DNA from: Giardia intestinalis
Lineage: Eukaryota
Direction: 5' to 3' (one strand)
Assembly: GCA_000002435.2 (NCBI GenBank)
Contig: CM018793.1
Length of the DNA: 64,000 nt
In this document: positions 1 through 64,000 of the stretch, in pieces
Numbering within the stretch: position 1 is the stretch's first letter
Layout of the letters: each line of letters opens with the position of its first letter
Translations under genes and position numbers: made by a program
The notes under the pieces: generated by a model
Databases searched by the model: none
Told to the model about the DNA's origin: nothing
What the model saw: only the letters and a program-made list of their open reading frames with translations

Positions 1-317
1 CAAGGAATCACACGGCAGGCCCCGCTCCCTTGGCTCCCCCCGTGGTATTGACGCCATCACCGCCAACGAACCAGTGCCAAGCGATTGACCGAAAATGAAT
101 AAATAATAAAAGAGCTGTAAAATTTTACTTTCACGTAAAATTATGCTTATTTTAATCAATCAGTGATCAAGGGTGAATCAATTCGGGGGAAATAAAATTA
201 CTGGTGCCTTGTACCGCATCGTGACGATGTCCGCATGCTGAGGGGTGCGGGTGTGGCGCGCGGTGTCCGGTCGAGGCGGAGTTCTCGCACACATACAGTA
301 TACACGACTTCCCTATA

Positions 318-329
318 ACTAACACGCAG
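318..329 (+). promoter_or_regulatory. Giardia-type fused branch point / 3' splice acceptor motif ACTAACACGCAG immediately preceding HSP90 C-terminal exon
   Basis: Sequence aACTAACACGCAG|GTTTATC at 318-329; matches Giardia intron 3' consensus [A/C]CT[A/G]AC[A/C]CACAG; HSP90 homology begins exactly after AG. Confidence 0.8.
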
Positions 330-1404
330 GTTTATCACAGACGAATGTACAGATATTGTTCCCGACTGGCTCACGTTCCTCAAGGGCGTGGTCGACTGCG
401 ACGATCTTCCGCTGAACATCTCCCGTGAGATGCTCCAGAAGAATCGCATCGTCAACACAATCCGCAAGAACCTCATCAACAAGGCTCTCAAGCTCTTCAA
501 GGACCTCGAGGATGACAAGGACAAGTATGAGACGTTCCTCAAGCAGTTTGGAAAGTCCATCAAGCTCGGTATCCACGAGGACAGCGAGAACCGTGGCAAG
601 CTCGCCAAGCTTCTGCGCTACTACAGTACAAAGTCCAAGGACAAGCGCACGTCCCTCGACGATTACGTCACCCGCATGCCCGAAAACCAGAAGTCGATCT
701 ACTACATCACAGGCGACTCTCTCGAGAACCTGAAGGAGTCTCCGTTCCTCGAGAGGTTTAACAAGAAGGGCATAGAGGTTCTGCTTATGGACGAGGCCAT
801 CGACGAGTATATGACCTCCTCGCTCAAGGAGTTTGAGGGTAAGCAGTTGAAGTGCATAACCAAGGACGGCATCGACCTTGAGCTCACGGAAGACGAGAAG
901 AAGGAGCAGGAGGAGAAGAAGGAGCGCTTCGCAAAGCTCTGCAAGTACATGAAGGAGGTCCTTGGCGATAAGGTCGAGGGAGTCCGCGTCGGGTGTGATC
1001 GCCTTGTAGACACCCCGTGCATCCTCGTCACCGCAGAGTGGGGCTGGACTGCCACGATGAGCAAGATCATGAAGCACCAGGCGCTGAGAGACGACACTCT
1101 GGGCAGCGTGATGGCCGGAAAGAAGACCCTGGAGCTTAACCCCGACAGCAGCATCATCCAGAATCTCGCCTCTAAGCTCGACGACGACGCAGAGAACCTC
1201 TATGTCAAGGACATCACAACCCTTCTTTTCGAGACGGCCCTTATCCAGAGCGGGTTCGACATTGAGGACACCGCAACCTTTGCCAAGCGCATTCACGCCA
1301 TGGTCCGTGTCAGCCTGGGAGACGACACCGCCGCTGCCCCTGCTAGCGACCTTCCTGCCCTTGAGGAGTGCCATGATGAGGAGGACGTTGACGAAGTTGA
1401 CTGA
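330..1404 (+). CDS. hspC: HSP90 C-terminal exon (middle + C-terminal domains; HspC half of a split hsp90 gene); first base completes a codon from an upstream exon not present in cis
   Basis: Translation from 330 gives (V)[48 protein letters not shown]... matching the HSP90 block [37 protein letters not shown]; ends ...EEDVDEVD* (MEEVD-type tail); homology does not extend upstream of 330; high GC3 codon bias. Confidence 0.9.
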
Positions 1405-1434
1405 GACTGTGAACTTGTTGTGTTACTTTGTGCT

Positions 1435-4071
1435 TCAGAGCGGCGGGTGCCTGGGTCGCGGCCGGAGGTATCCTGCGTAGTCGGAGACGATCAGCGATAT
1501 GGACTGCATCCCGCTTCGGAGCTGTGTCGCCTCGTCGCTGTACTGGGCGGCTGCCGCATGGGCGGCGTTGCACTCTGTTTCTAATTGTGCTAGAGCTGCA
1601 CGGACGGAATCTAATTGCAACTGAGCTTCGTTAAGCTTGGTCTTTAAGAGCTGTACTTCTGTGTTCTTCAGAGACAGCTCGTTTTCACGCGCCCGAAGGC
1701 ACTGCTCCAAGTTCTCGACCTTGAGACGTGTCTGCTCTTGAATTGTTCTCAATGAGACTATCTCTGTACCACGTGTATCGCTCTCCTGTTGAACACTGCT
1801 AAGCGTCTCCTCAACCTTTTTCAGTTGGAGCTGGAGCTGCTGTCTTACAAGCTTCTCGCCTTGCAGCTCAGATTTGAGTTCCTCGTCAGTCTGTTGAGAC
1901 GACAGCTGACTGTGACTGTGCCGACTGCTGTGGTCAGATTCCTCCAAAGGTACAGGTCTGGGGGGAAGGGCCTGCCGTACTGTCAATTCACGGAGCCCCT
2001 CGACAGAAAGATTGGATAGACAGACAGGAAATCTCGAATTGAACATTCGGATAGCAAGTGTGGCAGCAGACTGGAGGAGACCCTGGTTTACAACAGGCAA
2101 TCTATCAAGATATGATGTTGACGATAGAACAAGGGCGGTGATGCAACTCCCTATTAATCGTATATGTACAAGACCGGGGTGCAGTGGTGCAGGCTTGTGG
2201 CAACCATTGCTTTGTTCATGAGAGCAGTGGGTTTCCTTGCTGTCATAGCGAGCACCCTGGATAAGTTTTGCGCTAGAACTAAGCTCTGAAATGGCGGACA
2301 GCAGAGATTGATCAACTTTGCGCGTGGCTGGAAGAGGCGTACTCAAGGCAGAGCCAGCGTGTGTAGCAAAACAGACCGTATTGAAAATCAGCAAGTCTGA
2401 AATATGTGTGAGAAGCTCCAAAGATCTATCAAGGTGTTCCCAGTAAATACGTTGCATTGTTGTTGTCAAAGTAATAGTTTGTCTTATCAAGGAGTCAATC
2501 TCCTCTGAAGAAAATATATTAACACAAACACTTGTCGCGGTATAGGCTATAAATCGGCCAAGAGTCGATAAAAGAACAAAGTAATATTGCAGCAAAGCAT
2601 TATGTTCTCTTTCGAAGGATGATGGAGATTGATTGGTCAGCCTATTAACGATTGACTCCATTGCTGTGAAGCACCCTTTAAGATTAGCCTTGACAACCTG
2701 AAAAGACATAAGCTTCCCGCCGATCTTCTCTTTGGGAATAGCAAATGTAACTCTGAAGGAAGATATAGGCGACAGTGTCACGCGGTACAGGTGTGCGAGG
2801 AACATGGCCGAGTAGGCGGAGTATCCTTTACAGTCGGCTATCTCGCTGAAGAGGAGCTCGTATCCCCGAGCTCTGATGAACTCATCTATGAAGGCAGTGT
2901 GCATCTGTTTAAAGGGCATAGCTGAGAATGCCGATGAGACGTCCCCACTCCCCATTAGAGAAAGGAAAAGCAATACGCAGTACGGCCTGTTTAGTGGAGA
3001 GCAGTCGTTCAGAGCAAACCGAACGAGTATCGAGACTCGCTGGACGCCATCTTGCGTAAGCTTGGCAAATGCTAAAGGTGTCTTGCTGGACATCTGCAAA
3101 GGTGAGAACACAACGGTAAAGAGATAAAATGACACTAGGATATCTTGGAAGATTGCCCTACTAGATGCGAAGGTTTGCGCGAAGATGTGCTTGATGGCGG
3201 GTTCGCAGGTACCATTCTCGGCACCTGTAGGAGGGGGGTCCAGCGTAAATGTAACTAGCTTCTTGAGGATGTTACTCAGAAACATTGGAGGAATGTGTTC
3301 GGTGCTATTGCTTAGGAAATACCGTAAGACGTATTGATACACTATGGTAGTATACGTGTAGTTTCTCCCTTCCAGCAGCGTGCTTAGTTTGGTGGATGCG
3401 TAAAGGTTTGCTGTCTGTCTGAAATTAAACAAGAGCGCGAGTGATACTGTCAACTCAATTAAATGGCAGATTAGCTGTTTCTCCGACGCAGCCAGAGTTT
3501 GCTTTGTCGTAGATAGAAGCTTCTCAAGAGTGGCCAAGCAGGTATATGAAAGACTGGATACGGCGCAGTACAAAGAATGCAAAGATGGATATGTGTATTC
3601 GTCAAAAGTATCCATGTGCAGTGGCCCGTGTTGCAATCTAATCATGAGTAAGACACTGATAAAAAGCCGAAGTAGCGCCGGAGAAAAATCTAAAGTAGGA
3701 AGCATTCCACTGGAAGCCTCATTCTGGATAGATATGGCTGAATTAAGCAGAGAGTTCACCACTAGTTTTAGAAGTAGAAACAGGGTGGTATAATCCACTA
3801 CAGGTAATGCTTCTTTCAGCACGAAGGCTAGGAAATGAGCCATTTTTTCACTAGTAAGAAAGATGGGGTGTGCGCAAAGGACCTTAACTAGTTTTTGGAG
3901 CACTGGAACAGTGAATTGAAAAATGCTATCTGCACGGCACATGAGCGCAACATTTGCTAGTAGGGCGTCAGCAACAGCAGAGCAGTCCTCCATGGTTGTG
4001 CGGGACCGCTCTAGTTTGTCCAGCAGGTCCAAATACCCACCAAGATTCATTTTTATATATTCAGCCTCCAT
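1435..4071 (-). CDS. hypothetical protein, ~600 aa alpha-helical N-region plus ~250 aa C-terminal coiled-coil (heptad E/L/Q/K-rich)
   Basis: 878 aa uninterrupted ORF; C-terminal 'EELKSELQGEKLVRQQLQLQLKKVEETL...' coiled-coil character; no recognisable catalytic motif. Confidence 0.55.
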   Translation of the reverse strand: MEAEYIKMNLGGYLDLLDKLERSRTTMEDCSAVADALLANVALMCRADSIFQFTVPVLQKLVKVLCAHPIFLTSEKMAHFLAFVLKEALPVVDYTTLFLLLKLVVNSLLNSAISIQNEASSGMLPTLDFSPALLRLFISVLLMIRLQHGPLHMDTFDEYTYPSLHSLYCAVSSLSYTCLATLEKLLSTTKQTLAASEKQLICHLIELTVSLALLFNFRQTANLYASTKLSTLLEGRNYTYTTIVYQYVLRYFLSNSTEHIPPMFLSNILKKLVTFTLDPPPTGAENGTCEPAIKHIFAQTFASSRAIFQDILVSFYLFTVVFSPLQMSSKTPLAFAKLTQDGVQRVSILVRFALNDCSPLNRPYCVLLFLSLMGSGDVSSAFSAMPFKQMHTAFIDEFIRARGYELLFSEIADCKGYSAYSAMFLAHLYRVTLSPISSFRVTFAIPKEKIGGKLMSFQVVKANLKGCFTAMESIVNRLTNQSPSSFEREHNALLQYYFVLLSTLGRFIAYTATSVCVNIFSSEEIDSLIRQTITLTTTMQRIYWEHLDRSLELLTHISDLLIFNTVCFATHAGSALSTPLPATRKVDQSLLSAISELSSSAKLIQGARYDSKETHCSHEQSNGCHKPAPLHPGLVHIRLIGSCITALVLSSTSYLDRLPVVNQGLLQSAATLAIRMFNSRFPVCLSNLSVEGLRELTVRQALPPRPVPLEESDHSSRHSHSQLSSQQTDEELKSELQGEKLVRQQLQLQLKKVEETLSSVQQESDTRGTEIVSLRTIQEQTRLKVENLEQCLRARENELSLKNTEVQLLKTKLNEAQLQLDSVRAALAQLETECNAAHAAAAQYSDEATQLRSGMQSISLIVSDYAGYLRPRPRHPPL

Positions 4072-4123
4072 CCACGCTTACTAACCTGTTCCCTGCGCAG
4101 GGAAAAGAATCATAGAAATTAAA

Positions 4124-4891
4124 ATGGGGCTATACACACATAACAATGCAGTAAGTTTCATAGCAACCGGATTGTCAATAATCTTATATGGCACGCTTTT
4201 TGGCTTTGTCAAGCGTGATCCAACCTCTTTAAGAGTAGGCCTTGAGGCGTGCATGCGCAAAGGCGTCAAGTTCATTGGTTGCATTAAAACTTTAGAGAAA
4301 GAGGAGAGGCACTCTGTCTTCTTTTTGTTAGCCATTGTATGCTTTGCAGCTGTGCTGGCGATACTAGCTATACTCATGTCTATTTTCTATTGTTGTTGCT
4401 GCCGAAGTATTAGGAGTGCAAGATATCTGCACAGGGCGATTACGGGAGTCACAACAGTGGCAGTGTTTGATGTTGTATCATTTATCACGTCCTCGCTCAT
4501 CTATTATAAATACGATTCGGCAAATAGTAGTGGAGTAATTGTGAGCAATTCTGCTGGTACTAATGCATACATAATTGCTAGATACACAGGGCTGGCTATG
4601 GTGTGCATTAGCAGCGCATGGGTAATAACCATAGTGATAGGGTCGCCCTTAGCATCAACAAACAACCTGCTAATGAAGGCGCTCACCATGATCATTGGGG
4701 CCTGTTCGATATTCTTCATCCTGGCGATCATTATGGGCACGGATGCCGCCCATTTGTTACGTCACCTATCTGATTATCGCCATCAGGCCAAGGAGATGGG
4801 ATGTGCCATGTCCGCTGCTGCTATCGTTGTATACGTATTTACTTTTCTTGATGCCTGTCTATGCATCACAGAAGGTACTACAAAGTCGTAG
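4124..4891 (+). CDS. hypothetical multi-pass membrane protein (about 6 predicted TM helices)
   Basis: 255 aa ORF with repeated 20-residue hydrophobic stretches (e.g. VFFLLAIVCFAAVLAILAILMSIFY, ITIVIGSPL..., IIGACSIFFILAIIMG); A-rich sequence before ATG. Confidence 0.5.
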   Translation: MGLYTHNNAVSFIATGLSIILYGTLFGFVKRDPTSLRVGLEACMRKGVKFIGCIKTLEKEERHSVFFLLAIVCFAAVLAILAILMSIFYCCCCRSIRSARYLHRAITGVTTVAVFDVVSFITSSLIYYKYDSANSSGVIVSNSAGTNAYIIARYTGLAMVCISSAWVITIVIGSPLASTNNLLMKALTMIIGACSIFFILAIIMGTDAAHLLRHLSDYRHQAKEMGCAMSAAAIVVYVFTFLDACLCITEGTTKS

Positions 4892-5891
4892 ACTGCTTCA
4901 CCAGAAACATGCAGTAAAAGTCGTCGCCCATCGCTCTTGATTCATAGTCAATTGTATTTTGGCCAGCAAAGCAAATCCATGCCGAATAGTGCCCATTATC
5001 AACACAGAACGAAACCTCTGAGAGCGACTTCAAGGTTACCGATTTGTTCTCCACAACAACGCTTCCATGCTTCACATCCTGAAACTCTATTTTCTGTCCA
5101 TCTTCATCTTTTACTGTAGAGCCGTGATATGAACTCTTTGAATATTCTAATTCAGATTGGAAAACGAACAATCTGATTGGGATGCAGCCATTTCGTTCTA
5201 AGATAAAGCCAAAGCACTCCTTGGTAGAGTATATACCACTGCGAATGAAGGAGAAGTCAGATCGATATCTGGCGCTAACTTCTGCATACTTTTCTCTACA
5301 GCTCAGCTTATCGGCGCAAACAACTTGTAAGTCCGTTACATCTATCATAGCATCGTAGATCATGCAGTTCTGCTCCCCTCTATTGGCAACATCACTGGGA
5401 GTTTCTAAGAAATGGTTTATGTACACTGACAAAATTCGCTCATTCTTTCTGGTGATAAAGGACAGCCTCGGGTCATAGATAGACTCCAAGATTCCATCAC
5501 GGATCATCGCATCTCTCAAGGATTTGTAAAACAAAAATCCCACATAGTTTTCCGAAATGCAAAAGTAGTAGAGATATTCTGTCTTGGTGTGCATTACTGG
5601 TATCGACGAAGACACGGTACTGGCCAGAACAGTTGTCTGCTCGGTGACATGCATTGGCGACTTAGTAATGAAAGAGACGCGTCCTCCCTTCCAGACAGGC
5701 TTAGATACGTCTATGTCCACACCATTAGAAACCTGGACCATCTCTTGTGGGATGTCAAACAGAAAGACGTTTTGATAGCGCATGAGCTCTGTGTCCGTCA
5801 AATCAAACAATTTCCACTTAAATCTTAACAAGAGCAGAGCGGGTTTTCTCTCAAGCTTAATAGAAGGTGGAAAACTGGCCGCGCGCCACAC
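4878..5891 (-). CDS. hypothetical protein (337 aa), beta-rich, no recognised family
   Basis: Long ORF in otherwise tightly packed locus; convergent 3' end overlaps the 4124..4891 gene by 14 nt. Confidence 0.45.
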   Translation of the reverse strand: MWRAASFPPSIKLERKPALLLLRFKWKLFDLTDTELMRYQNVFLFDIPQEMVQVSNGVDIDVSKPVWKGGRVSFITKSPMHVTEQTTVLASTVSSSIPVMHTKTEYLYYFCISENYVGFLFYKSLRDAMIRDGILESIYDPRLSFITRKNERILSVYINHFLETPSDVANRGEQNCMIYDAMIDVTDLQVVCADKLSCREKYAEVSARYRSDFSFIRSGIYSTKECFGFILERNGCIPIRLFVFQSELEYSKSSYHGSTVKDEDGQKIEFQDVKHGSVVVENKSVTLKSLSEVSFCVDNGHYSAWICFAGQNTIDYESRAMGDDFYCMFLVKQSTTL

Positions 5892-6153
5892 TAACTAATA
5901 CTTCCTTAGCTGTAAGAGTGTAATCACTGATCTCAGTTCAAGAAATTAATTTGACTTAGTAACGAGCCACCACATATGTACCAATGATACAAAAAAGTGG
6001 CTGAGAGTATTGCTGGATCAATCAGTATGAAGACTCACTTCCCTATTAGAATTGTGCAATATTAATCTAAAACACATGCAATCATGCTATTTCCACTTGT
6101 AATGGCGATGCAAATAGCAGCACAGCATTTAATTTGGGGGAACACTGATCGCC

Positions 6154-8856
6154 ATGAATGACTACCACGATCAGGAGCTCGATGACCGCGCCCGCGGGGT
6201 GTTTGGCACGGACGAAACTAGCAAGGCGCGGAGCAGCAGGCGCCCCCTCTCACAGTTTGAGAAGTTGGGAAAGCTCAGTCCTCCTGTTCTTAAGGCGATC
6301 CACTCACTCGGATATTCTACCTTGACATCAATCCAGAAGGCCGCCATTCCTGTCATTATTGACGGAGGCGATGCGTGCGTGGTGAGCAAAACGGGCTCGG
6401 GGAAAACAGCTGCATACTCGATTCCTCTTGTCAATCTTCTCGGTTGCCACAGGGCTACTACGGGGATACGCGGATTAGTCATTGCTCCAACTCGTGAGCT
6501 GTGTGTGCAGATCGGAGGGGTTATAAGAAAGCTTTCTCGCTTCACTGACCCTGAACTCCGCGTTTGTCTGCTCGTTGGTGGCGAAGCACTGGAAAAACAA
6601 TTTACCGCTTTGACCGCAAATCCAGATATTATTGTGTGTACCCCAGGCCGTATCCTGCACATCCACGATCAAGTGTCCACTTTCAAATCGCAGCTCAAAT
6701 CCATAGAGTATGTGTGCTTTGACGAGTCCGATAGGATGTTCGAAATGAACTTTCAACAGCAGGTGAACGAGATCCTTGATCTGCTTCCTGCAGAGCGTAC
6801 TGGCGGACACATCACCGAAACTAGATCTGCCCGTGACTTCTTAGGCTACCAAATTATAATGGTCTCAGCAACCATGCCAAACAATCTAGCAGTTTTTTCT
6901 AAAGCACGCCTCCAAAATCCAACAATTATAGCAGCAGAGAACGACATGGTTCTTCCCAACGAACTGACAAATCAATTTATATATTGTCCGATAAACTACC
7001 GTGAGGCTGCTCTCTTATACATATGTCGAGAACTTGTGCCTAAAACCTGGCGATTGCTCGTCTTTGTCGCCACCAAGCACCACTGTGAGTATCTCACATC
7101 CATTCTACAGGCCAATAATCTTCGCGCAACCTGTATCTATGGGTCACTGGATCAGAAGCAGCGCACGCTTGCTCTATCCGAATTTGATAAGGGTCGCTAC
7201 AGCATACTTATTTCTACTGACGTTGCTGCTAGAGGAATTGATATTCCTAACTTGAACTGTGTGATTAATTATAACTTTCCATCCTCCGGGAAGAATTATG
7301 TGCATAGGGTTGGTAGGTCTGCGCGTGCAGGCTCATATGGGCTTTGTGTCTCAATCATCGAAGGAGACGAACTTCCTTACTGTCTGGATGTGATGCTCCA
7401 TATAGGCATTAAGTTTCATAGTATGCGCTCAAGTGATGACGCCGTAGCTACATTTCTGAATAATTGTAATACCCTTGGCGTGGATTGCTCAACATTTGCA
7501 TGCCTAGTCGGAAAGCACGCCACGCATTCTCCATTCCAGGGCCTAGTGGCTTCTATACCTGGTCACTTGTTGGACGTTATATATGCAGACGTTCTCCGGA
7601 CGCTCGGAGAGTATGGCCAGGATGTCCGTACGCAGCAAAAAACAGCAAACAACGCCATGAAACAGGTTAACTCCATGCGCAAAAGTGCAAGCCCATTGAG
7701 CACGGAGAGGGCAAAGGAGATCATCACTGGCAATATGATTTATGAGCATCCCCTCGTTCGTAAGCTAGACATTGAAACGGTGGGATCTGCGGGAAAAGAG
7801 AAACAAGAGGCTGCGTTGGAGCATCTCTCAAAGGTGTTATACTCGTTTAAACTGCCCACGCACCAACTTGAGCTTCGGGTCATGGAAAGCAACGGTGACG
7901 CTTCATCAGTTGCCATGCTCAACATGCGGCGGATTGTGGAGAAAAAGGCACGAGAAAGACAGCTTGTAGCAACCGAGCTACAGAAGCTCGGCAAAGATAA
8001 TGCGCTGGATAACTCTGGAGCATCAGATACTGGTTTCGTAGGGCTAAAGGAACCTTTAGTGAAATACTACATGACCAAGGACGACCTGGAGCGCTATACT
8101 ATCTTAGGGAAGGATGCTCTCGAGAAGCGGAAAATTAATGCTACACAGGCGGGCAGTTCTTCCCATGGAGACAATCTTTACATCTCAGACATACAGCCCC
8201 CGAAGCCTGAATCTAAAGGCTCATTCATAGATGCTCAGACAGCTGTCAAGGGTGTCCTGGTGGGAAGCAAAGACTCTATAGAGAACGTCATTGCTGACTT
8301 TATTCCAGATGATAGGGAGGGGCTAGCCTCTATTCTTAGAAGAAAGACGTTTGAGAGACGATGGAATCCGCTGCGCAAACGGTACGAAAACGTGGAAATC
8401 AAGGCAGAAGAGCCCAAGACAATTAGCAACGCCGGATCCGTTGGAAAGAAGAAGATAACCCAGAAGAGGTTCAATGAATCTACAGGCAAGTGGATAGAGG
8501 TGACTCCAGACACAAAGCAAACCCTTTACAAGAAATGGAAGCAGAAGACCAGCCTTTCTGTAATGCCTGGTGGACAGCAAGACACAGTCACAGACATGGA
8601 GGCGAGAGAGCTATTGACTGGTCAAGGTCTTGGACGTCGCCGCAGGATGGCGATAGAAAGAGCCATCAATAGTGGAAGACTGGTTCGTAAAGCTCCTGCC
8701 TCGAAGGTGGACACGTCCATAGAGCGGTCCATGCCAACTCGCGCGCAAGTTGTTAAAGAACGAGAAAGCAAGAAGCACCTGGAGAAAGTGCGAGCTATCT
8801 CACGAAGCAAGAAAAAGAGAAAAGGAGCGAATCCATCGTCCAGGAAGCGTCGTTAA
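6154..8856 (+). CDS. DEAD-box ATP-dependent RNA helicase, DDX54/Dbp10-like (nucleolar 60S biogenesis type) with basic C-terminal tail
   Basis: Motif I VSKTGSGKTAAY, Ia APTRELCVQI, II DESDRMFEMNF (cf. DDX54/Dbp10 DEADRLFEMGF), III SAT, V ARGIDIP, VI HRVGRSARAG; Q-motif region TSIQKAAIP; C-term KKKRKGANPSSRKRR. Confidence 0.85.
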   Translation: MNDYHDQELDDRARGVFGTDETSKARSSRRPLSQFEKLGKLSPPVLKAIHSLGYSTLTSIQKAAIPVIIDGGDACVVSKTGSGKTAAYSIPLVNLLGCHRATTGIRGLVIAPTRELCVQIGGVIRKLSRFTDPELRVCLLVGGEALEKQFTALTANPDIIVCTPGRILHIHDQVSTFKSQLKSIEYVCFDESDRMFEMNFQQQVNEILDLLPAERTGGHITETRSARDFLGYQIIMVSATMPNNLAVFSKARLQNPTIIAAENDMVLPNELTNQFIYCPINYREAALLYICRELVPKTWRLLVFVATKHHCEYLTSILQANNLRATCIYGSLDQKQRTLALSEFDKGRYSILISTDVAARGIDIPNLNCVINYNFPSSGKNYVHRVGRSARAGSYGLCVSIIEGDELPYCLDVMLHIGIKFHSMRSSDDAVATFLNNCNTLGVDCSTFACLVGKHATHSPFQGLVASIPGHLLDVIYADVLRTLGEYGQDVRTQQKTANNAMKQVNSMRKSASPLSTERAKEIITGNMIYEHPLVRKLDIETVGSAGKEKQEAALEHLSKVLYSFKLPTHQLELRVMESNGDASSVAMLNMRRIVEKKARERQLVATELQKLGKDNALDNSGASDTGFVGLKEPLVKYYMTKDDLERYTILGKDALEKRKINATQAGSSSHGDNLYISDIQPPKPESKGSFIDAQTAVKGVLVGSKDSIENVIADFIPDDREGLASILRRKTFERRWNPLRKRYENVEIKAEEPKTISNAGSVGKKKITQKRFNESTGKWIEVTPDTKQTLYKKWKQKTSLSVMPGGQQDTVTDMEARELLTGQGLGRRRRMAIERAINSGRLVRKAPASKVDTSIERSMPTRAQVVKERESKKHLEKVRAISRSKKKRKGANPSSRKRR

Positions 8857-8877
8857 TATTAGATGATACTGAAAGAG

Positions 8878-10797
8878 TCAAATAGATATGTAGCTTTCTG
8901 TCAAAACCATGCACACAGGGCACTTGGTCAGCTTTGTGCTACACTCCGGACATAAAATAAAGTGTCTGCATGGAAGAGATATCATGCTAGCTGGTCTATC
9001 GTAACAAACAACGCAGGTGTTCTCACCAGCAAAAAATCCCAAAACGTCAAGGCATAGGTCAATATCCTGGTCAATAGGGCTAATGGAGTCGAAAATGGCA
9101 TTGTAGATGCTTTCCTTCAATTCAAGCACATCCTCAGCCCAGTCCAAATATGAAGGTGTGCTGATCATCATTTCAAAGGCTCTCTCGATCTCAAGGAGCG
9201 CTGCCCGGACCCGAGAACAGTGGGCGATATTGGTCATGCATGGGTCAACAATCTGCTCTACAAGCATCTTCCCCAATGCTACGTGACCAGCTTCAAATGC
9301 TATTTCACATGGTCGTTTCAGATCATTATCACAGAGGTGCGATTCTGCATCTATGAGCACCGAAGGAATTTCATCTGCATTTCGTAAAAGAACGGAGAGA
9401 GCATATTCTCCATTCATCGTTTGAATTCCCGCCTCATAGGGCGCTAGGGCCTTTACTATGTGAAGGTTCTTGACTTTGCATGCGTATATCATGGCAGTGA
9501 ATCCGTATGCGTCTTGAGACCCCAGCTGGGCGAGGTCCCGTCTGGCTCCGGCAGAATATTTTAAGTGTCGCTTTCCACGAGTATAGAAGCTACTTTTGGT
9601 AGATGCTGTTATAGGTAGATACAATTCGTTAGACTCTAATTTGATTTCTACCCTAGTAGTGAATAGAAACTTAATATCTCTTCGCAATAGAACAAGAAAC
9701 CGACATATATAGACATAAATGGGTAGCAAATACACATGCAGTAGGGAAGCGATAGTAAGGTAGACCACAGGGAAATATCGCACCACCTCTTCCTTGAGAT
9801 CTTGAAACCGACACGATAGAACTAGTGCCAGCCTCATACAGAACTCCAAAGCAGAGCTTACTGCCATTGAGCAGACGGAACTATGATTAAAACAGAGCAC
9901 AAGATGATCAAGGCACGTGCGGCAGATATTGCCTTTCCTCGAGTGAGACTGCTTCAGCGGCTTCACTGAATCAGAGTGCGAAGATGAGGGAAGAGACGAC
10001 CTTTCTTTGGCTATAAGGAACGAAACCGCATCAATGGAGTGTGTCATAGCTGCGTTCATAAGGCCTGTTTGACGCCTTTTATTCACAATTGCTCGCTCGT
10101 AAGGATAGAGTTGAGACAGCATCCACACAGAATTTGACCTGCACGCATAGATGAAGGCCGTGTTCCCCTTGTTATCTTGTAGCCCTGCTTCCAGCTTAAG
10201 CAGAAGAGGGATAACAGCCGAGCAGCCGTACATTACCGCGTAGATCAGTGCTGATCGACCCTGAAGATCCACTTGTTTGGCCTCGTGGCGCAGCAGTGCT
10301 CTCACGCACGATACAGAATTGGCCAGGGTGGCATGCATAAGCGCTGTTAAACCATGTGTGTCGCGCAAGCCACTCTCAAGAGGAGCAAGTATGTGCACAG
10401 CCCTATAACACCCCATTCCAGCTGCAAACATGAGCGCGGTCTTGCCGCTTCTGTCTTGGCAGCGTTTCTCAAAGCGTCTCAACAGTAAAATGGTCCGGAT
10501 GCTTCGTTGTATAGTGGCTTCCATAAGGGCAGTTCGTCCATTTGGAAGACGGAGACGTGCTTCATACGTTCTGAGCACCCTTACACCGAGGAAAAACGAA
10601 CTTCTCACGGCCAGGTGCAGAGCCGTTAACCCCGCCTCGTTTCTGGTACCCCAATATCTAGGACACAATCTGATAACATTCAGTATATCTCGCTGCTGTA
10701 TCGCGTTAAGTAAATCAGTATCTCGGTCTAACATTGCTACTACAGAATTATAGTACAAAGGTGTGGTATCAGACGTTGTAAGATTTTGATAGGCCAT
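8878..10797 (-). CDS. ankyrin-repeat protein (Protein 21.1-like) with C-terminal C3HC4 RING finger
   Basis: Multiple G-TAL(M/H)-A..G ankyrin units (GLTALHLAV, GKTALMFAAGMG, GLTALMHATLAN, GRSALIYAVMYG, GNTAFIYACRSN, GFTAMIYACKVKN); C-term CVVCYDRPASMISLPCRHFILCPECSTKLTKCPVCM; track start 10824 is TTG, first ATG at 10797 (MAYQN...). Confidence 0.75.
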   Translation of the reverse strand: MAYQNLTTSDTTPLYYNSVVAMLDRDTDLLNAIQQRDILNVIRLCPRYWGTRNEAGLTALHLAVRSSFFLGVRVLRTYEARLRLPNGRTALMEATIQRSIRTILLLRRFEKRCQDRSGKTALMFAAGMGCYRAVHILAPLESGLRDTHGLTALMHATLANSVSCVRALLRHEAKQVDLQGRSALIYAVMYGCSAVIPLLLKLEAGLQDNKGNTAFIYACRSNSVWMLSQLYPYERAIVNKRRQTGLMNAAMTHSIDAVSFLIAKERSSLPSSSHSDSVKPLKQSHSRKGNICRTCLDHLVLCFNHSSVCSMAVSSALEFCMRLALVLSCRFQDLKEEVVRYFPVVYLTIASLLHVYLLPIYVYICRFLVLLRRDIKFLFTTRVEIKLESNELYLPITASTKSSFYTRGKRHLKYSAGARRDLAQLGSQDAYGFTAMIYACKVKNLHIVKALAPYEAGIQTMNGEYALSVLLRNADEIPSVLIDAESHLCDNDLKRPCEIAFEAGHVALGKMLVEQIVDPCMTNIAHCSRVRAALLEIERAFEMMISTPSYLDWAEDVLELKESIYNAIFDSISPIDQDIDLCLDVLGFFAGENTCVVCYDRPASMISLPCRHFILCPECSTKLTKCPVCMVLTESYISI

Positions 10798-10894
10798 GAT
10801 TTCTGTAGATTCGGAAGCCCCCAAAGCTCTGTACAGTTATCCGTAAACTGCTTAGCCGCTTGGCAAGTTCGATCAGACAAGGGATTAAAAATAA

Positions 10895-13800
10895 ATGGTT
10901 GCCAATTCCCTTGATAGGGGTTTTGTCCTTCGGCGCGCGAGGCCCAGAAGACAATTTGTTGGCGTTTTTTGCAAGAACATCGACCTTCTCCAGCGGTCAT
11001 GGTACGGATTGGTGATAGTGGTGGGCATTGTTGCCATCCTCATGGGTGTTATCATTAAGGTACACTACTTCTACCTGGCTCAGGACAAGACAGCTGTGGA
11101 CCCTAATGCTCAGATAGTAACTGAAAACCATGATCTTATACCATCGGCCTCGGCTCACAAAGATGCAAACTATAACTTCCTGTTTTTGAAGAGAGAAGGG
11201 GTGGACCTGGGATCTCTTTCTTATGACTCGACGGTGGAGAACACAGGGTATCTGGGGTTTATGGGGATGAAGTATCCTGTTGGCTATGAGTATAAGGCTG
11301 GTCTGAGGACAGTTTCTGACTCTGTATGGGTTGACGGGCTCTACCGGATTATCACGTATCCCTACTTCACGGATATGAAGAGGTACCTCAGTAACTATGA
11401 CTACGATCGCACAGACCTGTATCCTGGCGGCGCCGCAGATATTGACGTCTCTGCAACCCAAGCAGCAGACCAGGTGTTTGTTGAAGCGATTCACTCCTCA
11501 CCGCTGCCTATAACCGTACAACCTGGCAGCGTGGTTAGCACAGATTATGATGACAAGCGGATTGATCATTTGCCAGAGACGATTCGGCGCCTCTTCACTC
11601 ATGCGACGCGGACTGCCGAAGCTTACCGAGCAAATAACATGGTGAATGAGCAGGTTAAAAAGGGTTTTCTCATGCACGATATACCTCTACTTGCTGTGGA
11701 TATTAGCAAGCAGCCAGACCGTCCAATGCAGGTCACAGGAACAAACGCTGCGGATACCGTGGTCACTATAAGTTCAGGCTATAGTGTGTATGGATACTAT
11801 AAAAAGCAGACGTTTTTTGTCAGTCAAAATGACTATCTGCGGCTTCTGAATCTGCAGTACAACATGTTCAGCATCAATATTCGTGCCCTCATCAATCAGA
11901 TATACTCTATCCCCACCCCCTCCTTACCCGCAGAAAACATATATGCACCTCTTTACGCTCCCGTTATAGATGGGAACTATAAGCAGTTCTGGCGCAACGT
12001 AAATGCAAATGACATAGGGCCTGATATGTACACCCCAATGTACATGTGCTTCATTCTTCCGTTTTGCTTCTTCATTCTCACGCCCCTTTTCTCGTACCGG
12101 CTGTCGCAAGAGAAGGGCGAGGGGATAAACCATCTGCACTACATGATGGGACTTCGGTACATATACCGGTGGCTTGGCGACTTTGTTTATCAGTTAGTGA
12201 TCACGTCTATAGTTGCTCTCATCTGCGTCTTCTCGTCATTGTTCGGGGGCCTAAATGGTCTAAAGCTCAATACTCCCGTAGCGTGGGTCCCAACCATTCT
12301 CCTCACTATTCTCATGATTCCCGTTTTTTCTGCCTTTGTGGCTGCCTTCTTTGAGACGGGAAGAAACTCTTCCCTAGTCTGTGTGACACTTGCAATTGTC
12401 GTGTCTGTTATTGGCTTACTTTATGGGATAAAGTACTCTGATTTGACGATAATTGACCGCAGTATTAACAAGTGGTATGCGCTCATCCCCGTCTTTGGTC
12501 CTGTAAGTATACTGACGCAGCTCCAAGCCCTCGCCATGCTTCAGACGGATACCCTCTACCTCGCCGCGCATCATCTTCGGTTCAGCAGGAGGGGGGACCT
12601 ATCACCGGATTTTGTTGGTGAATCGGTGCTCTGGTCGCTGATATTCACCGTCATATCCACTCTGGTGATGCTGGTTGTAGGTATGTATATTGATCTTGTG
12701 ATGCCAAAACGCAAGGGGATACCTAACCACTGGCTATTTTTCCTATTTCCAATCGTGTATAAAGCCGATAAGATCCGTAGGAAGTATACAAAGCACTTGA
12801 CTACGCGCGTCATTCTGAAATCAGTTATCTGGGCCATCTTTCATCCAGACCTAATGTGCCGAAAGGTGTCTAACGAGCCAGGTCTTCTTCAGTCATCGTC
12901 TATGTCTTGGAAAGGGGCCCAGTCTCCTTGTGAGCTGTCCAAGTTAACCAAGCAGAATTACATGGACCAGAATTGCACGGACGCTTCCACTCTAGACTTA
13001 CCCCACGATTGCTCCGCAGATGGAGACGAAAGGTACTTCGACATTGACACTGGTAAGCATATTGGTGGCTTAAAGAGACCCGTCGACTCGGACGTCATTC
13101 AGGAGCACATAGCCGCTTGTGAGGGCTTTTCTCAATACAACAAAGAACGTGTTCCTTTGATCCGCGCGATAGACCTGACGAAGACGTACCCCGCGACGCG
13201 GCTCTCGCCCGAGAAGCACGCGGTCCGGGGCGTCTCCTTCACGGTCGCAGAGGGCGAGTGCCTCGGGCTCCTGGGCCCGAACGGCGCCGCCAAGACGACG
13301 ACGATCAACATCCTCACGATGCTCCACCGCGCGACGACCGGCGAGGCGTACATAAATGGTCTAGATCTCACAGATCCCGATATGAAGGCATCCATCCAGA
13401 ACATCACGGGTATATGCCCACAGTTTGATATTCAGTACCCTACCCTCACGTGTAGACAGCATCTTAACTACTTTTGTCGTCTAAAAAGGATACACAGGTC
13501 TCAGGAGAAACAGCATGTAAGCGATCTTCTCAAAGCCGTTGGATTGGCCGAGAAGGCGAATACGCCGTCTAAGTCTTTATCTGGTGGCATGCGCCGTCGG
13601 CTATCTGTTGCGATAGCACTTACGGGGTCGCCGTCTGTCCTTTATTTGGACGAACCAAGCACAGGGTTGGACCCAGAATCTAAGCGGCAGCTCTGGAACG
13701 TCATTCTTCGTGTTCGCTCAAACCGTGCCATTCTGCTCACCACACATGCCATGGATGAGGCGGAGGCGCTCTGCAACCGCATTTCTATAATGGTTGCTGG

Positions 13801-14236
13801 GCAGCTCAAGTGCATCGGCACATGTTCTTATCTTCAGCAGAAGTTTGGAAATGGCTATGAGCTCGTGTTTACCGTTAAGAACGATTTCGATTTTTCAAAG
13901 AACTCTAAGATAGATCAGACAGAACATCTCCTTCATGGCCTGGACTCTGAAGGAAACTCTCTGCCAGAGACAATGGCTATCGGAGAGTTGACCCTTAACA
14001 CATCGCGGGAAGTCTGTGGCCATTTACTGGTCAACAGCTACATCTCTAGTAGCTTGCAGCTTATTCGCGTTTTCAGCGGCAGACTTACTTATAAGCTTCC
14101 CGATAGCATCCCTATTTCTCAGATTTTCATGGCCATCGATCAGCTTATTCAGATGAAACCCGGCGTCATCACAGACTGGTGCTTGTCGCGCACGAGTTTG
14201 GACGACGTCTTCTTCAAAGTAGTTCTCACACTTTAA
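10895..14236 (+). CDS. ABC transporter, ABCA-type half transporter (TMD with large extracytosolic loop + single NBD)
   Basis: Walker A GLLGPNGAAKTTT, Q-loop, signature LSGGMRRRLSVAIAL, Walker B VLYLDEPSTGLD, H-loop LLTTHAMDEAE; N-terminal RRQFVGVFCKNIDLLQR-TM then long loop then 5-6 TM; AT-rich initiator gggattaaaaataaATG. Confidence 0.85.
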   Translation: MVANSLDRGFVLRRARPRRQFVGVFCKNIDLLQRSWYGLVIVVGIVAILMGVIIKVHYFYLAQDKTAVDPNAQIVTENHDLIPSASAHKDANYNFLFLKREGVDLGSLSYDSTVENTGYLGFMGMKYPVGYEYKAGLRTVSDSVWVDGLYRIITYPYFTDMKRYLSNYDYDRTDLYPGGAADIDVSATQAADQVFVEAIHSSPLPITVQPGSVVSTDYDDKRIDHLPETIRRLFTHATRTAEAYRANNMVNEQVKKGFLMHDIPLLAVDISKQPDRPMQVTGTNAADTVVTISSGYSVYGYYKKQTFFVSQNDYLRLLNLQYNMFSINIRALINQIYSIPTPSLPAENIYAPLYAPVIDGNYKQFWRNVNANDIGPDMYTPMYMCFILPFCFFILTPLFSYRLSQEKGEGINHLHYMMGLRYIYRWLGDFVYQLVITSIVALICVFSSLFGGLNGLKLNTPVAWVPTILLTILMIPVFSAFVAAFFETGRNSSLVCVTLAIVVSVIGLLYGIKYSDLTIIDRSINKWYALIPVFGPVSILTQLQALAMLQTDTLYLAAHHLRFSRRGDLSPDFVGESVLWSLIFTVISTLVMLVVGMYIDLVMPKRKGIPNHWLFFLFPIVYKADKIRRKYTKHLTTRVILKSVIWAIFHPDLMCRKVSNEPGLLQSSSMSWKGAQSPCELSKLTKQNYMDQNCTDASTLDLPHDCSADGDERYFDIDTGKHIGGLKRPVDSDVIQEHIAACEGFSQYNKERVPLIRAIDLTKTYPATRLSPEKHAVRGVSFTVAEGECLGLLGPNGAAKTTTINILTMLHRATTGEAYINGLDLTDPDMKASIQNITGICPQFDIQYPTLTCRQHLNYFCRLKRIHRSQEKQHVSDLLKAVGLAEKANTPSKSLSGGMRRRLSVAIALTGSPSVLYLDEPSTGLDPESKRQLWNVILRVRSNRAILLTTHAMDEAEALCNRISIMVAGQLKCIGTCSYLQQKFGNGYELVFTVKNDFDFSKNSKIDQTEHLLHGLDSEGNSLPETMAIGELTLNTSREVCGHLLVNSYISSSLQLIRVFSGRLTYKLPDSIPISQIFMAIDQLIQMKPGVITDWCLSRTSLDDVFFKVVLTL

Positions 14237-14321
14237 CCTTGGTGCGTTATGCCGCCTGATGTACCCTGCGGCCATGCACATGTATGTAAACTTCCGTATA
14301 CCGTACGGAGCAGCACGTTAT

Positions 14322-16682
14322 TTACACTCGTGTTGTCTTGCTGGATACTCCATATTCGTAGATGAGGTCTCTGGTCCTACTATTGGAGTACCAGGACTCA
14401 TTGGCCCAATCCTGTGCAGACTTTCCAGTCTCCTGGGTGAGATGCGCTTCGTATGGTAGGAGGATCTTAGTGCAGCCGTAAGACCCGGTTCGCGCTGCAG
14501 CCATGAGAGCTGTAAAGCCAGCTCCTTGCTGGCTCAGATCGGTAGTGCTCAGTGTTGCTTCCCTGTCAACGAGAAGTTTAACACATTCTTCGTTGCTGTT
14601 GGAGGCGGCACATATCAGGGCAGTCAGGCCTGATGGCGTTTGCATCCCTGCCTCATATGGCTTCAAAATCATAGTGCACTCGACGTGATTATTCTGGGCA
14701 GCAAGCATGAGGGCCGTGTAGCCCATCTTACTGTGCAGCCGAGATTCGTACTGCGCCAAGGTTCTCACGCAGTCTGCGTAGCCGCGCTGGGCTGCATACA
14801 TGAGTGCAGTGTAGTCGTTGTCGGCAAATGCGCGAATCTTAGCCTCTCGAGTAACAAGGAGGTTAACTGCCTCGAGATTGTTTCGCTCGGCCGCAAACAT
14901 AAGGGCTGTCTTGCCGACCTTATTGACCCTCTTTGCCAGGTGCAGATTTTCACGGAGCAAGACGCTGTCGTTTGCTTGTGCTGCAAGCATTAGAACGGTA
15001 GTACCATCTTGATCGAGAACGTCTCCCTCGTTCTGCTGACTTTCTGTGAAAGTGTTGGGGGCATAAGGACCCCCAGAAATGGTGCTATAGGGCTGCTCTT
15101 GCGTGGTCTGGGACTGAGCCGCGTGCACGTAAGTATTAGGTGTTAGAGCAAGGTCATCAATGCCTGACGTCCTAGTATAGGAGTTTAGCGGGCGGACGGG
15201 AGCAGACGGTGAGCTAGAATAATCTGTTGCGACATCAGGTGTGTATTCTGTCCCCTGGCAAGAACTCTTTTGATAGTCGTGGGCCACTAAGGATTGAGAG
15301 ACAGTGATTGGTGCTCCATAGTTGGAGTGTGTGGAAGGCGTTATTGGTCCGTTAAAGAAGGCCCCATCCAATGGCTGGTTGGCAGTCTGTTTGTGTGAGC
15401 TGTGTCCGTAGTTGCTAGCGGAAAGAGACCGCTGGATCGTGGAGTCGATAGTGGCCTGGAGGATATTGAGCTGACTCTCCAGCGCCTTCTGGTGCTGGTT
15501 GCTACGTTCAATGGAGCTGCGCAACTCTCGCAGCTCTGCTACGGTATCGGCAGCAGACTCTCCTGCCCCCGAATAGAGAGATCGTGAACTTAGCAGCCTG
15601 TGTGGCGGAGAGGTGTGCGCAGATGAAGAGTAACTATGCAATGGATCTAGAGGTGGAACAGAGCTGATCAGTGACTTATTGTTCCCATAATTAACTAAGT
15701 GTGGGGACAAGTCCTTTAGGTCAATGCAGTTACGAGATTGTGAAGTATATTCCAGTGTGCCCAACGGACTTCGTCTAGGAAGGATCCCATGGAGATCAAG
15801 AGACTCGGTTGGGGTCGGCTTACTCCCAGTCTTATTGTAAGAGGCCATTTCAGTTGCAGCCTGTCGAGGACCCAACGTGTCATAATGGATATTGGGTTGC
15901 GGGTCAAAGGCTTTCTGTCCAGGAGACGCTGTGGCAGTGCTCTGAGACTGGGAATATTCGGTATACCGGCTGTGCATCGTCTGTAGTGGCAAAAGGTTAG
16001 AGTCATATCTATCGGAGACTGCAGTACTGGGAGAAGCACGCATTCCAGTGTCTTCAGGCCCAATCGTCATAGACCTATCCCTATTATCTCTACTTGGTAT
16101 ATCATTTCTAGCTGCATAGGTATGCTCTTTATAATTAGTAAGAAAGGTAAGGATCTTATCCTTCTTGCTCGTCTCTGCCATTGCGATGCAACGGTCTATG
16201 TTTTCTAAGGTAGGCTTCTGTGTTTCACAAAGTATTCTCACGCAATCGTAGTGTCCGCGCGTCACAGCATAGTCTAGTGCAGTCCAGCCCTGTGCATCAA
16301 TCTCCTGGAAAAAGTGGTCAGTGAGAGCGCGCACACACGATACGCTCCCTGTAGCCGCAGCCTGCATGAGAGCTGTGCGCTTATCGGGAAGTGTCACCAT
16401 TTTCTCATACGGCGCCAAAATGGAACAGGCTTCGGGATACTCATGCATGGCAGCAATGATAAGTGCCGTGCGCCCATCCCTGTTAACACTTCTGTTCTCA
16501 TGAGGAGCGAGAATACGGATCATCTCGATGTCATTGCCCCGAACTGCCTTAATCAGACCTGTGTCGCCATCAAGGTCTCGGGAGCCCTTGAAGTCATTCA
16601 CAGAAGCCTTTACACGGAGATAATTGCGGTCCATAATCGCCCTAAACCATTCCGCTTCTGTCATTGCCTGTATCTCACGCAT
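14322..16682 (-). CDS. ankyrin-repeat protein (Protein 21.1 family): N-terminal ankyrin block, S/T/P/Q-rich low-complexity middle, C-terminal ankyrin block
   Basis: Repeats such as GDTGLIKAVRGND, GRTALIIAAMHEY, KRTALMQAAATGSVSCVRAL, GWTALDYAVTRGHYDCVRIL and C-terminal GKTALMFAAERNN, YTALMYAAQRGYADCVRTL, GYTALMLAAQNNH, GLTALICAASNSNEECVKLL, GFTALMAAARTGSYGC. Confidence 0.75.
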   Translation of the reverse strand: MREIQAMTEAEWFRAIMDRNYLRVKASVNDFKGSRDLDGDTGLIKAVRGNDIEMIRILAPHENRSVNRDGRTALIIAAMHEYPEACSILAPYEKMVTLPDKRTALMQAAATGSVSCVRALTDHFFQEIDAQGWTALDYAVTRGHYDCVRILCETQKPTLENIDRCIAMAETSKKDKILTFLTNYKEHTYAARNDIPSRDNRDRSMTIGPEDTGMRASPSTAVSDRYDSNLLPLQTMHSRYTEYSQSQSTATASPGQKAFDPQPNIHYDTLGPRQAATEMASYNKTGSKPTPTESLDLHGILPRRSPLGTLEYTSQSRNCIDLKDLSPHLVNYGNNKSLISSVPPLDPLHSYSSSAHTSPPHRLLSSRSLYSGAGESAADTVAELRELRSSIERSNQHQKALESQLNILQATIDSTIQRSLSASNYGHSSHKQTANQPLDGAFFNGPITPSTHSNYGAPITVSQSLVAHDYQKSSCQGTEYTPDVATDYSSSPSAPVRPLNSYTRTSGIDDLALTPNTYVHAAQSQTTQEQPYSTISGGPYAPNTFTESQQNEGDVLDQDGTTVLMLAAQANDSVLLRENLHLAKRVNKVGKTALMFAAERNNLEAVNLLVTREAKIRAFADNDYTALMYAAQRGYADCVRTLAQYESRLHSKMGYTALMLAAQNNHVECTMILKPYEAGMQTPSGLTALICAASNSNEECVKLLVDREATLSTTDLSQQGAGFTALMAAARTGSYGCTKILLPYEAHLTQETGKSAQDWANESWYSNSRTRDLIYEYGVSSKTTRV

Positions 16683-16721
16683 GGTGGCTCAAAGGTAGTT
16701 TTTTCTGTGCGATTTAAAAGC

Positions 16722-17405
16722 ATGCCGCGCAAGGCCTCGGTTGAGGATCTCAGTTCTGACTCTCCAGAAGATTCCAGAGAATGCACCAGCAGGCGGGTCT
16801 CCTTGTTTGCCTATGATTACCATCAGTGTGACTCTAAGCGCTGTTCCGCCAAGCGACTAGAAAAGCTTCATCTCTGCCGCTCCATCCCCAAAACGGCCTT
16901 CTTCAAAGGGATACTCTTGAGCTCCGAAGGGGTCTACGTGATATCCAGACTTGATCGAAACACGGTACAGCAGCATGGACTTGCCACCGTTGATTGTTCA
17001 TGGAATGAGATATTAGCTGATCAGGTGCCCATTACAAAACTGAAGTGCAGAAACCATCGACTACTTCCGTTTCTCCTAGCAAGCAACCAGGTTAACTATG
17101 GCAAGCCCTTTAAACTGAACTGCGCAGAGGCCTTTGCCGCAGGCCTGTGGATATGTGGCTATCGGGACCAAGCTCTAGACACGATCCAGAGGTTCCCCTA
17201 TGCAAAAGCGTTTCTCGATTTGAACGAGGAGCTTCTCGATCGCTATGCCTCGTGTGAGACGAGTGAAGCGGTGCTTGCTGTGCAGGAGGAAGTTATGAAC
17301 CAGCTAGAAAACGAACAAAGAGAGCGAGAGCTACGGAAACAGACCACCAACTACCAGGAGTCAGTCAGCCACACAAGTGACACATACGACGACAGCGACA
17401 AGTAA
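16722..17405 (+). CDS. TSR3: TSR3 (DUF367) 18S rRNA aminocarboxypropyltransferase-like ribosome biogenesis protein
   Basis: Close match to TSR3 blocks: YDYHQCDSKRCSAKRL (cf. WDLGHCDPRRCTGRKL), VDCSWNEI, LLPFLLASNQVNYGKPFKLNCAEAFAAGLWICG (cf. [27 protein letters not shown]), AFLDLNEELLDRYASCETSEAVL; ATG at 16722 preceded by gatttaaaagc; the track ORF from 16314 is an unreal N-extension overlapping the opposite-strand ankyrin gene. Confidence 0.85.
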   Translation: MPRKASVEDLSSDSPEDSRECTSRRVSLFAYDYHQCDSKRCSAKRLEKLHLCRSIPKTAFFKGILLSSEGVYVISRLDRNTVQQHGLATVDCSWNEILADQVPITKLKCRNHRLLPFLLASNQVNYGKPFKLNCAEAFAAGLWICGYRDQALDTIQRFPYAKAFLDLNEELLDRYASCETSEAVLAVQEEVMNQLENEQRERELRKQTTNYQESVSHTSDTYDDSDK

Positions 17406-17459
17406 GTAAGCCTCAAAAGCGCATTTACATCGAGGTTGTTGCGGGTGTGAGCTAAGGTG

Positions 17460-18714
17460 TTAGATGTCGGCCGCCATGAGTAAAGATACACCAGCAAGGA
17501 TCCATTTTGCGGGCGGCTCCCTCGTCTTGATCTGGAACGTCCATATGTAGGTGGGGCCGCGCCTCTTTGTCTTGTATACAGGGCAGTCGTAGACGTCCTT
17601 GAGGTCCGCCTTGTCTGCGGTCACTGCCTTTAAGTAGATTGGCGGAAGCTCTGGGAAGAGGTCCTTAAGGATGGAGTCCCTGATACAACCGCCCTTCTTG
17701 TCCCAGCGAGCGCCCTCCATGTAGAGGCCGTAGATATACGCACCCTCTCTTGGCGGAGCGGTGATTTCCGAGAGCTCCTTTTTCGTCACATCGGTGATGA
17801 GAGCCATCTTGTCGAGAGGCCACTGGTTCATCCTGGCAGTTGACTGGAGGACGGCGCGCAGGAAAGATTGCGGGTTGAAAAGCGCTGGAAGCCAGACAGC
17901 CTTTGGAAGATTGAGATCAGATGACCACGAAACCAGCTGGTCGCAGCGTTGTATCATGTCCTTCAACCACGGGCCAAGAGACTTCATACTCGGATATGCA
18001 ACGGCTTCCCATTTAGCAGGCACGACATCCAGGTACATGGACTGCATGAGGGCCTCCATTTGCTCGGAGATGGTCAAGTCGCCCTTGAGGCCCAAAGCAA
18101 GTTCCTTGAGAGACGACTTTATTGTGGAGAGCAGCTCATTCATGCGCCCACACTCCTGTAGACAGACACTGACGTAGGGTGTCCGCTCCTCCACTCGATC
18201 GGTAATCTCCAGCATGTCAAAGTTCTCGGGGAGCATATCCAGGATGTCTTCCAACTGTGCCTTGCAGCGGTCCTCGCGAGAGAGTTCGCCACTAGTGCTT
18301 GTGGCCGAGGTGCGCGGCTGCAACTGCATAAGCATCATGAAAAGGGTGTTTGACTGAGTAGTAAGGAACATGATCTCCGCGTTGGGGTGGAGACCATACA
18401 TCTTCGGCGATTCCTCAGGAAGCGCCTCAGCAATGTATGCCTTGTAGCCGTCGTAGCTCATTGGGGACGGCACAGGGAAGTCTGGGGCGAAGAACTTCCC
18501 GTCTTCAAAGAGAGCATCCGACATCAAGGAGTCCATAAACGAGCGCATGAGCCGGCGATCCAGATCATCGCCGACGTGTCCCCCGTAGAAGATGTCGCAA
18601 AACATGTATTTGAGGTCGTCCCAGGGGATTTTGGTGTTATTTTCTAGGTAGTTGAACAAGACATCCTTGCATATGGTCAGGTCGCCATTGTTGAAGTTGT
18701 AGGGGACGTTCCAA
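17460..18714 (-). CDS. dynein heavy chain C-terminal exon (last ~417 aa of a split DHC gene); first base completes a codon from an exon not present in cis
   Basis: Translation upstream of track ORF continues in frame: (x)WNVPYNFNNGDLTICKDVLFNYLENNTKIPWDDLKYMFCDIFYGGHVGDDLDRRL... = DHC C-terminal domain signature (YEFNESDLRI...IPW/F.ALRYL.GE.NYGGRVTDDWDRR); tail KTKRRGPTYIWTFQIKTREPPAKWILAGVSLLM matches DHC C-terminus; reading frame is closed right after the CAG acceptor. Confidence 0.85.
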
Positions 18715-18726
18715 CTGTGTGTTAGT
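18715..18726 (-). promoter_or_regulatory. Giardia fused branch point / 3' splice acceptor motif ACTAACACACAG (perfect consensus) immediately upstream of the dynein exon
   Basis: Minus-strand sequence cagacacatACTAACACACAG|TTGGAACGTCCCC; plus strand 18715-18726 = ctgtgtgttagt. Confidence 0.85.
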
Positions 18727-30000: not shown

Positions 30001-31017
30001 ATTGATGCAGCAGATGTTAGCGTGGGCGTGCGTGGGCGCGAGGGGCTGTACGTTGCTAACAATGCAGATGTGTCGGTGCCGTCCTTCTCCACTCTGGTGA
30101 GACTTATTTTGGTCCACGGCGTTCTCATTGAGCAACGAATGAGGATGACAATATTCTATAATCTGTATAAGAATACAATGTTGGCGATAATATGCGGCTT
30201 CTACAGCGGTGAAAGCCTGTTCTCCAGCGTCCTAATTATCAATGATTTTTTGTCATTGATGTATAACGTAATTCTTAACTTTATTCCGATTTTCATCTAT
30301 GCACTGTCAGAGCAACACGTCAAGCCGCGCTACCTGGAAAACTTCCCCACCATATATAGAACTAATTGTCAACCGTGGCGATACTGGTTTGAGTTTGTCA
30401 CATTTTACGTTTCTGGAATATATATGGCTGTGATAATTTATTTCTGCACAGCATTTATGTTTGGAAATTCTGCAATCTTGGGAACAAGTGGCCGGGTAGC
30501 AGACACAACTGTATTCAGCTTCATAATAATAACCGTTATTACATTTGTCAGCCTCGCACGCTTGATGATAGCCTCTAATTACTACTCTACTGCATTCGCA
30601 TGGAGCATTATCTTAAGCATAGCCCTCTATTACTTCACCCTCGTAGGAATCAACTACACTTTCTTCTTCACTCAGTACTTCTTCAATACGCTCACAGTTG
30701 CTTCTGCTTCTCTCAGCTATTATTTACAGTGCCTAGTAATGATAATATTTTGCTTGGTGCCCGATATTATTTACAGCACACTTTCTCGGCTGTACATCAA
30801 TCCCGATCCTAACTCCCTCCTCACTCACTACTTTAAAAAGGAAACCAAGGGACTAGGGAAGCGAAAGGATATACAGCTGGAGCTTCGATATAAGAGGTGC
30901 CTCGAAGAAGTCATCAGGTCCATACAAACCACAGCAAAGAGCTCAAAAGAACAGTCTCAAAATGCCATTTTCTGCACAGAAAGTCTTGAAGTGGACGTCA
31001 AGCAGGAGTATAACTAG
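27088..31017 (+). CDS. P4-type ATPase (phospholipid-translocating flippase)
   Basis: Phosphorylation motif IFTDKTGTLTRNQF (DKTGTLT), nucleotide-binding VTGDSIETTIETA, hinge AIGDGQNDLQMIDAADVSVGV; P4-type N-terminus NKFRSSPYTPLNFVPLFLKAQFSRPSNVIFVGIMILNYMPGIT; 10 TM topology with large C-terminal TM block. Confidence 0.9.
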   Translation: MIADHPATCYTCDANATVARQVVPIYEDLAACEQGGNVKASRERGKKRKQGTVHKVRINYYPLSQRSSNKFRSSPYTPLNFVPLFLKAQFSRPSNVIFVGIMILNYMPGITIVSKATAVIPVVFILATSLLKDLIELGIRIKNDKVINKAEYGEHISGGKVCSTVEAQNINPGDIFKITAGQTAPCDVLVLASDKNVVYFSQSSLTGEQNLVQKNPIYTSTDIISSQFIGDVEFSFYQGKVFGCYTGPAVEENTQGYVSTAPDLHAAPVSVCIEDVQAIQRARERRYRNAAMSTHHIQMNSVVKRASMGKRPIQPEPIVHSILLNQGNVGFKGTAATTDYYALALATGENCMSTYTAHKRESRISNGAKRLQLIIIVQCSLVLVFVISFSSVVTERYQGYIERYPYLEIADQFASKAGAFFISFVSYIILFSYALPICIFVTIELLNILNRLFVRSDLNLIHLYGSCTVNNDKVLADLSRITHIFTDKTGTLTRNQFTYHSFLGVDECRRLSTESILKSIYALGENRANDADLNVFYGNYASQTPQHTVDTIQNRVLQLVALGLCNSLIPVKSNGRLEYFGESVEETCYIRYLSTNGILSIVEKTESTVRLALSRSFIETGNVSSARIQTVRLSNTFESVISDDYSIDKYVLLDFELLKVYEFTPSLKRMSVICCQKASHETTSCSMYVVNGMRPFLITKGSHVVMGQLMNRIPMAEGEQSTEQPQSLSIENIITKNLADKRCFVFAFKPFPTLPNVKTEPQQSVEQGSNFLGISVIEDELAPNVLESVKKLRFAGIKINIVTGDSIETTIETAARTGIIDVDTNKVIITRMDEIAVRKAELQDEEDQRYCLVVSGEVINEVFPNLERRAQINAFLRKGKLPKKFARQYFKDTGVECSHEPKVSLDLMYLISQANACLFCSMSPESKKVVIQYHSVYISLQKTRIKLWCRGKSPSVGASLAIGDGQNDLQMIDAADVSVGVRGREGLYVANNADVSVPSFSTLVRLILVHGVLIEQRMRMTIFYNLYKNTMLAIICGFYSGESLFSSVLIINDFLSLMYNVILNFIPIFIYALSEQHVKPRYLENFPTIYRTNCQPWRYWFEFVTFYVSGIYMAVIIYFCTAFMFGNSAILGTSGRVADTTVFSFIIITVITFVSLARLMIASNYYSTAFAWSIILSIALYYFTLVGINYTFFFTQYFFNTLTVASASLSYYLQCLVMIIFCLVPDIIYSTLSRLYINPDPNSLLTHYFKKETKGLGKRKDIQLELRYKRCLEEVIRSIQTTAKSSKEQSQNAIFCTESLEVDVKQEYN

Positions 31018-31122
31018 TAGCGTAGTGCAAAATGCTTCAATTCTCGTACATTCTTTATCTTGAAAATGATTGTGAAAAAACCTTTTTGCCTACATTCTCA
31101 GAGCTGACCGCTGGCGGGAGCC

Positions 31123-33696
31123 ATGCAACTCCACATCGCAATGATATTATTGGTACACGTTCTGGTTGCCCGGTTCGTCACTTATGCTGACGTTGAGGAT
31201 GGTCCAATTCCTTGGTGGCTTGAAAACGTAACAGCCCCAGCCGACGTTCCTTTGTTGAATTATCCGAATCACGTCAATTGGTCTATTTCTAACTTGTACA
31301 ATGGTAACTGGTCTGTGCCGGCGGATGCAACCTGCACCAATTGCACCGGGATTTTACGGCTGAAGAGAAACGACGGACGAAGGGGGGTGTTTCTAGGGAA
31401 GGCGTACTTATCTATATCGGACACGACATTTACGATTAGTGACTACCAAAAGGCCATTTATAACGAGTACTTGAACAAGTCTTTTGTCTCCTCGAAGACA
31501 GCCACTTCAGAAACCTTTGCCAGCGATAGCACAAACTTTACTGGCCCGTGGAACAATACCAGAAGAGTCAAATTAACTTTACAGATCGTGGATGGGAGCT
31601 ATGATAGTGACTCGACTTCACTGCTTACCGCGATTGGATACTATTTCCCAGAAAGACAGCGCTGCGTAGCAAAGGGGATCCTGTCCCAGGCCTTCAAATC
31701 ACCTCAGTTTTCGCTGAATGATACGGATCTAGAGCAGTTAAAAAGAGTGGTTCTAGACGATGCACTGCCCTTTCCACCCGTGGACAACATCTCTACTTTC
31801 GACGCAGGTGCAGAGGATGCTACGACTGGAAAGAAGTCGCGCATTTCGAAAAGTAGGTGCACTTTCGATATCTGGTTCAGTCTGGATTACACAACCAGGC
31901 CATACGTCGATACATACTTTTACACTCCAGACACGGAGGCATCACTGTCTCGGCGAGATTATTACACGACTATTGTACATGATAAAGGGATAATGTATAA
32001 TACTAGCAATCCAGCTGAGATTTCTGCATACTATCTGCAACAGTACCCGTCAACGGCTCGCAAAACATACATATTACGGCCAGCCAATGGCCCAGAAACA
32101 GTTTTTGTTCCTCACTTTGATCTACATCTCTTTAGCAAGGAGTGCGCTGTCAACGTAACTTTGGATGGAAGCGTGTACAATGGGGCAAAGGAGATCAAAA
32201 TTGGCCTTGCTTTCTTTACAGGGCTTCTCATTCTTCTATGCATGTCACTACTGGCCGGGTCTTATCAACAGTTTGTTCTCACCTCTAATGCACAGCTGAC
32301 GCGTGTTTCGTCCTTGGCCATCTACACCTTAACTATATCCTCCTTCACCCATTCAATTGCGCTCATAGCCCTGTCGGCGCTGTTTCCTTCACTTCAGTAC
32401 TTCTTTTTAATGACGGGATCCATCGCCTTTCTAGAGTCCACTATCACAAACGTTCCCATTTGTGCCTACAAATTCGTCTCATGGTATGAGCGCCGCCGCG
32501 GCTACCAAAACAATTTTCTTTTAATTATCTTTCTTATCTTTCTGATTATACTGAGCGCGTTACCAATCATTTGGGGGATGTTTATGCCCTTTTGGACTAA
32601 TATCTTCCCCGTTCTTTTGCTCTTCTCACACTGGATCATCCAGTTTGTGTTTAGACTCGTGAAAAGGTTTGCTACTGGACCTCTTCTTAGCACATATATC
32701 ATCTTCAATACTCTTCCAAAAGCGTATACCGCTGCATATATCCTTGGATTCCCGATTAACTTCATGGATTTGGAGTCACAGGAGATGTTTATGTGGATTA
32801 TAGTTTTCTATGTTACAATATTCTGTGTTCTTCTCTGCCTTCAGAACGTATTTGGCTATGACCTTGGTCTAAGAAAGTTGTGCTGCAAGAAAGGACTCAT
32901 GGACAGCTATGGGTCCACAACAACCATATACAAATATCACACACGCATTATAACAATGCCAATGCTTAAAGAGAGCAGCCCAAGTACAGTCTTGGACCTA
33001 CGGAACTCGGCGGAGTGTAAGAAAGACATCCTAGCCTATGTACATGCACTGGAGCGCCCATTTCTGTTTTCGTTCGAAGAAAGCTCAAAGATATCTACGC
33101 ACGACGCTGACCAGTCGCCAAGCCCTGTTAATCTCAGCGCCTCTAATGATATCATAAGCTGCGCGTCTAGCATTGTCACTGAGCCTTCAAAGTGGTGCAT
33201 GAATCCCTATCACCCCCACAGTGCATTTTACGACCCGTCGGTGGTCTTTTCGCAGCTGTTTGGTGCCAAGCTTTGCCCTTGGTTTGCAACTATGGATGTA
33301 GATCCAGCCTCAATCAATCTAGAGCAAGATACAAACTGCTTCTATATTAACGAGCTACAAGTCATAAGCAAGTTGTTCTTATGCTCCATCTGCCTAGAAC
33401 ACATATCCCTGCAGCTTCTAACCAATATTAACACCGTTTTGATATTCAAAGAAGGCACACTCACGTTTCGAGCAGAATATGCCGCTGCATTAATATTTAC
33501 ATCTACACAACGACGTGAGGAAGATCCTGCATTGGTTGCTGAGACTGCCACCAACTCCAGCGAAACAAAGGACTATGAACTCTGGATAACACCATGCGAT
33601 CACGGATTTCATAAGAAATGTTTGCTGAAGTGGATAGAACAGAACTTAACATGCCCAATAGACAGAAAAGCAATTCCTGAGTATATAATCGTATGA
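31123..33696 (+). CDS. polytopic membrane protein with N-terminal signal peptide, glycosylated luminal domain and C-terminal RING-H2 finger (membrane-bound E3 ubiquitin-ligase-like)
   Basis: Signal MQLHIAMILLVHVLVARFVTYA; many NxS/T sites; >=8 hydrophobic helices (aa ~330-560); C-terminus LCSICLEH...(~70 aa insert)...WITPCDHGFHKKCLLKWIEQNLTCPIDRK = C-x2-C...C-x-H-x2-H-x2-C...C-P-x-D RING-H2 pattern. Confidence 0.65.
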   Translation: MQLHIAMILLVHVLVARFVTYADVEDGPIPWWLENVTAPADVPLLNYPNHVNWSISNLYNGNWSVPADATCTNCTGILRLKRNDGRRGVFLGKAYLSISDTTFTISDYQKAIYNEYLNKSFVSSKTATSETFASDSTNFTGPWNNTRRVKLTLQIVDGSYDSDSTSLLTAIGYYFPERQRCVAKGILSQAFKSPQFSLNDTDLEQLKRVVLDDALPFPPVDNISTFDAGAEDATTGKKSRISKSRCTFDIWFSLDYTTRPYVDTYFYTPDTEASLSRRDYYTTIVHDKGIMYNTSNPAEISAYYLQQYPSTARKTYILRPANGPETVFVPHFDLHLFSKECAVNVTLDGSVYNGAKEIKIGLAFFTGLLILLCMSLLAGSYQQFVLTSNAQLTRVSSLAIYTLTISSFTHSIALIALSALFPSLQYFFLMTGSIAFLESTITNVPICAYKFVSWYERRRGYQNNFLLIIFLIFLIILSALPIIWGMFMPFWTNIFPVLLLFSHWIIQFVFRLVKRFATGPLLSTYIIFNTLPKAYTAAYILGFPINFMDLESQEMFMWIIVFYVTIFCVLLCLQNVFGYDLGLRKLCCKKGLMDSYGSTTTIYKYHTRIITMPMLKESSPSTVLDLRNSAECKKDILAYVHALERPFLFSFEESSKISTHDADQSPSPVNLSASNDIISCASSIVTEPSKWCMNPYHPHSAFYDPSVVFSQLFGAKLCPWFATMDVDPASINLEQDTNCFYINELQVISKLFLCSICLEHISLQLLTNINTVLIFKEGTLTFRAEYAAALIFTSTQRREEDPALVAETATNSSETKDYELWITPCDHGFHKKCLLKWIEQNLTCPIDRKAIPEYIIV

Positions 33697-33741
33697 GGCA
33701 CGCATGAAAGAGCTATGATGCACATGCATAAGTTACAGCTG

Positions 33742-36700
33742 TTACTTTCTGATAGTCTTCTTAAGCTTATGAAGCCACTCGCGAGTCAGTGGCTCTGAGT
33801 AACGTCTGAAGTTCAAAACTCTTACAACATACTCGCTGTGGGTAATCACATCGGTCATAAGATTTTTAGGAGTGTCCAGTTGCTCAAGGAGCATGTAATT
33901 ATCTTCAATATTCCCCATAGACATTAGCTTCTCTGACTCGAGCGTGTGGAGACACACAAGATCCTCCGCCTGCACGGCTTTTGCTGAGACAAATGAAGGC
34001 TTCAGGATGCAGTCTATGTAGTCTGCCCCTGCATCGTCAACCGACAGGTATAGACCAGGAAGTCTGGATGCAATGACTCCGTGAGCATGTGCAGCCTTAA
34101 ATAGCCTCTTGTATTCCGTTATATATTCCTCTCCGCAGAGGGCACTTCCCACTATCACCTCTTTAAGGAAAAGGAGGTCATCGTTGAGTATCTTTGAATC
34201 AGAAGGGGTTATTGTGCGCGCCCTTGGTCCGCTATCCAGTAAAATGAACGAGTGTGCATTTAATGCAGCAACTGCGATGTGTTCTGCAATGCACCTAATG
34301 TAAGATGGTATGACATTTCTATAGATGTCCTTGAGGGCGATTTCCAGGCCAGACCAGGCTGTACGCAACTGCGTTTGTATCACAACGGGGCAGTATGCTC
34401 GCTGGAGAAGAGGACACAGGCCCGTGTTTATGATGTACTCACACAGCAATTTTATATTCATCAGTATTGTGGACCGGATCTCTTTGACAATGTTGGTAAA
34501 GTATTCTAGGAGCATTGTATCTTCATCCTTAGCTGGCTTAGTGGCAGTGGCCTGCGCCTTCTTGGTATTTATAATCCAGTACGACTCTAGGTCTAGTGAG
34601 CCATCGCTGCTCAGCGCTTCCATGGTGTCTCCAATATCATATGATACTGAATTAGAGCTTAGATACTCATAGACAGAGGCTATGCGTGCAAGCAGCACTT
34701 CTAGAGAATTGATTCGATAGACAAAGACGCGAGACAATTGTATTATGTCTGAAAAACTCCTTGGCAGGTCTGTGAGATTGCACGATGAAAAGAGCAGTGC
34801 ACCGGACGGGACACCGCTTCCCATCGGAAGAATAGAGGATATGACGGATTCATCTGGACTCAGGTGATTTGCGTATGACCGTGCCTTTAGCGTTATAGAG
34901 TTCATTCTCTTCCTGATTGTGAGCTTTCCAACTGATAGCTCAGTCTTTGACAGGTTGATGCTTTGACCGGTATTATCGACATCCCACGAAAATATGTGCT
35001 TAATCGATCCGTGGCTGAGCTTTTGATATGCGATACTCGAGGCAACGTCCAAACTGCTTTTGTATCCCTTCTGGCTAATGATTTGAGCACTTAGGCAGGA
35101 AGAAGTGAATGACTTTTCCGATAAAATGCTTCCAGGACTACTCTCTGTAGACAACGAAGCTGATTTCTTAGTGGTGTTTTGCTTCATCATATTCTTACCT
35201 TGAAGAGCTTGGTCGATGGAAAACAGCTGCATAAGTGTGGGCAGTTTGTGACGTTCAACTATACTATTGTTATAATATATTGGCTGAAGAATAACCCTGA
35301 TTAAATCCAAGATTTGCGAACATAGGCATCGTAGGCAGGCAGCCGACAGATGAAAGTTGCTGAAAATAGACTCTAAGAAAAGTAGGACCGGTTCAATGCC
35401 ATCTATGGGGGCCGAGCTAGCATTGTAATGCAAAGCGTTGCATCGCCTGGAGGTGTCCGTTATTTCCTGTGCTTCCTGTAATGTCTTGTTTGTGATTAGC
35501 CAGTTGAAAGGCATCACATTCAGATTAGTCTCCTGGTCGTATATTCTCTTAACAGAAGCCGAGATGTGATCTGCCTCTCTTGTTATATAGAGTGAAAGCA
35601 ATGGTGTGGCCAGAATAATGGAAATATCAGGGGGAAAGGTAATGCTAAGAGATCGCTTGATAACAGAGGGTTTAGCATGGGTGATGGATGCAGCGCGTAG
35701 GTGCCCCTCCAGCCAAGTGTGGTATGTATTGTTCTCAAGATAAAACCTATAAAATGCTAACCCTAGAGTTATCATGGCTGCGTCGATGTGCTTGAGCATA
35801 TCTTTAACCTCTTGAAACCTTATCTTTGACAAGCTTGCAACTAGCTCAGGAGAGCTTAGAATATTATGTGCTTCGTGCGATGGACTCGTGGCGTCGACAT
35901 TAGATAAGTGATGACCGTGGCTCATTTGGGAGAAGGTCACCAATGCAGCACTTACTTTATCATTAATAAACTTTATTATCAAGCCAGCATAGATTGAAAG
36001 GGGCGAGACGCGAAGTTTGCCGCCGTTTTCCTCCATGACAACTGTTTCAGTGGCTAGCTCGCAATACGACTCAGAAAGGAGCCCCGGTATCTGCTTTAGT
36101 AGTGGAGATCCCAGGGGGGATTTTGCAGGCTGCGGAGATGGCATTCCAACAAAGCGGGAGACCGAGCAGAAACTAGTAGATATGTAAATATTATACAATA
36201 AGCTGCTAAGGCCAAATCCGTGTTCCAGAGACATTATTGAATTATCAAAGAATGCATCAGCAAAAATGGGGAGATGAATCGAGGTGTCCACTGTTATCTG
36301 ATCAGCCAAGATGAGGAATAGCTTCGATAGAATAATAAAAGGATTGGGCTTGCAATTCAGTTGAATTGCCGACTTCAGTGCTTCCTTATCAGCCTGCTTT
36401 TGGGCACGTGCTTCATCATGCTCTTCACTGACTTGTTGAAAGGTATACTCAGTCAAATCGTTGAGATCCAACTCTATCACATCTATTTCGTCAGCAAATG
36501 ACTCTGTCAAATAGTTTTGTATGCTTGTGCAGGCCATTAACTCATCAATTGCCTCAGCTTCTGACTGCGAATAAAGCCTATTTAATTGTCTGGTAACAGC
36601 AGTACAGAGGTATTTTTGCAAGCGCACCTGATAAATGTACATTGCTTCTGGTGTGGAGAGGATGGCCTTAGAACACTGTGGACCCAATTGAAGAGACGAG

Positions 36701-38742
36701 AAGTCGCTGGACTCGTAGTATTTTGAAAAGATAATGTGCATGACGGTTAGGGTATATCGTAGCCCGTAGCCATTACTGTGAAAGTTGCCCGTATAGTCGG
36801 ATAGATAGGGCTCTATAATGGAACAAACTTCATCGACCTCACTTCTATCCGCTATTTTAACATAATCTCTGAGAAAAGTTAGTACTGAATTGTACGATAC
36901 CTGATTTTGTACTAGCCTAAAGTTGCACAGCTTTAGTATAACAAGGAAAAAACTGTAAGAGTCATAAGTTGTCAGCACATGGTCCTTGCGAAGGCTTCTC
37001 TTTCGCTTTGTGGTAGACGCTGTTATGTCCTGAGTCGATTGCTTGGCTGAGCCAATGCACAGGGGACTGTCGGTGTTAGGAATCGGGCCGAAGACCAAAC
37101 CAGTATAGTCGTCCCCAGAGCTTATAAAGCCGTAGGTCTGTTTGCACTTAAGTAGCATACTTTGAATGTATGTTTTGTAGAGGAGGTCAACCACTGACCA
37201 ACACGTGTAGAGTGTCTGTGGGTCACATTCCTCATAAAAGCTCTGAGTATCCATATTTTGCACTAAAAGCCTTATGAGCTCTTCTATAAAATCCAGGCAG
37301 GTTGCAGGAGAAAATAGTGCTAGACGATCGATCATCAATAGATGAGACTTATCACCAGCCAAATCAGACATATAGTGGAGTATCTTAAACATGGCATCCA
37401 TAGCTAGACAAAACCGCTCTGAAAGCGATGTTTGAGAGAAGTCCTTCTGTGGCTGAGTGTCTCCTGGATTAACTGCCTTGTAATCTGTCATGTCGCTAAT
37501 TCCACTGAGAGCATCCAAGTGAAGTCCTGGTTCTGCTTCCAGAGATGATACATTAAGAGATGTACTAAGAAAGCTGGTTGTTACGCTGAAACTTTTACAT
37601 ATTATGTATAGCTTCTCAACCTCAGTACTCAGTTTTTCCCATCTGGCATGGCTCAGCTCAAAAAACGAAGAAAATCGCTTGTTGAGTTGCTCCAAAAGAG
37701 AAGAAGCAAGTAGCATTATGTGTCTGGAGGCTAGATTGGCCAGAAGGGCGGTGGAAATAACCGCAGATTTATCTTCCAATATAGTTGGTGGAAGTTCTTC
37801 GTCAAGCTGTGAGCTACAAAGAGCCTCAACCCAAGCAGCCAAGTGTGCTTCCTTTAGCCGTCGAAAAAGTTGAGACAGAGTGATCAAAAGAAAAAGCAAC
37901 CCGTTTCCAAAGCATGGAAGCGTGACTATGTCATCACCTGTCATCGTTGCTGTCCCTGCACGCTTCAAGTGTATATGATCATAGATCAGGCCTATCCAAT
38001 CTGCAATTGCAATAAGATCTGCCGCCGGTAGATTCAAGTTGGCCCTCATGGCAGTAAGAATTTCCTTAAAGGAGTCCTCATCAAAGAGCTCAACATACGG
38101 AGCAGCACGAGGCTTCTCATTTGTCGTCACTCTTTTGAGACGCGTGGGAGACGTGTAAAGCCCAGAGAATAGGGCCCAATAATCAAATACACAGTAACTA
38201 AGGTAAAACGTTCCGCTAATGGGGATCACACGCTTTATGAACTCATTAGGATATAACCGTTGATTCTTAACAGTACCAATGTTGGCGCTAGACATGGGAG
38301 CTGGCTTGTCTGGAAGAGCACATGTTATTGGCACAGTAGAGGCGTCACTGACTTCTTGTAGGGCATACACGGATGTCGAATCACTGGCAAGAATATCAGT
38401 AACCGGCTTGAGGGTACTACTCAGCGGATTCAATCTTTGTAGACGTGTTGGACTTACAGCTTGTAGATTAGGCTCTCCTAGTGCTTGTCCTAGCACTTTA
38501 GGCGTGCTAGTCTGAGAAGCAATCGCCTGAATCTTAGTACTGGTCACATCGTCGGGGACACTAAGGCACATGTCTAAAGGCTCCTGCACCAACGGGAGTG
38601 TGTTGATCGTCGTAACCGAAGGATCTTTCAACATATTCATGAGCTCAGGGATATTTAGACTGAGCGGATCTTCTGGGAGCTGCACATTCTTCAACTTCGG
38701 ATCTGTTTTAAAGAGATAGCCTAGAAGATTAATAAGGTCCAT
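33742..38742 (-). CDS. large hypothetical protein (~1666 aa), alpha-helical, no recognised catalytic motifs
   Basis: Single uninterrupted ORF; track start 38856 is TTG; first ATG at 38742 (MDLINLLGYLF...) preceded by AT-rich aaacactcggaaaaattaATG. Confidence 0.55.
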   Translation of the reverse strand: MDLINLLGYLFKTDPKLKNVQLPEDPLSLNIPELMNMLKDPSVTTINTLPLVQEPLDMCLSVPDDVTSTKIQAIASQTSTPKVLGQALGEPNLQAVSPTRLQRLNPLSSTLKPVTDILASDSTSVYALQEVSDASTVPITCALPDKPAPMSSANIGTVKNQRLYPNEFIKRVIPISGTFYLSYCVFDYWALFSGLYTSPTRLKRVTTNEKPRAAPYVELFDEDSFKEILTAMRANLNLPAADLIAIADWIGLIYDHIHLKRAGTATMTGDDIVTLPCFGNGLLFLLITLSQLFRRLKEAHLAAWVEALCSSQLDEELPPTILEDKSAVISTALLANLASRHIMLLASSLLEQLNKRFSSFFELSHARWEKLSTEVEKLYIICKSFSVTTSFLSTSLNVSSLEAEPGLHLDALSGISDMTDYKAVNPGDTQPQKDFSQTSLSERFCLAMDAMFKILHYMSDLAGDKSHLLMIDRLALFSPATCLDFIEELIRLLVQNMDTQSFYEECDPQTLYTCWSVVDLLYKTYIQSMLLKCKQTYGFISSGDDYTGLVFGPIPNTDSPLCIGSAKQSTQDITASTTKRKRSLRKDHVLTTYDSYSFFLVILKLCNFRLVQNQVSYNSVLTFLRDYVKIADRSEVDEVCSIIEPYLSDYTGNFHSNGYGLRYTLTVMHIIFSKYYESSDFSSLQLGPQCSKAILSTPEAMYIYQVRLQKYLCTAVTRQLNRLYSQSEAEAIDELMACTSIQNYLTESFADEIDVIELDLNDLTEYTFQQVSEEHDEARAQKQADKEALKSAIQLNCKPNPFIILSKLFLILADQITVDTSIHLPIFADAFFDNSIMSLEHGFGLSSLLYNIYISTSFCSVSRFVGMPSPQPAKSPLGSPLLKQIPGLLSESYCELATETVVMEENGGKLRVSPLSIYAGLIIKFINDKVSAALVTFSQMSHGHHLSNVDATSPSHEAHNILSSPELVASLSKIRFQEVKDMLKHIDAAMITLGLAFYRFYLENNTYHTWLEGHLRAASITHAKPSVIKRSLSITFPPDISIILATPLLSLYITREADHISASVKRIYDQETNLNVMPFNWLITNKTLQEAQEITDTSRRCNALHYNASSAPIDGIEPVLLFLESIFSNFHLSAACLRCLCSQILDLIRVILQPIYYNNSIVERHKLPTLMQLFSIDQALQGKNMMKQNTTKKSASLSTESSPGSILSEKSFTSSCLSAQIISQKGYKSSLDVASSIAYQKLSHGSIKHIFSWDVDNTGQSINLSKTELSVGKLTIRKRMNSITLKARSYANHLSPDESVISSILPMGSGVPSGALLFSSCNLTDLPRSFSDIIQLSRVFVYRINSLEVLLARIASVYEYLSSNSVSYDIGDTMEALSSDGSLDLESYWIINTKKAQATATKPAKDEDTMLLEYFTNIVKEIRSTILMNIKLLCEYIINTGLCPLLQRAYCPVVIQTQLRTAWSGLEIALKDIYRNVIPSYIRCIAEHIAVAALNAHSFILLDSGPRARTITPSDSKILNDDLLFLKEVIVGSALCGEEYITEYKRLFKAAHAHGVIASRLPGLYLSVDDAGADYIDCILKPSFVSAKAVQAEDLVCLHTLESEKLMSMGNIEDNYMLLEQLDTPKNLMTDVITHSEYVVRVLNFRRYSEPLTREWLHKLKKTIRK

Positions 38743-38846
38743 TAATTTTTCCGAGTGTTTTGTAAAACAGTACTGCGATGCGTCAGTAAAAGCACGTATA
38801 GAGAAGCGGATAAGGCCTGATAGTTTTGCTGCCTCGCTTTTAAAAA

Positions 38847-40103
38847 ATGCCTCCAAAGAACAGCCTGAAGTTAGAGCAAGAACGTACCAGAAAGCTAAAG
38901 GAAGAGGTGGAACAAATGGAGAAGGTTGCTCTTCAATTTACGTCTGGAGCGTCTTCTGCTGCGTCCATCCAGTCCGTCACTTTTGCCGGCCTCGGTACTG
39001 CGATAACATCTGGCCCAGCACCCCAGAAATCAGGACAGACCAAAGCCAGGACTACTAGTGGAAAGCCTGCACAACCCGGCTCTGCGCCTCGACAGCCTCA
39101 GGTACGTGTCCCAATGCCACCTCATGCTTCTCATGGCCCAATGGCCTCCACGAAATTGACCTCTTCAAGTACTTCTTCAACCTTGGTGAAGCCCAACGCC
39201 ATCAAATCTCCACTTCCAGCAATATCATCCAGGCCATCCTCTGGGACTATATCTGTATCGAGACACCAGGTAGTACAATCATCGAAGAACTTGCCTACCA
39301 AGCCCCAGGGGCCTGCCACAGGAGTTGGAGGCACTCGCTCTAGAAAGAGTAGCGCAAGTAGTTCCCAGGCAAACAGCAGAAAAAGCAGTATCAGTGGTCC
39401 AGAAGAAACTAGGCACCTAATTTCCGAAGCAGTAGTTAAGCAGAGCGCTATGCAGGCCTCAGAAAGTAAGCCCTCTGGGCGTATATTACGGAAGACTTCT
39501 TCGTCTGCAAATCCGCAGTCCGTCTCTAAGTTTCTTATGCGTGAAGGAGAAAACTTTACGCTTGGAAAAGACATTTTCCTCAAAGGAGATCTTCCCATAT
39601 CCACATCATGCGATATGGCCATAGGAGATGACTCACAATTAGAGTTGGACCCCTGTGATCCTCCTCCAGTCTCGAGCAAGGAAGGGCTTCATACCAATAG
39701 TACTGCACTGCAATACCAAACCCAGCCATTACAGATAACCGATACCCTAGCCATCCCCTTAGAAGAACAGTCTCCTAAGCAGCACCACATTCGGTTTGAA
39801 GTGGTCGAGGATGCTGCTGAAGAAGAGGTCCAGAACAGTAACTTAGCGGAGGCTTGCGGGATAGCGAACGAAGCAGAGGCCCCTGTGCCATATTTTGCTC
39901 AAATAGAAAAGGCTATAGTTCTCAAGACATTGACTGAGCTATCGCGTACACAGGAAAGCCCCGAGGAGCGGCATGCTCGTCTCTTGAAGGTTGCACTACA
40001 TGAGACACCCGCGCCCATTGAGGGCGTTGACGATGACTTGAACGCTGAATTAGTTGTTAGTCCCGAAGACATTATGGCAGAACTAGCAACGCTAGTAAAT
40101 TAG
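38847..40103 (+). CDS. hypothetical Ser/Thr/Pro-rich low-complexity protein
   Basis: 418 aa ORF; ATG at 38847 preceded by ttttaaaaaATG; N-terminal short coiled-coil (LKLEQERTRKLKEEVEQMEKV) then S/T/P/Q-rich disorder; AGTAAAT poly(A) signal overlaps the stop region at 40094-40100. Confidence 0.45.
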   Translation: MPPKNSLKLEQERTRKLKEEVEQMEKVALQFTSGASSAASIQSVTFAGLGTAITSGPAPQKSGQTKARTTSGKPAQPGSAPRQPQVRVPMPPHASHGPMASTKLTSSSTSSTLVKPNAIKSPLPAISSRPSSGTISVSRHQVVQSSKNLPTKPQGPATGVGGTRSRKSSASSSQANSRKSSISGPEETRHLISEAVVKQSAMQASESKPSGRILRKTSSSANPQSVSKFLMREGENFTLGKDIFLKGDLPISTSCDMAIGDDSQLELDPCDPPPVSSKEGLHTNSTALQYQTQPLQITDTLAIPLEEQSPKQHHIRFEVVEDAAEEEVQNSNLAEACGIANEAEAPVPYFAQIEKAIVLKTLTELSRTQESPEERHARLLKVALHETPAPIEGVDDDLNAELVVSPEDIMAELATLVN

Positions 40104-40121
40104 ATAGATAGAGTCTGGAAG

Positions 40122-42380
40122 ATGTTTATGCATGGCTCAGGGTCGCAAGATTACGAAAAAATAATGAAGCCTACTGGCCTCTTTGACGTTGGAGAGCAAC
40201 CGACTCTCCAGGGGAATCAGGGCCGGCGAGCGGCTACTGTGCTTTCCTACAGTCTTTATGGTGATAGTAGTGGACTTGTAGCGTCGTTTTTTCGTATAAT
40301 TCATCAAGCACTCGCATTGCAACAAATTGAAATAGAATCCCTTCCAGTTTCCCAAGCAGAACGAGAAAGCACGTCCTTCAAACAGTGGGTTCCCCTGTTA
40401 ACTCGTGCGCTACAGCAGGAAATAACTGACATTGGAATTAGCAGCCTTGTTGATAACTTTTTCTCAGCCGAAAATGAACGAGATTCAATCTCTGCTCTTC
40501 TCAAAAGCTTACCCCCAACGATCTATAATTTCCTTTTTGCACGTCCCACAACGTGCTCTACATGTGGCAACACCACTAATATAGAGCCCCTTCTCTTTTT
40601 GGCTGAAGGAGAAAGCATTGAATCCCGGCTACAACGGGCTACCAATTGCAGTGTCTGTGGAGCTAACAGTCCTGAGTCAGCTTTGCAGGGGTTGATGCAG
40701 TGTGTCTGCCTACCACGTGGTTACGCTCACTCGATCCCTATGAGGCCTCCGTCTTCTCCTAGCGTTCTATTGGGGGCCGTTATAACAGTTAGTAATGGGT
40801 ATTATCTATGTACCTTTATAAACCCTCACATTATTACAGGGCAGACGGCAAACATCGTCAAGGATCGCTACTTTCTCCTGTATGCTCCTCATGATTCTCC
40901 TCTTAGGAGCATGCCTGGGAGCAGAGCTGCAGAACTAACTTATCTTAAGTACAGAAAAGTTAAACGGTATATAGATTCTCCAGCATCGTCTTCAGAAGCG
41001 GCCTTGTTGGGCTTGCCTGTGTATGCCATTTACTTTGATATAAGTGTCCTTACAAGTACAGTACGAGATCACCTTTATGCTATATTCACAGAAGAATCAC
41101 AACCCATACAAGCAGAGCATACGGTTTCCTCCAATACAGAGCCAGTTCCAAAGATGCTAGCTCCAGACTTGCCATCTATCTTTGAAATACCAGTTATCAA
41201 CCTGCAGGATCGGTATTCTTTTTCTAGATATGAAGAAGAAAGCTCAGAGAAGCACACAGCTGTCGAAAAAGCTGTTGTGGCATCTCCCTCCGTTAGCGTC
41301 CCACCGTTTCAGCAACCAGAAGTAACATATGTGTCCACACAGCGATACTGCCAGGATTGCCGCGATCACTGGATTATCTACCTCTTACTTGCTGGTCTTT
41401 TATTGGTCATCATAATCCTATTTGCTTTAGTGATTCGGTTTTACCTAAAGTTTGATAATCTGGTAGTTACTAATCTTCTTGTTACGCGGCGTGCATTTCT
41501 GGGATTTTCTGACTGGAACTCTCCAGACATACCTAGAGATCAGTTGGTCACCAACGATACAAGCTCAAGCAGTGCTACGCAAAACTACACTCTTGTTACA
41601 ACACGAGGCCTTTCCTCGTGGACCATTACAGATAACCTGATAGGGAATGGTGCGTTCCAAGCAAAAGATAATAAGGGTATCACAATCCAAGAGCTTCATG
41701 CAAATGAGGCTAACTTTAGCTCACTAAAGGTACAGAATCTTTTATTTAATCGTAGTCTTAGTCCAGATGCTACTGCAACGTCTACTCGCCTCTGGATCCA
41801 CGATCTATGGACAGATTTGGCCACGGTTAGTGACATACTGACAACAACCAACCTGACCGTCACAAATGACGTAACTACTGAGGCTTCTACACTTCCCGTT
41901 GAGGTGTCCAAAACTGTTACTGCAAATATCATTTCACAGCTCAGCGCCTTAACCATAAGCTCTCCAACGGGCTATCACAAGATTATCTCTGGGCCTGCAG
42001 CCCTTACTATCCCCAATGGACAGTTTACCTTTTCAGCCACCTCTTCTATTAAAGATCTTGATCTTATAACGGGATATTTCCAATTCACTGGCAAAACGAC
42101 CATCACCACGATGATTAGCAAGAACCTAATTGTTAACCTACTTGATCTAGGGAAAATGGACAGCAGAAGCAATATTACTGTAACCTCACTCAATGTAGGA
42201 GACGTCAAAATGGATAGTAGCGGGGTAACTTCAGGATCTGGTTCTTTCAGTATCAAATCAACTGCTACTGGAGTCCCACCAAGTACGCTAACACTTACAG
42301 GGGACCTGGGCCAAGGAGCTTTGACTGTCCAGCAAAGCACTACTGCGGCAGGGTGCACATGTGGCGTAGCACCTAATTAG
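40122..42380 (+). CDS. hypothetical single-pass membrane protein with N-terminal Cys-pair (zinc-ribbon-like) region and C-terminal T/S/N-rich ectodomain
   Basis: CSTCGNTTN...CSVCGANSPE pairs; TM WIIYLLLAGLLLVIIILFALVIRFYL (aa ~420); C-terminal half rich in T/S/N with NxT sites and beta-strand-like TxTxT periodicity. Confidence 0.5.
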   Translation: MFMHGSGSQDYEKIMKPTGLFDVGEQPTLQGNQGRRAATVLSYSLYGDSSGLVASFFRIIHQALALQQIEIESLPVSQAERESTSFKQWVPLLTRALQQEITDIGISSLVDNFFSAENERDSISALLKSLPPTIYNFLFARPTTCSTCGNTTNIEPLLFLAEGESIESRLQRATNCSVCGANSPESALQGLMQCVCLPRGYAHSIPMRPPSSPSVLLGAVITVSNGYYLCTFINPHIITGQTANIVKDRYFLLYAPHDSPLRSMPGSRAAELTYLKYRKVKRYIDSPASSSEAALLGLPVYAIYFDISVLTSTVRDHLYAIFTEESQPIQAEHTVSSNTEPVPKMLAPDLPSIFEIPVINLQDRYSFSRYEEESSEKHTAVEKAVVASPSVSVPPFQQPEVTYVSTQRYCQDCRDHWIIYLLLAGLLLVIIILFALVIRFYLKFDNLVVTNLLVTRRAFLGFSDWNSPDIPRDQLVTNDTSSSSATQNYTLVTTRGLSSWTITDNLIGNGAFQAKDNKGITIQELHANEANFSSLKVQNLLFNRSLSPDATATSTRLWIHDLWTDLATVSDILTTTNLTVTNDVTTEASTLPVEVSKTVTANIISQLSALTISSPTGYHKIISGPAALTIPNGQFTFSATSSIKDLDLITGYFQFTGKTTITTMISKNLIVNLLDLGKMDSRSNITVTSLNVGDVKMDSSGVTSGSGSFSIKSTATGVPPSTLTLTGDLGQGALTVQQSTTAAGCTCGVAPN

Positions 42381-42535
42381 GAGGACGTCAGTACAAAGCA
42401 GTTAGAGTAAATAATTAAGGCATTATACTGTGATCTGCAAATGATGTAGGATAGAGGTATAAGTTAGTCACGTCTCTAGCGGTTGACTTACTCCTAAGAG
42501 CCAATCAGCCATATTCTGTTAAGATTTAATTAAAA

Positions 42536-44203
42536 ATGGAGGATGGAGTAGCGAAAATTAAACCGGAGTTTCTGGTTTCTCATGGAACAAGCAATATCGG
42601 TGCGCATTCGTTGACCAAGGAAGGAGGGAGGAACGTCAATTTCGGCACCTCTAGTAACAGCTTGAGACAGCTTTGTAATAGCATCATCCTCAATAAGCAG
42701 TGTAAAAACCCAAAATGTAATGCATACCATGACTTGGATGAATTCTCTGTCTACTATACTCCTCCTCAGACATCCATTTCGTGCCACTTTTTGAAAACGT
42801 ATGGAAAGTGCCCCTTCTCCGTTAATTGCATGTACGCATCTTCTCACTTTCAGGAGTCGCTAGACGATCTATTTGCTAAAAAGTCTGTACCCACAAAGGA
42901 AGAGGTTGTCCCACTTTTAAACGCGTTCCCAGGGGCAACATTGGCAGACCTTCGACGAGGTGAATATAGAAAGTTGGGAGAAAAGCGTTCTTCTGTCATG
43001 CCATCGACTTCATTTACAAGTGCGTTCACCCGCTCAAAGTCGTCATCAGAGCAAAAGCCGCTCATGCTAGCTCCTATGTGCACCGTTGGCACCATTCCGT
43101 TTAGAAGACTTTGCATCCACTACGGCTGCGAAATTACTCTCTGCGAGATGGTATTCGCCAGAGACATTCTTCATGGAGATGCACAGGAGCTTAGAAAAAT
43201 AAAGCGCCATCCAGATGAAAAATGCTTCGGGATTCAGCTAGCAGGGCGAGGGCAGGAACTTATGGAGATAGTCAACTTCATTTCACAGTGCTGTTCGTGC
43301 GACTTCATTGACCTCAACGCTGCTTGCCCACAGGATATCGCGACAAAGAAGTGCTGTGGTGCTGCACTTGCTGCCAATCTAAAGAAGCTAGTCAGTTCTG
43401 TTGATTGCATGGTAAGAGGAGGGGAGCACTATGGTGTCCCTGTATTTCTTAAGATTCGGGCAGGGGATCTGCGCGGCGACTGGACAGGAGACTCTGTGGC
43501 ACAGGCCTTAAGGCTATCTGGTTTATATGGTTTAAGTGTCCATCTGCGTACGGCAAAGCAGCGCTACTCTAAATTAGCAAACTGGGACTACCTGGTATCT
43601 ATGCGGCATGCTTTGGATAATTGTGAAGAAAGTACAGCGCCTGATCTAGAACCACAACTTAAGCACGATATCAGTAGTAGTACCACCAACAGGCCCATTA
43701 TACGTACCCCTCCTTTGCTGGGAGGAAATGGAGACATATTCGATTATACAGATTTGCACCGTGACGACCATTCAACAGTTGACTATTATCTTATTGCACG
43801 AGGAGCACTTGTGAAACCGTGGATTTTTCAAGAGATCAAAGAAGGCCGTCGAATAGACATGTCGTCACAATCGCGACTCGAAATGCTGAAGCTTTTTGCA
43901 TCCTTCTGTTTAGAGTATTACGGATCTGACGCCCCTGGAGTTGAGAAGGCCAGAGCTCAATTCTTAGAGAACTGGAGTTTTATGTGCAGGTATATTCCCG
44001 TCGGTATACTCGATGAGCCACAGAAACTCAACCAACGGCCCCCGATGTTCCGCGGCCGTGATGAGCTAGAGACGCTAATGGCTTCTCAATCAGCCTCTGA
44101 TTGGGTCACCATCTCCGAGATGCTCTTTGGGCCTGTACCAGCGGGATTTTCCTTTGTACCGAAACACAAAAGTCATGGATATGTTTCCGAGTCTGTAAAT
44201 TAA
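42536..44203 (+). CDS. tRNA-dihydrouridine synthase, DUS3-like (CCCH zinc fingers + Dus TIM-barrel)
   Basis: N-terminal CCCH-type fingers (CKNPKCNAYHD; CHFLKTYGKCPFSVNCMYASSH) followed by Dus core LAPMCTVGTIPFRRLCIHYGCEITLCEMVFARDIL (cf. LAPM..VG.LPFR.LC...GADIT.SEM), catalytic-region C/K residues; ATG with aagatttaattaaaaATG initiator. Confidence 0.8.
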   Translation: MEDGVAKIKPEFLVSHGTSNIGAHSLTKEGGRNVNFGTSSNSLRQLCNSIILNKQCKNPKCNAYHDLDEFSVYYTPPQTSISCHFLKTYGKCPFSVNCMYASSHFQESLDDLFAKKSVPTKEEVVPLLNAFPGATLADLRRGEYRKLGEKRSSVMPSTSFTSAFTRSKSSSEQKPLMLAPMCTVGTIPFRRLCIHYGCEITLCEMVFARDILHGDAQELRKIKRHPDEKCFGIQLAGRGQELMEIVNFISQCCSCDFIDLNAACPQDIATKKCCGAALAANLKKLVSSVDCMVRGGEHYGVPVFLKIRAGDLRGDWTGDSVAQALRLSGLYGLSVHLRTAKQRYSKLANWDYLVSMRHALDNCEESTAPDLEPQLKHDISSSTTNRPIIRTPPLLGGNGDIFDYTDLHRDDHSTVDYYLIARGALVKPWIFQEIKEGRRIDMSSQSRLEMLKLFASFCLEYYGSDAPGVEKARAQFLENWSFMCRYIPVGILDEPQKLNQRPPMFRGRDELETLMASQSASDWVTISEMLFGPVPAGFSFVPKHKSHGYVSESVN

Positions 44204-44518
44204 ATTACCAAAGCACATTTATGTATCACTAGTTGGCGCTTTTGTATCTTGCTACGACTCAATGGTCTGCACATAGACTTAGGCTAACATAGCGGATTCA
44301 TCCTCGACGCCAGATAGTCTCATTGTGCACGTTCTCCTTTGCTCATAGTATGTACTGCACAAGGCTTTGCGTCAGCTGTGGGTGTCACTCTTCGCTTCTG
44401 AAGCTCGCCCAGCACATAGCGCAGGGTTCAGTGCCGAAGACAGGAGACCGTGGGCCTGAGCAGAGGAGCAAGCGCAGGATGAGACTATCTTTCGGACACT
44501 CCTTACTGCTATTAGCTA

Positions 44519-46684
44519 ATGTTCGAAAAAATTCTCTTCACAAACTGCATATTGCAATTGGCCTGGATAATACAAACAGTAGCTGGGGCATGCACACCGG
44601 GAGAAACTGGTCCAACTAAGTGTAAAACCTGTGACGCTATCATAGGCACAGACAGCTATTGCAGCGAGTGTGACCAGGCGGGCGAAGGACCCATCAATGG
44701 AGTATGTACAAGCGAGCTAAGCGGCAATACTTGCGCTAATAAGATATGCACCCAGTGCGTAAAGAATTACTTCTTATATAAAGGAGGATGCTATAAATTT
44801 GCCGAATCACCGGGAAACATCATATGTGAAGACGCGATAGATGCAGCTGGCGGAACGGACGGAGTGTGTACCACGTGCAAGGCTGCTAACGGCTTCTTCA
44901 AGCATCCCGCCCCTGCAGAAACAAAACAGTCCTGCATTGCTTGTAATGAAACGGCCGGAGTCGTGGACAGTGACACCACGTACAAGGGTACATCCAACTG
45001 CCTGAAGTGTGACCCGCCCGCTGCTGCAATTGGAGCTAGAGCAGATAAAATGGCAGTGTGCACTCTTTGCGATCAGACTAAGTATCTCAAGGAAAGCGCA
45101 TGTGTCGAGAAAGCAGGGTGCGGCGCCAACATGTTTGGTAAGCCAAGTGTACAGGACGGGAATAAATGCATTGCGTGCGGGGATTCAAATGCTGGTATAG
45201 AGGGTTGCGCTGAGTGCACTGCGCCTGATGAACCAACTATTAAACCCACCTGTACAAAATGCACCGGTAACAACTACCTGAAAACCACAAGCGAAGGCAC
45301 GTCGTGCGTACAAAAGGAACAATGTAATGGGGCCTACTTTCCTAATGATAGTGTAGACGGTAAGAAACAGTGCGTTTCGTGTGGCGATGCAACTAATAAA
45401 GGCATAACCGACTGCACTGCATGCAATCTACTCAGCAGTCCGCTAGAAACAGTTCTTATTAAATGCTCTGCCTGCAGAAGTGGGAAGAAGCCTAATGAAG
45501 ATGGATCTGCGTGCGTCGATGCCCCAGGGCCCTCTCCAGAAGAATGCTCGATCGAAGGATGTCAGATATGTTCGGATGACAAAAAGACGTGTGATAAGTG
45601 CCAATCAAACAACTATCTCACTCCAACAAAACTCTGCATATCTGATTGCAAGAAGCTCGGAAACTATTATTTAGCTACCGAGCAAACAACTGGGAGCTGC
45701 AGGGAGTGCGCTATGGTTAATTGCAAAGAGTGTACTGAGAACGGTAAGTGTGGAATATGCAACGATGGCTTTTACCTCCTGAATGAGGAATGTAAGCCAT
45801 GTAATGATAGTTGCAAGACGTGCGAGGGTGGAGTGGAATCTGATAAGTGCACTAGCTGTAAGTCTGGAAGTGCTCTTATTTATGCAGGCAACGGAAATAC
45901 AGGCACATGTAGTCTTGGTTGCATACCCAAATCAAGTGCAGATCCTGGGTCTTGCAAGACATGTGATTTAGCTATTGATGGGACAAAGTATTGCTCAGTG
46001 TGTAATGTGGATAAAGAATACCCTCAAAACGGAGCTTGTGCTGGCATCAAGGCGCGTGCATCCTCATGCCAAGATGGAAATGTTAATAATGGTGTATGTA
46101 GTAAGTGCGAGACAGGGTTCTTCCTTATGAATGGGGGATGTTATGAAATAACCAAGTATCCCGGGAAAACAGTTTGCAGTAAGACAGCGGCTGATGGTAC
46201 ATGTGAGACACCCGCGACCGGCTTTAGTCTAAGTAGCAATACACTCAAAGCTTGCTTTGAAGGTTGTGCTAAGTGTGCTACTGGTGACGATTGTTCTGAA
46301 TGCATCAGCGGCTATGTATCAGGTAGTACCCCTAATAGTTGCGAAAAGTGTAGTACTGGTTGTGCTACATGCTACCCTACTGCCACGACTTGCACATCTT
46401 GTCTTGCTGGATACTATCAATCTGGACCTAAGTGCATTGCCTGTGATAAAGATGATTCTACTATCAAAGGTATTAGTAATTGCTTGAACTGCGCCCCTCC
46501 ATCGTCTGGTAGTGGCTCTGTCCTCTGTTATCTCATGAAAGGTGCCGACAACAACGGCGGGAGCACGAACAAGAGCGGCCTCAGCACAGGCGCCATAGCG
46601 GGGATCTCTGTCGCTGTCATCGTTGTTGTGGGGGGCCTCGTCGGCTTCCTCTGCTGGTGGTTCGTGTGCCGGGGCAAGGCGTGA
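44519..46684 (+). CDS. vsp: variant-specific surface protein (VSP)
   Basis: Signal peptide MFEKILFTNCILQLAWIIQTVAGA; ~40 CXXC motifs; GGCY motifs (YKGGCYKF, MNGGCYEI); C-terminal TM + invariant tail GAIAGISVAVIVVVGGLVGFLCWWFVCRGKA*; AGTAAAC poly(A) signal 8 nt after stop. Confidence 0.92.
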   Translation: MFEKILFTNCILQLAWIIQTVAGACTPGETGPTKCKTCDAIIGTDSYCSECDQAGEGPINGVCTSELSGNTCANKICTQCVKNYFLYKGGCYKFAESPGNIICEDAIDAAGGTDGVCTTCKAANGFFKHPAPAETKQSCIACNETAGVVDSDTTYKGTSNCLKCDPPAAAIGARADKMAVCTLCDQTKYLKESACVEKAGCGANMFGKPSVQDGNKCIACGDSNAGIEGCAECTAPDEPTIKPTCTKCTGNNYLKTTSEGTSCVQKEQCNGAYFPNDSVDGKKQCVSCGDATNKGITDCTACNLLSSPLETVLIKCSACRSGKKPNEDGSACVDAPGPSPEECSIEGCQICSDDKKTCDKCQSNNYLTPTKLCISDCKKLGNYYLATEQTTGSCRECAMVNCKECTENGKCGICNDGFYLLNEECKPCNDSCKTCEGGVESDKCTSCKSGSALIYAGNGNTGTCSLGCIPKSSADPGSCKTCDLAIDGTKYCSVCNVDKEYPQNGACAGIKARASSCQDGNVNNGVCSKCETGFFLMNGGCYEITKYPGKTVCSKTAADGTCETPATGFSLSSNTLKACFEGCAKCATGDDCSECISGYVSGSTPNSCEKCSTGCATCYPTATTCTSCLAGYYQSGPKCIACDKDDSTIKGISNCLNCAPPSSGSGSVLCYLMKGADNNGGSTNKSGLSTGAIAGISVAVIVVVGGLVGFLCWWFVCRGKA

Positions 46685-46691
46685 CTTAGGT

Positions 46692-46698
46692 AGTAAAC
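46692..46698 (+). promoter_or_regulatory. Giardia polyadenylation signal AGTAAAC (AGTRAAY) downstream of VSP stop
   Basis: tgacttaggtAGTAAACgcatc directly after TGA at 46682-46684. Confidence 0.7.
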
Positions 46699-46913
46699 GC
46701 ATCTCCTATTACATCTGCTCAGCAGCCTTGCGCAGAAGTCCAGGAATGAGTGGCCACGAAGCAGGGTCTCCTGACGTCTCGAGTAAACATACATAGTGCT
46801 CGCTCTGCGTGGAGCATCGAAAGCCCGGCGCGGTGTAGCCACGGCTGCTGGTTGGAGCGGAACGCGTTGGAGCTTTTTGAAAATGGCCCTACCCCGTGCC
46901 GGCCACGCGGCCT

Positions 46914-47534
46914 CTAGACCAGCGAGGCGAGGAGCTTCGTGATCCCCGGGCGCGCGCGGTAGCCATCAAATAGCTCGCGCAGCGGCGGAAACTGGTCCAC
47001 GAGCTCCGGACACTCTGCGTCCGCATAATACAGGACCTCCAGGACCGCGTAGTCCGAGTCGAGCGGCTCGAACGCCAGGCTCCGAAGGTTCAGCACGTCC
47101 CGGGTCAGGACGGTCAGCCCCGGAAGGATCCTGTTCTGTCGGTAGGCCGCGATGCACTCCGAGCGCGTCATCTCTGCCCCAGCGGCAAGGGCCTCTGCCA
47201 CGGCTTTGGGCTCCTTCCAGGCGGCGGCAAGGAGATCCTCACAGAAGAGCACCAGGGCCCGCGCAGCAGCCTGCACCTGCAATGACGTGCTGTACCGCCC
47301 CAGGCTCGCCCCCAGGTACTCCAGGATGACCATGCCCCCGGCCACCCGCGCCGCGCTGTCTTCCCACACGGGGAGCGTGCACGATGGTGCACCCACCTTC
47401 GCCGCGGCCACCTGCTCGGCGCTCGCCAAGGGCGCCCACTCGTACCGTATCTCCAGGTCTGCGAGCAGGAGCCGGCACTTCAACGCGGTGCCCCGGGCGT
47501 CGTAGTACGTGAGTCTCGGCGGAACTACGTCCAT
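46914..47534 (-). CDS. glutathione S-transferase-fold protein (cytosolic GST sigma/mu-like architecture), extremely GC3-rich
   Basis: MDVVPPRLTYYDARGTALKCRLLLADLEIRYEW...PVWEDSAARVAGGMVILEYLG parallels GST N-domain (KLTYFNxRGRAE.IR...I.YE...P.LEVDG..L.QS.AI.RYL); C-terminal alpha-helical domain; GC3 >80%; ATG at 47534 preceded by agaagtaaaATG. Confidence 0.5.
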   Translation of the reverse strand: MDVVPPRLTYYDARGTALKCRLLLADLEIRYEWAPLASAEQVAAAKVGAPSCTLPVWEDSAARVAGGMVILEYLGASLGRYSTSLQVQAAARALVLFCEDLLAAAWKEPKAVAEALAAGAEMTRSECIAAYRQNRILPGLTVLTRDVLNLRSLAFEPLDSDYAVLEVLYYADAECPELVDQFPPLRELFDGYRARPGITKLLASLV

Positions 47535-50500
47535 TTTACTTCTCTGGTGGGCTCGTATCAACTGTGCCAAGGTGCGAGGCAACCCCTGGCACGCGGGCCA
47601 CCTCTCCCGGGGGGAGATCCTTGGGTTTCAGTTTACTATCTGAGCGCCAGCTTCATGTAGCTGCTATACGTTGCTAACTGCTAGTACCTGCATAGATAGT
47701 GGTGGGGTTGGGGTGGACACTAGGCTGGCGCGATTTATGGAGGTCGTTTGCCTCCTGGGTCGTTTGAACCTCGAGGGTCCGGAATCTTCCAGTTGGACCC
47801 TCTAAATCATATCACGAACCATCAGACGGAGAGACCGACCCACAGCTGGTCAAAAGGGTCGGCAGTGATCGCAGCCACTGTGTCACTCGAGGACCTGTTG
47901 GGGCCCGGGACTCTGCAGAAGCTCCTCACTAGTTCGGTCTTGAAGTCCACGCTCTTGTGTGCCAAGATCCACGTCTTGTTATGCGTGCCGTGCTTTCCAG
48001 TATAATCGTGCTTATACTTGTCGCCCTCTCTAATGCAGTTTCTAATGCTACCATGACGGGACTTCTCGCTATTTTGTGCTTCATGTTTGTCAACACGGCC
48101 TAGGTGCCCTGCTGTCTGTTCTGCAGCCGCTTCATCTCCTGCTAGAAGGAAGCGAGAGCCCTTGGGTATCCGGTAAGACTTCTGAGTAAACGAGGTAATG
48201 CTTCGATGAGTGTACGTTAGTCGCATCGGCACAGAGCGCGTACTAACCAGACGAAGTCACATGTCTGCTAACTTCTATATAATATTCTAAAGCTATCCGG
48301 TCTCTGGGTGGCACCGCCAGGTGTGTAGTGGGGCCCGTGGCCATTAAGACCCAGAAGGGCCTCTTCTCCTACTTGGCTCCGGAGTCAGTCCCAGTAGAGC
48401 ATTGTTATGAGGCTGGTGTGCAGAGAGACACCGGATAGTTTGTACCGGTACACACCCCTTGTCCCCAGACGGCACTCACCAGGAGTAGGCATTCGTAGAA
48501 CCGCAGCATCGTGGGCTTGTGCACCGCTCGCTGCCCATGCACGTGTAGCTGCAGGCACACAAGCCAGTCGAGAGGCGCTCACTTGCCGGAGCTCCCTAAT
48601 CACTGTTCAGAACACCGAACCGACGCCCCTGCCAGCGCGCCGCTCTTTGTAAGATACCCCAGAGGAACTCCAGTCGTCGCTCAACAGCGTGCATACCCGA
48701 GGCCTCTGTCTAGGGAACACTGCGCCCGCCTCTGCATGTCTTGAAGTGCAGAAAAGAAGGTCTACCGATAGAGCCCTACACCATGTCCAGACATCCTATG
48801 TTTTCAGAATCTTCGCGCAAGGATAAGAGGTAGGATGGGCAGAACTTGGCTGGCCTCGCGTCATGCAGATAGCGATGCTATGCGTACCACGTGATTGCAT
48901 GTCACCGCACAAAGACAAGAGCCTGTATCAGCAGCCGACGGCATTTTACCAGTAGACCGAGGGACATTCCCGCACTGTACTCATTCTCCTGTGTAACTTT
49001 CAAGCATGTTCGGTCGTGCTGGACGCTGCCTTTAGTCATATCTTGCTGAATAGCCAACGCAGTTGGCAGTGACCCCAAATATAGTGCGCCTTGCCTAATT
49101 CAGACTCCGGGATAGGCGTGTGGAAGACAAGCAGACGCATAGTATGGAGCACAGAGAGCCGTAGAGACAGTTCTAAGCGCATCATAGAGAAGCAGAGTGG
49201 GCTGTGGCCTCATGTGGTTAGAGGTATATGATCGTATAGTCTTCTGTTCAGGACACATATCTTGGGAGCCACTGCGTTGAGTCCTCTAGACCATCACTTG
49301 GAGGGCGAACCGTCGTGCAATGCAGGGCTGCATGCCAAAAGACACATGTCTGTCAGGAGAAGGTCGAAGGACGGATCCACAGGCATTGCATGACTTGCTG
49401 GCATTCTTCTGTACAGAGCGTAATGCCTCGTGACAGGGAAGTCGTAGTTTTGTCACCAACCCCAATAGGGCTAAGGCATGATCAACGCAGAACTATGCAT
49501 TCCTGCTGTGGTGTCCACAGAAGTGCTTGTCGAAGAGGATGTTCGCGCTCTCTGAGGGTACACACGAGGAGGGGCTGTGTAATGCGAAGAGCCGGGCACA
49601 GACCTTAAAGGGCTCAGGCTCGTGGTCATAAAAAGTCGCTCCTGCCCGTCTCCGCGGGTACTGCAGTCCTCGATGGTGGATCATCGCATCTTCTCCTTAA
49701 CCGGCACATTGGCAGCCTGGTCTCTGGCGCAGGCACGCAGAGCATCGGGCCAGAAGCGCCGACTCGTTACCTCCTTTGCTCAGCCAAGTCCCGTGTTGGC
49801 CACAGAACACGCGTGTCTGCCCCCAGTGCGTAGCCGCTGAATCCTCAACAGAGGGACGTGTTCAGAAGTCTACGCTAACGCAGCCCACTGCAAGCAAAGT
49901 TCATCTGTCTCTCAGAGAAGAGGCGGCTGGGCCGTGTGTTGCGCATCAAGAGGCCTTTGTGAAGGGCGCCCGCACGTCTCGTCACACATGTGCGTCCGAG
50001 TGACAAGTAGCAGCCGGCGATACGGCCGCCCTCGGCTTCGCAGACACAGCGGGTGTGCTTACTGGTGTTCAAAGCAGTATGCCGTTGATCGTGGCATGCC
50101 TTTTCTCCAGGAGGGCTGGACGCCACTCGAATTGTGACTGTGTGCCATAGACGGGTGCTCTCCTTGTTACTCTGTAACACTCGTGCGCATCGGGACCGGC
50201 GATTCGCATCTGTGATCCAGACAGGAGCAGCGTCTTGTACTTCCGAGTAAGATGCAGCCGGCCCGCGAGCCTACGTGCCGATCTATAGTCTATAACAAGC
50301 AAGCGGCAACCACTTGGCGTGCTACTCACGTGGACATTGCAGACTCTGCATCTGAATCGAGAGGCTTGACAGCGTACCGATTCCACGCTTGGCCGTCATA
50401 GGAGCCGCTTCCTTCTGCTCAGTAGTAAGCAGTCCGGCTTTACCGGTAGGAATGATCGATATAGCTGAGTGGCCCGAATAGACCCTAGTGACACCACGGC

Positions 50501-51526
50501 TTTCTGTTTATATTAAACGCCTTCGCTGTACTGGGGTCTCAGTGAGAAGACGAGCACAGATCCAGGCATGCAAGCCTTTAGAGATGCGTACTCCACGCAA
50601 TTCCGGTGTGCTCGCCTGACGAGTCCTACTGCTCTAGCCGGCATACCGTTAGATCCTTCTGTACAGATTGAGCGAGCAGATATTAGCATACGGGTCACGT
50701 TAAGTACCTATGTTCAAGGCAGCTGCTGTTGAACGGGCACACCCAGAGCCACTGTCACGTAAGATGCCAGCAAGATTCGCGGCCGCAGATCACACTGTAA
50801 TCTGGCGACTGATTTGGTCATGTCGCTTCTTTATCGGCTGGAAACTCGACTGGAAGCGACAGAGAGCACGTCGGGAGAACTCGATGGGAGAGGACTGGCA
50901 GGGCTTCCTGCGCCACGGGGGGAGCCACCGCAGGAGGACGCGCAGGCACGCACGCCAGGCCACAGTAGACACGCGGACGCCCCTGTAGACTGGGCCGGCA
51001 GCAGGCGTCCGCAGAATCCGCGCCAGAGCCAGCTGCTCAAAAAACTGGGCAGCCTCTGGTCGTGTGCAGGCCTTGCAGAGCGCTGCGGCTCCCGACACTC
51101 GGCGACCCCTCTCAGAGCGGAAGACCCCGCGGGCCGCAGGCAGCAGCTCGTCGTCGGCGATGTCCCGAACGAGGGGGACGGCCCCAGCCTGCCTGCCTCC
51201 GCAGAGCTCTGGGTGTCTGCAGACAAACCGGGGCTGCGCAGGGCGCGGCTCTCCCTGGCGGCCGAGGGCGGGGATCCCCGGCAATACCAAAAAACTCCGA
51301 TCAATACATCAACCCCGGCGCCGCCGTGTGCAAAGCAGTCTGTTCTGTGTGGCGACCTAAGCCAACTCGTACTGCGGCGATGGCCCGGATGAGGGCGCCC
51401 TGCTCGCCCGACGGACCGGGGCAGGCAGGCAACAAACACCCGCTAAAACTTTTGCGCAAGGCCTGTACATATTTAATTTCACATTATTCGTTGGTCTGTT
51501 TTTAGTTTTATCGCCGCTTCTATTGG

Positions 51527-52117
51527 ATGGGCTCTGGGGCAATGACGGCGGAGACGCGCGCCTCCGTTCTGCTCGAGCTCGCGAAGCAGGTCGTCGCTGC
51601 CCGGCGGCTGGGGGAGACGGCCGAGAGCCTCGCGCGGCGGCCGCTGCTCCTCCACCGGCACGTGCTCCGGACGGCCATCGACTGGAAGAAGATCGCCCGC
51701 GCCCTGTCCGAGGACCGGAGCAGGATCTACCACTGGTACCGCGAGACGCACTCGCGGAGCATCCTCAACGTGAAGATGACCGGCGAGGACCGCAGGGCCA
51801 TCAAGGCGATGATCATCGCCGGGGTCAGGGACCGGAGCATCCTGGGCCCGGACTTCTACCGCAGGGTCCACGAGCGCTTCGGGGCGAAGTATCCGCGCCA
51901 GGAGCTGCGGATGACGTACAACAACGCGCTCCGCACCCAGGACGTCCGCGCCGCCCTGGAGGAGCATGGGGTTCTTCCTGGGCCCGGCACCCTCTCGCTC
52001 CAGACGGGCCAGGATCTTCTCGGGCCGCCCACTTCCTTCGCATGCGTGCCATGCTTCCCCCCTGCGGGCTACGGGGGCGTGCCTGGGTGCGCTGATACAT
52101 ACCCCAGTAAGGGCTGA
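51527..52117 (+). CDS. candidate GC-rich gene encoding 196-aa protein with two Myb/SANT-like helix-turn-helix units
   Basis: Only ORF in the GC-rich desert with protein-like composition (IDWKKIARALSEDRSRIYHWYRETH; RRAIKAMIIAGVRDRSILGPDFYRRVHERFG); ATG preceded by a sharply AT-rich initiator patch (tacatatttaatttcacattattcgttggtctgtttttagttttatcgccgcttctattggATG) embedded in ~68% GC DNA. Confidence 0.3.
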   Translation: MGSGAMTAETRASVLLELAKQVVAARRLGETAESLARRPLLLHRHVLRTAIDWKKIARALSEDRSRIYHWYRETHSRSILNVKMTGEDRRAIKAMIIAGVRDRSILGPDFYRRVHERFGAKYPRQELRMTYNNALRTQDVRAALEEHGVLPGPGTLSLQTGQDLLGPPTSFACVPCFPPAGYGGVPGCADTYPSKG

Positions 52118-53407
52118 AGACTGGAGAGCCCGGCTTGCCTGGTGGTCGTCGAGGGGCATCGACGAGTGGTCGGTAGAAACGGCTAATAGTTGAAGTCCTG
52201 GTCAGTGGCGAGACAGTCATTCCTAGAGCGTGTAGCATGCTCGGCCACTTCATAACGCAGGGCCCACCAGACGCAAGCTGTGACGGCCTGGATGTCGCGC
52301 AATCCGTGGCCTGTGCATCGTTGCAGGGGCCATACACAGCAGGTGGAGGCAGGGTTTCCTGTGTGCTCAGACGACTCGACCATCGCAGTTCTGGGTCGAC
52401 GATCCACTAGATATTCCTGTCTAACAACGGGCGGCCGAACGCCCTCTGGGCTGTGAGCTAACACTAACGTGCAGTTGGTCGGCCACCAGATCCATCTTGG
52501 TTAGCCCTCTGCCTACATGCGCCAACACGCCGAGGAGCTACAGGGCAGTCGTTTGCTGTCTTGACAGGTATACTATTGCCTCTATATCTGCACCCTGGAT
52601 GCGGCCACCATAGCACAGTTGCATCTCTGATCATCCTGTGCACACCTTCTGGCACGAGCAGGTGCGCCGGAAGGGATGCACTGCCCACCGCCGAGAAATG
52701 GATGAACTCCCTTACCCAGGAGCCGGCTGACCACTAGCCGTGCCCAGCAAACCCCAATAAGCAGGCCTGCTGAGCCAACCCATCCAAGAAGCTGTGTATC
52801 CGGAAGAGCTTCGCGTCGAATGGCTCCTTGATTAAAGAAGCTGGCATCCAGCGCGACATGACGACTGCTCGCCTGGTGCTGTGCTACCTGCTGGGCGGAA
52901 ACACAGACGCCCTAAGCTCCGTGTGAGCTTGTGCTCAAAGCGTCCTTCACCGGCACGGGATTCCAGGAACTAGGCGTAGATAGGAAGAGCATTCCCCGCT
53001 AGTGCCACGAAGTACCGGTACGCTACCTGGATACACCGATGGCAGCGAAGAGTACGAGAAGGTCCCAGGGCCTCATCGAGCGGGTCTGCTCCTAGCAGGC
53101 CCAAGTGGACGCTCTCTCCAGCAGTGTACAAGAAGCCTGGGAGGGAGTGCTCAGGCTGGAGCTGAGGCGTTGCTGGTACAGGCTGTCCTTACTGAGTGCA
53201 TCCCTCAGCGTCCAATAAGTGGAAAAGTGACCGGAGCTAGGTGTGCCTGCTTCTTCTCTGCCGCCTGCATGTTGTTGCATCTCTAGCTCTTCCTCATTTG
53301 TCGAGCGACTGCTCCTTCTGGCCTCTTGCTGGTCCTCGTTCGTCGTGTAGTCTCTTTTGGAGCTGCTCCCTGGAGGTCGGGCTGACCAGCAACATGGAGG
53401 AGCCTCA

Positions 53408-56400
53408 TTCTTAGCTTCACACTCCACAACTGGCCCAGCGACATGTTGACCATTTTACAAGCAGTTCTGGGTCGCCCAGTCTGGGGCCGGCTGCTGTGCA
53501 TTCTCTGCTTGACTGCCAGGGTCCGCGTCTGGCCCAGACACTAGATGGACAGGAGGCACGGACAAACGCCATTTGCTTGTTGCTTTCATGATCCACGAAG
53601 CTGCTGTCTTTATGTGAGTCTCGACCCAGGTCGGTCTCCGTTGTAGGTGCAACAGTCTTGCGCATGCAATCTGGAGGATCTACGTTAGCGGGTCGAGCCG
53701 AGCAATCCTTGTTAGCGCCTGCCATCCGACGTCTCTGTTGTTGAACTGGCCTGTAGAAGTCCGCTATAGGCCCTCAGGCTCTTTGTCTGTGAGGTTCTGT
53801 GAGGTCCTCTATACCGGTCAGGCCTGTCCGCGTACTCTGTTGATGGGCGAGCTGGTGCATGCAGTCACAGCCCCTGCGCCACCTTCCATTCGGCACTCGG
53901 CGTGTCCACCTGCTTCCGGCCTGCCCTCGCAGAGCACGCTAAGCGCCCACCTATAGCGCATGTCGGTGGAGACTCCTCGGGAGCAATTTGCGGGGGTCTC
54001 GATGAGGTGGCCGACGCCCAGTGAACGACCCCAAGCCACCCTTTAGTGTCTGCGCTGTCGCTCCACGAGAGTGCGTAGTGGGATGCGGCCCGGAGTCCTC
54101 ATGTGCGGGGGCTGACAAGGACTGACAGCCACAGTCAACGGCAGAAAGTTCGGCACCCCGTGTTCCCACGACGTCTCCGATCGCAGTACTGGCGGGGCCT
54201 GACGGCGCTTCTCTTCTTAATTCGGAACGAGTTAAGGAGTTTCCGCCGTAGGATGGCCGAACTGGCGGCCGGCAGGGCTGTGCGATGTGTTAGAGATTGT
54301 TAGAGATTCATACTGTATATTGTGCAGTGGCTAACGTGTATGGGTGTCCCACCGAAGACCCGGCGAAGGATGGCACCGGAGGTGAGACAGGATGACTCCT
54401 GGTGGAGGGGACCACGGTGCTGGCTTGCCTGCAGATGCCGTGGCCAAAATCTCAGCCCGTCCAGGAGTTTAACGGAGGTCATGCGGCCGGACACCGAGGC
54501 CTACCGGAGAGCCGCATCGCCCCTGCACGAGCCAGCAAGCACTGCCTTCGACCCGACCACAGTTGAGAGCGCCCATGTCCGTGGATGCCGTCGGTCAGGT
54601 CCCTGAAGACCACCCTGCTCACAGCCCCAGGGATCCCTCTGCAGACTCTGATTTCTATATCCCTGGGGTAGATGTTTGCGGATAGCGGCACAGGGCTCAG
54701 CAAAACCGCCAGAAGATCCACAGCACACTGTCATTAACTATAAACGTCTTGCGGTATTCATTCCACAATTGAGCCGGTCGTACTGACACAGGAACTGGAG
54801 TCAGGCACTTCTAGGGTGCAACTACAGGACTGTGGAGGAGCTTGCCTTCACACAAAGAAGATCACGTGGACCAGATGTGCCCGGACTGAGAAGCGCCCGC
54901 TTTACCGAGTAATGGTCGCTAATCTATGCACACAGATCATGTTTGGCGGCAAGCTCCCCTGTAGCTCATGCATCACTGTGAATCACTGCCTAGAGGCTTG
55001 TGTTGGAGATGCCGCAAGACACTAATGGCTGACAGGTGTGACTAGCCGTTCTTCCAGTGGTCGTCTCTGGATGCACCGAGTACCTAAGGCGATAGATCAG
55101 CGCTGCAGGCCTTGACTGTCACGGGCCTTGTGCATAGCTGATCAAATGCCCAACACACTCTGCCCGAGGGTGCCCAAACCCCACGGTGCTGTAGTCGGGC
55201 TGCTAAGGTGCGAGAGGTGGGGCACAGAGGCGCCTATCAGAGCCAAGGATCTATGTGTCACCTGCCTCTGGGTGGAGCAACTACGCCATAGTAGGGGGTG
55301 TTTGTTGCCATACAGAAGTGGGTACGATGAGATACGAAGGCACAGTCCTGCCGCAGAATCCGACGGGTGCTCGGAAACGGGTAACCCGGTAACCTCGTAG
55401 AATAGCAACGTCGAAGCTATAGAGTAAGCAGATGTAATAGGAGATGCGTTTACTACCTAAGTCACGCCTTGCCCCGGCACACGAACCACCAGCAGAGGAA
55501 GCCGACGAGGCCCCCCACAACAACGATGACAGCGACAGAGATCCCCGCTATGGCGCCTGTGCTGAGGCCGCTCTTGTTCGTGCTCCCGCCGTTGTTGTCA
55601 CCAGTACTATCACCCATCTCGAGGCACATGAACGCACTGGTGGATGACACCGTGCACTGTCTGCACCCAGCGAGCCCCTCAGAGCACTTCTTGCACGGTC
55701 CACTATCGCTACTCTCCTTATAATATCCACGAGCACATACTTTGCATGTGGCAGCCGCGGTTTCGCAGGTGTAGCAGCTTTCATGACATTTCGTGCAAGC
55801 TTTGACGTTACTGAATGCTATGTATCCATCCATACATTCTGTACATTCATTTGCAGTATTACACGTCTTACAGCCTTCAGGGCATATTACAAGGTTGTTT
55901 TCATTATTTAAGTTAAACCCTGGCATAGGTCTATCACAAGTCCCACCAGTTGTCGCCACTGTTGCACATACACTGTGCGCAGGGTACTTCTCATCTTCGT
56001 AGCACCCTCCGTTCATCCGAAGGAGCCCATTAGCACACGAATTGCAGACACCGGTTCCTTGAGAGGTGCATGTCGCAGCCCGCCCACTTGGTTTCGGTGC
56101 ACAGACACCGTTCTGGGGATACTCATTGTCCTGGCTACATGCAGAGCAGTACCTTGTGCCTTTAACAATTAGATCACATGCTTTACAGTTCCCAGTGGCT
56201 TTATCTGTATTGACAACACATTCAGGAGCGCATTTACCCTTCTGCCCATTTGCATAGTCAAGGATGGTTCCAGGTTTGCACTCAGTACAATCATTAGCAG
56301 TGTTTCCCTTACAATTCTTGCAACTACCGTCACACTTCTGGCATATCCCAGCATCGTCAGCATAGAATCCATCTTCGCAGAAACCGCATTTGCCGTTCGG

Positions 56401-57945
56401 ATCACACACAACGCAATTCTTGACCTCGCACTTCTTACAGATCCCTTTGCCGCCCTCTGTGCTGCTGTAGTAGCCTAGAATATATTCGCAATATTTTATG
56501 CACATCCCTGTCGGAGTGAGATAGTTCTTGTCCTTGCACTCCTCACATGTCTTCTTGTCTGCAGAACATTTCTGGCAGTTCTCGACGGGGCAGTCAGAGG
56601 GCGGAGGTTCTGGGGCATCGACACATGTAGATCCCTCGTCATTGGGTGTCTTTCCGCCGTTACACGTAGTGCACTTGATAGCAGACTCTCCAGCTAATCC
56701 GCGAGCTTCCTTGAGAGTACATGTCTTACAGTCAATTATGCCACCGGCGTCGGTGTCTCCACACGGGACGCATTTTTTGATACCCTTAGCTGTGACAGGG
56801 AAGTGGTCTGTCTTACACTGCGTCTTTTCAACGCAACTAGAAGGCGTTACAGCTAATAAATAGTATTCGCCCTCACACGTAGTGCATGTGGCAGAGCCGG
56901 GGCCTTCAGGAGGAGTACACACTTTGCAGTTCGGAACACCTCTGAAACCATCAATCGTATCTGCCTCATTGCAGGCAATGCAAGATTGGTGGGTGTTATC
57001 GCTAGCACCCATATTTTTGAAGAACCCGTTAGCGTCATTGCATGTTTCACAGAGTCCTGCACTACTACTCGCACTTTTGCAAACGGTTTGTCCAGGAGGT
57101 GCTGCTTGTACATAGCATCCACCTTTGTGGAGGAAGTATCCAGCCTTAGTACACTTTCCACATGTGGTTGAATGCTCATCGAGAGCTCCATCAACTTTTT
57201 CACATCCGGCAGTTGTGATAAGCCCATCACTTTTATCCTTACATTCCCCATTAATGGGCACCTCTCCAGGTTTAGCACAGTCAGTGCAAACTCTATCTCC
57301 ACCTATGCTAATGCATTTACCCTGTTTACACTGTCCTGTTTGCGGGTCACTGCTAGCCTCTGTGCATGTTTTTGCTGCCCGTGCTACTTGCAGAATCAAA
57401 ATTCCAAAGAGGATTTTCTCGAACATTGCCAGCAGTCCGTAGAGCATCCAGTAGAGAGAGCCTGCACACCTAATATCAGTGTGCTGTGTCGCTAGACATC
57501 GCTTATGGGGGCGGTCCAGAGGTCTTACATGAGCTGCCCCAACTTTCTGATCAGTTTGGAGACGATGGCTGGTTCTAGACAGCAAACAGGGACTCCTCTT
57601 TATTAGCATATCTAAAACCTGGCACCTTCCCCGGCCGCTCACCCTGGGATTTAGCTCACTTGCCCACTTGCGTCGTCCACCAATGGCGCCTCTCCTTGGT
57701 CTTCCTTCGTGGTGGGTGAAGCTCCGGTCGCTGTCTTTTTTAGATGCTCCCGTCTGTCAGGGGCTGCCATCGGGCTCTCCACTGGCCGCCCCTCGGTGTC
57801 CGTCTGGCTGTGGCCCGGGCAGCGCTCTACAGTCGCGGTCACTTGGGTCTCAGCGGGCCAGCTGGTGGGGAGGCTGGGGCATGGGGCGGTGAGGCTGGAG
57901 GGTGGCGGTGTCGTCTGTGCCCCTGGTCCGGTGGGCCATTGGGGT
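53408..57945. repeat. left arm of large inverted repeat (>=4.5 kb; outer end truncated by mirror of window edge) containing VSP gene plus flanks
   Basis: Mirror-image identical ORF translations about axis 58704 (53417..53725(-) = 63683..63991(+); 55462..57642(-) = 59766..61946(+)); arms begin to diverge near 57900-57945 (few SNPs: G/R, V/A, P/R codon changes). Confidence 0.9.
55462..57426 (-). CDS. vsp: variant-specific surface protein (VSP), inverted duplicate of 59982..61946
   Basis: Identical 726-aa extended ORF to the arm-2 copy; signal MFEKILFGILILQVARA (alt. upstream ATG at 57447), CXXC repeats, GGCY, C-terminal ...GFLCWWFVCRGKA*; AGTAAAC signal on minus strand at 55448-55454. Confidence 0.85.
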   Translation of the reverse strand: MFEKILFGILILQVARAAKTCTEASSDPQTGQCKQGKCISIGGDRVCTDCAKPGEVPINGECKDKSDGLITTAGCEKVDGALDEHSTTCGKCTKAGYFLHKGGCYVQAAPPGQTVCKSASSSAGLCETCNDANGFFKNMGASDNTHQSCIACNEADTIDGFRGVPNCKVCTPPEGPGSATCTTCEGEYYLLAVTPSSCVEKTQCKTDHFPVTAKGIKKCVPCGDTDAGGIIDCKTCTLKEARGLAGESAIKCTTCNGGKTPNDEGSTCVDAPEPPPSDCPVENCQKCSADKKTCEECKDKNYLTPTGMCIKYCEYILGYYSSTEGGKGICKKCEVKNCVVCDPNGKCGFCEDGFYADDAGICQKCDGSCKNCKGNTANDCTECKPGTILDYANGQKGKCAPECVVNTDKATGNCKACDLIVKGTRYCSACSQDNEYPQNGVCAPKPSGRAATCTSQGTGVCNSCANGLLRMNGGCYEDEKYPAHSVCATVATTGGTCDRPMPGFNLNNENNLVICPEGCKTCNTANECTECMDGYIAFSNVKACTKCHESCYTCETAAATCKVCARGYYKESSDSGPCKKCSEGLAGCRQCTVSSTSAFMCLEMGDSTGDNNGGSTNKSGLSTGAIAGISVAVIVVVGGLVGFLCWWFVCRGKA

Positions 57946-59462
57946 GGTAGGTGATCCCCTCTCTGTTTGCCAAGGTGGTTGTGTCTGATCTCCAACCGTC
58001 GTTGTACTCCCGAGACAAAGGCACCGACGATCGTGTCGTGTCCCCCTGACTGAGCGCCTCCTCTCAGCCCCTGCATGTCTCGGGCAGTACTGCTTCTCTG
58101 TTTGACTAGTACGTGAGGGTCAAAGCAGGCCATCCCAGGCCCTCCTGATGCTCTGTGCGGGTCTGCTGAGCCCCCTGGCATGCCCTGTCTGGTGCCTCGA
58201 CGGTAGTTCACCTCGGGCCAGCAGGGGCATGGATGACCCTGTGGATGGGATGGGTTCTCTCAGGCCTCTAGTGTGATGACCCAGAAGACTGACACGGTGG
58301 GGCACCAGTGACTGCACTGTCCCCGTGGTCAGCTGTGCTGCCCCTGGTGGGTCCTCGTTGTAGAGCGCTGTGTGTTGTTCATAGGCAGAGGTGAGCCTCC
58401 TTGGTCTCAAGATGCTCTACCATGCAGAGAGGAGCACGCTGAGGGTCACCCATACCTCACACCTGCTGTGTCCTCGGGGAGTTCCCGGTGTGATCCACTA
58501 GGACCTTGACCCCTCTCGTGGCTCTGATGACTCGCCTCAGGGAGAGTCGGGGCACCCTATACTGAGGGGTGTGCACCCTCCTGCATGAGCTGGGACCCAC
58601 TGCACTGCCCCCAAGGAGGTCTGCTATGAGAGGCAGTGAATGATTGACAGCCCCTCAGAGTGCGGTGGAGGGTGCTCGTGGTCGTCTCTTGTGATCGGGC
58701 ATCACTCTGATGGTCGGCTCCTGTGCCTGCGTGGTGCTCAGAGGTCACCTGTCTGCCTCGTAGCCTGCTGGACAGCCGGGCCTCTTGTGGCGTCCGAAGG
58801 TCTCCTCACTCCTCTGGTCGCTGTCCCCTCGGGTCATAGGTGGAGGCCAGCGAGTCTTCGGAGTCTGGTGCCTGCCTGGGTGTCATGGAGAGGCTGGCAG
58901 CTATCAAGGCTCTGCCACTGCTCGCCTGCCTGGAGTGTGCCTCCCTTGGGCCTGCTCTGCTGTGCTGCGTGAGTCCTCTGGCTCCTATCAGACCTCTGAT
59001 TGTGAGAGTGACTCCACCTGGCCTTCTGATGCCCCTGTGGATGAGCATAGCAATGTGTCTGGTTGAGGATCTCTGGTGCCCGTGGCTGTCACTGCCTCTC
59101 GGGTGCTTGGGTAGTTGCCTGGGGCTCTCGTATGGGGGCACAGTCTGTTCGTGTGTGGATGGTCCTCCTGGACTCATGTCCATCTGTGCACACTGTCACT
59201 CAGCCTCGAGAGCAGACCAGTGCAGTCACCAGGGTTGCTGTCAGAGGGAGTCGTCTGCCACTACCATCGTTCGAGCAGACTCTACAGCTCAGGCTGGCTG
59301 CTGTGCACCCTCATGGCAGGGCTGCTTGACTCCCCTTGGTCATCCTCTCTGTCCCGGTGCACACGGCTCCTGAGGGTTGTCTGGGTGGAGGCACTCACAG
59401 ACCACGAGCACACAGAGGGATGAGTCACAGATGGACAGCCCCCAGTCACCACAACTGCAATC

Positions 59463-62400
59463 ACCCCAGTCCACCGAGAGGTCAGGGGCACAGACGACAC
59501 CGCCACCCTCCAGCCTCACCGCCCCATGCCCCAGCCTCCCCACCAGCTGGCCCGCTGAGACCCAAGTGACCGCGACTGTAGAGCGCTGCCCGGGCCACAG
59601 CCAGACGGACACCGAGGGGCGGCCAGCGGAGAGCCCGATGGCAGCCCCTGACAGACGGGAGCATCTAAAAAAGACAGCGACCCGAGCTTCACCCACCACG
59701 AAGGAAGACCAAGGAGAGGCGCCATTGGTGGACGACGCAAGTGGGCAAGTGAGCTAAATCCCAGGGTGAGCGGCCGGGGAAGGTGCCAGGTTTTAGATAT
59801 GCTAATAAAGAGGAGTCCCTGTTTGCTGTCTAGAACCAGCCATCGTCTCCAAACTGATCAGAAAGTTGGGGCAGCTCATGTAAGACCTCTGGACCGCCCC
59901 CATAAGCGATGTCTAGCGACACAGCACACTGATATTAGGTGTGCAGGCTCTCTCTACTGGATGCTCTACGGACTGCTGGCAATGTTCGAGAAAATCCTCT
60001 TTGGAATTTTGATTCTGCAAGTAGCACGGGCAGCAAAAACATGCACAGAGGCTAGCAGTGACCCGCAAACAGGACAGTGTAAACAGGGTAAATGCATTAG
60101 CATAGGTGGAGATAGAGTTTGCACTGACTGTGCTAAACCTGGAGAGGTGCCCATTAATGGGGAATGTAAGGATAAAAGTGATGGGCTTATCACAACTGCC
60201 GGATGTGAAAAAGTTGATGGAGCTCTCGATGAGCATTCAACCACATGTGGAAAGTGTACTAAGGCTGGATACTTCCTCCACAAAGGTGGATGCTATGTAC
60301 AAGCAGCACCTCCTGGACAAACCGTTTGCAAAAGTGCGAGTAGTAGTGCAGGACTCTGTGAAACATGCAATGACGCTAACGGGTTCTTCAAAAATATGGG
60401 TGCTAGCGATAACACCCACCAATCTTGCATTGCCTGCAATGAGGCAGATACGATTGATGGTTTCAGAGGTGTTCCGAACTGCAAAGTGTGTACTCCTCCT
60501 GAAGGCCCCGGCTCTGCCACATGCACTACGTGTGAGGGCGAATACTATTTATTAGCTGTAACGCCTTCTAGTTGCGTTGAAAAGACGCAGTGTAAGACAG
60601 ACCACTTCCCTGTCACAGCTAAGGGTATCAAAAAATGCGTCCCGTGTGGAGACACCGACGCCGGTGGCATAATTGACTGTAAGACATGTACTCTCAAGGA
60701 AGCTCGCGGATTAGCTGGAGAGTCTGCTATCAAGTGCACTACGTGTAACGGCGGAAAGACACCCAATGACGAGGGATCTACATGTGTCGATGCCCCAGAA
60801 CCTCCGCCCTCTGACTGCCCCGTCGAGAACTGCCAGAAATGTTCTGCAGACAAGAAGACATGTGAGGAGTGCAAGGACAAGAACTATCTCACTCCGACAG
60901 GGATGTGCATAAAATATTGCGAATATATTCTAGGCTACTACAGCAGCACAGAGGGCGGCAAAGGGATCTGTAAGAAGTGCGAGGTCAAGAATTGCGTTGT
61001 GTGTGATCCGAACGGCAAATGCGGTTTCTGCGAAGATGGATTCTATGCTGACGATGCTGGGATATGCCAGAAGTGTGACGGTAGTTGCAAGAATTGTAAG
61101 GGAAACACTGCTAATGATTGTACTGAGTGCAAACCTGGAACCATCCTTGACTATGCAAATGGGCAGAAGGGTAAATGCGCTCCTGAATGTGTTGTCAATA
61201 CAGATAAAGCCACTGGGAACTGTAAAGCATGTGATCTAATTGTTAAAGGCACAAGGTACTGCTCTGCATGTAGCCAGGACAATGAGTATCCCCAGAACGG
61301 TGTCTGTGCACCGAAACCAAGTGGGCGGGCTGCGACATGCACCTCTCAAGGAACCGGTGTCTGCAATTCGTGTGCTAATGGGCTCCTTCGGATGAACGGA
61401 GGGTGCTACGAAGATGAGAAGTACCCTGCGCACAGTGTATGTGCAACAGTGGCGACAACTGGTGGGACTTGTGATAGACCTATGCCAGGGTTTAACTTAA
61501 ATAATGAAAACAACCTTGTAATATGCCCTGAAGGCTGTAAGACGTGTAATACTGCAAATGAATGTACAGAATGTATGGATGGATACATAGCATTCAGTAA
61601 CGTCAAAGCTTGCACGAAATGTCATGAAAGCTGCTACACCTGCGAAACCGCGGCTGCCACATGCAAAGTATGTGCTCGTGGATATTATAAGGAGAGTAGC
61701 GATAGTGGACCGTGCAAGAAGTGCTCTGAGGGGCTCGCTGGGTGCAGACAGTGCACGGTGTCATCCACCAGTGCGTTCATGTGCCTCGAGATGGGTGATA
61801 GTACTGGTGACAACAACGGCGGGAGCACGAACAAGAGCGGCCTCAGCACAGGCGCCATAGCGGGGATCTCTGTCGCTGTCATCGTTGTTGTGGGGGGCCT
61901 CGTCGGCTTCCTCTGCTGGTGGTTCGTGTGCCGGGGCAAGGCGTGACTTAGGTAGTAAACGCATCTCCTATTACATCTGCTTACTCTATAGCTTCGACGT
62001 TGCTATTCTACGAGGTTACCGGGTTACCCGTTTCCGAGCACCCGTCGGATTCTGCGGCAGGACTGTGCCTTCGTATCTCATCGTACCCACTTCTGTATGG
62101 CAACAAACACCCCCTACTATGGCGTAGTTGCTCCACCCAGAGGCAGGTGACACATAGATCCTTGGCTCTGATAGGCGCCTCTGTGCCCCACCTCTCGCAC
62201 CTTAGCAGCCCGACTACAGCACCGTGGGGTTTGGGCACCCTCGGGCAGAGTGTGTTGGGCATTTGATCAGCTATGCACAAGGCCCGTGACAGTCAAGGCC
62301 TGCAGCGCTGATCTATCGCCTTAGGTACTCGGTGCATCCAGAGACGACCACTGGAAGAACGGCTAGTCACACCTGTCAGCCATTAGTGTCTTGCGGCATC

Positions 62401-64000
62401 TCCAACACAAGCCTCTAGGCAGTGATTCACAGTGATGCATGAGCTACAGGGGAGCTTGCCGCCAAACATGATCTGTGTGCATAGATTAGCGACCATTACT
62501 CGGTAAAGCGGGCGCTTCTCAGTCCGGGCACATCTGGTCCACGTGATCTTCTTTGTGTGAAGGCAAGCTCCTCCACAGTCCTGTAGTTGCACCCTAGAAG
62601 TGCCTGACTCCAGTTCCTGTGTCAGTACGACCGGCTCAATTGTGGAATGAATACCGCAAGACGTTTATAGTTAATGACAGTGTGCTGTGGATCTTCTGGC
62701 GGTTTTGCTGAGCCCTGTGCCGCTATCCGCAAACATCTACCCCAGGGATATAGAAATCAGAGTCTGCAGAGGGATCCCTGGGGCTGTGAGCAGGGTGGTC
62801 TTCAGGGACCTGACCGACGGCATCCACGGACATGGGCGCTCTCAACTGTGGTCGGGTCGAAGGCAGTGCTTGCTGGCTCGTGCAGGGGCGATGCGGCTCT
62901 CCGGTAGGCCTCGGTGTCCGGCCGCATGACCTCCGTTAAACTCCTGGACGGGCTGAGATTTTGGCCACGGCATCTGCAGGCAAGCCAGCACCGTGGTCCC
63001 CTCCACCAGGAGTCATCCTGTCTCACCTCCGGTGCCATCCTTCGCCGGGTCTTCGGTGGGACACCCATACACGTTAGCCACTGCACAATATACAGTATGA
63101 ATCTCTAACAATCTCTAACACATCGCACAGCCCTGCCGGCCGCCAGTTCGGCCATCCTACGGCGGAAACTCCTTAACTCGTTCCGAATTAAGAAGAGAAG
63201 CGCCGTCAGGCCCCGCCAGTACTGCGATCGGAGACGTCGTGGGAACACGGGGTGCCGAACTTTCTGCCGTTGACTGTGGCTGTCAGTCCTTGTCAGCCCC
63301 CGCACATGAGGACTCCGGGCCGCATCCCACTACGCACTCTCGTGGAGCGACAGCGCAGACACTAAAGGGTGGCTTGGGGTCGTTCACTGGGCGTCGGCCA
63401 CCTCATCGAGACCCCCGCAAATTGCTCCCGAGGAGTCTCCACCGACATGCGCTATAGGTGGGCGCTTAGCGTGCTCTGCGAGGGCAGGCCGGAAGCAGGT
63501 GGACACGCCGAGTGCCGAATGGAAGGTGGCGCAGGGGCTGTGACTGCATGCACCAGCTCGCCCATCAACAGAGTACGCGGACAGGCCTGACCGGTATAGA
63601 GGACCTCACAGAACCTCACAGACAAAGAGCCTGAGGGCCTATAGCGGACTTCTACAGGCCAGTTCAACAACAGAGACGTCGGATGGCAGGCGCTAACAAG
63701 GATTGCTCGGCTCGACCCGCTAACGTAGATCCTCCAGATTGCATGCGCAAGACTGTTGCACCTACAACGGAGACCGACCTGGGTCGAGACTCACATAAAG
63801 ACAGCAGCTTCGTGGATCATGAAAGCAACAAGCAAATGGCGTTTGTCCGTGCCTCCTGTCCATCTAGTGTCTGGGCCAGACGCGGACCCTGGCAGTCAAG
63901 CAGAGAATGCACAGCAGCCGGCCCCAGACTGGGCGACCCAGAACTGCTTGTAAAATGGTCAACATGTCGCTGGGCCAGTTGTGGAGTGTGAAGCTAAGAA
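59463..64000. repeat. right arm of large inverted repeat (runs to window end)
   Basis: Reverse complement of 53408..57945; see left arm. Confidence 0.9.
59982..61946 (+). CDS. vsp: variant-specific surface protein (VSP), head-to-head with its inverted duplicate
   Basis: Start chosen by homology to first VSP (MFEKILF...; alternative ATG at 59961 MLYGLLAMFEKILF; track start 59766 is a non-ATG extension); CXXC/GGCY motifs; CRGKA tail; AGTAAAC at 61954-61960. Confidence 0.85.
   Translation: MFEKILFGILILQVARAAKTCTEASSDPQTGQCKQGKCISIGGDRVCTDCAKPGEVPINGECKDKSDGLITTAGCEKVDGALDEHSTTCGKCTKAGYFLHKGGCYVQAAPPGQTVCKSASSSAGLCETCNDANGFFKNMGASDNTHQSCIACNEADTIDGFRGVPNCKVCTPPEGPGSATCTTCEGEYYLLAVTPSSCVEKTQCKTDHFPVTAKGIKKCVPCGDTDAGGIIDCKTCTLKEARGLAGESAIKCTTCNGGKTPNDEGSTCVDAPEPPPSDCPVENCQKCSADKKTCEECKDKNYLTPTGMCIKYCEYILGYYSSTEGGKGICKKCEVKNCVVCDPNGKCGFCEDGFYADDAGICQKCDGSCKNCKGNTANDCTECKPGTILDYANGQKGKCAPECVVNTDKATGNCKACDLIVKGTRYCSACSQDNEYPQNGVCAPKPSGRAATCTSQGTGVCNSCANGLLRMNGGCYEDEKYPAHSVCATVATTGGTCDRPMPGFNLNNENNLVICPEGCKTCNTANECTECMDGYIAFSNVKACTKCHESCYTCETAAATCKVCARGYYKESSDSGPCKKCSEGLAGCRQCTVSSTSAFMCLEMGDSTGDNNGGSTNKSGLSTGAIAGISVAVIVVVGGLVGFLCWWFVCRGKA

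Follow-up and report, generated by a model that had tools for sequence, protein, structure and literature searches.

Our analysis supports the identification of this Giardia intestinalis locus as HspC, the 3' half of a broken hsp90 gene whose 5' half, HspN, lies far away and is connected to it through trans-splicing of a split intron. Positions ~200-1404 of the window, by which we mean the whole stretch of 64 kb (64,000 nucleotides) that was analysed, almost certainly represent the HspC transcription unit, consisting of the 3' half of the intron followed by exon 2. We recovered both halves of the gene, their splicing motifs, the complementarity between them, the exact junction and a coding constraint on the 99 nt that precede the ATG of the former HspC gene. 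The split, trans-spliced hsp90 gene is already known and has been under experimental test since 2011, and the locus itself brings no new biology. Nageshan et al. 2011 (J Biol Chem) reportedly described Giardia hsp90 as a split gene made up of HspN (GL50803_98054) and HspC (GL50803_13864), and Kamikawa et al. 2011 (Curr Biol; 'Splintrons') are said to have described its split intron. The locus agrees with this splintron in its protein, junction, acceptor, 26/27-nt complementarity and 33-residue junction peptide, and nothing substantive differs.

The features discussed below, with window coordinates and strand, are:

1-57, minus strand: start of a divergent gene for a multi-pass membrane protein, ATG at 57-55, translation MASIPRGEPRERGLPCDSL
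95-205, no strand assigned: AT-rich intergenic block between the divergent gene and HspC, putative promoter
200-329, plus strand: 3' half of the split hsp90 intron, 3' end exact (AG at 328-329), 5' end putative
278-304, plus strand: pairing segment GGAGTTCTCGCACACATACAGTATACA (27 nt), which pairs with nt 13-38 of the 5' intron half
308-314, plus strand: CTTCCCT, a short pyrimidine tract that separates the pairing segment from the branch site
318-329, plus strand: fused branch-point/3' splice-site motif ACTAACACGCAG, predicted branch A at 322, AG at 328-329
330-1404, plus strand: hsp90 exon 2, encoding the last 357 residues of the 704-aa Hsp90, stop codon at 1402-1404
331-429, plus strand: 33-codon 'junctional peptide' region, without a start codon of its own, containing the catalytic Arg
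430-1404, plus strand: former stand-alone gene HspC (GL50803_13864, XP_001705478.1, 324 aa), placed by exact-sequence look-up

To judge from its sequence, the window is assemblage A, WB-type G. intestinalis DNA. Positions 430-1401 are an exact match to XP_001705478.1 ("Heat shock protein HSP 90-alpha", Giardia lamblia ATCC 50803), the adjacent 878-aa ORF at 1438-4071 on the minus strand matches XP_001705477.1 (GL50803_16578) exactly, and 19074-20693 is an exact match to the WB glycerol kinase KAE8304960.1. The orthologous locus of isolate P15 (assemblage E; contig L001) is 87.6% identical at the DNA level, and those of assemblage-B isolates are ~76.5% identical.

Exon 2 begins within a codon. 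The G at 330 is the third base of Val347, whose GT is contributed by exon 1, and the full-length protein goes on FITDEC. Translation of the plus strand is open from 331 to the stop codon, and 331-1401 encodes residues 348-704, that is, the remainder of the middle domain and the C-terminal dimerisation domain, with DVDEVD at the C-terminus. A tblastn comparison of the 704-aa Giardia Hsp90 with the 64 kb found only residues 348-704, at 331-1401 and with 100% identity, and the match to Pfam PF00183 (E=1.5e-141) begins at profile position 163 of 518, which means that the ATPase domain at the N-terminus and some of the middle domain are lacking. The abrupt start of HSP90 homology at a split codon, which had been proposed in a sequence-only reading of this DNA, is thus borne out: the homology sets in at the acceptor without a start codon and without an upstream exon in cis, and the reading frame is closed upstream by an in-frame TAA at 316-318. 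As that reading had also held, the 329 nt upstream contain neither an N-terminal ATPase exon nor a GTATGT on the plus strand, and tblastn (E<=10) found no HSP90 N-terminal homology anywhere in the 64 kb. The encoded protein has the middle and C-terminal domains, the ...LNISREMLQ... segment and the C-terminal DVDEVD of a cytosolic Hsp90 (HSP90A/Hsp82), with the catalytic-loop Arg at codon 424-426 and an acidic TPR-binding tail at the C-terminus; ATPase activity of the spliced protein has been reported (PMC4006730). The high GC3 remarked on earlier also stands up to counting, the value for the exon (0.78) being the highest of the 23 ORFs of at least 300 aa in the window (mean 0.52, sd 0.08).

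Directly before the exon lies a sequence of the form [A/C]CT[A/G]ACAC[A/G]CAG, as in splintron acceptors. The proposal that 318-329 is a fused branch-point/3' splice site is well supported, since ACTAACACGCAG is found there and the degenerate Giardia acceptor MCTRACACRCAG has two matches in the 64 kb against 0.05 expected, a number that none of 100 shuffled sequences reached. The published acceptor consensus of Giardia introns is CT[AG]ACACACAG (PMC5224939). The motif is kept across taxa, as ACTAACACGCAG in P15 and G. muris and as ACTAACACACAG in assemblage B, and the pattern common to A, E, B and G. muris is [A/C]CTAACAC[G/A]CAG. The pyrimidine tract at 308-314 is printed as CCTCCCT in a figure legend of PMC8494341, one base off the CTTCCCT of the window.

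Of the earlier sequence-level statements only one was wrong, namely that the whole of 1-329 is non-coding: the minus strand from 57 to 1 codes for the start of the divergent gene. The 3' half of the intron cannot span 1-329 either, given the coding start at 1-57 and the putative promoter at ~95-205, and is probably only ~130 nt long. HspC transcription would start near 190-205, a position derived from the GGGGAAAnAAAA element, which abuts the ATG in HspN. Folded alone, positions 190-340 are no more stable than shuffled sequences (z=+1.1), which lends no support to structure in the 3' intron half beyond the pairing segment; the latter is largely open in the centroid structure. This openness and the lack of excess fold fit a role in intermolecular pairing.

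The partner of this segment is found at the HspN locus. The protein cluster of HspC also holds a 376-aa HspN ORF (XP_001707991.1), as well as the 704-aa full-length, cDNA-derived protein BAJ33526.1 and the current WB gene model KAE8305296.1. At the HspN locus (contig L005), exon 1 (residues 1-347) ends ...AAGAAAGT at 4040 and is followed by the donor GTATGTTATG from 4041; in a longer reading, the exon ends ...GTCAAGAAAGT at 4040, followed by GTATGTTATGTTTGTATGCTGTATGTGTGCGAGAC-TCCTTTACTCAA. The donor context is GT/GTATGT (exon/intron), and a separate 5' exon with the extended donor GTATGT(T) is present in A, E, B and G. muris. HspN is flanked by an eIF2B-like hexapeptide gene on one side and by RFC on the other. 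The two loci are separated by 777 kb on chromosome 5, and their nuclear proximity has been described by 3C/FISH (PMC8494341).

A distant HspN exon ending in GTATGT, and complementarity between its intron half and positions ~100-329, had been named as things to look for, and both are there: the GTATGT is at L005 4041 and the complementarity falls at window 278-304. Nucleotides 13-38 of the 5' intron half (TGTATGCTGTATGTGTGCGAGACTCC, L005 4053-4078) form with this segment a helix of 26 pairs (25 Watson-Crick and one G-U) with a single bulged U. The local antiparallel pairing score is 65, compared to a maximum of 47 in 200 shuffles, and the duplex energy, computed with the 5' half restricted up to the cleavage motif, is -42.8 kcal/mol versus -20.3 +/- 3.6 for shuffles (z=-6.3). 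The position of the helix matches that of the 26/27-nt complementary elements deleted in the HspN-delta26 and HspC-delta27 constructs (PMC8494341). Directly 3' of the HspN pairing segment lies the RNA-processing motif TCCTTTACTCAA (L005 4076-4087), at which the 5' halves of all Giardia trans-introns are cleaved (PMC3510501).

The junction itself is seen in joined sequences. A public assembled contig, L018 (Logan SRR3602120), contains an uninterrupted 704-aa ORF. Its alignment follows L005 as far as 4040 (4042 if the shared GT is included) and continues on window 330-2404, with 100% identity over 2075 nt. The HspN and HspC loci are unjoined in several genomic assemblies, and we infer that L018 is transcript-derived. 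BAJ33526.1 and KAE8305296.1 carry exactly the same junction of L005 4040 with window 330, and the exon 2 protein is identical to residues 348-704 of both. The expectation that the 5' half is encoded elsewhere and trans-spliced, with chimeric sequence crossing position 330, is supported by the HspN locus, the 26-bp helix, the L018 junction (read as a transcript) and the cDNA protein. Reads across the HspN-HspC junction number 871-3849 per WB RNA-seq data set (PMC5224939), and trans-splicing of hsp90 has been described experimentally in several reports (PMC4006730; PMC8494341; PMC3510501; PMC5224939).

Both halves were retrieved for assemblages A, E and B as well as for G. muris, and the GTATGT donor, the cleavage motif and the acceptor are present in all four. 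The cleavage motif reads TCCTTTACTCAA in E and B and TCCTTTACT[C/T]AA in G. muris. A and E have identical pairing segments, with the same duplex energy, and that of assemblage B is nearly identical, its helix being partly kept through G-U pairs (-36.4 kcal/mol). In G. muris the corresponding position has a perfect helix of another sequence, GCGTCAGCCGCTG/CAGCGGCTGACGC, and sequence comparison at the genus level indicates that it is the pairing, not the sequence, that is conserved. The same split of hsp90 has been reported in G. muris (PMC7641422). In a relative that is ~73% identical (a 9-kb Logan contig, next to glucokinase), the reading frame is uninterrupted across the split site, in line with reports that Spironucleus lacks trans-introns (PMC5224939; PMC7641422).

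Upstream of the intron half, the peptide encoded at 57-1 matches the N-terminus of an orthologous 637-aa P15 gene at the same place, beginning MASISREEPRGKGLECDSLQ (window 27 aligns to L001 2598). The AT-rich block between this gene and HspC (27% GC) contains the palindrome GTAAAATTTTAC (117-128), a hairpin (121-142), TGATCAAG (164-171) and GGGGAAATAAAATT (186-199). The loci as a whole are only 76-88% identical and the flanks diverge, but across positions ~114-203 A, E and B hardly differ. The composite TGATCAAG..GGGGAA (TGATCAAG...GGGGAAATAAAA) occurs only once in the 64 kb and is seen again at the HspN locus, directly before the ATG, and a degenerate version, TGATCAAT...GGGGAAGAGAAAAAA, is found upstream of G. 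muris HspC. The block at 95-205 is probably a bidirectional promoter common to the divergent gene and HspC. Inr elements have been described upstream of both hsp90 halves, in a report that makes no mention of the conservation of the block or of a shared upstream element (PMC4006730). That the ~90-nt block with TGATCAAG...GGGGAAAnAAAA is a dedicated module co-ordinating the (heat-inducible) transcription of both halves, as opposed to a generic Giardia initiator, is a tentative idea that we consider rather unlikely. The sequence-only reading had drawn attention to a perfect 8-bp hairpin (aattttac/gtaaaatt, 121-142). The hairpin exists, and in a 39-nt context it has an energy of -7.2 kcal/mol (z=-2.8), with 2 of 200 shuffles as good. 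It is weak and lies in the putative promoter block, upstream of the likely transcription start, rather than demonstrably in the intron; its arms are part of a DNA palindrome/direct repeat (GTAAAATTTTAC...GTAAAATT) and assemblage B keeps only seven of the eight pairs, and we rejected it as an intron element. A small ncRNA in the conserved block was also considered, and there was no Rfam match at the gathering threshold and no processing motif nearby.

In the mechanism that we propose, a promoter in the AT-rich block (95-205) would drive synthesis of a pre-mRNA that opens with ~130 nt of intron, and a second pre-mRNA from the HspN locus would carry exon 1 (residues 1-347), the GTATGT donor, the 26-nt pairing segment and TCCTTTACTCAA. 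The two RNAs would anneal via window 278-304 and the HspN intron segment, rebuilding an intron of normal Giardia architecture, in which about 35 nt separate the donor from the helix and 13 nt separate the helix from ACTAAC. With A322 as the branch point and AG 328-329 as the splice site, the spliceosome would then attach exon 1 to base 330, giving an mRNA for the 704-aa Hsp90, and the 5' intron half would be trimmed at TCCTTTACTCAA. The literature is our source for the spliceosomal nature of the joining, the cleavage at TCCTTTACTCAA, the separation by 777 kb and the proof at the protein level.

The window begins only 329 nt before the acceptor and, taken alone, would be compatible with an ordinary cis-spliced gene whose 5' exon lies just upstream, outside it. 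We consider this extremely improbable. The next upstream gene is divergent, starting at window 57, and the 3 kb upstream in the P15 and assemblage-B contigs hold this gene, RRP36 and Dus, and no HSP90. HspN sits in a different neighbourhood, between the eIF2B-like gene and RFC, and the two halves of the G. muris gene are on different chromosomes (CM016927.1 versus CM016925.1/CM016928.1). There is next to no chance, either, that the locus encodes a stand-alone truncated Hsp90 C-terminal protein starting at ATG 430 (or GTG 388), with a merely fortuitous acceptor-like motif, even though HspC was earlier annotated as a 324-aa gene of its own (XP_001705478.1) and its precursor transcripts are ~15-fold more abundant than those of HspN (PMC4006730). 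The 99 nt before this ATG (331-429), which contain no ATG, are under strict coding constraint: each of the 28 substitutions that separate assemblages A, E and B and G. muris is at a third position and synonymous, which excludes the old gene model with an untranslated leader. The segment with the catalytic Arg is encoded before ATG 430, and the acceptor motif is non-random and conserved. Moreover, a 15-residue junction peptide of the full-length protein, corresponding to window 391-435, was sequenced by MS/MS (PMC4006730), and the 33-residue junction segment that the same report ascribes to the "5' UTR of HspC" is exactly window 331-429.

A different kind of doubt concerns how the two RNAs are joined. 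The joining could be real and yet mainly autocatalytic, a self-splicing reaction driven by the 26-nt duplex, given that trans-splicing of HspN and HspC in vitro without nuclear proteins, in a reaction that needs the complementary elements, is mentioned in PMC8494341 as an earlier result of the same group. We think this very unlikely. The same authors call the protein-free reaction highly inefficient (PMC8494341), the halves bear exactly the extended 5' (GTATGT) and fused branch-point/3' splice-site signals of Giardia cis-introns, and these sites base-pair with candidate Giardia U1 and U2 snRNAs (PMC3510501). No features of group I or II introns are present, and the 3' half shows no excess structure. 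Joining by the spliceosome would remain the preferred route in vivo, as suggested by the identity of the motifs with those of cis-introns and by the snRNA arguments.

Separately transcribed RNAs are also joined in other systems. Spliced-leader trans-splicing, known from kinetoplastids, nematodes and dinoflagellates, resembles the route proposed for hsp90 in being a spliceosomal joining of two separately transcribed RNAs with a Y-shaped, rather than lariat, intron. It differs in that one common non-coding leader, carried by an Sm-bound SL RNP, is placed onto many mRNAs, whereas in hsp90 two unique protein-coding exons are joined with gene-specific base pairing as the guide. Split group II introns occur in organelles, as in Chlamydomonas psaA and plant mitochondrial nad1, nad2 and nad5. 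There too the break in the coding gene falls inside an intron and each half has its own transcript, the halves being reassembled by RNA-RNA pairing, but these introns are organellar, self-folding ribozymes, while that of hsp90 is nuclear, short and spliceosomal and lacks ribozyme domains, as reflected in its lack of excess structure. The closest likeness is to the other trans-spliced introns of Giardia, those of outer-arm dynein beta (twice), dynein gamma and the p68 helicase, which have in common with hsp90 the GTATGT donor, the CT[AG]ACACACAG acceptor, complementarity between the halves and TCCTTTACTCAA in the 5' half, and differ in their host genes (PMC5224939; PMC3510501).

One of these is also represented in the window, where a second orphan trans-spliced exon, the last exon of outer-arm dynein beta, lies at 18714-17460 on the minus strand. 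It has the canonical acceptor ACACACAG and, upstream of it, an intron half that seems to be shorter, at ~60 nt after an AT-rich element. The linkage of the hsp90 and dynein beta 3' halves, 17 kb apart, was considered as a possible functional hub; the location of the corresponding G. muris exons on different chromosomes argues against such linkage being required.

The locus serves as a positive control, in that an unusual gene architecture was recovered from raw sequence without tools. Giardia hsp90 is a textbook case of a nuclear protein-coding gene whose break, inside a spliceosomal intron, is mended in the RNA, and its split bears on the co-evolution of introns, genome rearrangement and the spliceosome. 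The trans-splicing step is specific to the parasite and is a possible drug target.

Besides HspC, the 3' half of the split, trans-spliced hsp90 gene, our analysis of the window revealed a second exon of the same kind:

17460-18726, minus strand: another orphan 3' exon, preceded by a Giardia acceptor (acceptor motif and Pfam matches)

Its acceptor, ACTAACACACAG, runs from 18726 down to 18715 on the minus strand, and the reading frame continues from 18713 downwards as WNVPYNFNNGDLTICKDV... Two Pfam domains were matched in this exon: Dynein_C (E=1.7e-97) and AAA_lid_11, whose match begins at position 26 of the 140-position profile. The part of the exon that opens with ATG corresponds exactly to the WB protein XP_001705465.1, annotated 'Dynein heavy chain', which falls in the same cluster as the outer-arm dynein beta cDNA BAJ33527.1. 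This segment is the last exon of dynein beta, already known to be trans-spliced. Some 17 kb separate it from HspC, which is encoded on the other strand, and one window therefore holds two of the five 3' halves of Giardia split introns. In G. muris, the hsp90 and dynein beta 3' exons sit on separate chromosomes.

Exon 1 of hsp90 (HspN) is duplicated in G. muris, with copies on two chromosomes (L016 on CM016925.1 and L017 on CM016928.1) that encode the same 342-aa product and both contain the GTATGT donor, the cleavage motif and the pairing segment. At L017, but not at L016, the upstream neighbour is still the eIF2B-like hexapeptide gene found in G. intestinalis; the promoters upstream of the two copies differ in sequence. 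In a relative, represented by the 9-kb Logan contig L019 (SRR29980984), hsp90 occupies positions 3001-5109 beside a fragment of a glucokinase gene, shares about 73% identity with Giardia and runs without interruption across the Giardia split site; its gene call is broken once, further downstream than that site, into a 526-aa call followed by a separate one of 154 aa.

Two long antisense ORFs overlap the hsp90 exon and its intron half:

198-608, minus strand: antisense ORF of 136 aa
319-1374, minus strand: antisense ORF of 351 aa

One such hsp90-antisense ORF was formerly annotated as the hypothetical gene GL50803_31692 (PMC4006730). These ORFs appear to arise from the strong codon bias of the sense strand and not to be genes. 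The window also contains two full-length 5S rRNA genes, about 9 kb apart and in inverted orientation:

54145-54264, minus strand: 5S rRNA gene (Rfam RF00001, 88.3 bits)
63144-63263, plus strand: 5S rRNA gene (Rfam RF00001, 88.3 bits)

Within the HspC intron half, the pyrimidine tract at 308-314 reads CTTCCCT, and its counterpart in the assemblage E isolate P15 reads CTTCCTT. The tract of the WB HspC clone is printed as CCTCCCT in a figure legend (PMC8494341), a one-base mismatch to the window that may reflect a misprint or a difference between clones. Further upstream, a non-coding, AT-rich block at 114-203 is almost 100% conserved in assemblages A, E and B, where the surrounding DNA is 76-88% identical. 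This block contains the palindrome GTAAAATTTTAC, AATCAAT in repeat and the composite TGATCAAG...GGGGAAATAAAA, which occurs once in the 64 kb, has a second site immediately before the start codon of HspN and is present in degenerate form at HspC of G. muris. The block may be a regulatory module common to both halves of the hsp90 gene.

What the first reader, a model, noticed from the sequence alone, without database searches (positions are those of the whole stretch)
46700..55440. ~8-kb GC-rich gene desert between VSP loci in an otherwise extremely compact genome
Upstream of 44 kb intergenic spacers are typically 20-150 bp. Between the GST-like gene/VSP and the palindromic VSP there are ~8 kb with GC about 60-70%, no long ORF, dense overlapping short ORFs on both strands (the usual artefact of GC-rich non-coding DNA), no tandem repeats, no TAGGG telomere repeats, and no similarity to the (far more GC-rich) Giardia rDNA. 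The segment could be decayed VSP/pseudogene material, a recombination buffer around VSP loci, or a source of non-coding RNA. It also contains a near-duplicate of the acceptor motif (agCTAACACTAACGTGCAG at 52445-52463) without a convincing exon.
Basis: seen in the sequence. Interest (0 to 1): 0.5.

Follow-up and report, generated by a model that had tools for sequence, protein, structure and literature searches.

The report
Gene-poor arm of Giardia VSP palindrome
The supposed 8-kb gene desert is the left arm of a roughly 23-kb inverted duplication centred on two identical Giardia surface-antigen (VSP) genes; it holds a 5S rRNA gene and a conserved Myb-like gene, both already annotated, among freely drifting non-coding DNA, so it is mostly ordinary.

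Summary
Between 46.7 and 55.4 kb no ORF exceeds 226 aa, and GC is 58.5% against 47% in the compact core.

It is not a desert. It contains:
- a full-length 5S rRNA gene (54145-54264, −);
- a conserved Giardia-specific gene with a Myb-like fold and GC3 near 100% (51527-52117, +; GL50803_113864);
- the GST-like gene (46914-47534, −).

Together these make up 15% of the interval.

The interval is one arm of a head-to-head palindrome. The window shows 4539 nt of 100% identity, cut off by its own end. The accession order in the WB annotation mirrors GST, 60223, 113864, VSP | VSP, d113864, d60223, GST, which gives at least 11 kb per arm.

The remaining DNA is syntenic with assemblage E but diverges by about 31%. 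That is at or above the 17-27% seen at fourfold-degenerate sites in neighbouring genes, and substitutions show no codon periodicity. It is therefore unconstrained non-coding DNA, not decayed VSP, Dus or retrotransposon sequence. Part of it (49220-51972) is a dispersed repeat that accompanies the Myb-like gene family.

The acceptor-like motif is a chance match. Gene-poor VSP surroundings and inverted VSP pairs are already published. Interest is low.

The parts
46547..46719 (+). Conserved VSP 3' end plus 35 nt beyond the stop of VSP 44519-46684. It is 100% identical to the 3' ends of the palindromic VSPs (55427-55599 inverted, 61809-61981).
   Evidence: the VSP proteins are otherwise 41% identical
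46914..47534 (-). GST-like gene, 206 aa from the ATG (KAE8304971, 'Glutathione S-transferase-like protein'). It is the outermost gene known to be mirrored in the palindrome. The mirrored copy, KAE8304978, differs at 1 of 206 residues.
   Evidence: Pfam GST_N_2 27.1 bits against a cutoff of 25; GC1/2/3 .69/.48/.83; exact match and accessions; 205/206 identity; 87% aa identity to P15 and 24% fourfold divergence
47535..49219 (.). Non-coding spacer, GC 0.54. It is collinear with P15 contig ACVC01000055 at about 60-70% identity. It contains an unconserved 134-aa ORF (47822-48226, −) that is mis-annotated in DH as 'Dus3, partial'.
49220..50765 (.). Non-coding DNA, GC 0.55, belonging to a dispersed repeat. 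It is 96.6% identical to DH contig AHGT01000025 (L013) in an unrelated chromosomal context, with an abrupt junction at 49220.
50766..51526 (+). GC-rich (0.63) 'leader' shared by all close paralogous loci (94-96% identity) but only 77% identical in P15 and 53% in GS. It contains the annotated but probably spurious gene model GL50803_0060223 (50820-51392, 190 aa; KAE8304972/977). An AT-rich stretch lies just before the ATG at 51527.
   Evidence: no GC or mismatch periodicity; sequence
51527..52117 (+). GL50803_00113864, 196 aa. Residues 4-150 form a tandem Myb/SANT-like helical domain and the tail is disordered and proline-rich. GC3 is 0.89 overall and 1.00 over 51600-51840. It belongs to a multi-copy Giardia-specific family. 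The window copy has an in-frame ~73-aa deletion relative to its 269-aa paralogues.
52545..52890 (+). Conserved non-coding block, mean column identity 71% across 5 loci including a distant paralogue locus. It may be a structured RNA or a 3' element on the + strand. The evidence is inconclusive.
52456..52474 (+). It is a chance match.
53408..57946 (.). The part of the left palindrome arm that is visible in the window. It is 100% complementary to 59462-64000. The apparent start at 53408 is set only by the window end.
54145..54264 (-). 5S rRNA gene, full length. A TTT run follows its 3' end directly and a tandem AATCTCTAAC x2 lies just upstream (54288-54308). The mirrored copy is at 63144-63263 (+).
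   Evidence: Rfam RF00001 88.3 bits against a gathering score of 38; sequence; TRF; also present in isolate contig L005
55462..57642 (-). Left VSP of the identical head-to-head pair. The probable true start is the ATG at 57426 (MFEKILFG...). The right copy is at 59766-61946 (+).
   Evidence: Pfam VSP 400 bits
57947..59461 (.). Unique 1515-nt central loop of the palindrome, GC 0.605, CpG observed/expected 0.37.

Best explanation
The interval is the left arm of a large head-to-head palindrome on a Giardia duodenalis WB chromosome. The palindrome has at least 11 kb per arm and a 1.5-kb unique centre at about 58.7 kb.

Each arm carries, from outside to inside:
- a GST-like gene;
- about 4 kb of non-coding DNA;
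- a Myb-like gene of a multi-copy Giardia-specific family (GL50803_113864);
- a 5S rRNA gene;
- a VSP gene.

So about 15% of the 'desert' is gene sequence. The rest is non-coding DNA under no detectable constraint. It evolves at or above the synonymous rate between assemblages A and E.

Inferred, not shown: gene conversion keeps the two arms identical. The inner 7 kb or more is 100% identical and the outer GST region about 99.5% identical, although the arrangement is older than the split between A sub-lineages. Repeated conversion, both between arms and among the dispersed copies of the Myb-like repeat, with a GC bias, would explain the raised GC and the near-100% GC3 of the multi-copy subfamily.

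The region looks empty because VSP-associated segmental duplications carry along, and tolerate, long stretches of non-coding DNA. This is the already published pattern that surroundings of VSP genes are gene-poor.
For: Palindrome:
- Arms 53408-57946 and 59462-64000 are 100% complementary, and the right arm is cut by the window end.
- Accession order on the 4,018,654-bp WB contig is KAE8304969 Dus, 970 VSP, 971 GST-like, 972 60223, 973 113864, [974, 975], 976 d113864, 977 d60223, 978 GST-like. Pairs 972/977 and 973/976 are identical, and 971/978 are 205/206 identical.
- Independent support for two copies: the metagenome contig for 50717-54185 has coverage 62.7, against 22-25 for single-copy contigs of the same assembly. 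DH has two distinct GST + 136-aa-ORF copies.

Genes:
- 5S rRNA scores 88.3 bits.
- The GST-like gene passes the Pfam GST_N_2 cutoff.

Non-coding remainder:
- It is collinear with P15 at 60-80% identity.
- Mismatches are evenly spread over codon phases.
- The neutral baseline at fourfold sites in adjacent genes is 17-27%.
- There are no tblastn hits to VSP, RT, Ank, Dus or other window proteins.

Concerted evolution and GC:
- The leader is 94-96% identical among paralogues but 77% to P15 and 53% to GS.
- GC3 of 0.87-0.97 occurs only in the multi-copy subfamily, against 0.45-0.67 in distant single-copy paralogues.
- Fourfold divergence of the Myb-like domain between A and E is 7.8%, a third of the baseline.

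Literature: VSP surroundings are gene-poor and WB has ten internal 5S genes (PMC7000408); identical inverted vsp pairs are described (PMC2996952).
Against: - The right arm beyond 64000 is not in the window. Its extent rests on accession order and identical protein sequences, not on DNA that I could read.
- Gene conversion and GC-biased conversion are inferences. The single-copy central loop is also GC-rich (0.605), so arm-to-arm conversion cannot be the whole cause of the GC excess.
- High GC3 could instead reflect selection for expression.
- No RNA data were available, so transcription of the spacers, including the conserved block at 52545-52890, cannot be excluded.
- L012 may correspond to the other arm or to a paralogous copy rather than the strict orthologue. 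That would inflate the apparent divergence.
Confidence: 0.75

Rival explanations
1. It is a true gene desert: functionless GC-rich filler between VSP loci, with no genes and no larger structure.
For: 85% of the interval shows no coding signal and no constraint. There are no Pfam hits for the other ORFs.
Against: A full-length 5S rRNA gene. A conserved gene with a confident fold and homologues in four assemblages. The GST-like gene. The interval is half of a palindrome.
Confidence: 0.05
2. The Myb-like gene and its GC-rich flanks form a mobile or recombinogenic element. On this reading the DNA-binding protein is transposon-derived, and the element seeds duplications at VSP loci; the 'desert' is the element's body.
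For: There are at least 9 near-identical copies on four WB chromosomes. Homology junctions are abrupt at 49220 and 50766. L013 has a mosaic structure. Genes are flanked by 2-3 kb with no called gene in L004, L008, L012, L013 and L014. The bipartite DNA-binding domain of Tc3 transposase is among the fold hits. Three of the four subfamily loci have a VSP within 3.5 kb.
Against: No catalytic (transposase, integrase or RT) domain is present in the protein or nearby. Different copies have different boundaries, not fixed termini. No terminal repeats were found. Myb folds are far more common in transcription factors than in transposases. L013 has no VSP nearby.
Confidence: 0.1
3. The spacers encode unannotated functional RNAs or small proteins, for example the conserved block at 52545-52890 or GL50803_60223, so the region is functionally denser than it looks.
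For: The 330-nt block is conserved even next to a paralogue that is 45% identical. The proposed structure has 92% of cells paired and 6 pairs changed on both sides, against 0-2 in the slid controls. Many G-U pairs favour the + strand. 60223 is annotated in WB.
Against: Only two lineages are effectively sampled, and the structure was derived from the same alignment. The MFE z-score is -0.85. Rfam finds nothing there at E <= 1. For 60223, amino-acid identity is lower than nucleotide identity, the frame is broken in P15, and there is no periodicity.
Confidence: 0.15
4. The perfect palindrome is an assembly artefact, for example chimeric long reads, and the desert is single-copy.
For: 100% arm identity over 4.5 kb is what an artefact would give. 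Short-read assemblies break at the VSP boundary.
Against: There is a 1.5-kb unique loop, the locus is internal in a 4-Mb contig, and one GST residue differs between the arms. Identical inverted vsp pairs were found independently in Sanger assemblies and by cloning (PMC2996952). Coverage is about 2.6-fold in an independent short-read metagenome. DH has two distinct copies.
Confidence: 0.03

Closest known systems
Identical inverted vsp gene pairs of Giardia WB (Adam et al. 2010, PMC2996952)
   Same: There are two identical VSP ORFs head to head. With the longest ATG-ORFs they are 2189 nt apart, which matches the 2190 nt listed for head-to-head pair '26'. The centre is unique, and the 5' identity ends abruptly 337 nt above that ATG.
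   Different: The paper reports flank identity ending 139-729 bp from the ORFs, and left the 3' divergence point of pair 26 undetermined. Here identity runs at least 2054 nt beyond the stop in the window, and about 8.5 kb by annotation. It takes in a 5S rRNA gene, a Myb-like gene and a GST-like gene. The 5' divergence of 337 nt does not match the listed 169, so the assignment to pair 26 is tentative.
Gene-poor regions around VSP genes in the chromosome-scale WB genome (Xu et al. 2020, PMC7000408)
   Same: Coding density is low next to VSPs in a genome that is otherwise 81% coding. 5S rRNA genes are internal to chromosomes, with ten copies.
   Different: The paper states the trend only. The anatomy given here (palindrome arm, neutral spacers, dispersed repeat, Myb-like fold) is not described in the text I read.
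Myb/SANT (homeodomain-like) DNA-binding proteins
   Different: There is no Pfam Myb match at E <= 0.1 and no PDB sequence match even with a family profile. Only two of the three regularly spaced tryptophans are evident (W53, W70). The family has been seen only in Giardia.
Arm-to-arm gene conversion in large palindromes such as the primate Y-chromosome ampliconic palindromes (from general knowledge)
   Same: The arms are long and near-identical around a short unique spacer. Arm identity is far higher than expected from the age of the duplication.
   Different: Conversion was not demonstrated here. The scale is about 11 kb rather than tens of kb to Mb. Giardia is tetraploid with two nuclei, and its recombination biology is poorly known.

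Membership tests
Identical inverted vsp pair (Adam et al. 2010) | Two VSP ORFs with identical sequence in inverted orientation | tested here: met
   55462-57642 (−) and 59766-61946 (+) lie within 100% complementary arms. Pfam VSP scores 400 bits.
Identical inverted vsp pair (Adam et al. 2010) | 2-4 kb of non-coding DNA between the ORFs | tested here: met
   2189 nt between the longest ATG-ORFs, or 2555 nt between the probable true starts. The loop ORFs are not in the protein collection.
Identical inverted vsp pair (Adam et al. 2010) | Flank identity ends abruptly 139-729 bp from the coding region | tested here: not met
   The 5' side fits, at 337-520 nt. The 3' side does not: identity runs at least 2054 nt to the window limit, and to the GST-like gene by annotation.
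5S rRNA (Rfam RF00001) | Covariance-model score above the gathering threshold over the full model | tested here: met
   88.3 bits against 38, model positions 1-120 of 120, at 54145-54264 (−) and 63144-63263 (+).
Glutathione S-transferase | Thioredoxin-like N-terminal GST domain | tested here: met
   GST_N_2 scores 27.1 bits against a cutoff of 25.
Glutathione S-transferase | Helical C-terminal GST domain | tested here: inconclusive
   GST_C_3 scores 14.4 bits against a cutoff of 21.6.
Myb/SANT DNA-binding domain | Sequence match to the Pfam Myb_DNA-binding or SANT models | tested here: not met
   No family at E <= 0.1. The family profile against PDB sequences gives 0 hits at E <= 10.
Myb/SANT DNA-binding domain | Three-helix homeodomain-like fold, in tandem | tested here: met
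Myb/SANT DNA-binding domain | Sequence-specific DNA binding | not testable with these tools
   This needs EMSA, ChIP or DAP-seq.
Gene desert (no functional genes over many kb) | Absence of protein-coding and RNA genes | tested here: not met
   5S rRNA, GL50803_113864 and the GST-like gene are present.
Giardia cis-spliced intron | GTATGT donor upstream of a CT[AG]AC-N4-AG branch/acceptor on the same strand, joining conserved exons | tested here: not met
   There is no GTATGT on the + strand in 46700-55440. The acceptor pattern occurs 9 times against about 19 expected. No coding signal follows it.
Decayed VSP or Giardia non-LTR retrotransposon (GilM/GilT/GilD) | Residual protein similarity to VSP or reverse transcriptase | tested here: not met
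   tblastn at E <= 0.01 finds only the intact VSPs and their 3' ends, and no RT hit.
Telomeric or subtelomeric DNA | TAGGG repeats or rDNA units | tested here: not met
   There is one 1-mismatch TAGGGTAGGG in the whole window, at 13438, against 2.4 expected. Rfam finds no SSU, LSU or 5.8S match.

The most novel reading that the evidence does not exclude
The multi-copy Myb-like gene (113864 subfamily), its GC-rich leader and the conserved downstream block form a previously unrecognised recombinogenic or regulatory module. This module marks VSP loci and some 5S rRNA loci, and it drives or regulates their duplication, homogenisation or expression. That would make it a candidate trans-factor and cis-element for the unexplained inverted VSP pairs.
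Probability: 0.1. Interest if true: 0.6.

Novelty: already known. Interest (0 to 1): 0.22.

Why it matters
Mostly as a correction. The region is not an anomaly in a compact genome. It is an instance of two published features of the Giardia WB genome: gene-poor VSP surroundings and identical inverted VSP pairs. Its genes are already annotated.

Three smaller points may be useful to Giardia specialists:
- This inverted pair's arms are about 11 kb long and include a 5S rRNA gene. That is far beyond the 139-729 bp of flank identity reported earlier, so the duplication unit is not the VSP alone.
- The hypothetical-protein family of GL50803_113864 has a confident tandem Myb-like fold, near-100% GC3 and suppressed synonymous divergence. 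This makes it a cheap candidate to test for a role at VSP loci.
- GL50803_60223 and the DH 'Dus3, partial' models look spurious.

Tried and rejected
- Six-frame Pfam scan of the whole interval. The tool refuses translations that contain stops, so I scanned 20 ORFs instead. Only the GST and VSP hits appeared.
- Exact look-ups of the two ORFs with bacterial-style starts found nothing, and P0002 was not on record. The WB genome is not in the positional index, so I could not read the right arm's DNA.
- Short-read contigs end 264 nt after Dus.
- Decayed VSP, RT, Ank, Dus or neighbouring-gene fragments: none found by tblastn or blastn.
- The 134-aa ORF as a Dus fragment (a DH annotation): rejected, best E = 0.08.
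- GL50803_60223 as a real gene: rejected as unlikely.
- Intron reading of the acceptor-like motif: rejected.
- 5S rRNA as a constant companion of the Myb-like family: rejected. There is no 5S gene in L004, L008, L009, L012, L013, L014 or L015.
- Structured-RNA reading of 52545-52890: left inconclusive. nhmmer found no further divergent copies.
- Bacterial-type promoter and terminator scan: at chance level and not relevant to a eukaryote.
- Literature search for the gene IDs: nothing found.
- afdb50 fold library: unavailable.


Full report

Between 46700 and 55460 the longest ORF is 226 aa, and it lies antisense to a real gene. The rest of the window is tightly packed with long ORFs. GC is 0.585, against 0.471 for 1-44000.

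Only the 1-kb windows at 47-48 kb (0.62) and 51-52 kb (0.66) pass 0.60, and those are the windows that hold the two real protein genes. The non-coding pieces are 0.54-0.63.

Tandem repeats are limited to trivial two-copy units. There are no telomere repeats and no large-rRNA matches. So the interval is gene-poor and moderately GC-rich, as described. It is not empty.

**2. What is in it?**

- **5S rRNA gene.** Rfam finds a full-length 5S rRNA at 54145-54264 (−), scoring 88.3 bits against a threshold of 38. A mirror copy lies at 63144-63263 (+). A TTT run follows its 3' end and a tandem AATCTCTAAC x2 lies just upstream.

- **Two coding segments.** A frame plot shows two segments with strong codon periodicity. 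The first is the GST-like ORF at 46914-47582 (−), with GC1/2/3 of .69/.48/.83. The second is 51527-52117 (+), with .66/.52/.89 and GC3 of 1.00 over 51600-51840. Neighbouring Giardia genes have GC3 near 0.5.

- **The GST-like gene.** It passes Pfam's GST_N_2 cutoff. It is already annotated in WB as 'Glutathione S-transferase-like protein', and its only homologues are in Giardia.

- **The Myb-like gene.** The 196-aa ORF is GL50803_00113864. Its family has 21 clusters in assemblages A, A2, B and E, with 44 invariant residues including HWYRETH and RQELRMTYNN. The window copy has an in-frame ~73-aa deletion in the proline-rich tail relative to its 269-aa paralogues.
  - Pfam and PDB sequence searches find nothing.
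  - AlphaFold gives a confident helical domain over residues 4-150 (pLDDT above 90).
  - I therefore call it a tandem Myb-like protein, probably DNA-binding. This rests on fold, not on sequence membership.

**3. The interval is one arm of a palindrome.**

Positions 53408-57946 and 59462-64000 are 100% complementary around a 1515-nt loop. The right arm is cut by the window end.

Exact-sequence look-ups give the WB accession order: Dus KAE8304969, VSP 970, GST-like 971, GL50803_60223 972, 113864 973, [974, 975], d113864 976, d60223 977, GST-like 978. Pairs 972/977 and 973/976 are identical. Pair 971/978 differs at 1 of 206 residues. The arms therefore run from at least 46914 to 57946, about 11 kb each, and the whole structure is about 23.6 kb.

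The duplication is real, on four grounds:
- It has a unique loop.
- One residue differs between the two GST copies.
- An independent short-read metagenome shows coverage of about 2.6-fold for 50717-54185.
- The DH isolate has two distinct copies.

With the longest ATG-ORFs the two VSPs are 2189 nt apart. This matches head-to-head pair '26' of Adam et al. (2190 nt), whose 3' divergence point was undetermined. That paper reports flank identity of only 139-729 bp. Here it is more than ten times longer.

**4. The rest is unconstrained non-coding DNA, and part of it is a dispersed repeat.**

P15 (assemblage E) contig ACVC01000055 is collinear with 46686-52077. The GST-like gene is 85% identical, 47.9-51.4 kb is 60-80% identical with few indels, and the Myb-like domain is 90-99% identical.

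Mismatches in 47.6-51.5 kb are evenly distributed over the three phases. Fourfold-degenerate sites in four adjacent orthologous genes differ by 17-27%. The spacer's ~31% divergence is therefore at or above the neutral rate.

tblastn finds no remnants of VSP, reverse transcriptase, ankyrin, Dus or any other window protein.

Two gene models in the spacers look spurious:
- GL50803_60223 (50820-51392) has no periodicity, has amino-acid identity lower than nucleotide identity between close copies, and has a broken frame in P15.
- The 134-aa ORF that DH annotates as 'Dus3, partial' has no similarity to Dus.

Parts of the arm recur elsewhere:
- 49220-51972 is 96.6% identical to a DH locus lying between kinesin and ankyrin genes.
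- 50766-51972 is 95.6% identical to a locus next to annexin-domain (alpha-giardin-like) genes.

The junctions are abrupt but differ between copies. Flanks are exchanged between paralogous loci, giving a mosaic structure. In five other loci the family gene is also flanked by 1.5-3 kb with no called gene.

**5. Mechanism (inferred).**

Three observations fit ongoing gene conversion between arms and among repeat copies:
- The arms are identical, although the arrangement is shared with a 3.4%-diverged isolate and, in gene order, with assemblage E.
- The leader is 94-96% identical among paralogues but only 77% identical to E and 53% to B.
- Extreme GC3 (0.87-0.97) occurs only in the multi-copy subfamily, and its fourfold divergence between A and E is only 7.8%.

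A GC bias in that conversion would explain the composition. This is not demonstrated. The single-copy loop is also GC-rich, and selection on codon usage is an alternative.

**6. Smaller items.**

- The acceptor-like motif is at 52456-52474. Its pattern is rarer in the window than in shuffled sequence (9 against about 19), and there is no donor.
- A 330-nt block at 52545-52890 is conserved in five loci, including one next to a 45%-identical paralogue. It shows no codon periodicity. A proposed + strand structure does better than the slid and shuffled controls. But only two lineages are sampled, and the folding energy is unremarkable (z = -0.85). It stays an open lead.
- 5S genes do not generally accompany the family.

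**7. Verdict.**

Xu et al. 2020 already state that regions around VSPs are gene-poor and that 5S genes are internal. Adam et al. 2010 describe the inverted pairs. All the real genes here are annotated.

What is new is limited to three things: the arm length and content of this palindrome, the Myb-like fold and odd codon evolution of the 113864 family, and two doubtful gene models. Interest is low.

Noticed in passing
window 18715-18725 (−): There is a perfect canonical Giardia intron branch/acceptor motif, CTAACACACAG, about 56 nt upstream of the ORF 17460-18659 (−).
   Followed up: no
window 57947-59461: The unique palindrome loop has GC 0.605 but CpG observed/expected of only 0.37, against about 0.8 elsewhere. 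Its two ORFs (57651-58211 −, 58840-59373 +) are not in the protein collection.
   Followed up: partly
window 52545-52890 (+); L004 11190-11482; L008 12012-12279; L013 11392-11729: This is a conserved non-coding block downstream of Myb-like family genes, found even at a distant paralogue locus. A 10-bp hairpin at about 52563-52593 keeps its pairing through 3 double and 4 single changes. The folding energy is not significant.
   Followed up: partly
window 50820-51392 (+): The annotated gene GL50803_0060223 and its duplicate d60223 (190 aa) behave like non-coding DNA. There is no codon periodicity, amino-acid identity is below nucleotide identity between copies, and the frame is not conserved in P15. 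This is probably a spurious gene model.
   Followed up: yes
window 47822-48226 (−): A 134-aa ORF here is annotated in isolate DH as 'tRNA-dihydrouridine synthase 3, partial' (ESU34729, ESU36687). It has no significant similarity to the Dus gene at 42536-44203, so this is probably an annotation error.
   Followed up: yes
L013 7692-13559; L008 11149-14097: This paralogous locus is a mosaic. Its upstream part and N-terminal domain are 96.6% identical to the window. Its 3-kb downstream flank is about 90% identical to the flank of a different family member whose protein is only about 45% identical. This is evidence of recombination between family loci.
   Followed up: partly
window 46547-46719, 55427-55599, 61809-61981: A 173-nt stretch, the VSP C-terminal coding end plus 35 nt beyond the stop, is 100% identical between VSPs that are otherwise only 41% identical in protein. 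The 3' ends may be homogenised separately from the gene bodies.
   Followed up: no
window 51527-51976 vs L012 17771-18220: The Myb-like domain has only 7.8% fourfold-site divergence between assemblages A and E, against 17-27% in neighbouring genes and 24% in the GST-like gene. GC3 is near 100%. Synonymous sites are constrained or homogenised.
   Followed up: partly
window 54288-54308 (and mirror 63100-63120): A tandem AATCTCTAAC x2 lies directly upstream of the 5S rRNA start. It may be an upstream promoter element.
   Followed up: no
L001-L003 (Logan contigs); window about 44467: More than 20 independent short-read assemblies all end 264 nt after the Dus stop codon, just before the VSP at 44519. 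This marks the edge of the uniquely assemblable core.
   Followed up: no
L012 9229-9301: A tRNA gene (68 bits) lies about 700 nt upstream of the distant family member GLP15_4271 in P15.
   Followed up: no

Follow-up and report, generated by a model that had tools for sequence, protein, structure and literature searches.

The 64,000-nt stretch of Giardia intestinalis DNA analysed here (the window; assembly GCA_000002435.2, contig CM018793.1) contains an intact open reading frame (ORF) of 206 amino acids on the minus strand, running from an ATG at 47534 to a stop codon at 46914-46916. A first-pass annotation made from the letters had described it as a GST-fold gene with a GC3 above 80% beside a VSP gene. 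This description is confirmed: the frame has 206 codons and a GC3 of 0.850, its translation contains all of the motifs quoted at the time (LTYYDARG, LEIRYEW, PVWED and ILEYLG), and a convergent VSP gene ends 229 nt from its stop. The encoded protein is 100% identical to KAE8304971.1/XP_037902191.1, named 'Glutathione S-transferase-like protein' and placed on a 4.0 Mb contig of G. intestinalis WB. The supplement of PMC8866875 gives the chromosomal order as Dus GL50803_3565, VSP 13390, GST-like GL50803_d60225, d60223, d113864, VSP 137722, VSP 137723, 113864, 60223, GST-like GL50803_60225 and VSP 37093. Because the order in the window (a Dus gene recognized by Pfam, the VSP gene and the GST-like ORF) matches that of the supplement, we assign the ORF to GL50803_d60225 on chr5, hereafter d60225. 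Judged by its sequence, the ORF is a real gene and not a chance frame in GC-rich DNA, since its product is identical to an annotated protein and has orthologues in other Giardia lineages at a dN/dS of about 0.09, a ratio for which synonymous sites are saturated. The family is thus under strong purifying selection in Giardia. The gene is not new, as the reference genome already labels GL50803_d60225 GST-like. The features of the locus are the following.

46914..47534, minus strand: GST-like gene GL50803_d60225 (ORF and translation, 100% identity to KAE8304971.1, gene order in the PMC8866875 supplement)
47304..47516, minus strand: predicted thioredoxin-like N-terminal domain, residues 7-77, beta-alpha-beta-alpha-beta-beta-alpha (Pfam GST_N_2 and AF2 secondary structure)
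46920..47282, minus strand: predicted all-helical C-terminal GST domain, residues 85-205 (AF2 helices; GST_C_3 weak, 14.5 bits)
47505..47507, minus strand: Tyr10 codon TAC, equivalent of Tyr7 of GSTP1 and Tyr9 of GSTA1 (HMMER alignments to 2j9h_A and 1usb_A)
47370..47372, minus strand: Pro55 codon where beta3 begins, equivalent of GSTP1 cis-Pro53 (invariant in all alignments; aligns to GSTP1 P53)
47334..47339, minus strand: Gly66-Gly67 codons, aligned with Gln64-Ser65 of Pi and Gln67-Thr68 of Alpha (alignments)
46859..46913, minus strand: 3' flank of 55 nt, co-duplicated with the coding sequence and including GGGCCATTTTCAAAAAGC (blastn match of the window to the P15 syntenic locus)
44519..46684, plus strand: VSP gene GL50803_13390, convergent neighbour (721-aa Cys-rich ORF with a CRGKA end; gene order)
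53408..57946, no strand: palindrome left arm, measurable part (100% complementary to 59462-64000)
59462..64000, no strand: palindrome right arm, running into the window end (100% complementary to 53408-57946)

The GST fold suggested by the first pass is upheld by profile, model and structure searches. Pfam GST_N_2 matches residues 17-75 with 27.3 bits against a cutoff of 25, and GST_N (19.8 versus 20.9) and GST_C_3 (14.5 versus 21.6) fall slightly under their cutoffs for d60225; among the 15 members of the Fornicata clade described below, GST_N_2 is matched by 12 and GST_C_3 by 11. An NCBIfam scan of the protein returned no match, which carries little weight since that library covers bacterial and archaeal protein names. 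In phmmer the whole protein aligns to GSTP1 (E = 4e-5) and GSTA1, and a Giardia family profile brings the E value to about 1e-6. An AF2 model built on a 32-sequence alignment (pLDDT 96.1, pTM 0.90), superseding a poor earlier model from 10 Giardia sequences (pLDDT 55), places the secondary-structure elements in canonical order. Its N-terminal domain comprises strands at 7-11, 32-36, 56-58 and 63-65 and helices at 18-26, 39-48 and 67-77, and its C-terminal domain consists of helices at 85-106, 108-117, 124-153, 160-174, 183-193 and 196-205. Foldseek matched 618 GST chains to the model, with TM scores of about 0.75 for GSTA1 and GSTP1. As in the cytosolic GST superfamily, a thioredoxin-like N-domain precedes an all-helical C-domain, and with the match to a curated profile (GST_N_2) the predicted structure shows a canonical two-domain GST fold.

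At the level of residues, d60225 is only about 20% identical to Pi and Alpha GSTs such as human GSTP1-1 and GSTA1-1 and Onchocerca volvulus GST2. The alignments were computed here, and the roles of the active-site residues are those assigned in published Pi and Alpha structures. Tyr10 stands at the C-terminal end of beta1, where the Tyr-type classes (Alpha, Mu, Pi and Sigma) carry their catalytic Tyr; it aligns with Tyr7 of GSTP1 and Tyr9 of GSTA1 and is conserved in at least 90% of the sequences in clade alignments. Leu54-Pro55 align with Leu52-Pro53 of Pi, and the invariant Pro55 is, from its sequence position, the probable cis-Pro. In cytosolic GSTs, the Cys moiety of glutathione (GSH) is bound by the backbone just before the cis-Pro that opens beta3. 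Lys46 is retained (Lys44 in Pi, Arg45 in Alpha), as are the structural Arg14 and Arg21 and Asp161 of the alpha6 capping motif.

The remainder of the GSH site differs from that of the known classes. Pi Arg13 and Trp38 and the gamma-glutamyl-binding Gln-Ser/Thr are GSH contacts in known structures. In d60225, Thr16 aligns with the second Arg of the R-G-R motif (Pi Arg13, Alpha Arg15, Sigma Arg14), Glu40 with Pi Trp38, and Thr53 with Gln51 of Pi and Gln54 of Alpha, and Gly66 and Gly67 occupy the positions of Gln64 and Ser65 at the N-terminus of alpha3, where a Gln/Glu-Ser/Thr pair would be expected. Other Giardia sequences have G-S or G-A at the last of these positions, Kipferlia H-S and Chilomastix H-G, so that the canonical Gln is lost across the whole Fornicata clade, while the distant Sigma-like matches P0044, P0048 and P0051 keep Q-S. 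The Arg position is Thr, Glu or Val in Fornicata and amoebozoan relatives. The dimer 'key' aromatic (Pi Tyr49, Alpha Phe52) is Ser51 in d60225, Cys in G. muris, and Phe or Leu in most other Fornicata. The C-terminal helix of the Alpha class is absent, and the Gln-Ser pair and Arg14 equivalent retained by Sigma GSTs, which we compared along with haematopoietic prostaglandin D synthase and cephalopod S-crystallins, are not retained in d60225. Of the approximately 7 side-chain contacts that Pi-class structures show to GSH, d60225 lacks 5, so it may bind GSH weakly or not at all. The half of the site that activates the thiol is thus conserved and the gamma-glutamyl pocket remodelled, and the initial doubt that this could be a fully canonical GST was justified by the Gly-Gly at the Gln-Ser position and by the loss of the Arg13 and Trp38 equivalents.

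Relatives are few. An exhaustive HMMER search with the Giardia family profile against 1.84 billion (1.84e9) representative proteins returned only 28 matches at E <= 1e-3; word-indexed searches had given just 4 and 14 proteins, and the Fornicata relatives surfaced only in the exhaustive search. The nearest matches are G. muris (1.5e-52), two sequences from a sequencing run and a metagenome, Dysnectes brevis, Kipferlia bialata, Ceratiomyxa and Chilomastix cuspidata, and the weaker named matches belong to Sigma-type proteins of amoebozoans, chytrids and metazoans. Among the named matches none was identified as bacterial, and no Hexamitinae homologue was returned in this one search, with five weak matches carrying no identification. 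A Hexamitinae origin of the sequencing-run and metagenome relatives was rejected, because their contigs use all three of TAA, TAG and TGA as stops. In a bootstrapped NJ tree, a simple method, all Giardia sequences, these two sequences and the three other Fornicata group together with modest support (61%), G. intestinalis is recovered at 99% and assemblages A and E are united at 100%.

The Fornicata proteins of this clade (G. muris TNJ27416.1, Kipferlia bialata GIQ80603.1, and Dysnectes and Chilomastix transcripts; E values of 1e-52 to 4e-11 against the Giardia profile) have in common with G. intestinalis the Tyr, the ARG motif, the LP pair, a conserved Trp106 and the loss of the canonical Q-S Gln. 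Members outside Giardia differ in having an aromatic residue or Leu where Giardia has Ser51 or Cys, and they close with an S-G-x-R-[FYW] tail, which is absent from Giardia; the Kipferlia protein has 580 aa, with the GST-like domain as its C-terminal part. Since the nearest relatives are G. muris, Dysnectes, Kipferlia and Chilomastix, the family is old, selected and vertically descended from the Fornicata ancestor, and recent transfer is not supported.

The composition of the gene is a separate matter from its descent. Its overall GC content is 0.676 (GC1 0.705, GC2 0.473, GC3 0.850), and the GC3 ranks second among the 35 window ORFs of at least 150 aa and lies 3.7 SD above the mean (0.52) of 21 long window ORFs; long ORFs nearby have GC3 values of 0.40-0.57. 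The other high-GC3 ORF, at 51527-52117, was considered as a relative and rejected, being unrelated and matching nothing in Pfam. Among orthologues, GC3 is 0.94 in P15 (assemblage E), 0.85 in WB (A), 0.60 in assemblage B and 0.37 in a low-GC Giardia lineage. The P15 and low-GC-lineage copies share one syntenic housekeeping locus, where the neighbouring genes are 71-73% identical and have a GC3 of only 0.30-0.43. In P15 the GC content drops from about 0.70 to about 0.43 within 100 nt of the 3' end of the gene, and the GC-rich block reaches upstream past the homology block. Because orthologue GC3 differs, the syntenic neighbours are low and the GC edge is sharp, the GC3 of 0.85 belongs to a sharp-edged local island that arose in, and is specific to, the assemblage A/E lineage; of the explanations offered in the first pass, local composition is therefore the one that holds. 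The island enriches G and C alike, accompanies low mRNA abundance, and pushes the protein towards Gly, Ala, Arg and Pro (35% of residues, versus 22-25% in assemblage B and the low-GC lineage), with 54 GC-enriching amino-acid changes versus 11 in the opposite direction. Its most likely cause, as far as the sequences indicate, is GC-biased gene conversion among dispersed and palindromic copies. With a GC3 of 0.37 versus 0.94 at one syntenic position and neighbours that barely differ, the locus offers a clear case in nature of GC enrichment on the scale of a gene, useful for the study of biased gene conversion in an organism with a still-debated sexual cycle.

The first pass had also raised high-expression codon bias and lateral acquisition. 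The reading that translational selection has favoured optimal codons because the gene is highly expressed could draw on the raised GC3s of putatively highly expressed Giardia genes (PMC1805757) and on the HSP90 gene of the same window (430-1404), which has a GC3 of 0.79. However, the four-fold sites of the GST-like gene are dominated by G (G.53, C.32, T.07, A.08), versus C.54, G.15 and T.21 in HSP90, GC1 and the Gly/Ala/Arg/Pro content are raised as well, and orthologues under the same constraint have GC3 values of 0.37-0.60. Expression is also low: RNA-seq gives GL50803_60225 a logCPM of 2.37, a count that multi-mapping between near-identical copies may depress and render unreliable, versus about 9-12 for peroxiredoxin, HSP70 and BiP, and all nine proteome columns give NA for the protein, which was thus never quantified. 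Codon selection is thus contradicted as the source of the extreme GC3, and we regard it as highly improbable. Lateral transfer would account both for the presence of the gene in Giardia and for a composition sharply unlike that of its neighbours; the gene sits in a variable, VSP-rich region, and GSH1 of Fornicata may itself have passed between eukaryotes (PMC6934886). Against this, the phylogeny places the other Fornicata closest, with the homologues of G. muris, Dysnectes, Kipferlia and Chilomastix clustering together, followed by amoebozoan and metazoan Sigma-like GSTs, and an orthologue occupies the conserved housekeeping locus in both assemblage E and the low-GC lineage. As GC3 varies from 0.37 to 0.94 by lineage, the GC richness would have arisen after speciation and not been imported. 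Lateral transfer is largely refuted already, and we give it scarcely any credence.

The GST-like gene of the window is one of three WB copies. Its mirror, KAE8304978.1 (P0007), lies on the same 4.0 Mb contig and differs by 1 aa, and XP_001708273.1, on another chromosome, is 96% identical; tblastn detected no second copy within the window. Assemblages E and B have two or three copies each. That assemblage B is multi-copy too, yet has a GC3 of 0.60, was counted against GC-biased gene conversion, as were the VSP genes inside the same palindrome, which are not GC-rich, and the upstream reach of the GC-rich block in P15. The palindrome arms at 53408-57946 and 59462-64000 are 100% complementary and separated by a 1515-nt spacer, the arm being measured only to the window end. 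The supplement of PMC8866875 lists a mirrored order (d60225, d60223, d113864, VSP137722 / VSP137723, 113864, 60223, 60225), so by annotation the left arm extends leftward to take in the GST-like gene, and the mirror GL50803_60225 is expected about 5.9 kb past the window end. When the P15 syntenic locus was compared with the window by blastn, it matched only at 47519-46859 (85%), and the association with VSP genes is the sole feature common to the synteny with assemblage B loci. Sequence comparison thus indicates that d60225 is a compact, young duplicate (the coding sequence and about 55 nt), located among VSP genes in one arm of a large palindrome that is nearly perfect.

The palindrome copy GL50803_60225 is transcribed at a low level, and two metronidazole-resistant lines show RNA changes of -1.84 and -4.02 for it. 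For d60225 itself, all RNA and protein columns of the PMC8866875 supplement read 0 or NA; these zeros are probably a multi-mapping artefact. The accessible portions of the encystation RNA-seq supplements of PMC8700996 hold no entry for the GST-like gene. An AGTAAAC lies just past the stop of the neighbouring VSP gene, and no AGTRAAY poly(A) signal was found within 400 nt downstream of the GST-like gene.

What such a protein might do depends on the thiols available to it. The first pass had taken Giardia to lack glutathione metabolism. Cysteine is the main thiol, but the lack is not supported. GSH1, GSH2 and a glutaredoxin-like protein are reported for Giardia, where GSH1 and GSH2 are expressed, and for Kipferlia, along with their loss in Hexamitinae, and thioredoxin reductase has been put forward as the GSSG reductase (PMC6934886). 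GCL (GL50803_16001) and GS (GL50803_15429) are up-regulated in mid-encystation (PMC8700996), GSH-dependent arsenic detoxification has been inferred in Giardiinae (PMC7762791), and a low GSH level has been detected in Giardia (PMC4450592). A GST is neither listed nor mentioned in a comparison of oxygen and thiol defence across Fornicata (PMC6934886), and two papers state that Giardia has no GST gene and use this to exclude GST as the target of NBDHEX (PMC4450592, PMC5377010). We found no biochemical or functional study of a Giardia GST in the literature. Our HMMER search places the GST-like family in Giardia, Kipferlia, Dysnectes and Chilomastix and in no Hexamitinae, a co-distribution with the GSH-synthesis genes that would favour a glutathione-linked role.

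Taken together, these lines make d60225 one of three paralogues in WB that belong to a small and very divergent family of Tyr-type cytosolic GST-fold proteins in the Alpha/Pi/Sigma supergroup. We consider it fairly probable that the family acts as a low-abundance thiol-dependent transferase or isomerase, in which Tyr10 would activate a thiol held by the Leu54-cisPro55 backbone of beta3 and by Lys46, in a G-site with a remodelled gamma-glutamyl pocket. The thiol would most likely be glutathione supplied by Giardia's own GSH1 and GSH2, because the family occurs in Giardia and Kipferlia, both with reported GSH genes, and our search returned no member from Hexamitinae, where those genes have been lost.

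Several alternatives to this thiol-dependent enzyme were weighed. One concerns this copy and not the family: d60225 and its palindrome mirror might be redundant duplicates under relaxed constraint that are becoming pseudogenes, the functional gene being the syntenic paralogue XP_001708273.1 on the other chromosome. In a protein relative-rate test of the palindrome copies against XP_001708273.1 and P15, the palindrome copies carry 6 derived substitutions versus 0 in the other WB paralogue (p = 0.03). S149N, Y159D and Y175C fall at positions invariant in all other G. intestinalis-group sequences, E110K is private, and Gly67 stands where assemblages E and B and the low-GC lineage retain a Ser; d60225 may accordingly be under relaxed constraint, and the empty expression columns and missing poly(A) signal point the same way. 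On the other hand, the frame is intact across 206 codons, the two palindrome copies are only one residue apart, GL50803_60225 is transcribed and altered in drug-resistant lines, the zeros of the 'd' copy have the probable explanation given above, and six changes are few and would look alike under neofunctionalisation. We therefore see decay as possible but on the whole doubtful. Somewhat less probable still is that the family is a non-catalytic GST-fold protein that no longer uses a thiol and acts either as a 'ligandin' binding, for example, haem, bile-derived compounds or hydrophobic molecules, or in a structural or regulatory role comparable to that of cephalopod S-crystallins. Strong purifying selection fits this reading as well as a catalytic one, but the clade-wide conservation of Tyr10, the retention of Lys46 and Leu54-Pro55, and a family distribution that tracks the GSH-synthesis genes all speak against it. 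A further, decidedly unlikely, possibility is that the Fornicata proteins form a distinct GST class, a 'cysteine S-transferase' that would use free cysteine or gamma-glutamylcysteine instead of glutathione. The pocket would then have been dismantled (Gln to Gly or His, Arg to Thr or Glu, Trp to Glu) with the Tyr and the Cys-binding beta3 backbone retained; both compounds are dominant or precursor thiols in these anaerobes.

A GST-fold family of Pi/Sigma-like type that is conserved and selected fills a gap in the thiol-metabolism picture of these anaerobes, because the published accounts either deny a GST gene or, as in the Fornicata comparison, list none. Its interest is moderate and lies in the assumption of the Giardia literature that no GST exists. 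Established knowledge is not overturned, the finding being a divergent new member of a known superfamily and the gene already annotated.

Of the specific functions floated in the first pass, prostaglandin chemistry found no evidence in this analysis of d60225. An EF1Bgamma-like identity was not borne out and was rejected, as d60225 lacks the fused C-terminal EF1G domain that follows the GST-like domain in those proteins. The GST fold itself is common to d60225 and the GST-like N-terminal domain of EF1Bgamma, including Giardia gEF1Bgamma, which is the sole 'GST-like' Giardia protein discussed in the NBDHEX papers.

The GST-like gene under study (GL50803_d60225, 46914-47534, minus strand) lies near a perfect inverted repeat that measures 4.5 kb or more, its right arm being cut off by the end of the window. 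By annotation, the arms of this palindrome are about 11 kb each and end at two GST-like genes, GL50803_d60225 and its mirror copy GL50803_60225. Within the repeat sit an identical VSP pair and a 5S rRNA gene, as listed below.

Features of the inverted repeat
53408-57946 and 59462-64000, the two arms, 100% complementary, separated by a spacer at 57947-59461
55462-57609 (-) and 59799-61946 (+), VSP genes GL50803_137722 and GL50803_137723, identical and head-to-head
54145-54264 (-), complete gene for 5S rRNA (88.3 bits against Rfam RF00001)

A second, mirrored copy of the 5S rRNA gene is expected near 63144-63263 (+). Sequence sharing is also seen between VSP 137722 and VSP 13390, the convergent neighbor of the GST-like gene: 173 nt at their 3' ends (46547-46719 in VSP 13390 and 55427-55599 in VSP 137722) are 100% complementary in the window, spanning the coding end of the C-terminal TM/CRGKA region, the stop codon, and the AGTAAAC signal, whereas the bodies of the two genes are far more divergent.

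Between the GST-like gene and VSP 137722, convincing ORFs are nearly absent over approximately 8 kb of GC-rich DNA (47600-55400; GC 0.51-0.70), a scarcity not usually seen in a genome as compact as that of Giardia. One exception was found.

Exception within the GC-rich stretch
51527-52117 (+), ORF of 196 aa, GC3 0.89

This ORF, which several spurious ORFs overlap, had no match in Pfam and is probably one of the two annotated hypothetical genes placed here in the published gene order, d60223 or d113864.

In P15 (G. intestinalis assemblage E; locus L006, region 1-2083, ACVC01000177.1), the GST-like orthologue has a GC3 of 0.944 and borders a GC-rich block (GC 0.67-0.77), in which no gene was called upstream of the orthologue. 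The block reaches at least 640 nt upstream, a lower bound since the bins of the GC profile start at position 800, and GC falls to about 0.43 within 100 nt past the stop codon. A Giardia lineage of much lower GC content is represented by the Logan SRR17450158 contig L003 (37.6% GC); its GST-like protein shows 66% identity, and the genes flanking it are syntenic with those of P15 and 71-73% identical to them. Outside Giardia, the Kipferlia bialata relative (GIQ80603.1, 580 aa) carries the GST-like domain in its C-terminal 200 aa, preceded by an N-terminus that looks ubiquitin-like and a long low-complexity linker rich in Pro, Ser, Thr, and Val. This architecture could be either a gene-model fusion or a genuine one.

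Two further genes are represented in the window by ORFs encoding only their C-terminal portions.

ORFs for C-terminal portions
430-1404 (+), HSP90, C-terminal region (E 7e-118 against the 518-position Pfam HSP90 profile, covering 196-507)
17460-18605 (-), dynein heavy chain, C-terminus (AAA_lid_11 and Dynein_C)

The HSP90 ORF, with C-ending codons and a GC3 of 0.79, fits the split, trans-spliced HSP90 gene known from Giardia. GC3 is moderately raised (0.70) in the dynein ORF, and the upstream part of that gene presumably carries on into the adjacent ORF.

Follow-up and report, generated by a model that had tools for sequence, protein, structure and literature searches.

GL50803_113864 of Giardia intestinalis, a shortened and duplicated member of a diplomonad-specific protein family with one predicted Myb/SANT-like helix-turn-helix

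We report that the open reading frame at 51527-52117 (plus strand) of a 64,000-nucleotide stretch of Giardia intestinalis DNA, here called the window, is the gene GL50803_113864, an intact but shortened member of a recently amplified subfamily with at least nine loci in the WB genome. The frame, with its ATG start and 196 codons, is exactly the one originally predicted, and its status as a real, conserved and folded protein-coding gene is backed by homologues, by the substitution pattern and by an AF2 model. For this locus the outcome is mostly corrective, in that the gene was already annotated, that one Myb-like unit is predicted in its product and that it reached its position among VSP genes through duplication. 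The useful remainder lies at the family level: a set of diplomonad-specific, unmodelled and probable helix-turn-helix (HTH) DNA-binding proteins. The gene, its candidate promoter and the parts of its product are as follows.

51440-51526, plus strand: AT-rich island directly upstream of the ATG, low in GC and conserved; candidate core promoter/initiator
51527-52117, plus strand: coding sequence of GL50803_113864, ATG start, 196 aa, stop codon included
51527-51631, plus strand: N-terminal helical extension, residues 1-35; helices 8-26 and 32-36 in the AF2 model
51632-51772, plus strand: unit 1, residues 36-82; predicted Myb/SANT-like three-helix HTH, helices 39-47, 53-60 and 64-80
51773-51964, plus strand: unit 2, residues 83-146; conserved helices 86-102, 110-118, 124-135 and 138-146
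51965-52114, plus strand: Pro/Gly-rich low-complexity tail with an in-frame deletion, C-terminal motif kept

An exact-sequence look-up matched the 196-aa product to KAE8304973.1, KAE8304976.1, XP_001709461.1 and XP_037902193.1. The same protein is annotated twice on WB chromosome 5 (4.02 Mb), as the hypothetical protein GL50803_113864 (GL50803_00113864) and as GL50803_00d113864, and its annotation dates back to the first WB genome (XP_001709461.1). The gene can therefore not be called novel, as had been proposed. Nor is the 'desert' around it empty, since it holds a 5S rRNA gene. The neighbourhood comprises the following features, of which the dihydrouridine synthase gene and the VSP next to it, by their accessions, likewise place the window on WB chromosome 5.

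42536-44203: dihydrouridine synthase gene (KAE8304969.1)
44519-46684: VSP neighbour (KAE8304970.1)
49220-51526, plus strand: duplicated upstream spacer, copied from the intergenic stretch that separates the ancestral copy of the gene from a kinesin gene
54145-54264, minus strand: 5S rRNA gene
55462-57642, minus strand, and 59766-61946, plus strand: inverted VSP pair

Among 5.8 billion proteins searched, 21 Giardia homologues came to light. WB has at least seven further copies at 90% identity or more, namely GL50803_0061066, 0060974 (two copies), 00103981, 00137682, 00114778 and 00112150; these are 269-277 aa long and are spread over four chromosome-scale sequences. Older G. intestinalis paralogue lineages are represented by GL50803_11149, GL50803_38275 (639 aa), DHA2_153000/GLP15_4189, GLP15_4271/GL50581_1998, GLP15_3061 and GL50581_3964, and the single-copy paralogues are surrounded by housekeeping genes. 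With a profile of the domain, a full HMMER scan of 1.84 billion representatives gave 76 proteins at E<=1e-3, of which 36 reached E<=1e-10. Every named match is a diplomonad 'hypothetical protein', from G. intestinalis assemblages A, B and E, G. muris (GMRT_12412), Spironucleus salmonicida (SS50377_22962) or Hexamita inflata, and the wider family is thus restricted to diplomonads. Its members share a common architecture: a conserved, strongly basic, all-helical domain that takes up roughly the first 150 aa, a variable, disordered, low-complexity linker rich in Pro, Ser and Gln, and a short hydrophobic C-terminal motif, which reads FACVPCFPP here and FTYIPFIV, IAYVPVLI or MAYISLIL in paralogues. 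No family member carries a Pfam domain at threshold. In the literature searched, nine family gene IDs were named in the main text of no paper, and experimental characterisation of any family member was not found; a match to '114778' in PMC3792122 falls in a passage from which the gene ID is absent.

Purifying selection on the N-terminal domain is clear, although the constraint is moderate. Nei-Gojobori dN/dS over codons 1-150 is 0.32 between assemblages A and E, 0.44 between A and B, and 0.37 against the paralogue DHA2_153000, for which dS is saturated; in all three comparisons synonymous changes are in significant excess (Fisher p = 6e-3, 8e-4 and 8e-7, respectively). The orthologue comparison proposed with the original prediction, which looked for dN/dS below 1, thus came out in favour of a gene. 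Substitutions cluster in residues 1-35, where the domain varies most (assemblage B differs at 13 of these 35 positions), and residues 60-137 have hardly changed. Between the window and assemblage E isolate P15 (L006), the coding DNA of the N-terminal domain is 91-99% identical per 100 nt. Identity over the upstream 2.3 kb is 60-80%, a level in keeping with non-coding DNA.

Relative to the copies of 258-277 aa, GL50803_113864 has lost 67-73 residues of its Pro-rich tail in frame. Protein alignment places the junction at about 51970-51985, and DNA alignment with the copy at locus L005 leaves a gap of 201 nt. At this site the 269-aa copies read 'EEHGVV...LPPGVVPGPG', so that the deletion appears to lie between two GVV-encoding repeats of the long copies, which would fit a microhomology-mediated loss. 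The remainder of the protein is well preserved: residues 1-148 are identical to those of the long copy GL50803_0061066, and the tail keeps the conserved FACVPCFPP motif (52037-52063). A 98%-identical short form, called at 191 aa, recurs in independent assemblage-A metagenome assemblies, and the shortened gene therefore persists in populations.

The original prediction had seen two Myb/SANT-like HTH units in the protein, of which the predicted fold upholds one. An AF2 model of residues 1-151, built on a 15-sequence alignment, has nine helices, with a pLDDT of 89.7 and a pTM of 0.67, and unit 1 is predicted to form a bundle of three helices, the second and third of which make up a helix-turn-helix. 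In fold comparison the scores were as follows: CEF1/Cdc5 (7.8), the R2R3-MYB protein WER (7.6), SNAPc4 (7.2), c-Myb R1, R2 and R2R3 (6.9-7.1), the Tc3 transposase HTH (6.9) and TRF1 (6.7). A Foldseek search of the whole model against the PDB retrieved nothing (best E 1.7), as would be expected if a sub-domain of roughly 50 residues alone matches. The W..IA..L..R..W pattern occurs once, as W53-K-K-I56-A57-R-A-L60-S-E-D-R64 ... W70. Both tryptophans are invariant or nearly so in the family, and Y68 and T74 are likewise near-invariant; the spacing of W53 and W70 is 17 residues, compared with 19 in c-Myb repeats, and aliphatic residues of helix 39-47 stand where the first Myb tryptophan would be. 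At the level of predicted fold, the model supports the view that unit 1 is a single Myb/SANT-like (homeodomain-like) HTH.

Sequence-level checks agree weakly with this view. A Pfam scan of the 196-aa protein, the search proposed with the original prediction, matched no family at E<=10, and the protein does not belong to the Myb family as Pfam defines it, with no match above the curated threshold. One of 45 family members matches Myb_DNA-bind_6 below threshold (E 8.6e-3), and distant members give sub-threshold Pfam HTH_23 matches on unit 1. Sequence searches of the PDB with the single protein and with two family profiles gave no significant match, oskar LOTUS (E 0.13) being one of the two best; WER was the top PDB match of the 32-sequence family profile (E 0.05), with unit 1 aligned to both WER repeats. 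An hhalign comparison of the unit-1 profile with nine Myb repeats, which provides a lead only, gave P 3e-4 through the 'W..IA' helix. The second of the proposed units, residues 83-137, is not supported: F or Y stands at the pattern positions, with no W, hhalign produced no alignment between unit 2 and those Myb repeats (again a lead only), and the internal repeat test of unit 1 against unit 2 returned a probability of 0.2%. These comparisons speak against tandem Myb repeats of the R2R3 type. Unit 2 is not specifically HTH-like; it carries the near-invariant motif YPRQELRMTYNN (family consensus YHR..F....NN..R).

The VSP neighbourhood of GL50803_113864 is explained by segmental duplication. Positions 49220-51972 of the window are 96.6% identical to 5692-8446 of L011, from isolate DH (assemblage A), where the genes run Cpn60_TCP1, Mlf1IP, kinesin and then DHA2_153281, the local member of the family. 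A matching syntenic locus in P15 carries GLP15_5233 and is 73-78% identical to the window. Synteny common to assemblages A and E indicates that this kinesin-adjacent, non-VSP locus is ancestral. A block of 2.75 kb (2.3 kb of spacer plus the gene) was duplicated from it into a recombination-prone VSP region. This region in turn belongs to a larger inverted duplication, and 53408-55400 and 62008-64000 are perfect inverted copies of each other. Other parts of the neighbourhood recur elsewhere, 50764-52874 at L005 (annexin and RING-finger genes upstream) and 50637-55281 at L007. Two accession sets for an identical protein imply that a second copy of the 196-aa gene exists, and it probably lies just past the right end of the window, inside the large inverted duplication that holds the inverted VSP pair; no other copy was found within the 64 kb, and a scan of metagenome contigs found no further loci. 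VSP genes also occur near other members, with a VSP 3' end about 3 kb downstream of the L005 copy and a VSP upstream of the assemblage-B orthologue in L010. Such recurring proximity is what co-duplication in recombination-prone regions would produce and does not amount to evidence of regulation; the suggested link to VSP regulation is unsupported. It is conceivable that the subfamily constitutes a lineage-specific transcription or chromatin factor that was co-duplicated with VSP loci and helps to choose or silence VSPs, or that the GC-rich blocks are recombination or gene-conversion hot spots driving VSP turnover, but we regard this as highly doubtful.

An AT-rich island in front of the ATG is real, although its length is about 90 nt, not the 60 nt first estimated. 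In 60-nt windows at 51440-51529 the GC fraction is 0.32-0.38, against 0.58-0.82 in the flanks, and the sequence 'CATATTTAATTTCACATTATTCGTTGGTCTGTTTTTAGTTTTAT' ends 16 nt before the ATG. The island is identical or nearly so across the assemblage-A copies examined and 87% identical between A and E (three changes in assemblage E). In assemblage B the blocks GGCCTG, TTTGTTT-TA-TTTT-TA and CGCTTC-AT are kept, and the sequence further upstream does not align. The resemblance to Giardia promoters noted in the original prediction is thus borne out by an AT-rich element within about 60 nt of the ATG that is conserved in A, E and B; this phylogenetic footprint is consistent with a putative AT-rich core promoter, and transcription may start within it. 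Downstream of the stop codon the canonical polyadenylation signal AGTRAAY is absent, the nearest plus-strand match lying at 54020, and a variant, AGTAAGG, overlaps the last codons; by contrast, the three VSPs of the window have AGTRAAY after the stop. GL50803_113864 appears among 149 expressed control genes listed as 'unchanged' in an encystation RNA-seq study (PMC8700996, Table S3). The sole subfamily member with an expression value recovered from Table S1 of that study is GL50803_137682, at a log2 CPM of about 0-1 at all encystation time points, compared with 5-10 for typical genes; reads that map to several of the near-identical copies may make this value too low. Of two other papers, PMC4670223 yielded no expression value for the family and PMC4807828 has one match to '137682', with no usable value.

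Three other accounts of the locus have to be weighed. The length of the ORF is weak evidence for a gene, because the DNA is GC-rich (66% GC around the ORF) and four further ORFs of 170-226 aa overlap 51527-52117 in other frames or on the opposite strand; together with a GC3 of 0.89, compared with 0.40-0.46 in neighbouring genes, this could suggest a frame open by chance. Yet homologues and the substitution pattern validate the frame. Paralogous genes give homologues at 41-59% identity, profile searches find relatives in other genera, dN/dS is below 1 and the fold is predicted with high confidence, and the chance reading is refuted to the point where we give it almost no weight. The non-coding flanks are likewise GC-rich, and the high GC3 thus seems to reflect regional GC enrichment, possibly through GC-biased gene conversion among the copies. 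The near-identical copies scattered over several chromosomes, together with the weak HTH_23 matches of distant members, might instead point to the HTH remnant of a Tc1/mariner- or paired-like DNA transposon. However, no member has a catalytic domain, terminal inverted repeats were looked for around the unit and not found (which favours segmental duplication over transposition), the duplicated blocks differ in extent (2.1, 2.75 and 4.6 kb), the ancestral copy occupies a syntenic position in both assemblage A and assemblage E, and other paralogues are single-copy genes in housekeeping contexts conserved to Spironucleus and Hexamita, all of which makes a transposon origin very improbable.

A more serious contender is that the family is functional and that this copy is a silent or decaying duplicate, a tail-deleted and barely transcribed passenger of the VSP region. 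The in-frame loss from the tail, the redundancy provided by at least nine near-identical loci, the value of about 1-2 CPM for the sister copy 137682 in Table S1 of PMC8700996, the copying of the block from an ancestral locus and the missing canonical polyadenylation signal all fit such a fate. We nonetheless consider it rather unlikely, as the ORF is intact, its first 148 codons specify the same residues as GL50803_0061066, the promoter island and the C-terminal motif are kept, the short form is found in independent metagenome assemblies and the gene is counted as expressed in Table S3 of the same study. An intact gene that has lost part of its tail, and is probably active, is the reading we retain.

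As to function, a nuclear, sequence-specific DNA-binding (transcription) factor seems to us the most likely role, and we favour it with some confidence. The N-terminal domain is strongly basic (pI 10.8, net charge +12; pI 11.5 for unit 1 and 10.9 for unit 2), which makes DNA binding likely, and the tail is acidic to neutral. Conservation peaks in the third helices of the two units, R64-x-R-I-Y-H-W-Y-R-E-T-H in unit 1 and Y-P-R-Q-E-L-R-M-T-Y-N-N in unit 2, both of them places at which a recognition helix would be expected. A basic HTH domain followed by a disordered tail and a short C-terminal motif is the usual layout of a transcription factor. It may be, then, that the HTH domain, with its recognition-type helix (R64-L80, with the invariant RIYHWYRETH), binds DNA and that the tail and the C-terminal motif recruit partners; the second conserved helical unit, with its invariant Y-N-N motif, follows the HTH. 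The main functional rival comes from the fact that the ligand of a SANT or Cdc5-type Myb fold can be a histone tail or RNA instead of DNA. A chromatin role of the SANT kind, or an interaction with RNA or spliceosomal partners as for Cdc5/CEF1, would accord with the missing first Myb tryptophan, the shortened tryptophan spacing and a second unit that is not Myb-like. SANT domains are usually acidic on the surface corresponding to the DNA-binding face, unlike both of the units described here, and this contrast, the concentration of the most conserved residues in the recognition-type helix and an architecture of DNA-binding domain plus disordered tail that is typical of transcription factors lead us to judge such a use unlikely.

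Few transcription factors have been recognised in Giardia, where many genes are annotated as 'hypothetical'. If our reading is true, this diplomonad-wide family, with at least six paralogue lineages in each Giardia genome and a cryptic Myb-like HTH that every Pfam model misses, would add a set of candidate DNA-binding regulators.

Compared with known systems, GL50803_113864 most resembles the Myb/SANT domains of WER (6kks), c-Myb R1-R3 (1h89, 1mbe, 1mbg), TRF1 (1w0t) and SNAPc4 (7xur), with which it shares a 'W..IA..L' second helix, an aromatic-rich, basic third helix and a basic surface charge. It differs from them in having no Pfam Myb/SANT match, no first tryptophan, a W-W spacing of 17 instead of 19, and a single Myb-like unit flanked by an N-terminal helical extension and a different helical unit. 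Cdc5/CEF1, an atypical Myb protein (6jui, 5mqf_L, 3jb9_W), belongs to the spliceosome, is conserved universally and has Myb repeats that can be recognised, whereas the family described here is specific to diplomonads, comprises many paralogues and is unrelated to it at the level of sequence. The bipartite HTH of the paired/Tc3 type (1u78, 1tc3; Pfam HTH_23) is set apart by the absence from GL50803_113864 of a transposase or paired-box signature and of a significant profile match, and by the character of its second unit. The closest parallel within the organism is Giardia Myb2, an encystation transcription factor that binds CWACAG (PMC9547401, PMC8700996). The literature describes Myb2 as a canonical Myb that is recognisable from its sequence, single-copy and induced in encystation, whereas GL50803_113864 stands among the genes unchanged in encystation and is invisible to Myb profiles; both are Giardia proteins with a Myb-type HTH, predicted in the case of GL50803_113864, and Myb2 provides a precedent for factors of the Myb fold acting on short Giardia promoters.

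The GC-rich stretch between VSP loci that holds the ORF (51527-52117, +; GL50803_113864), and that the original prediction treated as a gene desert, contains a complete gene for 5S rRNA, which lies 2 kb downstream of the ORF, at a distance of 1.2 kb from the 3' end of a VSP gene. At the left edge of this stretch, a further ORF directly follows a VSP gene. The features concerned, in window positions, are:

46914-47582, minus strand: 222-aa ORF that scores only slightly over the Pfam gathering threshold for GST_N_2, a weak match at E 6.5e-6
54145-54264, minus strand: 5S rRNA gene, complete; Rfam RF00001 match of 88 bits
55462-57642, minus strand: VSP gene, 726 aa, member of an inverted pair
59766-61946, plus strand: VSP gene, 726 aa, other member of that pair

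The inverted VSP pair is enclosed by the arms of an inverted duplication (53408-55400 and 62008-64000; 1993 nt, 100% identity). Both VSPs have equal Pfam scores, and the two genes are apparently identical. Because the right arm runs up to the window end (64000), the duplication probably continues beyond it, taking in the second ORF copy, GL50803_00d113864. A mirror copy of the 5S rRNA gene is expected near 63144-63263 (+). Among the comparison loci, the equivalent metagenome locus L007 also carries a 5S rRNA gene (3492-3611), which is absent from L005, L006 (P15), L008 and L010 (assemblage B).

Base composition shifts extremely across 50850-52150: GC3 is 0.89 in the ORF vs 0.40-0.46 for the VSP, Dus and 40122 genes around it; upstream of the ORF, 600 nt of non-coding DNA reach 70-78% GC. 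GC-biased gene conversion between dispersed copies may be the cause. The candidate promoter islands of the window gene and of its distant paralogue DHA2_153000 have ACAT(A)TTTAATT in common (51469-51481 and L001 7969-7980, respectively), yet such sharing may well be chance, since island sequence is AT-rich.

Relative to the 258-277-aa copies, the Pro-rich tail of the window gene carries a 201-219-nt in-frame deletion (51965-51990), apparently located between two GVV-encoding repeats; independent metagenome assemblies of assemblage A (L007-L009) have this short form as well. Although the low-complexity tails are otherwise unalignable, the family protein alignment reveals a conserved short hydrophobic C-terminal motif, which may be a partner-binding linear motif: FACVPCFPP in the window gene (52037-52063), and FTYIPFIV, IAYVPVLI and MAYISLIL in paralogues.

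Follow-up and report, generated by a model that had tools for sequence, protein, structure and literature searches.

The window considered here, by which we mean the whole 64,000-nucleotide stretch of Giardia intestinalis DNA that was analysed, contains in its right part two VSP genes lying on opposite strands with their 5' ends facing each other. The first copy, GL50803_00137722 (vsp26.2), occupies positions 55462 to 57426 on the minus strand, and the second, GL50803_00137723 (vsp26.1), positions 59982 to 61946 on the plus strand. Their coding sequences are identical, as the earlier note on this DNA had stated, and each encodes 654 amino acids when read from the ATG associated with the initiator (Inr). 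The right copy, used as query, matched the VSP family profile PF03302 with E = 8.4e-120 and 400.7 bits, against a cut-off of 31.4. The protein has 27 CXXC motifs, 11.9% Cys and two GGCY motifs (residues 102 and 473). A hydrophobic N-terminus, MFEKILFGILILQVARA, is visible by eye, and the C-terminus reads ...GGLVGFLCWWFVCRGKA before the stop codon, ending in CRGKA (conserved C-terminal transmembrane segment). In G. intestinalis WB it has a counterpart of 100% identity, the VSP with the accessions KAE8304974, KAE8304975, XP_001709467 and XP_001709469, located on a 4.02-Mb contig. The Inr CAATGTT, which fits PyAATGTT, lies at the start codon (59980 to 59986, plus strand; mirror copy 57422 to 57428, minus strand). 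The stop codon is overlapped by ACTTAGGTAGTAAAC (61946 to 61960, plus strand; mirror copy 55448 to 55462, minus strand), which we take to be the VSP extended polyadenylation signal, going by the VSP consensus.

Two longer gene models exist, the annotated one of 661 amino acids with starts at 59961 and 57447, and an old one of 715 amino acids with its ATG at 59799 and 57609. A correction of VSP start codons to the second Met, the one carrying the Inr, has been published and yields shorter proteins with a predicted signal peptide (Rodriguez-Walker et al. 2022). Homology with the VSP of P15 starts at 59981, and it is the ATG at 59982, the one within the Inr, that should be taken as the start codon.

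Both genes are embedded in the arms of a large inverted repeat. As far as it can be paired within the window, the left arm extends from 53408 to 57925 and is the reverse complement of the right arm, 59483 to 64000. The latter is cut by the window edge, of which the outer end at 53408 is a mere mirror image. Comparison of the arms by blastn gave 99.956% identity over 4518 nt with two mismatches, and the mirror sum of 117408 proposed in the earlier note was confirmed base by base. Since inverted matches of only about 16 nt are expected in a random 64-kb sequence, chance is excluded. A repeat search of the window returned one inverted pair, 53408-57946 and 59462-64000, with 1515 nt between the arms. 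The outer 4317 nt (53408 to 57724) contain no mismatch. The sole two point differences, at 57725/59683 and 57781/59627, both lie at most 201 nt from the inner arm end; from 57926 inward, identity falls abruptly to the random level, and only some 20 to 30 nt of ragged, indel-containing similarity follow the arm ends. It had been claimed that a few point differences accumulate at this inner edge, which is true of both mismatches, and that the unique centre spans 57946 to 59462, which strictly has to be widened to 57926 to 59482. Measured from the genes, the 5' flank is identical for 499 nt above the ATG at 59982 and then ends abruptly, and the 3' flank is identical for at least 2054 nt, up to the window edge (about 8.5 kb by annotation). 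The 5' divergence given by Adam et al. (2010) begins 169 nt above the old start, near the difference at 59627.

The spacer between the arms (57926 to 59482, 1557 nt) is unique and asymmetric. Its plus strand contains 15% A, 30% C, 31% G and 24% T, so that the previous description of a 'GT-rich' centre is a weak one, G+T amounting to only 55%; the spacer is better described as A-poor, with 60% GC. No residual palindromy was detected within it, the local alignment of its two halves scoring 24 against a shuffled null of 21 +/- 2. None of the 14 six-frame fragments within or overlapping the spacer matched a Pfam family or a reverse transcriptase, and a search for remnants of reverse transcriptases or transposons in the spacer and the 3' flank (20 six-frame fragments against Pfam, E <= 1) gave chance-level hits only. 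Rfam detected no structured RNA in the spacer, its 5S hits being confined to the arms, and a search for tRNAs found none. The accession numbers of the two VSP copies are adjacent, so no gene is annotated between them. Being of kilobase size, the spacer probably lends the palindrome mechanical stability.

The right two-thirds of the spacer, together with the 5' flank in the right arm, form a non-coding element of about 1.4 kb (58382 to 59770, plus strand) that is approximately 84% conserved in other Giardia contigs. Two of these, L007 and L008, can be aligned without a break over the right inner junction (59482/59483), at about 84%, which indicates that the continuity of spacer and right arm is native. 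Both are short contigs of unassigned assemblage, in which the conserved element adjoins the tail of a VSP gene and not its head. The choice of the 'parental' arm rests on these two short contigs. An alternative suggested by the AT skew, that the spacer continues the upstream region of the left arm, was dropped because L007 and L008 are collinear across the right junction. In the origin that we propose, the right arm and the spacer would represent the native contiguous sequence, and an inverted copy would have been joined at 57925/57926, which would thus be the duplication breakpoint.

Each arm also carries a 5S rRNA gene, a feature absent from the earlier note. The genes lie at 54145 to 54264 (minus strand) and 63144 to 63263 (plus strand), and both match RF00001 over model positions 1-120 with 88.3 bits, for a gathering score of 38. 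In the right arm, 1197 nt separate the VSP stop codon from the first base of the 5S gene, which has the same orientation as the VSP gene. A copy in a contig of another isolate (L004) is 100% identical, the flanking 200-nt bins being 91-100% identical. With 10 5S rRNA genes reported in WB (Xu et al. 2020), the palindrome holds two of the ten.

That the arm continues past the right window edge, as had been suggested, is supported at the annotation level by mirrored duplicate genes beyond 64000. The putative outer left arm (46914 to 53407), mirror copies of whose genes would lie beyond the window, contains a GST-like gene (46914-47534, minus strand), with a second copy beyond 64000 by annotation, and two genes with identical duplicates, GL50803_0060223 (50820-51392, plus strand; duplicate d60223) and GL50803_00113864 (51527-52117, plus strand; duplicate d113864). 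The annotated gene order is KAE8304971-973 and the VSP gene 974 on one side, and the VSP gene 975 and 976-978 on the other, where 976 is identical to 973, and 977 to 972. Between the two GST-like copies, one of 206 residues is different. At the annotation level the arms are thus shown to run outward through two hypothetical genes and the GST-like gene, and, judging from the protein accessions and mirrored gene order of the 2020 annotation, each arm would measure about 11 kb and the whole palindrome about 24 kb. Past the VSP gene, the right arm is represented by 2020-era accessions only. Another ORF of this region (47822-48226) matches a protein named 'tRNA-dihydrouridine synthase 3, partial' in isolate DH; compared with the Dus gene at 42536-44203 it gave a non-significant E = 0.083, and it had no Pfam match, so that the name is probably an annotation artefact.

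The VSP pair itself is already described. Adam et al. (2010, BMC Genomics 11:424) list vsp26.1/26.2 (GL50803_137723/137722) as 'HHIPa/b' on chromosome 5, with 715 aa, CAATGTT (in the supplement), 27 CXXC and an ORF distance of 2190, and Xu et al. (2020, Sci Data 7:38) have in their Table 2 the entry '5 137722 137723 <- -> 661 2513', that is 661 aa and 2513 bp. We computed an inter-ORF gap of 2189-2190 nt for the 715-aa models, reproducing the first distance, and of 2513 for the 661-aa models, an exact match to the second; the two Inr ATGs are 2555 nt apart. Accessions, gene numbers and both inter-ORF distances therefore agree, and the locus is a known and ordinary one. Descriptions of identical inverted VSP pairs go back to 1991, and genome-wide catalogues appeared in 2010, 2020 and 2022 (Adam et al. 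2010; Xu et al. 2020; Rodriguez-Walker et al. 2022, bioRxiv). The structure had been read correctly from the sequence, as a palindrome whose unique centre lies between two identical VSP genes arranged head to head, but neither the catalogued class nor the locus had been recognised. The gene numbers GL50803_137722/137723 had no match in the structural-variant tables of the Pollo 2020 supplements, and a search of the literature for palindromic structure or gene conversion in VSP pairs of Giardia returned nothing specific to vsp26.1/26.2.

We consider, with a probability of roughly 0.85, that the region forms the middle of a genuine inverted segmental duplication, or palindrome, on chromosome 5 of G. 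intestinalis WB and corresponds to the catalogued head-to-head pair of identical VSP genes GL50803_137722/137723 (vsp26.2/26.1), the proposed mechanism for keeping the copies identical being arm-to-arm gene conversion. Chimeric long reads or a mis-join could have created a false mirror image of a single VSP locus, and several points invite that suspicion: Xu et al. (2020) place duplications near 20 kb at the limit of resolution of their reads, duplicated VSP genes were earlier questioned as artefacts of the GL2.0 assembly, and the 2020-era accessions stand alone on the right arm past the VSP gene. However, both VSP copies have accessions from the Sanger annotation of 2007 (XP_001709467, XP_001709469) as well as from the PacBio annotation of 2020 (KAE8304974, KAE8304975), in agreement with the view already expressed in the earlier note that the palindrome is no assembly artefact. 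Furthermore, missing-adapter chimeras give perfect palindromes devoid of a spacer, unlike the present one with its 1.56 kb of unique sequence and its SNP-bearing inner edges. The 5' divergence point of Adam et al. (2010) lies near the SNP that we observed, the class includes the separately reported vsp1267 pair, as cited in that paper, and twenty pairs were re-confirmed in 2022. The probability of an artefact is thus close to negligible.

A genuine palindrome could owe its near-perfect arms to youth alone, a very recent inverted duplication having left no time for divergence. The arms show only two differences in 4518 nt, and Adam et al. (2010) preferred recent duplication and transposition events for identical pairs. 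The best match of the vsp26 protein in P15 (assemblage E), 59% identical, is a single gene in a different context and thus gives no sign of an old palindrome; the P15 orthologue of the neighbouring VSP gene lies at a contig end with different neighbours, and the P15 matches are uninformative on the age of the palindrome. Yet the differences are not uniformly distributed: both mismatches fall within the last 201 of 4518 nt (P ~ 0.002 for uniform placement) and are followed by the ragged, indel-rich 20-30 nt, the outermost gene is also off by one residue, and the interior is perfect, a pattern expected of conversion tracts failing near the borders of homology. In addition, an isolate about 3.5% diverged from WB has the block 50717-54185 as one contig (L005, 3.9% diverged from WB) covered 62.7x, whereas a 39-kb contig that is single-copy in that sample has 25.4x; in this metagenome assembly the excess could reflect other collapsed paralogues or mixed strains. 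The ratio is suggestive of about 2.5 collapsed, hence near-identical, copies of the arm block in that isolate, and of concerted evolution. Recent duplication without ongoing homogenisation is therefore possible but appears the less probable account, and we infer that gene conversion best explains the identity of the arms, two mismatches and one amino-acid difference being few events for such a conclusion. Intrachromosomal conversion from arm to arm would maintain the identity and would be less effective at the edges of homology, which may be why differences occur only at the inner edge and in the outer GST-like gene.

The earlier note had also related the structure to antisense read-through, hairpin formation and antigenic switching. 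In a head-to-head pair transcription runs outward on both sides, so that read-through would yield no antisense RNA of the partner, and for the same reason of diverging transcription the link to switching is unsupported. At the DNA level, it is established for long inverted repeats that a hairpin with a 1.56-kb loop is unlikely to form. At the RNA level, co-transcription of both arms would give a perfect stem of at least 4.3 kb, hence a long dsRNA that Dicer could process to silence or switch VSP genes, and two reports (PMC2583053, PMC3937270) describe Dicer, Argonaute and VSP-directed small RNAs in Giardia. However, the pair is normally transcribed outward from the spacer, its mRNAs are identical and not complementary, Rfam found no structured RNA family in the spacer, and housekeeping genes (5S rRNA, GST-like) share the same architecture, which argues for a plain segmental duplication. 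Such a regulatory hairpin locus is accordingly highly improbable. We regard as very unlikely, too, that the two Pol III-transcribed 5S genes, about 1.2 kb downstream of each VSP gene, act as TFIIIC-type boundaries insulating a two-copy VSP expression domain in the ~24-kb palindrome, which would then differ from the usual small duplication of a VSP cassette, and that the 1.4-kb A-poor conserved spacer element, far from being junk, has a VSP-linked function, either regulatory or as a non-coding RNA. In functional terms the locus amounts to an antigen gene and a 5S gene, each present in two copies, and nothing indicates a special role in antigenic switching.

As the pair was already listed by gene number, the present work carries little weight as a discovery. 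New details are the 5S gene in each arm, the arms of about 11 kb, the composition of the spacer and its lack of a reverse-transcriptase remnant, and its proposed continuity with the right arm. Curators of the Giardia genome and those interested in VSP evolution may find it useful that the vsp26 pair lies within a far larger palindrome of several genes, a duplicated 5S rRNA gene among them, that the duplication breakpoint would be the inner left junction and not the right one, and that the start codon should be moved to the Inr-associated ATG. That identical VSP pairs are maintained in Giardia at all is still, in the phrase of Adam et al. (2010), 'an interesting, but cryptic observation'.

The class of identical inverted VSP pairs of WB is characterised by two identical inverted ORFs, by 2-4 kb of non-coding sequence between them and by abrupt divergence of the flanks 139-729 nt from the coding region. 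The vsp26 pair is a member: its coding sequences are identical, on opposite strands and with facing 5' ends, they are separated by 2555, 2513 or 2189 nt depending on the start model, and the near-identical 5' flanks diverge abruptly after 499 nt. The 3' side is atypical, with identity over at least 2054 nt (about 8.5 kb by annotation), whereas the other head-to-head WB pairs with data have 141-203 nt; the 3' value for vsp26.1/26.2 is blank in Adam et al. (2010). The spacers of WB head-to-head pairs hold a reverse-transcriptase remnant in 4/7 cases and a NEK kinase in one, whereas the vsp26 spacer holds neither. The first Giardia VSP pair described, vsp1267, has two identical inverted ORFs about 3 kb apart (reference 17 in Adam et al. 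2010) and is arranged tail to tail, so that transcription converges, in contrast to the diverging transcription of the head-to-head vsp26 pair. Unlike typical WB pairs, the vsp26 arms each include a 5S rRNA gene and three protein genes.

Beyond Giardia, the human Y-chromosome palindromes P1-P8 have arms more than 99.9% identical around a unique spacer, with duplicated genes, arm-to-arm gene conversion and divergence concentrated at the borders. The Giardia arms are likewise kilobase-scale, more than 99.9% identical and gene-bearing around a unique spacer. They differ in being about 100-fold smaller, in that conversion is inferred from three differences and not demonstrated by comparison across species, and in their host, a tetraploid binucleate protist.

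A similar architecture occurs in Giardia muris, for which Xu et al. (2020, Microb Genom 6:mgen000402) reported seven identical VSP pairs, of which two lie head to head and five tail to tail. Their spacers hold NEK, ankyrin-repeat or zinc-finger coding remnants and have no sequence relationship to the vsp26 locus. The presence of identical VSP pairs in this species indicates that the architecture recurs across the genus.

A repeat search of the window returned one large inverted pair (53408-57946 / 59462-64000), and blastn matched its arms over 4518 nt at 99.956% identity. In a base-by-base comparison (mirror sum 117408), zero mismatches were found over 53408-57724 (4317 nt), two mismatches were located at 57725/59683 and 57781/59627, and identity dropped to random levels from 57926 on, with ragged, indel-containing similarity persisting for ~20-30 nt only past the arm ends. 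Strictly defined, the spacer thus occupies 57926-59482 (1557 nt), and the apparent left end at 53408 simply reflects the window edge at 64000. The large inverted repeat proposed in the earlier note was thus confirmed, and its structural interpretation stood; its functional speculation was not supported, as discussed below.

The long ORF in each arm belongs to the Giardia VSP family (Pfam PF03302, E = 8e-120); its product ends in ...CRGKA and contains 27 CXXC motifs, two GGCY motifs and 11.9% cysteine. The coding sequences of the two copies, GL50803_137722 (left arm, minus strand) and GL50803_137723 (right arm, plus strand), are identical, in agreement with the proposal of two identical head-to-head genes, one per arm. 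The VSP stop codon is overlapped by ACTTAGGTAGTAAAC, which we take to be the poly(A) signal. The annotated start is Met 59961 (mirror 57447, 661 aa), and the second Met, ATG 59982 (mirror 57426, 654 aa), carries the initiator element (Inr) CAATGTT. The start of this pair was described as mis-annotated by Rodriguez-Walker et al. 2022 (bioRxiv), with the second Met, bearing the Inr, as the true start, and the homology with the VSP of the assemblage E isolate P15 begins at 59981. ATG 59982, the start that had been chosen from the sequence alone, is favoured over 59961 by the Inr, the onset of P15 homology and the 2022 preprint alike.

A Giardia intestinalis WB protein encoded on a 4.02-Mb contig matches the VSP at 100% identity. 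It is deposited under four accessions (KAE8304974, KAE8304975, XP_001709467 and XP_001709469), so that the 2020 PacBio annotation has two neighbouring genes and the 2007 Sanger annotation likewise has two. In the supplement of Adam et al. 2010 they are listed as vsp26.1 (GL50803_137723) and vsp26.2 (137722), 'HHIPa/HHIPb' on chromosome 5, with 715 aa, the Inr CAATGTT and 27 CXXC. The inter-ORF distance of 2190 in their Table 5 compares with 2189-2190 here using the 715-aa start codons (59799, 57609). Table 2 of Xu et al. 2020 (PMC7000408) gives chr 5, 137722, 137723, <- ->, 661 aa, 2513 bp and no intervening gene, and the 661-aa starts (59961, 57447) yield exactly 2513. Rodriguez-Walker et al. 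2022 re-confirmed 20 duplicated VSP pairs. The palindromic VSP pair is therefore already known, both as a class and as this specific locus.

The palindrome is not an assembly artefact, as the earlier note had also held. The pair is present in two independent assemblies obtained by different technologies, and the 5' divergence point of Adam 2010 lies a few nucleotides from one of the SNPs seen here. Palindromes arising from chimeric reads are perfect and have no spacer, whereas this centre is a unique 1.56 kb with SNP-bearing edges. Moreover, the separately reported vsp1267 pair belongs to the same class, and G. muris also has identical VSP pairs.

The extension of the arms was read from exact look-ups of the ORFs left of the arm and from the 2020 gene order. 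From left to right, this order comprises a single-copy VSP (KAE8304970, 44519-46684), a GST-like gene (KAE8304971, 46914-47534), GL50803_0060223 (KAE8304972, 50820-51392), GL50803_00113864 (KAE8304973, 51527-52117), VSP 137722 (KAE8304974, 55462-57447), the spacer (57926-59482), VSP 137723 (KAE8304975, 59961-61946) and, beyond the window, d113864 (KAE8304976, identical to KAE8304973), d60223 (KAE8304977, identical to KAE8304972) and a second GST-like protein (KAE8304978). At the protein level, one difference in 206 residues separates the two GST-like copies. Another chromosome carries a third copy (~96% identical), which clusters with that of isolate DH. The mirrored order and the duplicate proteins thus extend the arm from 57925 out to 46914 or further (about 11 kb), which supports the earlier suggestion that it continues past the right window edge. 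Judged by annotated gene order and duplicates, the whole palindrome would measure about 24 kb. Since no WB paralogue of the VSP at 44519-46684 was found at ≥90% identity, the left outer boundary lies between 46685 and 46914. Xu et al. refer in general terms to duplications that span several genes and reach up to 20 kb; no discussion of the size of this palindrome or of its 5S genes was found in the searchable literature.

Several observations concern this flank. Where the left arm is inferred to end on its outer side, 46547-46719 is 100% identical over 173 nt to 55427-55599 and 61809-61981, at the 3' end of each paired VSP; this makes a second, equally perfect inverted repeat with 8.7 kb between its copies. 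The match covers the last 138 nt of coding sequence and 35 nt of 3' UTR of the neighbouring VSP (44519-46684), which is otherwise about 39% identical to the paired VSPs. This suggests that VSP 3' ends are homogenised locally, and the match is a possible recombination substrate. The 8 kb between 47600 and 55460 (58% GC), beside the VSPs, contain only two short annotated hypothetical genes. One, GL50803_00113864 (plus strand), encodes a hypothetical protein of a Giardia-only family with copies in P15, GS-B and DH and a member, GL50803_0061066, at 68% identity. Other members have about 270-320 aa; the copy here, with 196 aa covering about three quarters of its relatives' length, may be truncated. 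The opposite-strand ORFs 113865 and 116271 that overlap it in the 2007 annotation are probably spurious, arising from GC-rich, stop-poor sequence. An ORF at 47822-48226 (minus strand) is named 'tRNA-dihydrouridine synthase 3, partial' in DH records; it matched the real Dus gene (42536-44203) at E = 0.083 only and had no Pfam domain, and the name is likely an annotation carry-over.

Each arm also bears a full-length 5S rRNA gene (Rfam RF00001, 88.3 bits, gathering score 38): one occupies 54145-54264 on the minus strand and the other 63144-63263 on the plus strand. Neither had been reported in the earlier note, and each lies 1197 nt from the VSP stop of its arm, in the same orientation as the VSP. 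As only ten 5S genes are counted in the WB genome by Xu et al., the palindrome holds two of the ten. A 10-nt perfect tandem duplication (AATCTCTAAC x2, 63100-63120) is found ~24 nt upstream of the right-arm gene.

Of the 4518 nt, the 201 nt nearest the spacer contain both arm mismatches (uniform placement would give this with P about 0.002), and the indel-rich fringe follows; the sole other known arm difference is in the outermost gene (GST-like), and the interior is perfect over at least 4.3 kb. A few differences near the unique centre had been noted earlier, and these are the two found. Gene conversion between the arms would homogenise the interior and fail near the homology borders, and we infer concerted evolution from this edge-localised pattern. 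A very recent duplication without conversion would agree with the small number of known difference events, three in all, and is in our view the less likely of the two. Arm-to-arm conversion, the favoured reading, also has indirect support from other Giardia. A contig from another isolate (L004) is 96.6% identical to 50637-55281, its 5S gene being 100% identical, and in a second sample the same block is a single contig at 62.7x, versus 25.4x for a single-copy 39-kb contig. These data point to at least two near-identical copies in a lineage that differs from WB by about 3.5%.

The centre had been described as unique and GT-rich; it is unique, but with A 15%, C 30%, G 31% and T 24% on the plus strand, A-poor and GC-rich fits better. 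The spacer halves show no residual palindromy (local score 24 vs 21 +/- 2 for shuffles). Homologues of the spacer ORF translation were found in ENA contigs only. Two of these, L007 (479-1855) and L008 (3-1438), appear to come from Giardia of another assemblage, as their VSP 3' ends share only about 80% identity with WB. Both can be aligned with 58382/58413-59770 at about 84% identity, crossing the right inner junction (59482/59483) without a break, so that the 5' flank of the right arm and the adjoining two-thirds of the spacer form a single ancestral sequence. The new junction created by the inverted duplication would then be the left one, 57925/57926. A reading of AT skew that placed it on the right side was rejected in view of this collinearity. 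In L007 and L008 the ~1.4-kb element adjoins a VSP tail, and in the window it lies upstream of the right VSP head. L007 also has direct repeats of the element's end, 1573 nt apart and 70-80% identical, which hint at a tandem or mobile repeat family. Given this context and these repeats, the element behaves as a recurrent VSP-associated intergenic element. The called spacer ORFs have 56-71% amino-acid identity, no higher than 84% nucleotide identity predicts, and the A-poor element was therefore treated as non-coding.

Roles in antisense read-through, hairpin formation and VSP antigenic switching had been envisaged. Because the genes are head to head, transcription of each leads away from the spacer and yields the same mRNA from both copies instead of a complementary pair; this orientation gives no basis for antisense read-through, which would suit tail-to-tail pairs. 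A hairpin RNA would presuppose a transcript traversing both arms, itself hypothetical. For long inverted repeats with a loop of ~1.5 kb, extrusion or fold-back of the DNA is inefficient, which argues against a DNA hairpin. All identical Giardia pairs have kilobase spacers, 2.2-12 kb (Xu et al. 2020, PMC7000408). Such spacing may be why the pairs are tolerated. The link to switching is unsupported. The 5S rRNA and GST-like housekeeping genes in the arms argue for an ordinary segmental inverted duplication rather than for a structure devoted to switching. In practice the duplication provides one antigen gene and one 5S gene in two copies each, as well as a recombination substrate.

To the known locus this analysis adds the 5S rRNA genes, an arm length of about 11 kb, a spacer without a reverse-transcriptase remnant, and the left junction as the putative duplication breakpoint. 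Six-frame fragments of the spacer and 3' flank (20 in all, scanned at E <= 1) gave no Pfam matches above chance level, so this pair differs from the four of seven head-to-head pairs that carry such a remnant. The L004 contig (4630-4897) switches abruptly to unrelated sequence at 55281, 180 nt 3' of the VSP stop, within the 141-203 nt published for 3' divergence in other head-to-head pairs; the VSP and its short flanks may thus be exchangeable as a cassette while the surrounding backbone is conserved. In the other head-to-head pairs for which values exist, divergence sets in 141-203 nt past the stop; the arms of the 137722/137723 pair are far longer, which makes it unusual in its class.
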